Shown here: one piece after another, positions 1-33,604 of the stretch | Position numbering within the stretch: the first letter of the stretch is position 1 | Layout of the letters: the number at the start of each line of letters is the position of its first letter | Notes under the pieces: generated by a model | Told to the model about the DNA's origin: nothing | The model's database searches: none | Seen by the model: only the letters and a program-made list of their open reading frames with translations | Assembly (NCBI GenBank): GCA_003990765.1 | Contig: RBNJ01000305.1 | Location: forward strand, 1-33,604 | From: Jimgerdemannia flammicorona | Lineage: Eukaryota | DNA length: 33,604 nucleotides | Direction of reading: 5' to 3' | Translations under genes and position numbers: made by a program

Positions 1-3
1 AAA

Positions 4-38
<35 letters not shown>
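1..38. repeat. poly(A) run followed by (TA)n microsatellite
   Basis: A12 then about 13 TA units at the window start. Confidence 0.95.
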
Positions 39-39
<1 letters not shown>

Positions 40-93
40 TACAAACTCAAACTATTTTTACAGATATAAACTTATGATCTATAGATACAGAAC

Positions 94-401
94 TAGTACT
101 CTCAAATAAATTAAATTAAGATTAATTTGAATTGAATTAGATTTGAATTTAATTCAAATCAAATTGAGTTTTAATTTGATTTAAAATTAAGAGTCAAACT
201 TTAAAATACAATAACTCAATCAAAATATATTTAAATTTGATAATCTTTATTATATTAAATTCTCTTTAATAAGACAAATTTAACAAACTAAATTTTATCA
301 AATTTGGACAAATTTTAATTGAGTTATTGAATTTCAAAAATTAAGGTTCAAATCAAAACTCAAATTGAATTGAACCTCAATTTAATTTATTCTGAGTACT
401 A
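94..401. mobile_element. Foldback MITE, hAT-like (copy 1)
   Basis: Ends TAGTACTC...GAGTACTA with long imperfect inverted arms. Flanks tacagaac (86-93) and tatagaat (402-409) form an 8-bp TSD differing only by two C>T. No ORF. Homologous to 16280-16626. Confidence 0.8.
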
Positions 402-413
402 TATAGAATATAT

Positions 414-893
414 TATAATATAGTAGATATCTAATCTCAGAAGTATAGCAGATTTCTGTATCTTAAAACTTAATCTTATTCTGACTCTTGCAGAGTTTTT
501 GGAGTATAGAGGTGTGAGTTCAAAGTATATCTATCTGTAGACTTACTAGTTCTCTTGTTTTTTCTTTATTTTGAACTATTTTAATCTGAGGTTCATTTAC
601 TCTAGATACTGAGATATTATATAAGTTTGCTAGCTATAGAGTGACTAAGTTATAACTATGTTATATTTTCTATAAGTCACTTTTTGCAAATGTTGAATCT
701 TTTGACATCTGTCAGGATTTTGCTAATTGCAATAATTTCAACATATGTAGAATCTTAGCAATTGTTAAAGTTTCTATATTGCTGAAATAACTACTATTTA
801 TAAGACTCTACTATATTTGAAAATCAGATTCAGATATTACAATCAAATGTTTATTTCTTTGATTTATATTACTAATTCAAATCAGCTGTCATA
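414..893 (-). repeat. 3' LTR of family A copy 1
   Basis: Aligns with 3489-3936, 11078-11535 and 27509-27982; decayed TG...CA ends; adjacent to PPT. Confidence 0.85.
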
Positions 894-934
894 ACTTTCT
901 TCTGAATAGGTAATTTGTCTTTAAAACATCCTAT

Positions 935-1381
935 TCACTCAAACTCCCAAGTCTTGATTAGTTGAATCTCCTTATACTGTATAATATATATCATTATATT
1001 CTCTCAATATTATCTTCTGATATATCCAAAGTCTCCTAGAGCAACTTTTTAGAAATGAGCTAGGGCTGACTTATTCTTCTTAAATAACTTATACACTCTC
1101 TTAGTAATAATGATCTGAGTGTAAGAGAGCTGACACTCTCTAATTCAATTTTATTTTTCTATTTCTGGTTTTGAGTTTAGTAATTATTCTAACATAGAAC
1201 TTAGTCCAGTTCTATAGATCTTGAAATGTGAAATTTATGATAAGTGTATCTACATTATCTCTGAATACTATTAAAGAATTTCCTATATTGGTAACTCAAT
1301 AGAATACCACTATCTTTCTATAGCTTATTATATAGCACTAGTGATCTTGAAAACTGTGACATTATTTTGTTAATTGATCAT
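935..1381 (-). pseudogene. Accessory ORF3 of family A (decayed)
   Basis: Colinear with 28020-28481 (KITS..., ECQLS.TQI...KRV.KLF, WEFE stop) with many transition-derived stops. Confidence 0.75.
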
Positions 1382-2564
1382 GATATTTCTTAAGCTAGTT
1401 TTAATAGATGGTGGTGGGGATAATTGTATCTGAGAGTTTTAATAGCCAAAAGGTAGTTCCTTTTATATTCTATATAAAATAAGATCCTTTCTACTTAGGC
1501 TTCAGTTTTTATAACTATGAGGCTTCTACTATATTCTAATATATTAGAACTTTTTCTCTAATTTTAATAATATCTAAGGCCTTATAAATCTTTTCTACAT
1601 TATTCTATTATAGAGCCTATATCTTAGTTATATAATTCTTGGCCTTCTTTCTGATTTAGTATAGTCTCTATATCTCTATATCTCTATATTTCTATATAGT
1701 ATCTCTATTAGATAATAGGATTTCTTGAGAACTTTCTTCTCTAAATAGTATTTCTTGAGAGGCAAAATGAGTACTTTGTGATTAGATATTCTAGAGAGCA
1801 GATAATACTATTGGCAGATAGTGATCTCAGTTTTTATAATAATTACAGATCTTAGCAATGATATTCTTGAGAGTCTTATTAGTCCTTTCTACTTATCCAT
1901 TTCTCTGAAAGTGATAGGCTATAGTCTGAATATGCTAGATCCTGTACTTCTTATAGAGAATTCTAAAGAACTCATTTATAAATTCTATTCCTCTATCTAT
2001 AGTTACTTGTATTGGAGTCTTAAATTGGCAGAAGATTTCTTTATAAAAGAAATTGATAATTAACTATATATTGGCTTTCTTAAGGGGTCCTGCTTCTATC
2101 TATTTTGTAAAAAGATCTATGATGATAATGATGTATTAGTTATCAGTTAAAGTCAAAGATAGAGAACTAATTATATCTATTATAATGTATATAAAGAGTA
2201 CTGGTTCTATGTATACTAATCTTAAAATCTGATTTTGTTGATCTTGTTTCTATTTTTAATATTTATCACAGGTCTTGACAAATTGTCTGATATCTTTCTC
2301 TATTCCTAGTCACTATATTGTTCTTCTTGCTTTATTATATATATTTATTTCTCTCAGATAGTTAAGTTCATATACTGATTTCATTACTTACTCCTTCTTA
2401 TATTTGGATATAACTAGTAGCTTTCCTTTTCTCAATATTTCTCTATCAGTTTTAAATTATTTTCATGTTTTGTTGATAATTATTTATATCTATTCTTCCA
2501 GATGTTGAGATATCTTTTGCTTTCTCAAGTAGGTAATAATTCTATAGTAGAACTCCTTATTCAT
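1370..2564 (-). pseudogene. Gypsy integrase remnant
   Basis: Nucleotide-colinear with 28471-29668. Confidence 0.85.
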
Positions 2565-3370
2565 AGTTAGTTTACTGGTTGAGAGTCTCTTGAGGTATCT
2601 ATGAGAGAGTATCTATATTGGCATTGGTTCTTCTAGAGTAATATATGATGGTTACATCATAGGCTTACAACTTCATAATCTATTTAACATAGATTTCTTT
2701 AGATTATCCAGTGGTTAGTAGCTAAGTGAGGGCTGAATAATCTATCTAAATAGTGAAGTATCTTTTGATGAGATAGTAGTGGAACTTTTCTATAGCCCAG
2801 ATAACTGTGAGGTACTCTAACATATATAATTTATATTCTTTTTCAGCCTCTCAGATTCCTTAGCTGAGATATATTATAATATATTCTACTTTATCTTTTC
2901 TCTAAACTAGAACTACTTCTAATCTAACTATACTTATATCTATTTACAGGATGAATTCTTGAGTCCAATTAGGTCTTCTCAGGATAAGTGCCTGGGTCAG
3001 CCTAACTTTAAGTTCACAAATACTTTTTGTTATCTATAAGTCTACTGAAACTTGATGTCCTTATTGAGTTCATAGATTGAGTCTGTAATATTGGAAAATT
3101 CTCTAATAAATCTATGATAATATGAGGCTAGTTCTATGAAGACTTAGGCTTTAGTAACAGTGATAGATCTTAGATATACTGCTGATATAGCATTATCATC
3201 TGCTTTTGTATAGATTGTAGTAACAAATACTACTTTTACTAGGCCTCAGAGACTGAAGAATATGAGGACTACTTGCTGTCTTATTGTCAGAGTCCTTATA
3301 GCAGTATATTGCTTGAAGGTAATGATTGATTCATCTGAAGTATATTTATAGAATACTGGCAGTCTCATAT
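2557..3370 (-). pseudogene. gag 5' fragment fused by deletion to RT C-terminus and RNase H
   Basis: 2557-~3185 matches 29661-30290; ~3186-3370 matches the gag start (33450-33604 and 23254 onward). Confidence 0.8.
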
Positions 3371-3488
3371 CTATTTTATTTAGATATCTTGATTCAATTT
3401 GTATAGTTGTTCTTTGAGTAGCAATTGTTCATTATTTAGCTTAAAAGTGAGGAATTCATCTTGAATTACTAGCTAATAGATACCAAAT

Positions 3489-3936
3489 TATAATATAATC
3501 TCAAAAGTATGATAGATTTCTATATCTTGAAACTTAATCTTGTTCTGACTTTTACAGAGTTCTCAGAGTATATGGATGTGAGTTTGAAGTATATCTGTCT
3601 GTAGACTTATTAGTTCTTTTGCTTTCTCTTTGCTTTAAACTATTTCAATCTGAGGTTTATTCACTCTAAATACTGAAATATTTATATAAGTTTACTAGCT
3701 ATAGAGTGACTAAGTTATGACTATGTTATATTTTCTATAAGTTACATTTTAAAAATATTAAATCTTTTGATATCTGTCAGAATTTTGATAATAGTAAAGA
3801 TTTTAACATCTGTAGAATCTTAATAATAGTTAAAGTTTTTATATTCCTGAAATAACTGTTATTTGTAAGACTATACTATATTTGAAAATTAGATTCAGAT
3901 ACTATGATCAAATGTTTATTTTTCTAATTTATATTA
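3489..3936 (-). repeat. 5' LTR of family A copy 1 (outer end eroded)
   Basis: Direct repeat of 414-871; followed on the minus strand by atttggtatctattagctag, a decayed version of the PBS at 23137. Confidence 0.85.
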
Positions 3937-4008
3937 AATAATAAATAATTTCTCTTTATAAATACTTACTCTCTATAAATATTTCTCTTCTACTCTATAG
4001 TCTACGTA

Positions 4009-4125
4009 CTAATCTGCTTATGAATCTGCTTACTAATTTATCTACTAATCTATCTACTAATCTGCTCATTAATCTGTACATTAACCTACTTATCAACCTG
4101 TCTATCAATCTGTCTACCAATCTGT
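4009..4125. repeat. Degenerate 12-bp minisatellite (about 10 units, consensus near AATCTGTCTAYY)
   Basis: aatctgcttatg, aatctgcttact, aatttatctact, aatctatctact, aatctgctcatt ... aatctgtctacc. Confidence 0.8.
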
Positions 4126-4644
4126 AGAATTAGATCACTTCTGTTTAATATAAGAGAAATATTTAAAATTTCAACAATTTTATCATTATTATCTAATTCA
4201 ATATTTATCTATAGTTTGCAAACTAATTTATCAATCTTCAAAGAGTTAATATATTCTTAAAATTTATTAATTATACTAAGCTATTTTATATAAATCTTTT
4301 TATACTTTTTTTTATTGAATTTTTTTTTTTTACAAAACTTCTAATTAAGTGATAAATTCAAGTTATAATTATATAATATAAGTAAATATATATTAAATAA
4401 TTTTATATTATTAAGTATAGTAATTTATATATTAGTTATATTGAAATATATTTTATATACTAAGATTTTTTTTTAAAGAATACAAAATAGAGAGATTACT
4501 TTATATATATAATTACTGTAAAATATCTTATTGAGCTCACTATTCTCATCTTTTAGATAGATAAAATTGGTTTGAATTTATAAATATTCAATATTCTGAT
4601 AAATATATAAAGATCTTTTAAAGTAATTGATTCTTATTAGTTAA

Positions 4645-5130
4645 TATAATAAAACTATATACTGATATAATTAATATATTACAGATAATTAAGATAACTA
4701 TTAGCCCTAAATTCTGAGTCTTTGTAAGAAAGCACTGAGTTCCAATTGTCTATTACAGTAGTATAGTCTAAGTATTGCTTTTAGGTTCTTATATTAATAA
4801 AAATGCCATACTTGTATCTTAAGTTGATCAGACTCAGAATTATTAATAAGTTAGATCTGAGAGTTCTATAATAAGAATACTAATTTATTCTTACATTTGA
4901 AAAAAGTAGAGCTGAGGTTACAATATACTCAGTATAGAGAATATTTATATAAGTTTAGAGCTATAACTAAATATAGTATAGTAGATATATTTATATATAG
5001 TTATACTATATATATTTAGTATCTATAACTATTAGTTGAAAATTTTATAGAAATTTTTATCAGAATTTCCATCAGAATTTCCATCAGAAATTATAGTAGC
5101 TTATAGATATATATATAATAATTTATTATA
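4645..5130 (-). repeat. 3' LTR of element B
   Basis: Direct repeat of 20701-21150; internal 12-bp tandem (cagaatttccat). Confidence 0.9.
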
Positions 5131-5375
5131 TCTATCTTTTCTTTATCTAAACCTACTTATTAGATTTAGTACTAAACTCTAGATATGTATCAAACTAAAG
5201 GACAGTATACTAAACTACTTAAAAGACAATATTACTCAATCATATATTTTTCTAGTAATATTTGGGTTATATAAACTTCTAGCAATACTCAAGATATTGT
5301 TTTTAAAGAATAGATACTAGTAACATAATAACTGATAAGTATTCTGAAGTATATATTAGGCAGGGCAGCCCTAAC

Positions 5376-7250
5376 GTGTTTGACTGGCAGTATGTGGAGA
5401 AGAGTCATAGCTTGGGAGAAAGCATGCAGAACTTACTAGCTGGAGGATATAGAAGGGGAGGAGGCAGTGCTGAGGGACAGAGGACTGGGAGGATGAGCTT
5501 TGTAGATAAAGTGAAAGAGGGTTATCCAATGACTAGACTAGAGAACTGGCTGAGGAAGAGTAAGGAGACAGTGAGGGCTATAGGGTCTGGTAGAGCAGTC
5601 TATAGTAGTGAGAGCAGCAGAGCTGGAGAAGTAGTGGCTGAGGGGAGTGAGACTACTGATGGTAAGGGAACTACTAATCTGGAAAAAAATCCAGATATGA
5701 CAGTTGATGATAGATCTGAACAGAGAGTGGGCACAAGGCCTGGAGATCTGGCAGATGGTGTGACAGGCATGATAGTGGTACTATTACTCAAGAAATTGAG
5801 ATCAGAATTCACTATCACATTATTTCCAAAGCTTAGTAGTGATAACAAGGATGATTCTGAGGCTTCTGGCCCAAGAGATAAAGGGAGCAGTATCAGTGAA
5901 GTTTTTGAAGAGTCTGGAAGGAGTGGAGGTAGGCTTTAAGAAGGAGAATATACTGTTGAAAGTAATGGAGAAGAGAGTGATAGTGTGGGGAGGTGGTGAT
6001 TTCTATGACCCAGTACTTATACTGAGATCCCCAAGTAGTATAGCTGACAGTACTGATTGTTTTTATAGTGTTGAAGGAAATGGCCAGAAGGTTGATTGTA
6101 GAGGTTATCAAGAAGTATAGAGATATCATGGATATTGGATTTCAGGTCTGAGAAGGCACAGAATTCAGAACAAGAGATATAGACATCAGGGTGCAGCTGA
6201 TAGGCAAAGAGAATAGAGAAGATGAGAGACTAACTGGTAGTTCTCAAATAGAGATCTGTGGAGTGTAAGGTCTCAAGAGTGAAGAGATGCTGGGGAGAAG
6301 AGGACTTGCTAGAGACATTGGAGAATCTGGCTGGAGCTATGGAGAGGAGGAGATTGGCCTAGAAGAAGTTTGAGGTCAAGATAATTGTAGAGATTATGAA
6401 TGGCAAGAAGGTATAGCTGGATCAGACAGCCTGAGAGAGGGTGCAGAGGAGGTATATTTAGAAGAATCTATTGGCTAAGTTAGAGAGAGAGAGTAGCCAG
6501 GGGGACTACCACTGAAGAAGTTGGATTGAGGATGAGTATCTAGACAGGAGAGAAGAGAGCAGCATCAGAGAGAACTCTAGGAGAGGGAGAAGACACAGGG
6601 CTGAGTGTCATTGTGGAGGATGCAGAGATGGCAGAGAGAGAGTGCCCTCAGTATGGAGTATCAGGTAGAGCTAGAGGAGATGATGAATTGCAGAATGTAC
6701 TGGAGGAGGATTGGAATAAGTCAGCAAGAAGGAATGCAGAGGGTGGGCAGGTAGAAGGGGAGAAGAGGGTGGACCAGAGAGTGGCAGAGGCTGAGGTCAA
6801 GGAGAAATAGCTATAGAAAACACTTGAGAATGTGTAGCTGAGGAGCTAGGGAGAGAGAACTTCTGAGTACTAAGTGAGAGATACTGGGGTAAAATTCTAT
6901 ATAGTGAGGAGGTGCCACAAAAACTCTGGGATGAGATAATGGTGACATTGCTAGAGGCCAAGGCATATCAGGTAGATAATGATAGAGAGGTGGTACTTCT
7001 GGCAATTGCAAATGATAAAGCTACATATATGTATATGAGGTCTAAGAAAAGAGTTGACAAAGTAGCAGATGGTGTGTGAGGAGTACTGAATGGAGATAGA
7101 GGCTATGGATAGTGTGGATTGGCAGGAGATCTTGGAGGTATTGGAGGCTCAGCAGAGAGAGACAGATGAACTGGAGGCAGAGAGGAACCTAGATATTGCT
7201 GGTGATGCAGCAAGTATGGAATTATAGAGTAGACAGATATACTTCAAATA
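5376..7250 (+). pseudogene. LINE ORF1 remnant (boundaries approximate)
   Basis: Fragmented purine-rich ORFs between the TSD and ORF2; assigned by position only. Confidence 0.55.
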
Positions 7251-7262
7251 ATATTATTCAAT

Positions 7263-10200
7263 ATGAACAATATAACTAGAATCTTATCTTTGAATATGAG
7301 AAGCAGTGAGATATTGAAATATCTTTGGATAGCTGAAGGAGATAGAAGCAGATTTGTTTCTACTACAGAATATTAGATATAATAGGGACTTAGATATTCT
7401 GGACTAGATAAAGGAATGGGGTGATATGACTGTTTGGTAAGAATGTGTAGACATTCTGGTTAGGAAGAGAAAGGGGGATATTGGAGACATTGGACATTGA
7501 GGGAGTAGAGTAGTGTGGGGAGTTTGGAAGAGACCAGGCTAGAGACCCTTAATGGTTGGGTTATGTTATTGTCCAGTGGAAAGGGGAGAGAGAGTGGAAT
7601 GAATTCAAGGGCTACAAGAGTCTGAAGTATTGGTGGAGGTAGGAATTGATTGTCTAGAGGAGAACTTTAATATAATATATAATAGAAAGATAGACAGAAC
7701 TGATGTTAGAAGGGGAATAGTAGATAGAAGTAGTGGTATAAAAGTCTGGGAGGAAGTTGAATGTCTGAGCTCTTTGGTGGATGCTGGGAGGCTTGGATAG
7801 GGGAATCATAAGGTCTTTACCCACTGGGTAGTGGGGCTGGGCTCAAGGATTAACTGGATGTTGACTGCTGATTACTAAAGAGTTGATATCTGGAGAACTT
7901 TGGAAACTGTTTAGTGTCTGTGGTCAGATCACTGGGGTCTTCTAGGAGAGGGGTGTTTTGGGAGAAGTAGAGAGGGGTCTGGACATTGGTGACTGAATAT
8001 CTCTTTACTAGGGGAGGCCTCTTTATAAGAGGCATAGGTGGTAGATATTAGCTCTAGGATTCTTGGTTAGAGAGAAGAGGGGCTGGGAATTAGAGATCAC
8101 TAGATATGATTGAAATCTGAGATGCAATGGTACTGGGGAGAGGTAGGAAGGATGTAGAGTACTCAGAAGAAGAAGTGAGTGAGGTGGGCCTCTCAGAGGT
8201 TGGCAAGGTTGTTGGCAACTTAGGCAGATCTGTTAAATGATAGTGAGAAAGGAGATTGGTAAATACAGTGGATTAGGCTAGAGATGGAGGAGCTGAAGAG
8301 TATACTGAGGCAAGAGGAGGATCTACAGATTAAGGGCATAGTGACCTGGCTATGGTGGCAGAGATTGGAGGAGAGAGAAAGGCCTATCAAGTTTTTGTCA
8401 TAGCTTCTATAGGTGAGGAGAGTATAGCAGTAGTGAGAGGGGGTTTTGGATGAGGCTGGAGAGTTGGTTGTTGGGATACTGGAGATTCTGGACCAGTTGA
8501 GCAGATGGTGGGGACATTTGTAGAGTGAGGAGGATAGAGGGGTGGGGGTGCTGGACATTGATAGGTACCTAGAGGAATGGCACTCTGATCTGACAGCAGG
8601 CTTAGATGATCTTGGTGCTACTGTCTAAGAAGAAGAGATTTAGCAGGTTCTGATGATGGTGAGCTCTGAGACAACACCAGGGGAGGATAGCTTACAGTGG
8701 AATTTTTGGAAGAAGATAGCAGAAGTCAAGTTGATTCTGAAGAAAATGATAGCAATGTGTGATGAAGTAATTGGCTCAGAGACATGGATTGGGGGGCAGA
8801 GCTTGGGTCTTATGGCTCTGCTGTTTAAGAATAAGGAGAGAAGGGAGGAGTGGAAGAACTGGAGGCCAATCATGCTTCTGGATATGGATTGCAAACTAGT
8901 TATAAAGGTATTGGTAGCTAGGCTGCAAGAGGTGGCTCAACAAGTTCTGGAGACTGAGCAGCAAGGATTTGTGAATGGACAGCTGGTTTTCTTCGACCAA
9001 GAGAAGGCCTATGACAGAGTCTGGTGAATGTGGTTGAAAAGAGTACTAAAGTACATTAGAGTTCTCCCTGGGGTCCAGTGGGTCTTGGTCAGTCTGCTAA
9101 AAGAGAGTTGGGCAGCAATCATAGTAAATGGGCATAGAGGGGTTTTATTTCCTCTGAGCAGAGGAGTGCTGCAGGGGGATCCACTGTTATCTATTCTATA
9201 TGCACTATCCCTGGAGCCTCTTTTGGATAGGATATGGCAAAAGGTGGGAGGGTTGGGTATTATGAGGGTTAATTGGAAGGTGGGGGTCTTTGTCAATGAT
9301 ATAGTGGTCAGGCTGGGATTAGCTGAGGATGTTGCAGCACTGAAAGATACAGTAAAGTAGTATAAGGGTACTTGGGTGCTAAGCTCAACTGATATAAGTA
9401 TGAGACTTTGATGTTGAGAGGAGGGATAGTAAGTGAGAATGTGATTGGAATAATTGTCTCTACAGGAAAGGCTGTTCACTATCTGGGGATTTACTTTTTG
9501 ATATATAGCTCTTTGCTACTATGTAAATAGTGAGAGCAGTGGTTGGCAGAGTGGGGAAGCACTCTCTTGGAGTAGAGTGGTTGCTATGTATCTCTGGCAG
9601 AAAGAGTAATAGTATTGAATATATACTAGTTGTCTAAGCTGTAGTATCTGGAGTACCACTTAAACTTTCTAGTATAGATGATCAAGTGATTGTTGAGAAT
9701 GGCCAGAACCTGGATATAGGTAGGGTGATGGAGTCAGATTGGTTGAGAGATATTGATCTGGTCAGTGGATTAGAGAGGTCTGGGTCTGGTGGATTTTCCC
9801 AAGTGTCTTCACTGCTTGAGGGTGGCTGAAGTGAGTGAGTAAGTTGAGGGACAGAGAGTGGGTTCCCCTCATATAGAGGGTATGGGAGGTCTGGTTCTCT
9901 CTCTATGGTATAACTGGGGATCTTCTATCTCTGGTAGCTTTGGAGGAGAGTTAGAGAATATATTATGATGAGGGGTGGTTGATGGGGTATACCATATTGG
10001 TCTCCAATAGAGGAGTGATGAGAGGGAGGAAGAATGGAGACCTCAGATGTAGAGGTGGGACTTCCTTCTGTTGGGTAGAGCACTAGTAGATAACTTCTAC
10101 TTAGAGGATAGCATAGAGTACCTTTGGAAACATGGGAGAGATCTGTAGCCTGAGGTATGACAGGGGGTAGAGATTGAAGAGAAGTGGGACTGGAACAGTA

Positions 10201-10822
10201 TTTGGCTGTATGGCAAGCAGGTAGTGACATAGCTCCCCCCTAAGTTTTGGGTGGTATGGTGGAGAATTCTACAGTATAATATAATATTGAACTACTGGAC
10301 AGATCACTTGGTAGAAGGAGGTACTCAGAAGTATGAAGAGTGTCTGAATGTTAGACAGGAGAAAGAAGTAGTACAGACTCCTGAACATTGGCTAGGGGAG
10401 TGTAAGGTAATGGGTGACTTTTGGAGAGAGATTGAGGTATGGTTGAGAGTATATCTATCAGGATTGGTGACAGGAGGGAGGTGGGGTGACCTCCAGAGGA
10501 GTTTGGTGGGGGGGTTGAGAGATAAGTAGTTGATATTAGAATAGGTACTGGCAATTTGGGTCAGGCTTATAGGATATTAGCTATATATATTTGAGGAGAG
10601 TCAATGGTTAATGTTGGGGGTGAGAGTGGTTAGATAGAAGTAGCTGATAACAGATATATTGAATAGATAGTAGAGGGGTGGGGGTACTAGTGGAGAATAT
10701 TAGAGATGATTGGTGAAGACAATCTGTAAGAAGAGTGGGGGGAGGATTAGAGTAGCAGGAGGGTTGGTGGTGTTTCAGAAGAATGATATAGAAGAGAGAG
10801 AGTTTCTAAGTGGGATTGGGTG
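7263..10822 (+). pseudogene. LINE ORF2: APE endonuclease + reverse transcriptase + C-terminal Cys/His motif
   Basis: MNNITRILSLNMRS start, DLFLLQ, decayed GDFN (~7660), SRI(D)W, SDH (7924), KNWRPIMLL, DQEKAYDRV, GVLQGDPL, decayed FADD (FVND), EEC...PEHWLGEC. Confidence 0.9.
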
Positions 10823-10953
10823 AGGAGCTCATTTGTATTAGTATATTATAGATAGTTTAGTAATAAAGTGGAAGTTCTTGTAACTATAAAAATAAATAAA
10901 AAAGACAATATTACTCTATTATTTATCACTCAAGTTGGCAATGTTCTCAGGGG

Positions 10954-11077
10954 TGTAATAAATTATTACATACTACCTATAAGCTACTGAAATTTCTGAC
11001 AGAAATTTCCTACAGAAATTTTTACAGAATTTCTGACTAATAGTCATAGTTATTCAAAATAGTATAAACATATATAG
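10954..11077 (+). repeat. 5' part of a B-like LTR, interrupted by family A copy 2
   Basis: tgtaataaattatta... is similar to the reverse complement of ~21020-21150. Confidence 0.75.
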
Positions 11078-11535
11078 TGTAATATAGCAGAACTTAACCT
11101 TGGAAGTATGTTGGGTTTCTGTATCTTGAAAACTTGATCTTCTTTGACTTTGCAGAGTCCTCAGGATATAGGGGTGGATGAGTTTGAAGTATATCTGCCT
11201 GCAGGCTTTACTAGTTTCTTTGCTTTCTCTTTACTTTGAACTATTTTGATCTGAGATTTATTCACTCTAAGATACTGGGGATATTTATACAAGTTTGTGC
11301 ACTGATTCTGCTACTAAATATGTGACTAAGTTATGAGTCATTTCAAAAGTATCAAAATATTTTAATATTGTTAAAATTCTATACTATATCAGGTCTTCAA
11401 TTTTGAATCTTTTGAAATATTTAGAAATTGTTGAAATCAAGGACTACTAACTATAAGGCTATGCTAATTTGGGACTAGTGGTAATTAAGTGTCTATTCCC
11501 TATTTCCTTCTTCTAAATTTAGTTCTACTATCACA
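11078..11535 (-). repeat. 3' LTR of family A copy 2
   Basis: TGTAAT...ATCACA ends; PPT complement acttcctcctga follows. Confidence 0.9.
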
Positions 11536-11572
11536 ACTTCCTCCTGAATAGATGGTCTTATCCCTAAAACAT

Positions 11573-12034
11573 CTATTCAAATTCCCAGGCCTTGACAGTC
11601 TATATGGTCTTATACTGTGTGATCTGTTGTATCACTGTCTCCCAATAGTTTTGCCTTACTAACTTAAAATCAGTAGGAGTTATTTCTCACAAGTGGGCTA
11701 GTACTAGTTCATCATCTTGAAATAACTTATGAATTCTTTTGGTGATGGTGATTTGTGAGTAGGAGAGCTAACACTCTGTGATACAATCATCCTTGGTCAT
11801 TTCTGAGCTCTGGTTGAGTATCTGTCTATATTTGAAGTACTCTTGGAACTCTGTCCAATAATAGTAGACCTTGAAGTGCAAAATTTAAAAGAGATGGATC
11901 TGTATGATACTTTGGATACTATCATAAGATTCTTCTATAGTCAGGGGTTCTGTGGTATTCCATTATCTCTTGATAGCTCTTTGGGCAGTACTAGTGATCT
12001 TGAGTGCTGTTGCTGTATATCAGTTATTAGCTAT
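11573..12034 (-). pseudogene. Accessory ORF3 of family A (decayed, frame intact)
   Basis: 462 nt, same length as 28020-28481, with no indels seen; ATG decayed to ATA. Confidence 0.8.
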
Positions 12035-13206
12035 GGTACTTCTTGAGTCAGTTTTGGTAGATGATAGTGAGGATAATTGTATCTGAGAGTTTTTGTAGCC
12101 AAATGGTGGTCTCTTTTATATCTTGCACAAGATAAGGTCCTTCCCACTTAGGCTCCAGTTTTCATGACTATGAAGCTTCTACCATATTCTGATATATCAG
12201 AACCTTGTCTCCTATCTTGATAATCTTCAGAGGCTTGTGAATCTTTTCTACATTATTTCACTATAGTGCCTGCATCTTGGTTATGTAATCCTTGGCCTTC
12301 TTCCTGATTTGGTATAGTCTCTATATTTCTCCATCCACATATTTCCATACAATATCTCTATTAGATAATGGAGTTTTTTGAGAATCTTCTTCTCTGAAGA
12401 GTATTTTCCAAAGGGTAAAATGGATGCTTTGTGATCAAATATCCTGAAGAGCAGATAATGTTATTGACAGATAGTGATCCTAGTTTTCATAGTTATCACA
12501 GATCTTAGTGATAACATACTTGAGGGTCTTGTTGGTCCTTTCTGCCTATCCATTTCCTTGAGAATGGTATGCTATGGTCCAAATGTACTGGATCTTATAC
12601 TTCTTATAGAGAACCTCAAAGAACTGGTTTGTGAATTCTGTTCCTCTATCTGTGGTTACTTATATTGGGGTCTTGAACTGGCAGATGATTTCTTTGTAAA
12701 GGAAATCAGTAATTGACTATATATTGACTTCCTTGAGGGGTTCTGCCTCTATCTATTTTATAAAAAGATTTACAATGATGATGATGTATCAGTTACCAGT
12801 CAAAGTCAAGGGTAGGGGGCCAATTACATTTATTACCATATGGATGAATAGTACTAGTTTTATGTATACTGATCCTGAAGCTTAATTTCATTGATCTTAT
12901 TTCTATTTCTGGTATTTGTCACAGGTCTTAACAAATTATCTGATATCTTCCTCCATTTATTGTTCTTCTTGCTTTATCATATATGTTTGTTTCTCTTAGA
13001 TGACCAAGTTTATATACTGATTTCATTGCTTACTCCTTCTTATATTCTAGTATAACTAGTAGCTTTCCTTTCTTCAATATTTCTCCATCAGTTTCAAATT
13101 GTTTCCATGTTCTGTTGATAATCATTTGTATCCATTCTTCCAGATATTGGGGTATCTTTCACTGTCCCAGGTAGGTGATGATTCCATAGTAGAGCTTCTT
13201 ATTCAT
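12024..13206 (-). pseudogene. Gypsy integrase remnant
   Basis: Begins MNKKLYYGIITYLG; colinear with 28471-29668. Confidence 0.88.
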
Positions 13207-16200
13207 GATTAATTTGCTGGTTGGGGGTTCTTTAGAGTATCTGTAAGAGGATATCTGCATTAGTATTGGTTTTTCCTGAGTAGTGCATGATAGTTATGTT
13301 ATATACTTGCAACTTTATGATCCATCTGACATAGATTCCTTTATATTACCCTATAGTCAGTAGCTAAGTAAGGGCTGAGTGGTCTGTCTGAATGGTAAAG
13401 TATCTTTTAGCAAGATAGTAGTAGAACTTTTCTACAGCCCAGATGACTGCAAGATATTTCAACTTATAGGATTCATATTCTTTTTTAGCTCCTCAGGTTC
13501 CTCAGCTTAGGTATGTAATAACATACTCTACTTTATCTTTCTTTTGAGCTAGGACCACTCCTAGTCCTTGGGCACTTGCATCTGTCTGCAGGATGAATTC
13601 TTGAGTCTAATTAGGTCTTCTGAGGATAGGTGCCTGGGTCAATCTGACCTTAAGCTCATCAAATGCTTTTTGTTGCCTGCCAGTCCATTGGAACTTAGTA
13701 TTCTTCTCATTGAGTTTGTAGATTGGGTCTGCAATATTGGAGAATCCTCTGATAAATCAGTGGTAGTATGAGGTAAGTCCCATGAAGACTTGGGCTTTGG
13801 TAACTATAGTGGGCCTTGGGTATGCTGCTACTGCTTGAATCTTGAGAGAGTATGTATGTGTTCTGTCTCAATTAATGATATGGCCAAGATAGATGATCTT
13901 GATTTCTGTAAACTTGCACTTCTAGGACTTGATATAAAGACCATGCTGTCTCAGCTTCTTTATTATCTACTGGATATACTGCAGATGTTCCTCAGCTGTC
14001 TTGCTGTAGATGATAATATCATCTATATAAATCATCATCCATCTTTCCATATTATAGCAGAAGATTTTATTCATTATTCATTGAAAGCTTGCAGGGGCAT
14101 TATATATTCTAAATGATATTCACAGATAGATGTAGGTTCTGTCTAGGGTGATGAAGGCTGATTTCTCACTTGCTGTTTCTGTGAGTCCAATTTGGTGGAA
14201 TCCTGAGTATAGATCCAAGGTGCTGTAGTACTGTACTTCATCTCCCAGAGTTATAAGGATGTCATTGATGAGGGGCAGTAATTGGCAATCCTTCTTGGTG
14301 ACTATGTTGAGCTTTCTGTAATCAATGCAGAGTCTTGGGATGAATTCTCCAGACTTGTTTCTTTTCTTTAGGACTAGTATAACTGGTGAAGACCAGGGGC
14401 TGCTGGTCTCCTTGATGATACTAGCTTCTTTCATTTGCTTGATTTCTTCTCTGAGTCACTCTCAGTAGACTGGTGGGACAGGTCTTACCTTCTGGTAAAT
14501 TGGTTCAGTATCTCCAGTATCTATATTATGATAGTAGTGTGGAGTCTTTTCTTTGATATTCTTGAAGTCTGTAGCGAGAACATCTTTAAATTTGTGCAGT
14601 ATTTTCTTGAGCTCTATCTTAAGTGGGAATTCATTTCCAATAGTATAGCTATACCTATTCATAGTTTCCTCCTTTTTGTACTGCAGCTCAGTGATTTTGG
14701 TATTAGCAAATACTCCTCTTCCTATAGATCAGAATCCTTTTCTTTCTCTTTCTGATTTCTTCAACTTCTTGACTTCTAAAATTCTTGGCTGAAGAATTGG
14801 GAAGATCAACATCTGTGCCAGTTAGTCCTTCTTCTTGATTGGGAATGAGATCATAGGTTCCTAGCAATAAGTAGTATTTCTCCAATATAATTTGAATCAA
14901 TGACTTCTTCTTCAATTGTGATTTCACTCCTAGCTAGGCTGCTTCTTGTCTTGAGGATCCCAACATGGTTCTTTGGAATAGTCATCTCCAGATCAGTTGC
15001 AAGTAGGGTGGTTGTCTGAGGTTTGAGTATAGTTTTCTCTACTATGGCAATATCTATTCTGGCTGCATTTTCTGACTTATATTCTGGTAAGACTGTATCA
15101 GGATGAATTTTCTGAATCTTGATCTTAATTTTCTCTTCATCATCACTATCTTCAAAGAGTGCTAGTGGTTTGTCATCCTCTTCTTCTTTCATTTTCTTTT
15201 CTTCTCTTATCTGTTTCTCAAGGGCCTTCTCTCTTCTTTGATGGTAGATCTCCTTGATTTTGCTGGTACACTGATAATACTCATTGATATGCTCTGTATA
15301 GTACATTTAGATCCCTTGGGGGCAGACTCCTTATAGTGCATATCCTCCTATAATCTTCTTGCACCAGTCTTCTTCACTCATCCATCTGATTTTCTTCTTC
15401 TTTTTCTGAGTTGTCACCATGTAGGCTTCTTCTTGTTCACTCTTTTCTTTCTTCATCTTGGGTAGGACTCCTTTGTTGATATTGATAGAAATTCACATCT
15501 TCTGTCTATAATATATGATCTGCATCTTCTGAGCATTCAGATCAATTACTGCCTTGGCTTTGTGAAGTCATTGATTGCCAATGAGGATGTCATAGTTGAT
15601 TGCATTGGTCACAATTACATCTACTGAGATAGTTGCTTCTCCAAACTTAATGGGAATATCTTGGATCTTTCCCAGAGGTGTGGCTCTTATACCATCTGCT
15701 GTAATGAACACCAATTTGGTTACTTCTTCAACTTTCCAACCTAGGTGGTCTACTGCTTTCTTGCTGAGGAGGCATCTTCCTACTCCTGTATCAATAATAG
15801 TCTCAAAGACTCTATCCTTGATTTGACAGGTTACATAGGCAGAGATCTTACAGTTATCTTTGCTTTCTTATCCTGAGTCCTCTTGAACATTATTGGCCTC
15901 AGTTATCTTCCATCCTTACTATTTGGTTGTTTCAGTAAGTCCAAACCTTATTTGCTATCTGAATGTAGGTATTTCTGCTAGCTGGCCAAAGATTGTATTG
16001 ACCTTTTGTTGACTGAGATTCTTGAAGATATCATACTTGAAGGTCTTGGTTTTGCAAAGCTTTTTCTCCTTTTCTCCTTCACTGACTATAGCGGTTCCTT
16101 AGATGATATCTTGAATAACCTATTCTAGCTCCATATCTTGATCTGTTTCTTCACCTTGACTTTCTGTAGTAGTCTCCATCTGCTTCTTCACTGGGTTCTT

Positions 16201-16279
16201 CTTGGGTCTTTCTGGTGGTCTCTTGTAGAGTTTTTTGTAGATATTCTTCTTAGTGGTCTATGCAGGATAGGTCTCTCAC
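13199..16279 (-). pseudogene. gag C-terminus-protease-dUTPase-RT-RNase H remnant
   Basis: SSPWSSPVILV...RLCIDYRKLN, LDLYSGFHQI (14120-14434); ILKTRSSLA...VIDSNYIGEI (14851-15306). Confidence 0.9.
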
Positions 16280-16626
16280 TACTTCCAAATAAATTGAATC
16301 AATTTGAAATTAAATCAAATTGAGAGTTATTCAAATTGAATTAAATTGAGAATTTTTCAATTTAAATCAAGTTTGAATCAAATCGAATTTGAATCAAATT
16401 GAGGATCTGATTCAAATACTATTTTCAAAATATAATAACTTGATGAAAATATGTCTAAATTTAATAGTTTTTAGCTTATTAAATTCCTCTTATATAGAGG
16501 AATCTTATAAGCTAAAGATTATTAAATTTGGATATATTTTTATTGAGTTATTATATTTCAAAAAATAGAGTTTGAATCAAATCTCAAATTAAATTAGACC
16601 TTTAATTTGATTCATTGGGAGTACTA
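16280..16626. mobile_element. Foldback MITE, hAT-like (copy 2), left terminus clipped
   Basis: Right end ...gggagtacta; long inverted arms centred near 16490 (ttagcttat...attcctct / agaggaat...ataagctaa); homologous to 94-401. Confidence 0.8.
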
Positions 16627-16639
16627 TAGTAGATAATCT

Positions 16640-17541
16640 TTATATAGTACAAATGGGGTTTTTATATGATTTCTGTATAACAATCTCTATATAGTATAAG
16701 TAAATTTCTTATGTAATTTCTATATAACAATCTTATTTCTAAAAGTATATAATTTCTATATAATAATCTTATTCATAATATAAGTAATTGATGGTATTCC
16801 TTAATAAGCAGTTTTTGATAGATAATTTGGATAACTCAGATGGTACAGATTCTTCCTTAATCAGTAGACTTTTCTGATTGACAAAGTTGTATTAAAAACT
16901 ACTTCATTTATATGAGATTATATTGAGAGACTAGCTTTACTATAAAGGTACATCTTATTTTAGACTGACCTTATAAGGCAGACTTCTTGGGTAAAGTTAT
17001 ATCAAAGACTGACTTCATCTATATAAATATGAGTTTACTATAAAGTTATATCAAATAGACTAACTTTGTAGCAAGATGGCAGATGGGTTCTTAATGATAG
17101 CTTTTCCTTAAGTAGTATATTACTCAAATAATAGTAAAGTTTTTCACTTGAACTTTTGGTAAATTTCTCAGACTTTATATTAGAAAGTAAACTAGAGTGA
17201 AAAATAGCTCACAACTTCTTAGTAATAGCTTATTGGTAGGTTTCTCCTTCTAAGTATATTAGATAATTAGCTTTCGCTTTTGATTTTTGAACTGAGGTTT
17301 ATTCACTCTTATCTCTGAAATATTTTATATAAATTGGTTGCTATGTATATAGTTACTATCTGGCTAAGTATAGATATTACAGATATTTACTATTCAGTAG
17401 ATATTAACTATCTAGTAGACATCTACTGTCTGGCAGACATTCACTGTCTGTTTTTCTTTTTATACTATCTAGTTATTTATACAATTTGGTAACTGTGATA
17501 TTTATATTATCTGATTATACTATACTATTTCACATATTATA
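16640..17541 (-). repeat. LTR-like fragment (family C) plus degenerate tandem repeats
   Basis: Minus strand starts TATAAT at 17541; TATA followed by gaataaacctcag (~17285-17332) resembles family A R region; imperfect repeats (tttctatataacaatct x3; taaagttatatcaaa..gact) in 16660-17070. Confidence 0.5.
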
Positions 17542-17544
17542 CTA

Positions 17545-20500
17545 TATTCTACTATTTGGATAAATAGTAGTTCTTGGAATTCTTGAAGGATATCTTCATA
17601 GTCTTTGAGTAGTTTCTGGTGGCTTTCTTCTTTATTATCTTCATCCTTCAATAGTTTGAAAAGGTCATCTTCGTAATTATTATCTACTAATAGCTCCTTG
17701 ATAGTATATATATAGATGTACTGCTCTAATTTCTAAATTAGCTTCTTTATTTGGATGGTAGAGACGATATTATAATTATATTTTGCTTTTTTCTTAGTCT
17801 GTACTAGCTGTAGCTTGATATATCCTAGGGAGATTATATTGGTTTACCAGTTAATATATATATTTTTTTGATTTTTCAAGATGAGATTATATTCTGAAAG
17901 ATATATAATATGAAAGATCTGCTTTGAAGTATAGTCTATTAGTTATAAGAGTATATTTTTGCAGATTTTAAAGAGTTTCTAAGTTGTTTTATTTCCAAAT
18001 ATAGCAATGTTTTCTTCTGAATTTCTCTGCATCTTGAGTTTAAACTTATTAGTAGTCTCTTTATCAAGAAAGTATACTTGCTTGCTCTACTATTGGTGAG
18101 GACTTTAACAGAGTTTTCTTTAATTTTCCCTTGCAAGTAGATGCATTCAGAGTTGTCTTCTTATCAGACTGTGATTGTTTCTAGAGAGACTTCTTCCCAA
18201 TCTTGTATATCTATATCTTTATCATTGATATTCTTGATTTCCTCATCTCATCATTCTGGAATAGTTGGCTTATATTTCTTGAATTCAAGAATACATATGT
18301 ATAATATATTCTACTATATATTTAAAATAGTATATCTTGATTCTATAAGAACATTATCCTATAGAGATATATATCTATTAATAATATACTAGTATTATTT
18401 TTTATCTCAGTCTTGAGATTTTTCAATATAAATAATCTTCTATATCTTAGTCTTCTCTTTTCTATTGGAAGGTAATAGTTTATTTATTTCTTTAACTTCA
18501 AGATTATTACATATTACCTCAATGATGGCTTGAGCAATTTATTTTCCAAATATGATTTCAACTATTTTCTATATAGTATATATAGCAAGTCCTTAATTTT
18601 ATCTTTGAATCCTTAGTCTATAACTCCTTCAGCTATATGGAGTCTCTCTTCCTTGGCAGACTACTCCTTTCTATAAGATAGATATAGATTTCTTTAGAGA
18701 TATCTATTCTAACACCTGTGCTAATGATTACTTACTTATATGATTTGATAGTTACTTCTATACTAGAGTAGAAATTATAGCTAGTACATATCAGATTTAT
18801 ATACTTTGTCTGAGATTTTTACAGTAATGTAGAATCTCTTGATCTTGATTTTCTCAGAGATTTCAATAGAATTATCTCCTATCATAGTGATAGTATGTAA
18901 GAAGAATGGTTCTTTGTTCATATTGGTCTTCTTGTCAGGGTATTTTCAAGACATATGTCCCCTCTTTTTATAGTAGAAAAATACTTCTTTCTTCATGAGT
19001 TCTTCTATTTCCTTATCAGATAATTTCTTAAATTCTTCTTATAATTTCAGAGAGTTATTCTGAGATTCATATTTTTTTTTTCAAATTGATGTCAATTGTC
19101 TTCTTTATTATTGTTTCTATTGTTCTTTAGTCTTTGAACTACTAAGATAGTATGTACTCTAGTAATAACTTATCCTAAACATCATTATTTATATAGGCAA
19201 TTATAGAGTCATCCTTGCTCTCAGATCTTTTCTGATAACTATCTAGAGATAGTATCAAAGAAATATACTGCTCTGGTTCTATTCATAGTTTTTTCTTATC
19301 AGCTATATTCTACTACTATAGTATTTAGAAGAGGTTCAATTTTATTGTAAAATGCTTTTAAGTCTTTTCTATCATTGTAGAATCAGATATTCTTGAGCTT
19401 GGTTCTGACTTCAGCAATATGGACAGAGCTGTAGAACTGTTGGATAATCAGCCCATGGTGGCTGGATAGGCTTTATAGTCAGGGTGATTATTATCTTCTT
19501 TACTTGCATCAATTTCAGTATGAGTTTTTCAGATGAGAGGATATATAGAAGGTTGTACCACTACTGAGCAGCTATATCTGTAAAATGGGTGGCAACTTTC
19601 TCTACTTATGAGTCTACAGTTGTATAGAGATCTTCAATCTTGTAGTGTTCATTATTGTTGAGAGTACTGTCTGAGTTCTAATTATTATTTCATTCATTAG
19701 TATAATAATCAGTATCAATTTGTCCTATAAATATTATTACTTAGTCTGCTTTATCTTTAAATGATATGAGCCAGAGGACTTTTGTGAATTTATTTATTTC
19801 AATACTAAGATAGAGAGCTTGAGTAAGTATGGCCACTTGGTCAGTCAGGACTGCTATCTTTTTATTTGCTAATATCATTCTATTACTTATATAATAAGAT
19901 AGTAGTAGTCTTTCTTCAGATATTGTTACCTCAGAAGTAGTATAATATACTATTATTTCTTCTATAATATCACTAAGGTAAGTAAACTTGGTAACTAGTC
20001 TATAGATTGGTAATTTTGATAGAATTATTGCTAGGTCTTCTATAGTGATTTTTGGTAGACTTGATATTCTTAGTGATGGGTCTATAGTAGTACTAGGACT
20101 ACTGATATTAGGTTTGAGTGTTTTTTCAACTATTTATCTGAGTTGAGATGATGTGATAGAGACTTTACTGAGTCTAGCAGTTTGTAATTCTTGCTGTTGA
20201 ATTATCTTTACTTATATATAGAGAACTCAGTAGTAGAGGTGGAATTTTCTTTAGTTGGTATAATATCTTTTATTGTTTAAAAAAGTCTTAGCTTTGTAGT
20301 AGTAATTATTGGGAAGAAGATTTAGAAAATATTTACTTATAGCTTTAATGAATTCTCTTATACATTTTTTATAAAAGTGACTGTGAATTAATCTTTCAAA
20401 TTTCTGTCTAATTTTTTGAGTATGGGTGATATTTTTATTAAGTATGATAAATATGTTAAATACTTCTTAGATGGTTTCATTATTGAGTCTGTTGAATTCC

Positions 20501-20600
20501 TCTTAGCTGATATATATCTCAGTCTACTTAGTAATGATTATATAGCTTCTTCAGCTTAGTTCTAGAGAGTAACTAGAGTGAAGATATTCTTTGATTATTA
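17545..20600 (-). pseudogene. Element B gag-protease remnant up to the RT start (boundaries approximate)
   Basis: Decayed CCHC knuckle xFY(C)KKRGHMS(R)K(C)PDKK at ~18930-18985; protease IYLQGKIKENSVKVLT(D)S(G)AS at ~18075-18145; LLKDYEDIL at ~17590. Confidence 0.7.
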
Positions 20601-20700
20601 CTGATAATATTGATAATATTAACTAAGTTGTCTATATTTATAGTAGACTTCTTAAAGAAAGCTTGCTTATGAGTGAGAGTAACTTCTACTATTACTAAAT

Positions 20701-21150
20701 TATAAGAAAACTATATACTGATAGAATTAATATATTACAGATAATTAAGATAACTATCAGCTTTAAGTTCTGAGTTCTTATGAGGAAGTACTGAGTTCCA
20801 ATTGTCTGTTATAGTAGTATAGTCTAAGTATCACTTTTGGATTGTTGTATTGATAAAAGTACTATACTTATATTCCAAGTTAATCGGGCTTAGAATTATT
20901 AACAAGTTAGATTTGAGAGTTCTATAATAAGAATATTACTTTATTCTTATATTTCAAGAAAGAGAAGCTGATATAAGTTTAGAGCTATAGCTAAATATAT
21001 TATACTAGATATGTCTATATATAGTTATATATACTATATTCAGTATCTATAACTATTAGTTGAAAATTCTATAGAAATTTTTATTAGAATTTTCATCAGA
21101 ATTTCTATTAGAAATTTTAGTAGCTTATAGATATATAATAATTTATTACA
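20701..21150 (-). repeat. 5' LTR of element B
   Basis: Minus strand starts TGTAATAAAT; repeat of 4645-5130 with a ~30-bp deletion. Confidence 0.9.
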
Positions 21151-21233
21151 GTTAATATTATAATGGTTAATTAAATTAGGGACTATAATTAAAAGATAGA
21201 TATTTGGTCATAGTACCTAAATTTGATTTCTAA

Positions 21234-21534
21234 TATAATATAGTATTATACTTAGCAGTTATATAATCTCACAGTTGGATAATTTATACAATTATACAAC
21301 TGTATGAAATTTACAATTATATGGATTGTACAGATATATAGATCTCACAACTATATAAAATAACTTACAGAAAAAGAAATCTTAACTTAGCTACTATATA
21401 GTAGTAAACTTATATATAATCTCTATATTTAGAGTAAATAAACCTCAGATCAAAATAGTTTAAAGCATGAGACAAGAACTAGTAAGCCTGTAGGTAGATA
21501 TACTTCAAACTTATCCACTCCTATATCTGAGTAT
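21234..21534 (+). repeat. Family A-related LTR fragment, interrupted
   Basis: 21400-21534 (aataaacctcagatcaaaatagtttaaagc...gatatacttcaaact) matches the reverse complement of family A LTRs; the upstream part does not. Confidence 0.75.
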
Positions 21535-21626
21535 TGTAGAATACTTGGGAAGAGTAGAGAGAAGAAAACAGTAATTATTTATTGATAGCTTATATACTTT
21601 TATATATATTGATGATATTTATATAA
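21535..21626 (-). repeat. Probable end fragment of another LTR
   Basis: Begins TGTAG exactly where the A-like LTR breaks; TATA-like and AATAAA on the minus strand. Confidence 0.35.
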
Positions 21627-21931
21627 TGTAATGGTGACCTCAGAATGATGACATCAGCACAGGAGACAGCCTTTCCTTGCAAGCCACCAGATCAAAGCAC
21701 AAGAAGATCATATGGCATACAAGATGAGCAATGATGACCAACTGTGAGTCATTGTGACCACAGCATAAGTATCCTAAAGAATATAAAAGAAGGATCAAGG
21801 AACTGCAGTAGCAGCAACCAACAAGAACCACCAATCCCAAAATAACTCAAAGACTTACCACAAATGAAATACCTGCTGCCCACCAAACCTCAAGATCAAG
21901 GAACCACCAAGGTATCTCAGTCGAGGAAAGG

Positions 21932-22723
21932 ATGTTCCAAGACATCAGAAGAGCCATGGGGACCCGCTCAAGAAGGACTCCTAGTGTCAACCTGGGTACT
22001 GCAGACCTCTATCACTTCATTCTCTACTGCCGCAAAATGGAAACAAGGATCACCATTGCCACTAAATGCCTCCAAATGTGGCAGGAATACGAAATAGGAA
22101 ACCTCCTCTACCAGGAGTTCCCACAGGCCAGCCCTCAAGAGCTACAAGATGCCACTCCCATGGACCTATGTAAGGTAAGAACAGCAAAGAAGATCTATCA
22201 GATCTTCAGGCATGCACCATGGTTGATCCCCAACTTGGAGTATGTTAGAGTCTCAGACTTCAGAGATCTGTCATCCCACCATATCAATGCACTAGAAGCC
22301 AGGGTAGCTGCAGAAACCCAGTCCACTATCACCCTCAATAGTGAAGAAGTAGAAGACTTCTGGCACCCTATCCTTCAGGACAACCCAGACCAATTCCTGC
22401 AAGGATTGATCTCAGTATTCCAAGGCCCAAGCATCCAGGTTAGATCCCCCCAAGACCCCACATTTGTCCCCTATTTTGTGGAAGAGAACCTCATAGACTG
22501 GAGAGCTCCAGATCTTATTCCCGATTTTCCCACCACTGACGAATATGATGACGTCATTGGCGATGACGTCATCCCATGCGACTTCAACATACGTGAGACG
22601 CACGACATACCCGAAGTACGCGAAACGCATGACCTACATGACAAATTCGCGGATCTCATCTCCTTCAGTGATGATGATGATAATGATGATGAAGCCCCCA
22701 TAATCCTGAACTTTCTGCTCTAA
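21932..22723 (+). CDS. 263-aa protein of unknown function inside the LTR; N-terminal half similar to family A ORF3, acidic C-terminal tail
   Basis: Uninterrupted ORF; by-eye match WQEYEIGNLL...TAKKIYQIF...L..V...F..L..HH vs WAEFQEYFKLGQVL...IAKRIHKLF...L..V...F..V..HH. Confidence 0.75.
   Translation: MFQDIRRAMGTRSRRTPSVNLGTADLYHFILYCRKMETRITIATKCLQMWQEYEIGNLLYQEFPQASPQELQDATPMDLCKVRTAKKIYQIFRHAPWLIPNLEYVRVSDFRDLSSHHINALEARVAAETQSTITLNSEEVEDFWHPILQDNPDQFLQGLISVFQGPSIQVRSPQDPTFVPYFVEENLIDWRAPDLIPDFPTTDEYDDVIGDDVIPCDFNIRETHDIPEVRETHDLHDKFADLISFSDDDDNDDEAPIILNFLL
22548..22573. promoter_or_regulatory. Two CRE/ATF-type palindromes (ATGACGTCAT, GATGACGTCATC)
   Basis: Exact TGACGTCA twice, 15 bp apart, ~330 bp upstream of the TATA box. 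Confidence 0.55.
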
Positions 22724-22894
22724 GTTCTTTGTTACACCAGATAATGCCAGCACCGGTATTCTGAGGTGACATGAAATTGTTCCAGCACAGATATTTTGAT
22801 GTGATACTAAATAATGCCAGCCCTGGAACTTAGTAGTTTTAGTTATTGGAATTTATATTTAGCTTTATATCTTAGCAACCATTGAATTATATTT

Positions 22895-22930
22895 TATATA
22901 AATACCCCTCTTATTTCCTCTGAAATAAAG
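22895..22930 (+). promoter_or_regulatory. LTR TATA box and polyadenylation signal
   Basis: tataaata...aataaa, the same arrangement as in family A LTRs. Confidence 0.6.
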
Positions 22931-23136
22931 TCAGTTTCTCTCAGTGCAATACACAATCTCTTGCAAACAATCTAAGAGATAACAAGATAGTTAAAGATAA
23001 GAAGTTTGAGGACTATAAGACCTTGGAAAGGCACTCCAATAAGAACTTGCTTATAACAACTTGAGTTAGTCTAAGAGATATACCTTGAAGAGAATCTGGC
23101 ATATTTGAAGGACTCAGCGACTACTACATGACAACT

Positions 23137-23153
23137 TGGTGCCCATTGGCTGG
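23137..23153 (+). other. Primer-binding site TGGTGCCCATTGGCTGG (tRNA not identified)
   Basis: TGG 3 nt after the LTR CA end; decayed equivalent at 3469-3485 in A copy 1. Confidence 0.75.
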
Positions 23154-23253
23154 TGATTCAAGACAAATCCCTCACTTTCAAGCTGAAAAATGAACAACCC
23201 CCACAACAACTACCCTGACTACAAGAGTCACCCCTGCAAGAATTCAAGACAAG

Positions 23254-26200
23254 ATGGAAATGTGTCCCCCCACATTCTATGGATATACTACTGAAGAGTC
23301 AATCCTGACCTTCATTGAAGACTTTGAACAATTCGCTGCCATACGAGCTCTTGGTGTGGATGCTCAATTGGCCCTTCTACCAGTCAGCCTTAGAGGACCT
23401 GCCAGAGACAAGTTCAATGCAGCCACTATTGCTGGTGCTGATGCAGTCAAACTTGCCAACATGAAGGTCTTCCTCAGAACAACATATTATATCAAAGAGA
23501 TCAAACAAGCTCTCAAGGATCAACTCAATACTATCTGCCAGGGACTTAGTGAAGATCCCAACTCATTCTATATCCGAATTTGCCACCAGATTGTCTTGGC
23601 TGGCTATGATGATGCCCTCAAGGAACAAATAGTGGATTCAACCTTCCTCAAAGGAGTTCACCCCGAAATTGTCCTAGCAATCTGGTCTACCCCAGCTGCA
23701 CTGACCCTTGATCAGAAAGTGGTCTTTGCGCAGAGATATTAGACTGCCAGACATCCTGCTGAACACTCAATGGAGAAAATAACTGGTATCAAGATGGAGC
23801 CATCAAAGCCAACTAGCATCCTACCTGCCACAGTTGTAAACAGACAACCAACCTCACCTACCCCCAAGATAGCCAAAGCTGACCCAGTGGAAGAACTCAC
23901 CAAGCAGTTTGCCAAGATGACTGCACACCTTGGTGATGTTGTTAGAGAAGTCCAAAGCACCAACAGGAGACCAGTGCAGAGATTTGCAGCTGCTACAGAA
24001 GAATGCAATAACATCACATGCTTCAGATGTGGAGAAGAAGGCCACTATGCAAAGAGTTGCATGACTGAAACAAGACACAAAGCCCAACCAAGCAATGCTA
24101 GCAGAACCAGAGAACAAACCAATGCAGTAGTCATTGAGGAGATTGGTGACACTGATGAAGAGTATTATGAGGAGCTTGAATTCTACCCTGCTACTGAAGG
24201 TACCAGAACCCAGTCCAAGCCCTATGACAAGAAGAGCAATAGCAAGCCAGTTGGAAGACCAAAGAAGACCCCAGCTGTCACTATTCAAAGCAAGACCCAA
24301 CCTGAGGAGATTGATCAAGACATGGAGTTAGACGAAGCTGTCTACCAAATTATTGAAGGCACTACTCCAGTCTCAGGAGAAAGTGAAAGCAAGGAGGAAC
24401 AAGAATCAGACATCACCCTCAAGGTCAAGAAGTTTCACCCTGAAGCCAAGATCCCAGAATACAAGACTGAAGGAGTCATAGGAATGGACCTTGCCAGCAT
24501 TCAAGATGCTACCCTTGAACCACAGACCACCACCCTACTTGGCACTGGAATTAGAGTCAAGCTGCCAGAAAACCATGCCAGAATCATCAAGACCAGAAGC
24601 AGTCTGGCCAAAAGCGAAATCTCAGTTGAAGGAGGAGTAATTGACCCTGATTACACTGGCGAGATCTTTCTCATAGTCAGAAATCAGAACCACACCACCC
24701 CCTTCGAAGTCAAGAAGCATGACAGGATTGGCCAGATGCTGATCCATGAAGTCAAGAAGCCCAAGATCATAGAAGCCATCGAACTCATCAAGACCAAGAG
24801 AGGAGAACAAGGCTTTGGATCTACTGGAAGAGGAGCCTATGCTGCCACTAAGCTTACTGAGCTTGAGTATAAGAAAGACAAGGACCAGAACAAGCACACA
24901 TATACCATTGGAGAAAACTTTCCCCTGGAGGAACAACTTCTCAAGATCCTGCACCAGAATGAAGGAGTACTTGCTACAGACTTTAGGGATATCCACAATC
25001 AAGAACCCAAGTACTACCATGAAGTTGACACAGGTGATACCAAGCCTATCTACCAGAAAGCCAGACCCATACCACCTGCCTACAGAGAGTGGCTGCGAGC
25101 TGAACTCAAGGAAATGGAGGAAGCCGGAATCATCAAGCAAGCTATCAGCCCCTGGGCCTCACCCATTGTCCTAGCCCCGAAGAAAGGAAGCAAGCCTGGA
25201 GAGTTTGCACCAAGACTCTGCATTGACTACAGGAAGCTCAATGCCATCATCAAGAAGGATAGGCAGCTCTTGCTGAATATTCAAGAAATCCTTACCACTC
25301 TTGGAAGTAAAGCCAAATACTACACTACCTTGGATCTGTTCTCAGGCTTCCATTAGATCGGTCTCACTCAAAATGTTAGTGAGAAATCTGCCTTCATCAC
25401 ACCTGATGCCACCTATATCTACTTGCAAATGCCATTTGGAATGTGCAATGCCCCAGCAAGTTTCCAGCGAATGATGAACAGAGTCTTCAGCAATGAGATT
25501 GGAAAATGGCTCTTTGTCTATGTTGATGATATGATCATCTTCAGCAATACTGCATGGGAACATATCAATCACATACAGCTAGTCCTCAAGAAACTCAAGG
25601 AGCATGGCCTCTACATCAAGTCCAAGAAATGTAAGTTTGCAGCTCAAGAAATCGCCTACCTAGGACACCTCATCAACCAGACTGGAATCCACACAGACCC
25701 CATGAAGATCGAGGCTGTTGCAGCCTACCCGAGACCTAGAACAACCACAGAAGTCCACGCCTTCCTTGGACTGGCCAGCTACTACAGAAGATTCATCAAA
25801 GAATACTCCAACATTGCAGCACCTATCTACGAGCTACTGAAGAAGGAGACCAAATTCGAATGGACCAAGGAGTGTCAAGAAACCTTCAATGAACTCAAGA
25901 CCAGGTTGACCCAAGTACCCATCCTTAGAAGACTAGACTGGAACCTAGAATTCATCCTGCAGACAGATGCAAGTGCTATAGGACTTGGAGCAGTCCTAGC
26001 TCAGAAGAAAGATGGACATGAATATGTCATCTCCTATGCAAGCTGAGATACCTGCAGAGCAGAACAGAACTACGAGTCATGCAAGCTTGAATGCTTAGCA
26101 GTGGTCTGGGTGGTAGACAAGTTCCACTACTACCTAGCTGGGAAACACTTCACCATTCAAACAGACCATTCTGCTCTTGCCTGGCTATTCCATACTCTGA

Positions 26201-26349
26201 ACCCCAAAGGAATATATGCCAGATAGATCTACAGGCTGCAAGAGTATGACTGTACTATCAAGTACCACTCAGGAAAGACCAACACCAATGCTGATGCACT
26301 CTTGAGGACACCCCGAAACACCCCCATCAAGACTATTCAACATGAATAA
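23254..26349 (+). pseudogene. Single-frame gag-dUTPase-RT-RNase H polyprotein (protease missing; four premature stops)
   Basis: ORFs 23254, 23770 and 25423 are in frame; CFRCGEEGHYAKSC knuckle; RLCIDYRKLN, MPFG, YVDD, TDAS, TDH, ADAL; stops at 23740, 25354, 26044 and 26224 are single transitions. Confidence 0.95.
24418..24828 (+). other. Trimeric-type dUTPase domain
   Basis: All five motifs present: GMDL, RSSLA, GGVIDPDYTGEI, DRIGQML, RGEQGFGSTG. Confidence 0.95.
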
Positions 26350-27508
26350 GGGGCTATACTACATATGGATTAATCAGCTACCTTGGGCAGCAGAAGATGC
26401 CCAACCACCTCGAACCCTGGACAATCACCATCATCAACTGGACTTGGAAACAGTTTGAATTAGACAACACTACACTCAGAAAAGGAGGAAAGCTAGTAAT
26501 ACCTTAACACAAGAAGTATCAAGTAATGAAGGAAGTATATGAGCAAGGATACTTAAGAGAAACCAACACATACGACAAGACAAGAAGAACTATGTGGTGG
26601 CCCAAGATAGAAGAAGACCTGTGCCAATTTGTCAAAGGGTGTGATAAGTGCCAAAAACAGAAATAAGATCAGTAAGACCAGGCACCTGGATCACCAAGAA
26701 TTGAGCCTATCCCCTTCTACTACATTGCAATGGATATCATTGGACCACTACCAGTAACACTATCAGAAAACTACTATATTATAGTTATTGTAGACCTCTT
26801 CACCAAATAGATAGAGGCAGGAGTATTACAAGAAGCCAATGCCCTCTCTATAGCTGATTTCCTACACCGAGAAATCATCTGCTACTACAAGACACCAAAG
26901 CAAATCACAACAGACTGCAGCACAGAATTTGTTAATGGATTCCATGAGATAATGTACCAGAAATACAAGATCCAGCACATCAAGACCACTGTGTACCACC
27001 CTCAAGGAAATGGACAGACAGAGAGAACCAACAAGACCCTCAAGAACATCCTAACAAAGATCTCAGAGACATACGAGAATTGGGATAACTATCTCCCAAC
27101 TGCCCTCTCTGTTCTATGAGACATATGGTCACAGAGCACACATTTTACCCCATAAGAGCTGCTCTTTAGAGAAGAAGATTCTAATGGAACCTCAGCCATA
27201 AATCTAGACCTAACTTAGAGACAGATTGATGCAGAAATCTGGAGACTACACCAAATCAGAAAGAAGGCTGAAGATTACATCACCAAGTTACAAGCACTGA
27301 CAAGAAAGAATGTGGAAAAGAATCACAAGGTTCTAGAACCCATCCAAATTGGAGAAAAGGTTCTACTGTATTGAAATATGGTAGAAGCCTCATGGTCATG
27401 AAAACTGGAGCCCAAATGGGAAAGACCCTTCTACATGTAAGATATCAAGGGAACTACCTTCTGGCTTAGAAAAATCTCAGGGACCATACTGCCTACTATA
27501 GTATATAG
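26342..27508 (+). pseudogene. Integrase of element D (separate frame, decayed)
   Basis: WWP...CDKCQ, MDIIGPLP, VDLFTK, ITTD, YHPQGNGQTERTN, GPY/F-like KLEPKWE. Confidence 0.92.
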
Positions 27509-27982
27509 TGTAATGTAGCGGACGCTTACTCTTGAAAGTACGTCGGATTTCTGTATCTTGAAAACTTAACTATTCTGACTCCCGCAGAGTCTCTTGAAGT
27601 TGTAGGGGAGGGTGGGTGAGTTCGAAGTGTATCTGCTTGCAGGCTTACTAGTTCCTTTACTATCTCTTTGCTTTGAACTATTTCGATCTGAGGTTTATTT
27701 CCTTGAAGATACTGGGTTATTTATACAAGTTTACTAGCTATGAGATGGCTAAGTAATAAATGAGTCATTTGGACTTTGTCGAAATATTTAGACAGTGTCT
27801 AAATACTATACTAAATCGAGATGTTCAATTTGGATAATGTCTAAGAATTTAGACAATGTCTAAGAATTTAGACAATGTCGAAATTGAGGACTGCTAACTA
27901 TAAAGCTATACTACTTTGGGAATGGGTGCGATCAAGTGTCTATTCTCTATTTCCTTCTTCCAAATTTGGCTGTACCATCACA
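27509..27982 (-). repeat. 3' LTR of family A copy 3 (474 bp)
   Basis: Minus strand TGTGATG...CATTACA; TATA and AATAAA at ~27695-27725. Confidence 0.92.
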
Positions 27983-27994
27983 ACTTCCTCCTGA
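27983..27994 (-). other. Polypurine tract (tcaggaggaagt)
   Basis: Abuts the LTR; identical at 11536-11547, decayed at 894-905. Confidence 0.8.
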
Positions 27995-28019
27995 ATAGAT
28001 GGTCTCATCCCTGAGGCAT

Positions 28020-28481
28020 CTATTCAAACTCTCAGGCTTCAACTGTCTGTATGGTCTTATACTGTGCAATTTGCTGTATGATTGTTTCCCAATGATGTCT
28101 TCTCACTTTCTCGAAGTTGGTGGGGGTTACTCCTCTCAGGTGGTCTATTGCTGGTTCATCTTCTCAGAATAACTTGTGAATTCTTTTGGCGATAGTGATC
28201 TGTGAGTGGGAGAGTTGACACTCAGCAATCCAGTCCTCTTTGGTCTTTGCTGGATCCTGATTGAGCACCTGTCCAAGCTTGAAGTACTCTTGGAATTCTG
28301 CCCAATATTGATAGGCTCTAAAGTGCGAGATCTGAGAGAGATGAGTCTGTACAATATTCTGAATATCCTCATAGTATAGCTCTATGGTCAGAGGCTCAGT
28401 GGTGTGCCATTGTCTTTTGATGGCTCTTTGGGCAGCACTAGTGATCTTGAGTGCCATCACAGTACTTTTGTTACTGGCCAT
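28020..28481 (-). pseudogene. Accessory ORF3 of family A, 153 aa, unknown function (two premature TGA stops)
   Basis: Track ORF 28164-28481 continues past TGA as EDEPAIDHLRGVTPTNFEKVRRHHWETIIQQIAQYKTIQTVEA(W)EFE stop. Confidence 0.85.
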
Positions 28482-29668
28482 GATATTTCTTGAGTCAGTT
28501 TCAGTAAATGGTAGTGGGGATTATTGTGCCTGAGGGTTTTCATAGCCAAAAGGTGGTCCCTTTTATATGTATCTTGTACAAGGTAAGATCCTTCCCACTT
28601 AGGCTTCAGTTTTCATGACCATGAAGCTTCTACCATATTCTGATATATTAGGACTTTGTCTCCTATCTTGATAATCTCTAAGGGCTTGTGGGTCTTTTCT
28701 GCATTCCTCCATTGTAGTGTCTGCACCTTGGTTATGTAATCCTCAGCCTTCTTCCTGATTTGGTGTAGTCTCTGTATTTCCATGTCCATATGTTTCCATA
28801 CAGCATCTCCATTGGATGATAGGGTTCCTTGAGAACATTCTTCTCTAAATAGCATTTCTCGAGGGGTAAAGTGGGTGCTTTGTGATCAGATATCCTGGAG
28901 AGCAGATAATGCTATTGGCAGATAGTGATCCCAGTTCTCGTAGTTATTACAGATCTTGGTAATAATATTCTTGAGGGTTTTGTTAGTCCTTTCTACTTGT
29001 CCATTTCCTTGGGGGTGATAGGCTGTGGTCTGAATGTGCTGGATTTTGTACTTCTTGTAGAGAACCTCGAAGAGCTGGTTCATGAATTCTGTTCCTCTAT
29101 CTGTAGTTACTTATATTGGGGTCTTGAACTGGCAGATAATTTCCTTGTGGAAGAAATTGGTGATTGACTGTGCATTGGCTTCCTTGAGGGGTCCTGCTTC
29201 TATCCACTTCATAAAAAGGTCTATGATGACAATGATGTATTGGTTACCAGTCAGGGTTAAGGGTAGAGGGCTGATTACATCTATTGCTATATGGGCAAAT
29301 GGTACTGGTTCTATGTGTGCTGATCCTGGTGCTTGATTCCGTTGGTCTTGTTTCTGTTTCTGGCATTTGTCACATGTCTTGACAAATTGTCTGATATCTT
29401 CCTCCATCCCTGGCCACCATATTGTTCTTCTCACCTTGTCATATATATTCATTCCTCCTAGATGGCCAAGTTCATATACTGATTTCATCACTTGCTCCTT
29501 CTTGTGTTCTGGTATGACCAGTAGTTTTCCTTTCTTCAGTGTTTCTCCATTGGTTTTGAATTGTTTCCATGTCCTGTTGATAATTGTTTGTGTCCATTCT
29601 TCCAGATGTTGGAGCATCTTTCGCTGTCCCAGATATGTGATAATTCCATAGTAGAGCTTCTTATTCAT
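28471..29668 (-). pseudogene. Integrase, no chromodomain
   Basis: (H)ELGHLG...CDKCQ, AIDVI, IDLFMKW, YHPQGNGQVERTN, IGDKVL...; ends LKKYHGQ stop. Confidence 0.93.
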
Positions 29669-32600
29669 GATTGATTTGTTAGTTGGAGGTAGTTCAAGGT
29701 GTCCATGAGAGAGCATCTGCATTGGAATTTGTTCTTCTGGGGCAGTGTACGATGGTTACATCATAGGCTTGTAACTTCATTATTCATCTGGCATAGATTC
29801 CCTTGGGTTGTCCAGTTGTCAGTAGCTAGGTGAGAGCTGAGTAGTCTGTCTGGATGGTGAAGTGTCTTCTGGCCAGATAGTAGTGGAACTTTTCCACAGC
29901 CCAGATGACTGCAAGGTATTCCAACTTATAGGACTTGTATTCTTTTTCAGCCCCTCAGGTTCCGTGGCTAAGATATGCAATGACATACTCTTTTTTGTCT
30001 TCTTTTTGAGCTAAGACTGCTCCTAGTCCCTGTGTACTTGCATCTATCTGAAGGATAAATTCTTGGGTCCAATTGGGTCATCTGAGGATGGGTGCCTGAG
30101 TTAGTCTGATCTTGAGTTCATCAAATGCTTTTTGTTGTCTGCTGGTCTACTGGAACTTGGTATCCTTCTTGTTGAGTTTGTAGATTGGACCTGCAATGTT
30201 GGAGAATCCTCTAATGAATCTGCGATAGTAAGAGGTAAGTCCCATGAAGGCTTGGGCTTCTGTGACAGTAGTGGGCCTTGGGTATGCTGCTACTGCTTGT
30301 ATTTTGAGAGGGTCTGTGTGTGTTCCATCTCGATTGATAATATGGCCAAGATAGGAGATCTTGATTTCTACAAACTTGCACTTCTTGGGTTTGATATAAA
30401 GGCCATGTTGTCTTAGTCTCTCCATTATCTACTGTATGTGCTGCAGATGTTCCTCAGGTGTCTTGCTGTAGATGATTATATTATTGACATAGACCATCAT
30501 CCATCTTCCCATGTCATAGCAGAAGATTTTGTTCATCATTCGCTGAAAGCTTGCTGGTGTATTACACATTCCAAATGGCATTCGTAGGTAGATGTAGATT
30601 CCGTCTGGGGTGATGAAGGCTGACTTTTCACTTGCCATTTCTGTGAGTCCGATTTGGTGAAATCCTAAGTATAAGTCCAAGGTGCTGTAGTACTGTGCTT
30701 CATCTCCCAGTGTTATAAGGATGTCACTGATGAGCGGCAGTGGTTGGCAATCCTTCTTGGTAACTGCATTGAGCTTTCTGTAGTTGACACAGAGCCTTGG
30801 GGCAAATTCTCCAGGTTTGCTTCCTTTTTTCGGGGCTAGTACAACTGGTGAAGACCAGGGGCTGCTGGCTTCTTTGATGATGCCGGCTTCTTCCATCTGC
30901 TTGATTTCTTCTCTGAGCTATTCTTGGTAGGCTGGCGGGACAGGTCTTGTCTTCTGATAGATTGATTCAGTATCTCCAGTATCTACCTCATAATAGTAGT
31001 GTGGGGTCTTTCCCTTGATATTCTTGAAATCTGTGGCAAGAACATCCTCGAATTTGTGGAGTATTTTCTTGAGTTCCTCTTTGAGTGGGAATTCATCTCC
31101 AATGGTGTAACTGTGCTTACTTGTGTTTTTCTCCTTCTTATGCTTGAGTTCGGTGATCTTGGTACTGGTGAATACTCCTCTTCCTGTAGATCCAAATCCT
31201 TTCTTTCCTCTTTTCATTTCCTCCAGGTTCTTGACTTCTTTGATTCTTAGCTGTATGATTGGGAAGATCAACATTTGTGCCAATTGGTCCTTCTTCTTGA
31301 CTGGGAATGGAATTGTAGGATTGTGGTTCCTAGCAATGAGTAGAATTTCTCCAGTATAGTCTAAATCAATGACTCCTCCTTTGATTGTGATTTTGCTTCT
31401 AGCCAGGCTGCTTCTTGTCTTGAGAATCCCGACATGATCCTTTGGGATGGTCATCTCTAGTCCAGTTGCGAGTAGGGTGGTTGTCTGGGGTTCGAGTACA
31501 GTTTCTTCTACTGTAGTGATGTTTATTCCGGCTGCGTTTTCTGACTTGTATTCTGGCAAGACTGCATCAGAGTGGATCTTTTAAATCTTGACCTTGATTT
31601 CTTCTTCATCATCACTGTCCTCCAGGAGGGCTGGTGGTTCGTTGTCTTCCTCCTTCTCTTCTTCCTTGATCTGTTTTTTGAGAGCTTTCTGCCTTCTTTC
31701 CTGGTAGATCTTCTTGGTTCCGATGGTGCACTGGTAGCAATCATTGACATGCTCCATACAGTACATCTTGATTCCATGAGGACAGACTCCTTGTGGGGCA
31801 TAGTCTTCTGTGATCTTCTTGCACCATTCTTCTTCACTCATCCATCCAACTTTCTTCTTCTTTGGAGTAGTCACCATATAAGCTTTCTCTTGCTCACTCT
31901 CTTCTTCCTCCATATTGGGCAGGACTCCTTTGTTGACATTGATGGGAATTCGTATCTTCTGTTCCTGATAGGTGATCTGCATCTTCTGAGCATTAAGATC
32001 GATTACCGCCTTGGCTTTGTGAAGCCATTGATTGCTGATGAGGATGTCATAGTTGGTGGCATTGGTTATGATTACATCTACTGAGATTGTTGCTCCTCCG
32101 ATCTTGATAGGAACATCTCAGATCTTTCCCAGAGGTGTGGCTCTTGTGTCATTGGCTGTGACGAATACTAGCTTAGTTGCTTCTTCCACATCCCAACCTA
32201 GGCGATCTGCTGCCTTCTTACTGAGGAGACATCCTCCTGCTCCCATATCAATGATGGCTTCAAAGGTTCTATCTTCGATTTGGCATATTGCATAAGCAGA
32301 GGTTTTGCGATTGTCCTCACTTTCTTCTCCTGAGTCCTCTTGAACATTATTGGCCTCAATTATCTTCCATCCTTGTTCCTTGGTTGTTTTGGCAAGTCCA
32401 AACCTCATTTGCTGTCTGAATATTGGGATTTCTGCGAGCTGACCAAAGGTTGCATTGACCTTTTATTGACTGAGATCCTTGAAGATATCATACTTGAAGG
32501 TCTTGATCTTGCAAAGCTTCTTTTCTTTTTCTTCTTCACTGGCTGGAGTGGTTCCTCAGATGATATCTTGAACTGCTTACTCCAGCTCAATATCTTAGTC

Positions 32601-33604
32601 CATCTCTTCGGCTTAGCTTTCTGTGTCAGTTTCCATCCACTTTTCCAATGAGTTCTTCTTGGGTCTTCCTGGCGGTCTCTTGTAGGGTTCTTTGTGAGCA
32701 TCCTTCTTAGTGGTCTGAGCAGGATAGGCCTCCCATTCCTCTTCATCGGATTCTCTGATTTCTTCAAAGGTGATTGTATTGGCCTGCTCCTTGTTTCATG
32801 TGGCATTGCTTGGTTGAGCCTTGCATTTGGTTTCACTTATATATTTATAGGAGTAGTAGCCTTCTTCTCCACAGCTATAGCAGGTACCTTTCTTCTTGTC
32901 TGAGGTAGCAGCAAACTTCTGAACAGGGTGGTAATCTCTTCCTCAGATTTCCTTTACCACATCTCCCAGGTGGGCAGTCATTTCAGCAAACCTTTTGGTG
33001 AGTTCCTCCATAGAGTCACTGTTCTTTTGCTGCTCTGTAGCTTTTGGCTGAGGTGTGTTTCAATTGATCATTGTGGTGGGGATCACACTGGTTGCCTTGG
33101 GTGCCTCAATTCTGACTCCTGTAACTCTCTCTATTGTATGGTCTTGTGGGTGTCTGGCTATCCAGTATCACTGAGCATAGGTGACCTTCTGTGGCAGATC
33201 CAGAATCACTGGTGATGAGCAGATGGCCATGGCTATTTCTGGATGGACTCCTTTCATGAAGGTTGCTTCGGCTACTTGATCTCAGATAGCAGCAGCATAA
33301 TCTGCAAGAATTATCTGATATCAGATTCTGGTATAGAATGTGTTTGGGTCCTCGCTCATTCCTTGGCATGTTGTATTGAGCTGATACTTCAGGGCTTGCT
33401 TGATCTCATCTGTGTAATATGTATTTCGAAGCTAGGTCTTCTGTGCTGTCAGTATGGCATCAGCATCATTTCCTGCATGGGTTGCAGCTGTGAATACTGC
33501 TCTGGCAGGGCCTTGTAGGCTGAAGGGCATGAGGGCTACTTGCTGTGCTGCTGTCAGAGTCCTTACAGCAGCATACTGCTCGAAATCGTCAATGAAGGTG
33601 ATGA
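29661..33604 (-). pseudogene. gag-protease-dUTPase-RT-RNase H polyprotein
   Basis: AIIDMGAG protease site (~32235-32260), dUTPase 31182-31598, RT motifs 30429-30896, decayed CCHC ~32840-32885. Confidence 0.95.

Follow-up and report, generated by a model that had tools for sequence, protein, structure and literature searches.

The long terminal repeats (LTRs) of retrotransposons are regarded as control regions without coding function; annotation pipelines mask them, and open reading frames (ORFs) inside them are disregarded. In retroviruses, genes encoded in or overlapping the U3 part of the LTR are established for MMTV sag, lentiviral nef and foamy-virus bet, and these genes are thus carried at both ends of the element; nef and bet, however, merely overlap U3. 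Apart from the locus described here, the gene-in-LTR arrangement is, to our knowledge, known from a few retroviruses, and we know of no case in which the entry of an accessory gene into a retroviral U3 was observed rather than inferred.

Among Gypsy-like elements, Juno, Vesta and TelKA of bdelloid rotifers have the order PR-dUTPase-RT-RH-IN and, in the parts of the source available here, lineage-specific extra ORFs after pol (PMC5408684). In these same parts, ORF3 is a third ORF alongside gag and pol, of env-like, GDSL, DEDDy, TM or CC type, and none is placed in the LTR; the available main text contains the phrase 'within the LTR' 0 times and 'in the LTR' once (PMC5408684). In the rice Gypsy elements Retrosat2, RIRE3 and RIRE8, the LTRs exceed 3 kb and there is an orphan ORF0. 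According to the portion of the source at hand, this ORF0 is under weaker constraint than pol and in Retrosat2 occupies a place in the internal region 5' of gag-pol, outside the LTR (PMC3485330). The wording 'ORFs within the LTRs' in PMC6673714 was considered as a precedent and rejected, because in the accessible section it means between the LTRs. Full-text searches of the literature outside subscription journals and Repbase revealed no non-retroviral LTR retrotransposon with an ORF in its LTR.

In the window (the whole stretch of Jimgerdemannia flammicorona DNA analysed here, 33,604 nucleotides), positions 21627-23133 of the plus strand are probably the genuine 1,507-bp 5' LTR of a dUTPase-bearing Ty3/Gypsy element, termed D, which carries an accessory gene in U3. 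The internal region of D (23194..27508, plus strand) was resolved with Pfam into gag, a CCHC knuckle, a protease region, dUTPase, reverse transcriptase, RNase H and a partial integrase (zf-CCHC, 8e-6; dUTPase, 3.2e-26; RVT_1, 5.2e-22; RT_RNaseH_2, 2.5e-18), and these domains share one strand and follow the order of Ty3/Gypsy elements, gag(CCHC)-PR-RT-RNase H-IN. The integrase core of D is weak (0.0066, below the cut-off); D aligns to the integrase region of its sister family A, in which Integrase_H2C2 is found at 5.8e-18. Over 24514-27498, D is 70 % identical in nucleotide sequence to A copy 3, and it is interrupted near 27498-27508 by the 474-bp 3' LTR of that copy (27509..27982, minus strand, preceded by the sense-strand polypurine tract (PPT) AGGAGGAAGT). 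D's own 3' end, which the earlier note had placed beyond A copy 3, therefore lies outside the window. To the left, the D LTR is flanked by an A-like LTR that is not part of D (21160..21626, start approximate, plus strand; 70-82 % identity to A LTRs).

The D LTR is of the TG…CA type, beginning with TGTAATGG (TGTAATG...) at 21627, which resembles the A-family LTR start TGTGATGG, and finishing with CATGACA at 23133, directly before the putative primer-binding site (PBS) region ACTTGGTGCCCATTGGCTGG (23134..23153, plus strand), which was assigned from its position and its homology to the PBS region of A copy 1. Because 23125-23197 is homologous to the LTR-end/PBS junction of A copy 1 (3497-3425; 78 % over 73 nt), the boundary at 23133 is fixed independently. 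A motif scan of 21627-23133 found TATAAA at 21782 and 22897 only and AATAAA at 22924 only. The second TATA motif is part of TATAAATA (22897..22904, plus strand), the main LTR promoter box, whose counterparts in the alignment are the TATA boxes of every A LTR and of the metagenomic relative L001; the poly(A) signal (22924..22929, plus strand) follows about 20 nt later and is aligned in D, L001 and the A LTRs. Judged from the position of the TATA box, the U3/R border would lie near 22924, and about 1.3 kb of the LTR would be U3. The U3 also contains TGAGTCA (21745..21751, plus strand; motif scan), 30 nt upstream of the first TATA motif, which we take to be an AP-1/GCN4-type consensus and a candidate factor site. 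Downstream of the ORF, the segment 22730..22821 (plus strand; motif scan) bears two ATAATGCCAGC motifs, at 22741 and 22811, and other copies of D have an extra 33-bp tandem copy here (joint 22762->22730 in the metagenome runs X2, X3 and X4).

The whole ORF (21932-22723) lies between the LTR start and the TATA/AATAAA block, and the coordinates given in the earlier note for an intact 263-aa frame between a TGTAATG terminus and a TATA/AATAAA/CATGACA/PBS block were reproduced. Its further observation that no purine tract separates the ORF from the TATA box also held, since the motif scan found no purine run of at least 6 between the stop codon and the second TATA box (22724-22896) and no second LTR start after the ORF and before that box. 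With blastn at word size 7, no remnants of an older PPT or LTR start were detected 3' of the ORF, and neither 21627-21931 nor 22724-22896 had similarity to the U3 of family A.

The position of the LTR start was taken from other copies of D. Contigs of three soil-metagenome runs whose match starts at 21627 lack the flank present in the window; a PPT (…TTATTCAGGAGGAAG) precedes them instead. Such PPT-bearing loose ends at 21626 occur in 11 contigs: seven in X1, with the consensus CATTCAAGAAGATCCTTATTCAGGAGGAAG (agreement 0.99), two in X2 with the same tract, and two in X3 with a variant purine tract; a fourth run, X4, had no loose end at 21626 among the matches listed. An almost identical PPT adjoins the 458-481-bp LTRs of family A, in which …TATTCAGGAGGAAGT stands directly before the LTR start TGTGATGG/TGTGATAG. 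A PPT directly 5' of the 3' LTR of D is thus seen in other copies and not in the window's own element. Because this tract directly precedes 21627, this position is the start of U3 and the ORF is in U3, and since an unrelated flank meets the window copy at this very base, the 5'-LTR and 3'-LTR contexts have a common boundary at 21627. The loose parts of the PPT-bearing contigs are short (median 17-57 nt), and the records are 141-434 nt long among the 32 pieces listed (4063 further pieces); none of the PPT-bearing contigs was seen to reach from the PPT to the ORF. The presence of the ORF in 3' LTRs would follow from the window copy, the depth profile and the mechanism of replication. Two LTRs of one complete D element, with a target-site duplication, were not seen in this material, nor was a solo D LTR.

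These data bear on the possibility that D has in truth a short LTR of about 400 bp, beginning after 22723, and that 21627-22730 is the internal 3' portion of a second, truncated D-type element in tandem, or of a separate one. Such an arrangement would resemble sister family A, with its short LTRs and its accessory ORF3 outside them, and a second copy of 21627-23133 is absent from the window (blastn). However, the PPT stands directly before 21627 in all 11 contigs from the three runs, the homology of the window breaks off exactly at the PPT-adjacent base, the sequence there begins like an A LTR, and there is neither a purine run nor a TG… LTR start after the ORF. Metagenome cover of 21627-22730 also equals that over the 3' portion of the LTR and is 2-4 times as high as over gag: the summed contig depth in X1, which does not equal copy number, was 1150-1800 over 21698-22495, 1650-2135 over 22838-23179, 330-820 over gag and 2-7 to the left of 21355. 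Finally, L001 keeps the order ORF-TATA-AATAAA. A short LTR is accordingly hardly credible and already largely refuted, and neither of the two findings that the earlier note had named as fatal to its proposal, a short 3' LTR excluding the ORF or a separate element at 21627-22730, was encountered.

The ORF in this long U3 (21932..22723, stop included, plus strand) runs intact from ATG to TAA, and its stop-to-stop frame is open from 21812. BLASTP yielded six relatives with E <= 0.01 among 283 candidates (56-84 % local identity), and a profile search yielded five representatives among 1.84e9 proteins. Members with alignment identities of 26-39 % still have open frames, up to 342 aa long, with in-frame indels. 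Among metagenome contigs, one relative (L001) was found in 380 pattern matches; it is 1,345 bp long, too short to reach the LTR start, encodes a protein of 61 % aa identity and has the order TATAAAAG, ORF, about 200 bp, TATAAATACCCCT and AATAAA. Between D and L001, differences at the three codon positions number 96/63/128, an excess at third positions, and dN/dS amounts to 0.22 over the whole comparison, to 0.15 over residues 1-120 and to 0.13 over residues 121-191, values that come from a single DNA pair with a dS of 1.64, near saturation. Comparison of these sequences indicates that the U3 ORF is a real gene under purifying selection.

It should be noted that the start codon differs among copies. 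In the relatives P0002, P0016, P0017, P0020 and L001, the start lies 21-34 codons before the position aligned with the first Met of the window copy, and in the closest among them 21-22 codons before it. In the window, the codon homologous to the start of the distant relatives (MPA… N-terminus; 21869..21871, plus strand) is a non-start codon through which the frame is open; because the ancestral start codon is missing, the product of this copy may be shorter at its N-terminus or may not be made at all. This lost start, a known domain or fold not being found, and a poor first structure model would each fit a decaying or chance frame without function, the relatives being merely recent copies. Frames that stay open down to 26-38 % identity with in-frame indels, a dN/dS of 0.13-0.22 with the third-position excess, and an N-terminal domain predicted with confidence from a deeper alignment all argue against this reading, which we consider highly improbable, in favour of a selected gene.

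Other searches for relatives returned little. No fused or longer form of the U3 protein was present among 830 candidates, a weak negative, and none of 27 pattern matches in genome contigs encodes a relative. In viral contigs, one of 72 pattern matches covered 28 residues only and was treated as spurious. A 20-base pattern of the PPT/LTR junction, for which about 2 chance matches are expected by our own estimate, returned four bacterial loci, none of which was similar to the ORF, to D DNA or to the pol fragment 23743-25353. P0017 is encoded on a metagenome contig of 4,848 nt and P0019 on one of 2,375 nt.

Family A has its ORF3 in the interval from integrase to PPT, on the minus strand; its LTRs measure 474, 458 and 481 bp. 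ORF3 was located with tblastn in copy 3 (28023..28481, minus strand, with an in-frame stop; 76 % identity to the intact 153-aa relative P0007) and, in degenerate form, in copy 2 (11576..12034, minus strand) and copy 1 (938..1381, minus strand); all three are broken by stops or frame changes. A position outside the 474-bp LTR had been proposed for ORF3, and it is seen in every copy. The earlier note had also aligned the N-terminal half of the U3 protein with ORF3 by eye, and this homology is borne out by statistics: BLASTP against P0007 gave an E of 4e-6 over 109 columns, the Smith-Waterman score against ORF3 was 75 as compared with 31±5 for shuffles (0/2000 reach 75), and hhalign of the U3 family against ORF3 rose from 73.7 % to 89.8 % (E 1.8e-6) after divergent members were added. 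In a tblastn search of the whole window with P0007, the sole match outside the A copies was 21986-22309 (E 2.7e-4), and motifs bridging the two proteins are visible in the merged alignment. At the level of sequence, residues ~1-128 of the U3 protein are homologous to ORF3 of family A.

The two genes belong to sister dUTPase-bearing Gypsy families with common PPT and LTR termini and are homologous over about 110 residues. However, the ORF3 of A precedes the PPT and has its place outside an LTR of 458-481 bp, whereas the D gene follows the PPT inside a 1,507-bp LTR, is about 110-130 residues longer (a core and an acidic tail) and has a candidate TATA box of its own. In the earlier note, a PPT shift was proposed to have brought the gene into the LTR. 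Such a shift is hypothetical: neither the PPT nor the first bases of the LTR differ between A and D, so that this boundary motif has been retained or copied and did not arise anew. The gene could also have been duplicated instead of relocated, with D keeping ORF3 between integrase and PPT in addition to an extended paralogue in U3. The interval concerned lies outside the window, and about 30 nt upstream of the PPT in other D copies resemble the stretch after ORF3 in A, so some post-integrase sequence was kept. Such a duplication is nevertheless unlikely: the profile search returned D-type proteins only and no shorter paralogue (5 hits, E <= 0.001; metagenomic fragments), and the ORF3-type proteins retrieved, again metagenomic fragments, are all 67-75 % identical to that of family A.

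Three regions can be distinguished in the U3 protein. Residues 1-128 (21932..22315, plus strand) form a helical domain homologous to ORF3, as indicated by BLASTP, hhalign, shuffles and AF2. Residues 121-191 (22292..22504, plus strand) are the most conserved core of the D-type protein, with invariant or nearly invariant columns and the dN/dS of 0.13, and are absent from the ORF3 of A. Residues 197-263 (22520..22720, plus strand) make up an acidic, indel-rich tail that is predicted to be disordered (22 D+E vs 3 K+R; pLDDT < 50; dN/dS 0.54), over which the metagenome cover falls, and which ends in a conserved LNFLL. The first structure model was discarded (pLDDT 38.8); AF2 with a deeper alignment reached a pLDDT of 74-88 over residues ~40-140. 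Pfam searches with all 11 members at E <= 1 gave no family at a meaningful level, and ATG5_HBR (three members, best E 0.028) and NpmA (one member, 0.026) were treated as noise. Sequence searches against solved structures returned 0 matches for the D family and, for ORF3, a single asparaginase match (E 0.28) that was rejected. With the second model, Foldseek against the PDB found 0 matches at E <= 0.001, and the best Z in a wide VIA fold search was 4.4, well under the level common for helical bundles, which is no proof of a new fold. In a protein atlas, the best score was 0.90, for a cluster without a name, and recognition fell short of the guide value, so that no lead emerged. The U3 protein defines a small orphan family; its helical domain is predicted with confidence, and it has no known relatives beyond ORF3.

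Acidic viral transactivators such as foamy-virus Tas/Bel1 and HTLV Tax combine a DNA- or factor-binding domain with an activation domain and activate the LTR. The tail of the D protein is like them in acidic composition only, and there is no family match. By this model, nucleic acid or a partner would be bound by the helical domain, the acidic/hydrophobic tail would be an activation or recruitment module, and the protein would act in trans on the expression of D itself; such a regulatory role is the likeliest that we can name, although more probably wrong than right, and a transactivator or anti-silencing function in particular is speculation.

Upstream of the gene lies TATAAAAG (21782..21789, plus strand), its candidate promoter, which is conserved in L001. 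The surrounding GAATATAAAAG is identical at 11/11 positions in L001, in upstream DNA that is otherwise diverged and contains a 21-nt gap, a conservation known from two sequences (the window copy and L001), and the box stands 58-82 nt before the start codon of the family. An mRNA of about 1.1 kb would start from this box at 21782 and stop at the AATAAA of the LTR (22924). A self-contained transcription unit of this kind is the likeliest mode of expression for the D LTR, with chances that appear evenly balanced.

MMTV sag is expressed from the 3' U3 by genomic or spliced subgenomic RNA, from the main LTR promoter. The U3 gene of D could likewise lack a promoter of its own and be expressed from the 3' U3 of genomic or spliced RNA, with TATAAAAG being incidental. 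The ORF is in the part of the genomic RNA downstream of the PPT, and a TATA box conserved in two sequences leaves room for this explanation, which we regard as plausible although short of an even balance; the 11/11 identity in a copy with 61 % protein identity and diverged surroundings, and the placement of the box 58-82 nt before the start codon of the family, speak instead for a promoter inside U3.

Reverse transcription would copy the span from the PPT to the end of R onto both DNA ends; because of this duplication, every new insertion would carry the gene in duplicate, and a solo LTR would retain it once. More tentatively, each D-type LTR may be an autonomous gene with its own TATA box, a 263-284-aa ORF and a poly(A) signal, with solo LTRs supplying a regulator in trans. 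If so, the protein would be made from 5', 3' and solo LTRs remaining after deletion of the element, and the population of solo LTRs would feed an activator or anti-silencing factor to the whole element family. D would then be the Ty3/Gypsy counterpart of the retroviral U3 genes, reached by movement of a post-integrase accessory gene across the PPT.

Altogether, D probably represents a Ty3/Gypsy lineage with a selected protein gene inside U3. U3-encoded accessory genes are a known kind, met here in a Ty3/Gypsy element. A gene in this position would have its dosage doubled per insertion, would be coupled to the poly(A) signal of the LTR itself and could survive the element in solo LTRs. Since sister family A keeps the homologue outside its LTR, the A/D pair offers a natural before-and-after comparison for the entry of a gene into U3.

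Compared with Juno, Vesta and TelKA, D is alike in its dUTPase domain order, and the ORF3 types of these rotifer elements, as given in the available parts of the source, are unrelated to the D protein by Pfam (PMC5408684). Like Retrosat2, RIRE3 and RIRE8, as far as the available text describes them, D has an unusually long LTR and an orphan ORF, but the ORF of D is in the LTR (PMC3485330). Searches showed the D protein to match neither Sag nor Nef nor Bet in sequence or family (0 Pfam families; no sequence match among solved structures). D likewise codes for a protein in the U3 part of its LTR, as do MMTV sag, nef and bet; in contrast to these, it is a Ty3/Gypsy retrotransposon without env, and the whole ORF, together with its candidate promoter, is inside U3.

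Self-comparison of the window and Pfam searches resolved two Gypsy families, family A, with three minus-strand copies (copy 1, 387-3936; copy 2, about 11078-17358; copy 3, from 27509 to the window end), and its dUTPase-bearing sister family D, with a single copy on the plus strand. The domains of D follow the order CCHC knuckle, protease region, dUTPase, RT, RNase H and partial integrase, and D and A share 70% DNA identity across 24514-27498. In both families the dUTPase domain (D, 24442-24828, plus strand, E = 3e-26; A, 31182-31565, minus strand, E = 2e-25) lies between protease and RT, as it does in bdelloid rotifer LTR elements, and dUTPase is also reported there for basidiomycete elements (PMC5408684). 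The A LTRs (481, 458 and 474 bp) start with TGTGATGG or TGTGATAG, end with CATTACA, and are each preceded on the sense strand by a short PPT (…TATTCAGGAGGAAGT). The accessory gene of family A, ORF3, is located between integrase and this PPT; its copies in the window (938-1381, 11576-12034 and 28023-28481, minus strand) are all degenerate, with stops or frame changes. Near 27498-27508, about ten codons short of the integrase end (in A, the place where integrase gives way to ORF3), D is interrupted by the A copy 3 LTR of the 3' side. This nested insertion, with its junction at 27498-27509, hides the D 3' end, which is not in the window.

An A-like LTR (70-82% identity to the A LTRs) lies upstream of D, at 21160-21626 on the plus strand. 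Its orientation is the reverse of that of the three A copies, it stops within a few bases of the D LTR start, and no PPT precedes it. D seems to have inserted at or beside the 3' edge of this LTR, roughly at the position expected for the PBS of that element. The region following A copy 1 and the A-like LTR are both flanked by an AT-rich repeat (4635-5128 and 20690-21148, plus strand; 81% identity over about 490 bp), an inverted 120-bp piece of which (10954-11077, minus strand) abuts the 3' LTR of A copy 2; this repeat may itself represent an LTR, or else a target favoured by some other family. Two palindromic stretches of about 220-240 bp (16374-16614 and 153-374, arm identity 79% and 70%) match one another (104-425 versus 16308-16649). 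Fragments of a further retroelement on the plus strand comprise an RVT_1 match at 8644-9357 (9.3e-7) and a 210-codon open frame at 5307-5936 with no Pfam match. The GC content of the window is 36.6%.

The earlier note had placed an intact gene inside the LTR of D, at 21627-23133, and every coordinate and motif that it gave for this interval was confirmed. On the plus strand, TGTAATGG starts at 21627, upstream of the 263-aa D ORF (21932-22723); a TATA box (TATAAATA, 22897) and the interval's sole AATAAA (22924) lie 3' of the ORF; and CATGACA ends at 23133, followed by the primer-binding-site region. In a motif scan, the stretch from the ORF stop to the TATA box proved free of purine runs of at least 6 nt, in keeping with the absence of a purine tract described in the note. 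The 3' boundary is set by homology of 23125-23197 to the LTR-end/PBS junction of A, and no second copy of 21627-23133 is present within the window. To locate the 5' boundary in other copies, contigs from four public runs (the soil metagenomes X1, X2 and X3, and one organism, X4) were compared with 20900-24300. Contigs matching from 21627 onward bear different letters ahead of this position than the window does: seven X1 contigs share the consensus CATTCAAGAAGATCCTTATTCAGGAGGAAG directly before 21627 (agreement 0.99), two X2 contigs carry the identical tract, and two X3 contigs carry a variant purine tract; no such contig was found among the X4 matches listed, beyond which there are 286 more. 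The X1/X2 tract is nearly identical to the PPT abutting the A LTRs. In these copies 21627 is the first base after the PPT, a 3'-LTR context, and in the window it follows an unrelated flank, the A-like LTR, a 5'-LTR context; 21627 is the LTR start because both contexts share that base. These data show that the D gene is located in the U3 of a 1.5-kb LTR.

Summed contig depth in X1, which is not equivalent to copy number, agrees with this start: it was 2-7 left of 21355, 1150-1800 across the first two thirds of the D ORF, 1650-2135 across the 3' part of the LTR and 330-820 across gag, with a drop across the indel-rich tail of the ORF. L001, a metagenome DNA relative with 61% protein identity, preserves the order TATAAAAG, ORF, about 200 bp, TATAAATACCCCT and AATAAA. 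The evidence on the D LTR comprises one window copy and contigs, among which neither a solo LTR nor a complete D element was seen. The PPT-bearing contigs are short, and none was seen to extend from the PPT as far as the ORF; that 3' LTRs contain the ORF is accordingly deduced from three things, the 5' LTR in the window, the depth profile and how reverse transcription proceeds. By that mechanism, each insertion would double the U3 gene, and solo LTRs would retain it. Two variants were also observed. In contigs of X2, X3 and X4, 22730-22762 is followed in tandem by one additional 33-bp copy, in a U3 stretch with two ATAATGCCAGC motifs (22741 and 22811), which looks like a variable repeat of the promoter-proximal U3. 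In one X4 contig, 21518 (within the A-like LTR) is joined directly to 23124, which is 10 nt short of the end of the D LTR; this is most likely a short LTR of A type whose end and PBS are D-like, rather than a deletion of the D LTR.

The D ORF is intact and under purifying selection. A word-indexed search yielded six relatives among 283 candidates (56-84% local BLASTP identity), and an exhaustive profile search of 1.84 billion proteins yielded five representatives; all originate from metagenome contigs. Relatives at 26-39% alignment identity have open frames that reach 342 aa and indels that stay in frame, and the relatives have in common a near-invariant core (residues 121-191) and an LNFLL-like C-terminal end. 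Between the D ORF and L001, a single DNA pair with dS near saturation (1.64), dN/dS was 0.22 overall, 0.15 for residues 1-120, 0.13 for the core and 0.54 for the tail, and differences per codon position numbered 96/63/128. More distant relatives begin (MPA…) 21-34 codons upstream of the residue aligned to the first Met of the D ORF, 21-22 codons in the closest of them; the window copy has no start codon at that position, though its frame is open through there, from 21812.

The earlier note had also aligned the D protein with ORF3 by eye, and this homology was borne out. The D protein gave no tblastn match in the window because the ORF3 copies there are degenerate. Intact relatives of ORF3 do exist: eight of eight candidates were relatives, and the full-length form, P0007, has 153 aa. 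Since these occur in metagenomes, A-type ORF3 too is a real, conserved orphan gene. BLASTP aligned D residues 19-126 with P0007 residues 44-139 (E = 4e-6, 23% identity), reproducing the alignment, and the Smith-Waterman score of 75 compared with 31±5 for shuffles, none of 2000 reaching 75. Profile-profile comparison gave 73.7% (E = 2.9e-5), and 89.8% (E = 1.8e-6, 116 columns) when divergent D-type members were added; in a tblastn search of the whole window with P0007, the D ORF was the sole target beyond the A copies (E = 2.7e-4). In the merged alignment, the D-type and ORF3 families are linked by divergent members such as the protein P0018. These sequence comparisons identify the N-terminal ~128 residues of the D protein as an ORF3-type domain; the remainder, core and acidic tail, occurs in the D type only. 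The note is thus supported on both of its principal points, that the LTR contains a gene and that this gene is homologous to ORF3 of the sister family.

The earlier note had proposed that a PPT shift brought the gene into U3; the data narrow its entry to two routes. The PPT and first LTR bases are nearly identical between A and D, and downstream of the D ORF neither an older PPT nor an older LTR start has left a detectable trace, so the junction motif would have been either kept during passage of the gene across it or copied to a position ahead of the gene. Relocation and duplication are not separable because the D integrase-to-PPT interval falls outside the window.

Within the LTR, GAATATAAAAG at 21779-21789 is identical in L001, in diverged neighbouring DNA, and stands 58-82 nt ahead of the family's start codon; TGAGTCA lies 30 nt upstream of it, and the sole poly(A) signal comes after the ORF. 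From these motifs, the preferred model, which we hold to be about evenly balanced, is that the LTR may form a self-contained promoter-ORF-poly(A) unit. Expression of the U3 gene solely from element-length or spliced RNAs is the main alternative to such a unit, and is a real but lesser possibility.

A first structure model of the D protein, from a shallower alignment, was poor. AlphaFold2 on the merged alignment predicted a helical bundle over residues ~40-140 (pLDDT 74-88) and gave pLDDT below 50 past residue 197; the tail holds 22 acidic and 3 basic residues. Pfam contained no family for the protein, a sequence search of solved structures and Foldseek with the AlphaFold2 model gave no match (the latter at E <= 0.001), a VIA structure search gave nothing above Z 4.4, and the protein atlas gave no lead. 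Activators are usually made up of a folded helical domain with an acidic, hydrophobic, disordered tail. A trans-acting regulator of the element is proposed as the candidate role of the D protein, a tentative and on balance doubtful assignment.

Altogether, the architecture of D is clear and unusual, and the pair of A and D supplies its own evolutionary comparison. Genes encoded in or overlapping U3 occur in retroviruses (MMTV sag, nef and bet); the D protein is unrelated to these. In searches of openly accessible full texts, no LTR retrotransposon other than retroviruses was described with a gene inside its LTR; a precedent may exist in subscription journals or Repbase notes. In the available portion of the bdelloid study, extra ORFs are handled as a third ORF beside gag and pol and none is placed in an LTR (PMC5408684), unlike the D gene. 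Similarly, the extra ORF of rice Retrosat2 (ORF0) lies in the internal region upstream of gag-pol, whereas the D gene lies inside the LTR itself.

Follow-up and report, generated by a model that had tools for sequence, protein, structure and literature searches.

A third gene between integrase and the 3′ LTR of a dUTPase-carrying, non-chromoviral Ty3/gypsy retrotransposon lineage

The Ty3/gypsy retrotransposon sequences of Jimgerdemannia flammicorona contain an additional open reading frame, ORF3, located between the integrase gene and the 3′ LTR. Comparison of its copies shows that ORF3 is a real gene under purifying selection. We assign a probability of roughly 0.55 to the reading in which a non-chromoviral Ty3/gypsy lineage with a dUTPase has ORF3 as its authentic third gene, and in which this gene is translated separately into an accessory protein that probably serves as a protein-binding adaptor. 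The window analysed here is the whole 33,604-nucleotide stretch of contig RBNJ01000305.1, and its three minus-strand copies of ORF3 are referred to as c1, c2 and c3.

The host element and the copies of ORF3

The Pfam domains identified in the reading frames of the window and of a related metagenome locus, L001, follow the order zf-CCHC, aspartyl protease, dUTPase, RVT_1, RNase H (RT_RNaseH), Integrase_H2C2 and rve. The element is a Ty3/gypsy (Metaviridae) LTR retrotransposon with a dUTPase and with the integrase positioned downstream of the reverse transcriptase, and it is non-chromoviral. Neither the integrase nor the ORF3 proteins had a chromodomain match in Pfam, and the integrase of L001 ends in ...LKRYHG a short distance past the KWEGPY module. 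The LTRs are 456-480 bp long with TGTGATG and CATTACA ends (TG...CA), and the LTR is followed by a PBS-like ACTTGGTGCCCATTGG both in L001 and in a related element on the plus strand of the window.

The element that carries c3 is on the minus strand and extends beyond the window. Its gag (CCHC)-protease-dUTPase-reverse transcriptase-RNase H frame (29661-33604) continues past the window end. The integrase (28471-29668), with an H2C2 zinc finger and an rve core, ends in ...LKKYHGQ* and shares its last 11 nt with ORF3 (28020-28481); stops, together with a frameshift close to the 3′ end, disrupt the integrase frame. The polypurine tract AGGAGGAAG (27984-27992) is positioned 27 nt past the ORF3 stop and precedes the 474-bp 3′ LTR (27509-27982, TGTGATG...CATTACA), which is inserted in the integrase of the plus-strand element. 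The corresponding polypurine tract and 3′ LTR belonging to c2 are at 11537-11545 and 11078-11535, on the minus strand. The element of c1, also on the minus strand, retains a polypurine tract remnant (895-903), a 3′ LTR (414-893) and a 5′ LTR (approximately 3493-3960), and has lost the region from gag to the reverse transcriptase by internal deletion. ORF3 is thus located after the integrase and ahead of the polypurine tract, and the order of integrase, ORF3, 27-nt spacer, polypurine tract and LTR is common to all copies seen. The gene is present in four of the four copies with a visible integrase-to-LTR region (c1, c2, c3 and L001). This shows that ORF3 belongs to the element, and its sense orientation in the interval between pol and the 3′ LTR fits a conserved sense aORF.

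Searches with tblastn and with a profile placed homologous ORF3 stretches on the minus strand at the three spans proposed by the initial annotation, 28020-28481 (c3, profile i-E 6.7e-47), 11573-12034 (c2, 7.2e-39) and 935-1381 (c1, 3.1e-20). The accompanying statement that the three copies keep the reading frame is incorrect, as ORF3 is open in none of them. Copy c3 consists of 153 codons and a stop, contains two internal TGA stops (codons 106 and 150) and is free of indels. Six internal stops interrupt c2, and its start ATG has been changed to ATA by a single transition. The decay is worst in c1, which has fifteen internal stops when read straight through and four deletions that sum to 15 nt. 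GC-to-AT transitions are abundant in all three copies. The ratio of observed to expected CpG in the window is 0.10. The ORF3 copies of the window are dead relics, and their coding signal dates from selection during the activity of the lineage.

The plus-strand element (21627-27508) contains gag, starting at 23254, followed by dUTPase, reverse transcriptase, RNase H and integrase. The insertion of the c3 element cuts this integrase about ten codons before its end, so that what follows this integrase, up to the 3′ LTR of the same element, is outside the window. In an intact 263-residue reading frame of the plus-strand element (21932-22723, plus strand), the first approximately 130 residues form a divergent ORF3-type domain (i-E 1.4e-06, profile positions 6-136) with a long acidic tail behind it. 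The frame is bracketed by an LTR-like start, TGTAATGG, at 21627 and by an LTR end and PBS at 23133/23134. This ORF3 paralogue seems to be located inside the U3 region of a long LTR.

Selection, relatives and predicted structure of the ORF3 protein

Purifying selection on ORF3 is specific to its own frame. Relative to L001, the pN/pS of ORF3 is 0.27 for c3, 0.30 for c2 and 0.35 for c1, and reading this DNA in its two other frames gives values of 0.59-1.57. The established genes compared in the same pair have similar values, with 0.27 for gag, 0.27 for protease-dUTPase, 0.20 for reverse transcriptase-RNase H and 0.19 for integrase. A dN/dS close to 1 with frequent frameshifts had been named in advance as evidence against the gene; the ratios are instead well below 1, and frameshifts occur in the oldest copy alone.

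Intact 153-residue relatives of ORF3 are present in metagenome data, namely P0003 (76% identical), P0011 and the ORF3 of L001 (L001:5795-6253), which was the single locus recovered by the metagenome scan. In L001 itself, gag and the integrase each contain one in-frame stop, and the two LTR ends have no recognisable likeness; the locus may therefore have been assembled as a chimera or be an old copy. Searching 1.84 billion representative proteins with the profile returned five matches in total and no cellular homologue. A remote relative among these five, P0018 (hhalign probability 96.4%), led to eleven more clusters of 94-168 residues. A second ORF3 subfamily has 140-169 residues and is about 25% (21-26%) identical to the first one. 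All database relatives are derived from metagenomes and are without a name or are called "hypothetical protein", and the resemblance to repeat-associated proteins of Glomeromycotina suggested in the initial annotation is unsupported. The sequencing runs with matches, none of them listed as RNA, include soil metagenomes, each accounting for a small share. The relationship of the 455-residue repeat protein P0017 (E 4.2e-06), in which six stretches match profile positions 97-131, is uncertain. None of the 30 pattern matches in the scan of viral contigs was a relative of ORF3, and ESM Atlas queries with P0003 and P0034 led to unnamed or unrelated clusters or gave no usable match. The ORF3 protein is a family without earlier annotation.

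The AlphaFold2 model calculated from an alignment of 21 sequences has a pLDDT of 84.0 and a pTM of 0.80 and contains eight helices. An earlier model from 13 close sequences was poor (pLDDT 56.2), and the Foldseek search performed with it was meaningless. The protein of about 153 residues is soluble and, by the better model, all-helical. A predicted N-terminal helix is followed by a linker and a helical bundle, and the C-terminal tail is acidic and contains tryptophan (...EAWEFE). The net charge of the final 25 residues ranges from -2 to -11, and in both subfamilies a tryptophan or phenylalanine is positioned three residues from the C-terminus. The core pI is 8.64 and 9.51 in two proteins of the first subfamily, and 5.95-6.65 in four proteins of the second. 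The initial annotation was right that ORF3 is not env-like, since no hydrophobic stretch is present; in six family members the 19-residue Kyte-Doolittle mean peaks at 0.19-0.74. The GRAVY values are -0.52 to -0.80, and the product is 153 residues long, has no transmembrane segment and matches no env family in Pfam.

No described Gypsy domain was matched in Pfam, and neither was any other family by the read-throughs of the ORF3 copies, P0018, P0022 or the 21 alignment members, the last of which were searched with E up to 5-10. Stray matches at E 0.01 or weaker were to TBK1_ULD in five of the 21 members and to HTH_Tnp_Mu_2 in one. Sequence searches of the PDB gave best E values of 1.5 with the single sequence and 0.49 with the profile. 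Foldseek searches with the better model found no match at E <=0.001 either in the PDB (best 0.51) or in BFVD (best 0.25). VIA-align comparison with 48,161 chains yielded no match at Z >=5, below which scores are within noise for helical models, and the best fold match had Z 4.2. The DNA-binding domain of KorB (1r71_A; Z 3.9, rmsd 4.0, 88 aligned residues) and Spo0J (1vz0_A; Z 3.6) are at this noise level. The proposal that ORF3 is a chromodomain-like targeting or nucleic-acid-binding module is not borne out by the lack of a Pfam match, the core pI of 5.95-9.51 or these fold scores.

Gene junctions and expression of ORF3

Minus-strand positions 28485-28471 of c3 read TAT CAT GGC CAG TAA, in which the ATG of ORF3 (28481-28479) precedes the TAA of the integrase (28473-28471). 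As initially annotated, the two genes overlap by 11 nt, and the ORF3 frame is +1 with respect to the integrase. The ATG is upstream of the integrase stop in every copy, and the distance from the stop to the A of the ATG is 11 nt in c3, 8 nt in c2, 20 nt in c1 and 44 nt in L001. Because the overlap varies between 8 and 44 nt, the description of ORF3 as coupled to the integrase stop codon was overstated. The RNase H/integrase junction had been given the same cATG..TAA arrangement. Its stop-start overlap, the octamer ATGAATAA, is real and occurs in five of five copies, including c3 (29661-29668), c2 (13199-13206) and c1 (2557-2564) on the minus strand and the plus-strand element (26342-26349), whereas the 11-nt geometry of the integrase/ORF3 junction is not conserved. 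The gag-protease-dUTPase-reverse transcriptase-RNase H frame, the integrase and ORF3 overlap as three reading frames, 0, +1 and +2, a layout in keeping with the suggestion that the element is effectively tricistronic.

ORF3 is probably translated into a separate protein that starts at an AUG of its own. The start codon is embedded in ACCATGG in L001 and c2-type copies and in ATCATGG in c3, with A at -3 and G at +4, which constitutes a strong Kozak context. The methionine occupies one shared alignment column in 15 of the 21 family members, which span the two subfamilies. The overlapping integrase tail is variable in length, and residues 1-15 of ORF3 are conserved. How ribosomes reach this AUG can be proposed with less confidence. 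Our tentative suggestion, held at somewhat below even odds, is that ribosomes may reinitiate at this AUG after termination on the full-length RNA, and that the integrase may be started likewise at the invariant AUGAAUAA. Caliciviruses, influenza B and the non-LTR element SART1 reinitiate at stop-start overlaps of this kind (PMC5972666), and the overlap or adjacency of stop and start that characterises a TURBS-type cassette is present at both the RNase H/integrase and the integrase/ORF3 junctions. The calicivirus-type UGGGA motif, which is complementary to helix 26 of 18S rRNA and lies a few tens of nucleotides upstream in a TURBS-type cassette, was found in none of five copies within 160 nt upstream of the integrase start. 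Upstream of ORF3 it occurs solely at -112/-116 in three of four copies, where it is explained by the Trp-Glu codons of the integrase motif KWEG. No conserved RNA structure was detected at the integrase/ORF3 junction, the RNAalifold consensus energy being -4.39 kcal/mol.

Alternatively, the same gene could be expressed from a spliced or internally promoted 3′-coterminal subgenomic mRNA, in the style of retroviral env and accessory genes, with the overlap at the integrase stop reflecting compact packing. We consider this a serious competitor, albeit on the unlikely side. The ORF3s of LTR retrotransposons are typically separate transcription units expressed from spliced messages, as described in PMC5408684, and the Kozak context of the ORF3 ATG suits ordinary scanning. 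A conserved CTCAG precedes the ORF3 ATG by about 55 nt. L001, c2 and c1 have no ATG in between, and c3 has one at -62, just upstream of CTCAG. However, this stretch encodes the conserved C-terminus of the integrase, so that its conservation requires no splice site, and no splice donor was found. The contigs of four sequencing runs, none of which is recorded as RNA, contained three joints, none informative on ORF3 expression, and no spliced contig reaching ORF3. One of the joints, within ORF3 itself (28295-28407), is not intron-like, as it has TT..TG ends, a 26-nt side and a single supporting contig. Much less probable is the production of ORF3 as a C-terminal extension of the integrase, in the functional place of a chromodomain, through programmed +1 frameshifting no later than the integrase stop. 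ORF3 is indeed in the +1 frame of the integrase, in L001 and c3 its frame stays open over the 13 codons ahead of the ATG, and RNase H is linked to the integrase by the same +1 step. Ty1 and Ty3 use +1 shifting. Nevertheless, the position of the integrase stop drifts among the copies, which means that there is no fixed shift site beside a stop. An ATG in strong context is retained in three of four copies, the fourth being a decayed copy that differs by one transition, and the ORF3 methionine is aligned across the subfamilies. None of 214 candidates for longer, integrase-fused forms of ORF3 gave a score, which is weak evidence against a fused protein.

Another explanation concerns the function of the protein rather than its synthesis. 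ORF3 could be a nucleic-acid regulator, either an LTR transactivator with an acidic tail or a reinitiation factor acting on its own polycistronic RNA. The comparison for the former is foamy-virus Tas, a DNA-binding LTR transactivator; the latter would resemble the caulimovirus TAV, and TAV-stimulated reinitiation is an established strategy (PMC5972666). The position of ORF3 as the last gene before the 3′ LTR, its helical core with an acidic aromatic tail, the weak likeness to the KorB and Spo0J folds and the apparent need of the element for two reinitiation or recoding events are consistent with such a role. We regard it as unlikely, since these fold matches are within the noise, the cores of the second subfamily are acidic to neutral, and none of the 21 family members has a Pfam HTH or Cauli_VI match. 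The idea that ORF3 is open merely by chance, or was transduced from the host and has no role in the element, is largely refuted, although ORF3 has no known domain and every one of its three copies c1-c3 is broken. Such a frame would account neither for frame-specific purifying selection nor for the retention of ORF3 at the same site in all four informative copies, and the intact copies elsewhere, the divergent subfamilies and the absence of a cellular homologue among the representative proteins speak against it as well.

Proposed role, related systems and significance

If ORF3 is a separately translated accessory protein, as we favour, it could serve as a protein-binding adaptor whose predicted helical bundle would grip a component of the element, the integrase or Gag, and whose acidic aromatic tail would grip a host factor. 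This specific arrangement is doubtful. The suggestion comes from shape and charge alone, and the core pI is near neutral. The most far-reaching proposal, which we consider improbable, is that ORF3 represents a new class of retroelement accessory protein, through which a eukaryotic LTR retrotransposon would become genuinely polycistronic. The integrase and ORF3 would both be produced by AUG-before-stop reinitiation, and ORF3 itself would hold ribosomes or host factors, or would use its acidic tryptophan tail to connect the integration complex with a host partner. The gene would be mobile between the site ahead of the polypurine tract (c1-c3 and L001) and the U3 region of a 1.5-kb LTR (21932-22723).

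Small helical accessory proteins of complex retroviruses, such as HIV Vpr and Nef, and genes in the U3 region of the LTR, such as MMTV sag, are the closest retroviral comparison. ORF3 is likewise small, non-structural and 3′-proximal, and the paralogue at 21932-22723 is seemingly located in U3; however, ORF3 has no sequence or fold similarity to these proteins in the BFVD and PDB searches described above. We know of no LTR retrotransposon shown to use termination-reinitiation, and the literature matches listed from full-text searching included none. No relevant study of LTR retrotransposon ORF3s in an arbuscular mycorrhizal context was found by title or abstract. Termination-reinitiation at stop-start overlaps is described for calicivirus VP2, influenza B BM2, hypovirus CHV1 ORF B and SART1 (PMC5972666; PMC2699510). 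The junctions studied here share with the systems described there a downstream AUG at or a few nucleotides before the upstream stop (here AUGAAUAA, AUG...UAA/UAG), and a gene order that would give falling amounts of the downstream products. Unlike in those systems, there is no UGGGA/TURBS at the usual distance, and the ORF3 overlap is variable and reaches up to 44 nt.

Additional genes downstream of pol are described in several groups of LTR retrotransposons. Sense aORFs between pol and the 3′ LTR, mainly env-like, occur in plant LTR retrotransposons (Vicient & Casacuberta 2020, PMC7264820). ORF3 resembles those described there in position, in sense orientation and in being carried by every copy of the family, not by isolated transduced copies, and differs from the env-like ones in its length of 153 residues, in the lack of a transmembrane segment and in overlapping the integrase stop. 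The Vesta, Juno and TelKA elements of bdelloid rotifers combine a dUTPase with ORF3s of the env, GDSL esterase, DEDDy exonuclease, coiled-coil and transmembrane types (PMC5408684). They share with the element described here a protease-dUTPase-reverse transcriptase-RNase H-integrase pol followed by a family-specific non-env ORF3, but none of the rotifer ORF3 types named there was matched by Pfam here, a distinction drawn from their description and Pfam. Among fungal Gypsy elements, PosPlaTy3-5 has a dUTPase between protease and reverse transcriptase, and a figure legend refers to further ORFs without a known function (Novikova et al. 2010, PMC2864245). The likeness is in the combination of a dUTPase with an additional ORF; the fungal elements of that report are chromoviruses, whereas the integrase described here has no chromodomain.

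Extra genes are common in LTR retrotransposons, and the role is known for almost none of them. ORF3 offers a clear signal of selection, at least three divergent subfamilies and a confidently predicted fold without a structural neighbour, and its conserved acidic tryptophan tail invites a search for partners. Because the integrase and ORF3 are both located behind AUG-before-stop overlaps, one of which is invariant, the element is a candidate system for the translation of multiple cistrons from one retrotransposon RNA. For annotation, the finding means that soil-metagenome "hypothetical proteins" of the ORF3 type, about 150-170 residues in length, are retrotransposon genes.

Retroelements of the window and their decay

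Nested retroelements make up nearly all of the window, which is AT-rich (GC content 0.20–0.46, with the lowest values, 0.20–0.28, in its oldest parts). Three copies of one Ty3/gypsy family are located on the minus strand: c1 (approximately 414–3960), from which the segment from gag to reverse transcriptase (RT) is missing by internal deletion; c2 (11078 to approximately 16275 or beyond); and c3 (27509–33604), which extends past the window end. A related element on the plus strand reaches from gag, which begins at 23254, to integrase (IN) at 27508. The LTR of c3 is nested in this element, and its 3′ end (…CATTACA) abuts IN at 27508/27509, about ten codons before the IN end. The best-preserved relative is the metagenome locus L001. 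In L001 and the window ORFs, Pfam matched zf-CCHC, aspartyl protease, dUTPase, RVT_1, RNase H (RH), Integrase_H2C2, and rve, and no chromodomain. The dUTPase domain (E-values 1.9e-25 to 2.7e-28) is positioned between protease and RT at 30921–31580 on the minus strand, 23743–25353 on the plus strand, and 774–4616 of L001. At window positions 24369–24409, the plus-strand element is without the counterpart of L001 gag-pol residues 333–635, the protease region, and zf-CCHC is followed directly by dUTPase.

Transitions account for 61–71% of the differences from L001. The older copies are strongly biased toward GC-to-AT transitions, with C>T and G>A changes making up 562 of the 951 differences in c1. 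CpG sites are the worst affected, with 32% (c3), 44% (c2), and 66% (c1) of L001 CpG cytosines altered, and the CpG observed/expected ratio of the window is 0.10. This pattern is consistent with methylated-cytosine deamination in silenced repeats. Plus-strand positions 5000–11000 display a very strong GC skew (+0.36 to +0.55) and contain an RT fragment at 8644–9024 (RVT_1 E-value 9.3e-07; score 29.2 bits, cut-off 29.6); the stretch is probably a non-LTR element. Direct plus-strand repeats at 4645–5113 and 20701–21137, 16 kb apart, are 85–90% alike, and the second is closely followed by a decayed plus-strand LTR of the c1–c3 type (approximately 21158–21626).

ORF3 copies, relatives, and selection

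The third ORF after IN, ORF3, is located on the minus strand at 28020–28481 (c3), 11573–12034 (c2), and 935–1381 (c1), where the initial annotation had placed it. Its observations were borne out in part and its interpretation is partly supported: the gene is real, and the window copies are dead. The copies had been said to keep the reading frame, but all three contain internal stops. There are two TGA stops in c3; six stops in c2, where the start ATG is replaced by ATA; and fifteen stops, together with deletions summing to 15 nt, in c1.

Sequence comparisons indicate that ORF3 is nevertheless a real gene. Among 5.8 billion clustered proteins, nine candidates emerged, seven of which are relatives; among them, P0003 is intact, 153 residues long, and 76% identical, and the cluster member P0011 is intact and likewise 153 residues long. 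A metagenome scan returned a single locus, L001, a nearly complete element of 6479 nt with an intact ORF3 at 5795–6253, followed by a spacer, the polypurine tract (PPT, caggaggaag), and the LTR. In L001, gag and IN each contain a single in-frame stop. The two LTR ends, the 3′ one within 6254–6479, differ in their short tandem repeats, and a repeat finder did not pair them. Because of these stops and because its LTR ends are not recognizably alike, L001 may be old or chimeric. An ORF3 tail and PPT also stand before the 5′ LTR, at L001 positions 1–77; this arrangement points to elements in tandem, or to an assembly that is circular or chimeric.

Nei–Gojobori counts for L001 versus the window copies gave pN of 0.21–0.24 and pS of 0.59–0.78 for ORF3. 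With the IN-overlapping part left out, the in-frame pN/pS ratios are 0.27, 0.30, and 0.35, whereas the same DNA read in the two other frames gives 0.59–1.00 and 1.18–1.57. The ratios for the L001–c3 pair are approximately 0.27 for gag, 0.27 for protease–dUTPase, 0.20 for RT–RH, and 0.19 for IN; among the window copies themselves, ORF3 reaches 0.28–0.38. A dN/dS near 1 with frequent frameshifts, which the initial annotation had named as evidence against a gene, was not found, since pN/pS is low and frameshifts are confined to c1.

Only five of 1.84 billion representative proteins matched in a profile search. The profile comparison identifies one of them, the 165-residue P0018, as a true remote relative (hhalign probability 96.4%, E-value 1.4e-09, 32% identity across 112 columns). 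A search from P0018 yielded 11 clusters of 94–168 residues, with members of up to 169 residues, the contigs carrying them reaching 7980 nt; these relatives, from JGI, ENA, Logan, and NCBI, are unnamed or called "hypothetical protein". The alignment of 21 sequences from both subfamilies has a conserved core, EFQ.Y..G...N and then TIA.R.Y.LFRD...A..H..G, and a conserved acidic tail (...EAWEFE or ...ELDEWDL), its W or F placed three residues from the end. The 455-residue P0017 is a repeat protein with units of about 64 residues (…SPEIAARICEVLNDDGTA…) and six matches to the core helix motif of the ORF3 profile (E-value 4.2e-06); the match may be due to chance or reflect a distant relative of the motif.

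Tblastn and a six-frame profile search detected a fourth ORF3-type domain in the window at 21923–22315 on the plus strand (profile positions 6–136, i-E-value 1.4e-06). It forms the N-terminal half of an intact 263-residue ORF (ATG at 21932, stop at 22721–22723), whose C-terminal part is a long acidic extension; compared with the family alignment by hhalign, the ORF scored a probability of 84% and an E-value of 7.5e-06. No IN is present upstream of this ORF. On its 5′ side, TGTAATGG at 21627 coincides with a jump in GC content and resembles TGTGATGG, the LTR start of other copies. On its 3′ side, ...CATGACA at 23133 is followed by a primer-binding-site-like ACTTGGTGCCCATTGG, as in L001, and a TATA box (22895–22904) and AATAAA (22924–22929) both lie downstream of the ORF. 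The simplest reading is that the ORF lies inside U3 of a putative 1.5-kb 5′ LTR (21627–23133) of the plus-strand element, whose 3′ LTR would lie beyond the window. The gene would then remain the 3′-most cistron of the genomic RNA, and the PPT/LTR boundary alone would have shifted.

Expression of integrase and ORF3

The three-ORF layout proposed initially was recovered, with frames 0, +1, and +2 in succession. The RH stop and IN start overlap in the octamer ATGAATAA, at 29661–29668, 13199–13206, and 2557–2564 on the minus strand, 26342–26349 on the plus strand, and 4612–4619 of L001. The octamer is identical in all five copies, including the heavily mutated c1, which are elsewhere about 70% alike. 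Since the last RH-frame codons are not expected to be conserved, the ATG is kept for its role in initiation and the TAA for its role in termination. In this lineage, IN is therefore an ORF of its own, in the +1 frame. At the IN/ORF3 junction, the minus strand of c3 reads TAT CAT GGC CAG TAA (28485–28471), so that the ORF3 ATG (28481–28479) has the described 11-nt overlap with the last IN codons in the +1 frame. This geometry was found in c3 alone and is not a shared feature: the end of the IN stop and the A of the ORF3 start codon are 8 nt (c2), 20 nt (c1), and 44 nt (L001) apart. An additional in-frame TAG at the 44-nt position is common to all four copies, and the IN frame of c3 is itself shifted a short way upstream.

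The ORF3 ATG is flanked by A at −3 and G at +4 and is present in three of the four copies. A methionine start occupies the same column in 15 of the 21 family members, the two subfamilies of which are only 21–26% identical, and ORF3 residues 1–15 are conserved, whereas the overlapping IN tail is variable. Together, these features favor the production of ORF3 as a separate protein rather than as an IN fusion. Termination-reinitiation is a candidate route, as its geometry, an AUG a few nucleotides ahead of the upstream stop (PMC5972666), matches that of ORF3; the UGGGA motif expected for it is missing, and no conserved RNA structure for it was found. Alternatively, ORF3 might be translated from a spliced message, which PMC5408684 describes as customary for LTR elements. 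Contigs from four sequencing runs gave no joint that bears on how ORF3 is expressed.

Predicted structure, possible function, and novelty of ORF3

The ORF3 protein is hydrophilic and without a membrane segment, and therefore not env-like, in agreement with the initial annotation. AF2 prediction with close relatives only gave a pLDDT of 56, and with both subfamilies 84.0 with a pTM of 0.80 (five models: 84.0, 81.3, 72.3, 52.7, and 52.2). Eight helices make up the model, with a linker of low confidence at approximately residues 26–29. The protein has no match in Pfam, PDB sequences, or the ESM Atlas, and Foldseek of the model found none in PDB (best E-value 0.51) or BFVD (0.25). VIA-align against 48,161 chains gave a best Z-score of 4.2, with none of at least 5.

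The predicted small soluble helical bundle with a near-neutral core, an exposed N-terminal helix, a conserved acidic aromatic tail, and no enzymatic signature looks like a protein-binding adaptor. We tentatively propose, with a probability of 25–30%, that it links an element component with a host factor. A nucleic-acid-directed regulator, either Tas-like or TAV-like, is distinctly less probable, even with both types taken together; the DNA-binding domains of KorB and Spo0J scored Z 3.9 and 3.6 against the model, within the noise range for helical models.

A full-text literature search for ORF3 of LTR retrotransposons in AMF found nothing relevant. A class of additional ORFs in sense orientation, placed between pol and the 3′ LTR, is already known (PMC7264820), bdelloid rotifers have elements combining dUTPase with family-specific non-env ORF3s (PMC5408684), and fungal Gypsy elements have been noted with dUTPase and with an "add. 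ORF" whose function is unknown (PMC2864245). As far as the text descriptions in these sources go, the window ORF3 corresponds to no named additional-ORF or ORF3 type. Whereas the additional-ORF class itself is known, the accessory-protein family appears, from its sequences, to be new, and the doubly overlapping cistron layout unusual.

Follow-up and report, generated by a model that had tools for sequence, protein, structure and literature searches.

Evidence for a separate, AUG-initiated integrase frame behind RNase H in a clade of dUTPase-bearing Ty3/gypsy-type retrotransposons

By the textbook account, LTR retrotransposons and retroviruses obtain integrase by proteolysis of Gag-Pol, and frameshifting or readthrough where gag meets pol fixes the ratio of Gag to Pol. 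The 33,604-nucleotide stretch of Jimgerdemannia flammicorona DNA analysed here (the window) contains four copies of one Ty3/gypsy-type LTR retrotransposon, designated c1, c2, c3 and D, in which the integrase (IN) frame opens at an ATG that overlaps the stop codon of the RNase H (RH) frame. The locus raises the question of whether this offset reflects decay or the gene plan of the element and, if the latter, how integrase would be expressed.

Pfam matches confirm the domain order gag (CCHC)-protease (PR)-reverse transcriptase (RT)-RH-IN expected of Ty3/gypsy elements, and Pfam and tblastn place a dUTPase between PR and RT. Copy c1, which lacks the 5' half, has long terminal repeats (429-871 and 3493-3936) that are 85% identical across 444 nt; c2 has further indels, and c3 has a 4-nt insertion near 28566. 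The copies represent just two lineages, c1-c3 (74-80% mutual nucleotide identity) and D (65-70% identical to c1-c3); between D and the c copies pol is 60-73% identical and gag is unalignable (~40% nucleotide identity). All four copies are dead and carry many in-frame stops. A frame shift suspected in the gag of c3 was ruled out by tblastn, which aligned gag in a single frame. Soil metagenomes and the data of one organism contain parts of the window sequence, amounting to at most 0.22 of its words, and no RNA run is listed among the matches. The features of the copies are as follows.

429..871, minus strand: direct repeat (LTR) of c1, pairing with 3493-3936.
2557..2565, minus strand: c1 junction TATGAATAA, arranged as in c3; c1 is 5'-deleted and lies between direct repeats.
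13199..13207, minus strand: c2 junction CATGAATAA, arranged as in c3.
23194..26349, plus strand: D ORF1, gag CCHC-dUTPase-RT-RNase H in one frame, with three stops in the RT-RH part and the protease segment missing.
26341..26349, plus strand: D junction CATGAATAA, in the sole copy with the RH frame open from ADAL to the TAA.
26342..27515, plus strand: D integrase ORF, in which a private 4-nt insertion at ~26360-26363 moves the frame once more; several in-frame stops.
28167..28481, minus strand: c3 ORF3, 104 codons from an ATG at 28481 that lies within the IN 'KKYH' codons, 11 nt ahead of the end of the IN stop (28473-28471); weak similarity to the ORF3s of the metagenomic relatives L003 and L004, and no Pfam family at E up to 0.01.
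28471..29668, minus strand: c3 integrase ORF (ORF2), zinc-binding H2C2 domain and catalytic core (PF17921, E 4.9e-18), in a single frame from 29668 to ~28570, after which a private 4-nt insertion shifts the final ~30 codons; at least five in-frame stops, as in a dead copy.
29661..29669, minus strand: c3 junction CATGAATAA, with the RH-frame stop TAA at 29663-29661 and the IN ATG at 29668-29666; start and stop overlap by 8 nt, and IN is in the +1 frame.
29661..33604, minus strand: c3 ORF1, gag (CCHC)-protease-dUTPase-RT-RNase H (dUTPase E 1.9e-25), in one frame throughout (both tblastn HSPs in frame -3), with many nonsense codons; extends past the window end.

The preliminary description had reported an overlapping start/stop at these four junctions, and a motif search of the window recovered every one: ATGAATAA lies at 26342-26349 on the plus strand and its reverse complement at 2557-2564, 13199-13206 and 29661-29668, and three other matches to TTATTCAT (14067, 16769 and 29780) are unrelated. 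In all four copies the RH frame ends xATGAATAA and IN begins at the embedded ATG; the base preceding ATGAATAA is T in c1 and C in the other three, in agreement with the TAT and CAT codons described before. When frames were assigned by tblastn with an intact relative as the query, ORF1 and IN fell in frames -3 and -1 in c3 and -2 and -3 in c1, RH and the start of IN in frames -1 and -2 in c2, and the D copy ran in +1, then +2, then +3 past its private insertion; thus the claim that IN is in the +1 frame relative to RH holds for all four. A MAFFT alignment of the junctions is gapless from the ADAL codons to the motif, as the reported constancy of the codon count from ADAL to the stop implies, and the 4-nt insertion attributed to D is found 11 nt 3' of the motif in that copy only, being absent from c1-c3 and from the other copies in four sequencing runs. 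Between ADAL and the motif, c3 has a TGA and a TAA, c2 a TAA, c1 a TAG and a TAA, and D no stop. In the 1928 four-way columns (51.5% invariant) there are two invariant runs of 9 nt, of which the 9-mer ATGAATAAG is one; chance alone predicts about two, and its invariance was therefore rejected as evidence. The motif itself carries no weight; the case for a split rests on selection and on relatives.

Selection was estimated by the Nei-Gojobori method for the pairs D-c3, D-c2 and c2-c3. Comparison of D with c3 or c2 gives a Ka/Ks of 0.13-0.19 for RT-RH; for IN, the D-c2 value is 0.13, and D-c3 has a pN of 0.195 versus a pS of 0.75, which is saturated; c2-c3 gives 0.18-0.24. The two wrong frames yield 0.5-1.5. 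Integrase in the +1 frame kept purifying selection after the two lineages parted.

Intact metagenomic relatives have RH and IN split in the same way. L004 possesses an uninterrupted ORF1 of 1651 codons comprising CCHC (positions 315-331), PR (512-602), dUTPase (1007-1134), RT (1252-1412) and RH (1477-1605) and no IN, which follows in the next ORF (H2C2 and rve); L002 has an ORF1 of 1577 codons, open at the contig end, which re-enters gag, and a separate 418-aa IN ORF with H2C2 and rve; and P0001 is a D-type IN of 433 aa without interruption. The junctions take several forms: GAA TGA with a 4-nt ATGA overlap and IN in the -1 frame in L002; an 11-nt overlap and the +1 frame in L003; a 10-nt overlap and the -1 frame in L004; and a stop, a 2-nt spacer and the ATG, in the -1 frame, in L005. 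In L009 the first ORF1 stop lies 92 nt upstream, yet a TGA in the ORF1 frame also overlaps the ATG (-1 frame). An AUG within ~20 nt of the stop, the arrangement expected of reinitiation, is found in the window family (8-nt overlap) and in L002-L005, L009 being ambiguous. For a random IN codon, the probability that a stop in an alternative frame falls within 11 nt is ~0.17 per lineage, and such a stop is seen in all four overlapping lineages. RH and IN matches are both present at 46 of 80 metagenome loci; they share a frame at 40 of the 46, where IN identity is only 27-33%, and differ in frame at six (L002-L005, L009 and L039, the last a decayed copy of the fused type). At the DNA level only 5-6 independent lineages are represented. 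Scans of a viral contig collection (8 loci, all distant, at most 32% identity) and of a genome contig collection (29 loci, mostly below 35% identity over long matches) returned no members of the clade. The upstream ORF of L010, L011 and L014 was compared with the acidic tails of the group of ORF1s that lack a dUTPase, and does not match them.

At the protein level, 99 of the best 120 IN relatives are N-terminally complete and 21 are N-truncated. The homologous Met is kept in all 99: 94 begin exactly there (one of these, P0083, having apparently been misplaced by the aligner), and five extend 2-31 residues upstream with the Met retained. The IN start AUG precedes a conserved module at the N-terminus (MNxxLYYGLxxYL) by four residues, and 56 of the 99 proteins have N as residue 2. 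In an N-terminal alignment, the Met column contains M in 13 of 13 split and 0 of 12 fused sequences. A tree places 38 split INs on one side of a single branch (SH-aLRT 99), with +1 and -1 members interleaved, and the clade comprises at least ~100 protein clusters at 90% identity in addition to the intact elements. The searches found no close relative with fused RT-RH-IN and no fused protein above ~33% identity; among proteins of more than 706 aa the top match reaches 31% identity (178 bits), and the stand-alone INs have 36-70% (270-607 bits). The c3 IN query used for these searches ran to 28460 in the pre-insertion frame, leaving its last ~37 residues out of frame, which accounts for the 91% coverage and leaves the results unchanged. 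Among the 120 ORF1 relatives listed, 19 contain a dUTPase, none of these 19 contains rve or Integrase_H2C2, and 18 of them end 12-31 residues past the ADALSR motif. P0287, from an exhaustive representative search with the RT-RH of D as the query, is likewise an ORF1 ending 30 residues past ADALSR; that search was dominated by long gene models with several matched stretches and says little about architecture. Integrase lies outside the RH-containing ORF in all four window copies, in L002-L005 and L009, and in all 19 dUTPase-bearing ORF1s, rather than within one Pol polyprotein. It has its own frame and a conserved AUG, and so is predicted not to be cut out of a Pol polyprotein.

That the offset might be an inherited 1-nt lesion of non-autonomous copies, without function, is suggested by the death of all four copies and their descent from only two lineages. 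This explanation is scarcely credible in view of the IN Ka/Ks of 0.13-0.24 since the lineages split, the intact elements that carry the same split, the existence of a whole clade of stand-alone INs in which no close fused form was found, and the absence of a frame-restoring indel at either junction among the listed rows for family contigs from the four runs. The comparisons support the view that the RH/IN offset is ancestral and under selection, rather than a product of random decay. The preliminary description had argued as much, and its argument is upheld by the purifying selection on IN in the +1 frame and by the failure to find a close fused form; it had also proposed that a lesion would be betrayed by intact members with RH and IN in one frame, and L002-L005 and P0001 keep them in different frames. 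At the level of comparative sequence analysis, the split architecture, with its age, the selection on it, the conserved AUG and the proximity of the stop, can be taken as established.

We give roughly even chances to a functional plan in which ORF1 encodes gag-protease-dUTPase-RT-RNase H, ORF2 encodes integrase alone and a small ORF3 follows, with integrase translated by termination-coupled reinitiation. The predicted ORF1 is one uninterrupted frame, with no gag/pol shift. Some ribosomes, on completing ORF1 of the full-length RNA, would stay bound and restart at the IN AUG, and less integrase than Gag-PR-RT-RH would be made. Across lineages IN is in the +1 or the -1 frame, yet the ORF1 stop is found within ~11 nt of the AUG, which argues against frameshifting and for reinitiation. 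Three mechanisms had been listed in the preliminary description; termination-reinitiation appears to fit best, a subgenomic or spliced mRNA is possible, and +1 frameshifting is disfavoured by the mixture of +1 and -1 frames and by the Met of 99 out of 99 relatives. What is conserved is the AUG with an upstream stop within ~11 nt; the ATGAATAA overlap is specific to the window family, and the earlier proposal of (C)ATGAATAA as a conserved word did not extend to the relatives, which keep the AUG and a nearby stop instead. The proximity of the stop could in part follow from the N-terminal codons themselves, since ATGAAY contains TGA. RNA folding of 150-nt windows on either side of the AUG, in seven sequences, gave z-scores of -1.2 to +1.9, none below -2 (-1.2 to +1.65 for the upstream windows), so that no TURBS-like or SART1-like structure is seen near the junction. 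The linkers are C/A-rich and G-poor (9-23% G), and a k-mer search of them found only CCCCA to be shared (5 of 6 sequences), with no other conserved motif; CCCCA may simply represent proline codons. The overlap of IN with ORF3 varies between 11 and 125 nt, and some junctions therefore do not look coupled. We infer the coupling itself and its quantitative role from these patterns.

Programmed frameshifting (+1 here, at GAA-UAA-G) that fuses RH to IN, as in Ty3 GAG3/POL3 or antizyme, would exploit the overlap of the frames and the openness of the IN frame upstream of its ATG (12 codons in D, 29 in c3); a stop codon in the A site is a known stimulator of +1 shifts. Frameshifting is nevertheless highly improbable: within a single clade it would have to be -1 in L002, L004, L005 and L009 and +1 in the window and L003; a fusion product needs no Met, which is present in 99 of 99 relatives and 0 of 12 fused sequences; the stop of L005 precedes the ATG; no canonical slippery heptamer was seen in the L002 or L005 overlaps; and folding gave no downstream structure. 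Neither the fixed direction nor the conserved shift-prone site of a +1 frameshift element was found, only CCCCA being shared. Integrase, perhaps together with ORF3, could also have a subgenomic or spliced RNA of its own, whether cis-spliced or spliced-leader trans-spliced, on which its AUG would come first, as for retroviral env, the nearby stop then being a matter of compaction. Retroviruses use spliced RNAs to express overlapping frames that lie downstream, and the nearest Atlas clusters include Rotifera, which use trans-splicing; the conservation of the AUG in all 99 N-complete relatives, the lack of a structured reinitiation element in the folding analysis, and the variable, less coupled-looking overlap with ORF3 (11-125 nt) would also be accommodated. 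We regard a separate RNA as rather unlikely, because it would not need a stop within 11 nt of the AUG across changing frames; moreover, no AG acceptor is conserved just upstream (c3, L003 and L004 have none within ~20 nt), the window linkers contain no GT dinucleotide and hence no intron signal, and only one contig from the four runs skips a stretch (28993-29069, 75 nt, X1) and none skips the junctions, a weak indication, as these contigs are probably DNA. Internal ribosome entry at the unstructured C/A-rich linker, IRES-like or by shunting and independent of ORF1 termination, would agree with the low G content of the linkers (9-23%) and with folding z-scores that are positive in four of the seven upstream windows and five of the seven downstream ones, no more structured than shuffles; it is improbable, having no positive evidence in its favour and leaving unexplained why the stop tracks the AUG.

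Termination-coupled reinitiation may be compared with several known systems. The Vesta, Juno and TelKA elements of bdelloid rotifers and the dUTPase elements of basidiomycetes, as presented in the available part of PMC5408684, are alike in gag CCHC, a dUTPase between protease and RT, the order RT-RH-IN, a GPY-type integrase C-terminus and an extra ORF3. In that account IN belongs to pol in those families, most of which also have a gag-pol frameshift, and a split IN is not mentioned; the window element is set apart from these descriptions by its single frame from gag to RH (c3, L004) and its separate AUG-initiated IN ORF. Ty3 of Saccharomyces, with its GAG3/POL3 +1 programmed frameshift (PMC5911963, in part), belongs to the same superfamily and has its downstream frame in +1, and product ratio is presumably controlled at the boundary in both; here, however, the boundary is that between RNase H and IN, the direction of the frame varies among relatives, the AUG is conserved and no shift heptamer was found. 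According to the sections available of PMC10275272, reinitiation after long ORFs involves a start and stop within ~20 nt, the start may precede the stop, AUG is preferred, and known cases after long ORFs depend on structured elements or a viral factor. The calicivirus and influenza B TURBS, hypovirus CHV1 UAAUG and victorivirus AUGA systems, as excerpted from PMC10275272 and PMC2699510, share with the window element a start and stop that overlap or lie within ~20 nt, a start that may precede the stop, the use of AUG and the expectation of less downstream product (PMC10275272); in contrast, no excess upstream folding and no shared linker motif beyond CCCCA were found here, in an LTR element known from sequence alone. 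SART1, which the same part of PMC10275272 gives as a retrotransposon case of reinitiation, likewise has an overlapping UAAUG and a second ORF translated from the full-length RNA, but it is a LINE that needs a downstream RNA structure, whereas the present element is an LTR element split inside pol with no such structure seen. The Caulimoviridae, by the available accounts in PMC5902531 and PMC10275272, are related reverse-transcribing elements whose pregenomic RNA carries close or overlapping ORFs translated by reinitiation; they need a viral transactivator and have no integrase, and here the ORF3 is without a Pfam match (E up to 0.01), which leaves no sign of a transactivator homologue. Searches of the literature outside subscription journals and Repbase found no published LTR element whose IN forms a separate or coupled ORF.

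The clade therefore differs from the usual plan in that Gag, protease, dUTPase, RT and RNase H form one predicted protein, and only integrase lies behind a stop/start overlap. In practice, pipelines that annotate on the assumption of a fused Pol will class elements of this kind as broken or non-autonomous. If reinitiation is correct, it would add a new strategy to the ways in which LTR elements are expressed and be a natural eukaryotic example of restart after an ORF of 1,300-1,650 codons without an obvious TURBS element, and it would offer a handle on why integrase dosage, and not RT dosage, would be limited. A broader and more tentative proposal, to which we give somewhat less than even chances, is that an entire branch of soil-eukaryote LTR retroelements, rich in species, translates its full-length RNA as a true polycistron (ORF1, IN and ORF3) by termination-coupled reinitiation independent of stable RNA structure. 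Were that so, the stoichiometric control point would lie between RNase H and integrase, not between Gag and Pol, and these elements would be the first reinitiation-dependent LTR retrotransposons, a parallel to, or a relic of, the polycistronic strategy of caulimoviruses.

The window (33.6 kb, 36.6% G+C, no N) has no recognisable host gene and is filled by retroelement remains; parts of its sequence are present in soil metagenomes. Self-comparison and translation of the window delimit four copies of one element kind (c1, c2, c3 and D), listed with two further features:

About 387-3183, minus strand: copy c1, 5'-deleted, between direct repeats 429-871 and 3493-3936, which are 85% identical
8644-9024, plus strand: piece of a further reverse transcriptase with no relation to the four copies (PF00078, E 9e-7, marginally below the gathering score)
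About 11050-16300, minus strand: copy c2
About 21800-27500, plus strand: copy D
About 27500 to the window end, minus strand: copy c3
28167-28481, minus strand: ORF3 of copy c3, a third ORF after the integrase

Identity is 74-80% among c1-c3 and 65-70% between these and D, and the four copies therefore represent two lineages. Pfam searches and a tblastn comparison with an intact relative indicate an element plan of gag (CCHC knuckle), aspartic protease, dUTPase, reverse transcriptase (RT) and RNase H (RH) in one frame (ORF1), then integrase (IN); by the same searches copy D lacks the protease segment. Its domains and their order, its LTRs and its type of integrase identify the element as Ty3/gypsy-type. 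Gag through RNase H form a single continuous frame in c3 (29697-33596, minus strand) and in the relative on metagenome contig L004 (1055-6007), with no gag/pol frameshift or stop in either; the element's sole frame break lies ahead of the integrase. All four window copies are dead: in-frame stops are numerous, c2 has additional indels, c3 has a 4-nt insertion near 28566, and D has a private 4-nt insertion directly past the RNase H/integrase junction.

In copy D (23743-25353, plus strand), approximately 126 residues with no protease match separate the CCHC knuckle from the dUTPase, and residues 343-995 of the L004 ORF1 are skipped in the tblastn comparison; the protease is kept in c3. Protease may perhaps be supplied in trans in the D subfamily, of which an intact integrase (protein P0001) exists elsewhere despite the protease-less copy D. 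The c3 protease (32121-32462, minus strand) has the active-site triplet D-M-G, versus D-T-G in the relative P0287, probably one of the dead copy's many transition mutations. Differences between window 25800-30400 and family contigs of four sequencing runs are nearly all transitions, in both directions (run X1: A>G 116, G>A 143, C>T 126, T>C 123; each transversion 1-7).

The stop of the RNase H frame overlaps the integrase ATG at 29661-29669 (c3), 13199-13207 (c2), 2557-2565 (c1) and 26341-26349 (D). These positions, reported in the preliminary description, were matched exactly when the window was searched again, and its other observations also held: identical RH-to-stop spacing in the four copies (no alignment gap from the RNase H ADAL codons to xATGAATAA), an integrase frame of +1 relative to RNase H (4/4 copies by tblastn), and the private insertion in D. 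The frame from ADAL to TAA is open in D only, c1-c3 having one or two earlier nonsense codons. What is conserved is the integrase start codon and its nearness to the ORF1 stop, not the word ATGAATAA itself, which had been singled out as the conserved feature; the 1928 four-way columns, of which 51.5% are invariant, contain two invariant 9-nt runs, one of them this 9-mer, and since chance alone gives about as many, its perfect conservation is not remarkable by itself. In a comparison with family contig pieces of four runs (thousands, at least 80% likeness), the differences listed include no indel at either junction and, near the junctions, D's insertion plus one compensated pair. At the D insertion (26360), most contig depth in run X1 keeps the insertion (2.76 of 160.6 without), and much contig depth in runs X2, X3 and X8 is without it; one sample may contain several copies of this dead, insertion-bearing D variant.

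The offset between RNase H and integrase is a feature rather than a lesion, because integrase is under selection, intact relatives are split, and no fused form was found among close relatives; the earlier argument against random decay is thus upheld. Gag is unalignable between D and the c lineage, and pol is 60-73% identical. Synonymous sites have reached or almost reached saturation between them, with little non-synonymous change: Ka/Ks for RT-RH is 0.13-0.19, and for IN 0.13 (D-c2; for D-c3, IN has pN 0.195 vs pS 0.75). Ka/Ks between c2 and c3 is 0.18-0.24. Values in the two wrong frames are 0.5-1.5. Therefore, both lineages kept replicating under selection on the +1-frame integrase. Intact elements on metagenome contigs L002-L005, examined for RH and IN in one frame, all keep the split: the L004 ORF1 (1651 codons) encodes CCHC-PR-dUTPase-RT-RH without IN, and L002 has an IN ORF of 418 aa. 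No fused form was found among close relatives, the best match longer than 706 aa being 31% identical (178 bits). dUTPase occurs in 19 of the 120 ORF1 relatives listed; none of those 19 has an integrase domain, and 18 stop 12-31 residues past the ADALSR motif. We consider the split architecture established with high confidence.

The c3 integrase retrieved 261 protein matches, of which the best 120 (21 N-truncated fragments, 99 N-complete) consist mainly of stand-alone integrases (median length 419 aa, identity 36-70%). Ninety-four of these 120 start at the homologous Met (one, P0083, probably misplaced by the aligner), five keep it behind a 2-31-residue extension, and no N-complete protein lacks it. 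One uninterrupted D-type integrase, P0001 (433 aa), has a short N-terminal extension that is the RNase H tail read out of frame. A conserved module follows the Met (L5 and Y6, each in 77/99 N-complete proteins); fused relatives share this module (…SPWYADIANYL…) without the Met, the column being M in 13/13 split vs 0/12 fused sequences of an N-terminal alignment. In a tree of 79 integrase sequences (every third N-complete stand-alone match, four split loci, two window lineages, every second 'longer' match with >250 aligned residues, and 17 fused loci), a branch supported at SH-aLRT 99 has all 38 split integrases on one side, proteins being classed as split solely from ORF boundaries; +1 and -1 members are intermixed within that side.

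RNase H and integrase matches occur together at 46 of 80 metagenome loci. They share a frame at 40, all distant (IN 27-33% identical), L039 is a decayed fused-type copy, and five are split (L002-L005 and L009). The IN frame varies among the split loci while the ORF1 stop stays tight to the AUG:

Window family: IN frame +1, 8-nt overlap
L002: IN frame -1, ATGA, 4-nt overlap
L003: IN frame +1, 11-nt overlap
L004: IN frame -1, 10-nt overlap
L005: IN frame -1, stop, 2 nt, ATG
L009: IN frame -1, first stop 92 nt upstream, with a TGA of the ORF1 frame also overlapping the ATG; the locus resembles a decayed ATGA type

For a random codon of the same IN genes, the probability of an alternative-frame stop within 11 nt is about 0.17; stops this close in 4/4 overlapping lineages have a chance of roughly 1e-3 if the lineages are independent. 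In the window family and L002, both alternative frames are closed within the initial 8 nt of the IN frame.

ORF3 is found throughout the clade (L002:5951-6649; L003:2986-3453; L004:7154-7636; L005:2403-3119). Its ATG falls within the conserved 'KKY(H)' codons of the IN C-terminus, with the IN stop 11 nt later in c3 and 20, 29, 53 or 125 nt later in the others. The products match no Pfam family and are weakly similar in a six-sequence comparison (c3-L004 E 5e-6, L002-L005 E 1.5e-7). A related ORF1 group has neither dUTPase nor integrase domain on record (P0483, P0485, P0491, P0492, P0495, P0497-P0499, P0501, P0502, P0504, P0505) and 76-404 mostly acidic residues past ADALSR; several members end ...ELD or ...PLD, and P0502 continues into an integrase N-terminal-like segment. 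Integrase ORFs at L010:469-1991, L011:166-1705 and L014:292-1630 are 33% identical and have the clade's N-terminal module (MDRQLYD...), preceded by a short unrelated ORF instead of RNase H; this ORF ends TAATG in L010 (stop and start share one base) and 4 nt before the ATG in L011. These may be a different element kind with the same junction style.

The rare PR-dUTPase-RT arrangement is common to this element, the bdelloid Vesta/Juno/TelKA and basidiomycete elements described in part of PMC5408684, and the dUTPase-rich Ty3 load of Entomophthora described in part of PMC11105155. Unlike Ty3/gypsy elements as usually described, in which IN is part of Pol, this element has a separate IN, and it is without a gag/pol shift. 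The nearest stand-alone integrase clusters in Atlas are from Mucoromycota and Rotifera. In full-text searches of openly accessible articles, no description was found of an LTR element whose integrase has an ORF of its own, coupled to the preceding one by stop and start codons.

The interpretation in the preliminary description is supported apart from its option of +1 frameshifting. Programmed +1/-1 frameshifting joining RH to IN is disfavoured, because frame direction varies among relatives, the Met is invariant, the stop can precede the AUG, and downstream structure is absent. A cis intron spanning the junction is unlikely because the window linkers contain no GT. The main rival, a dedicated subgenomic or spliced RNA for IN, accounts for the conserved AUG but leaves the stop's tracking of the AUG unexplained, and we rate it as rather improbable. 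We prefer termination-coupled reinitiation, with about even confidence. Against it count the missing junction structure (no excess upstream or downstream; z -1.2 to +1.9, 14 folds) and a C/A-rich, G-poor, proline-coding linker with no conserved motif beyond CCCCA. In its favour, the pattern observed (AUG and ORF1 stop no more than about 11 nt apart, either frame allowed, the AUG sometimes ahead of the stop) is the one that a section of PMC10275272 describes for reinitiation after long ORFs; the same section gives SART1 as a retrotransposon example, and the caulimoviruses are reverse-transcribing relatives with polycistronic translation. By such coupled reinitiation, as the sequence suggests, ribosomes ending ORF1 would restart at the nearby AUG of the integrase.
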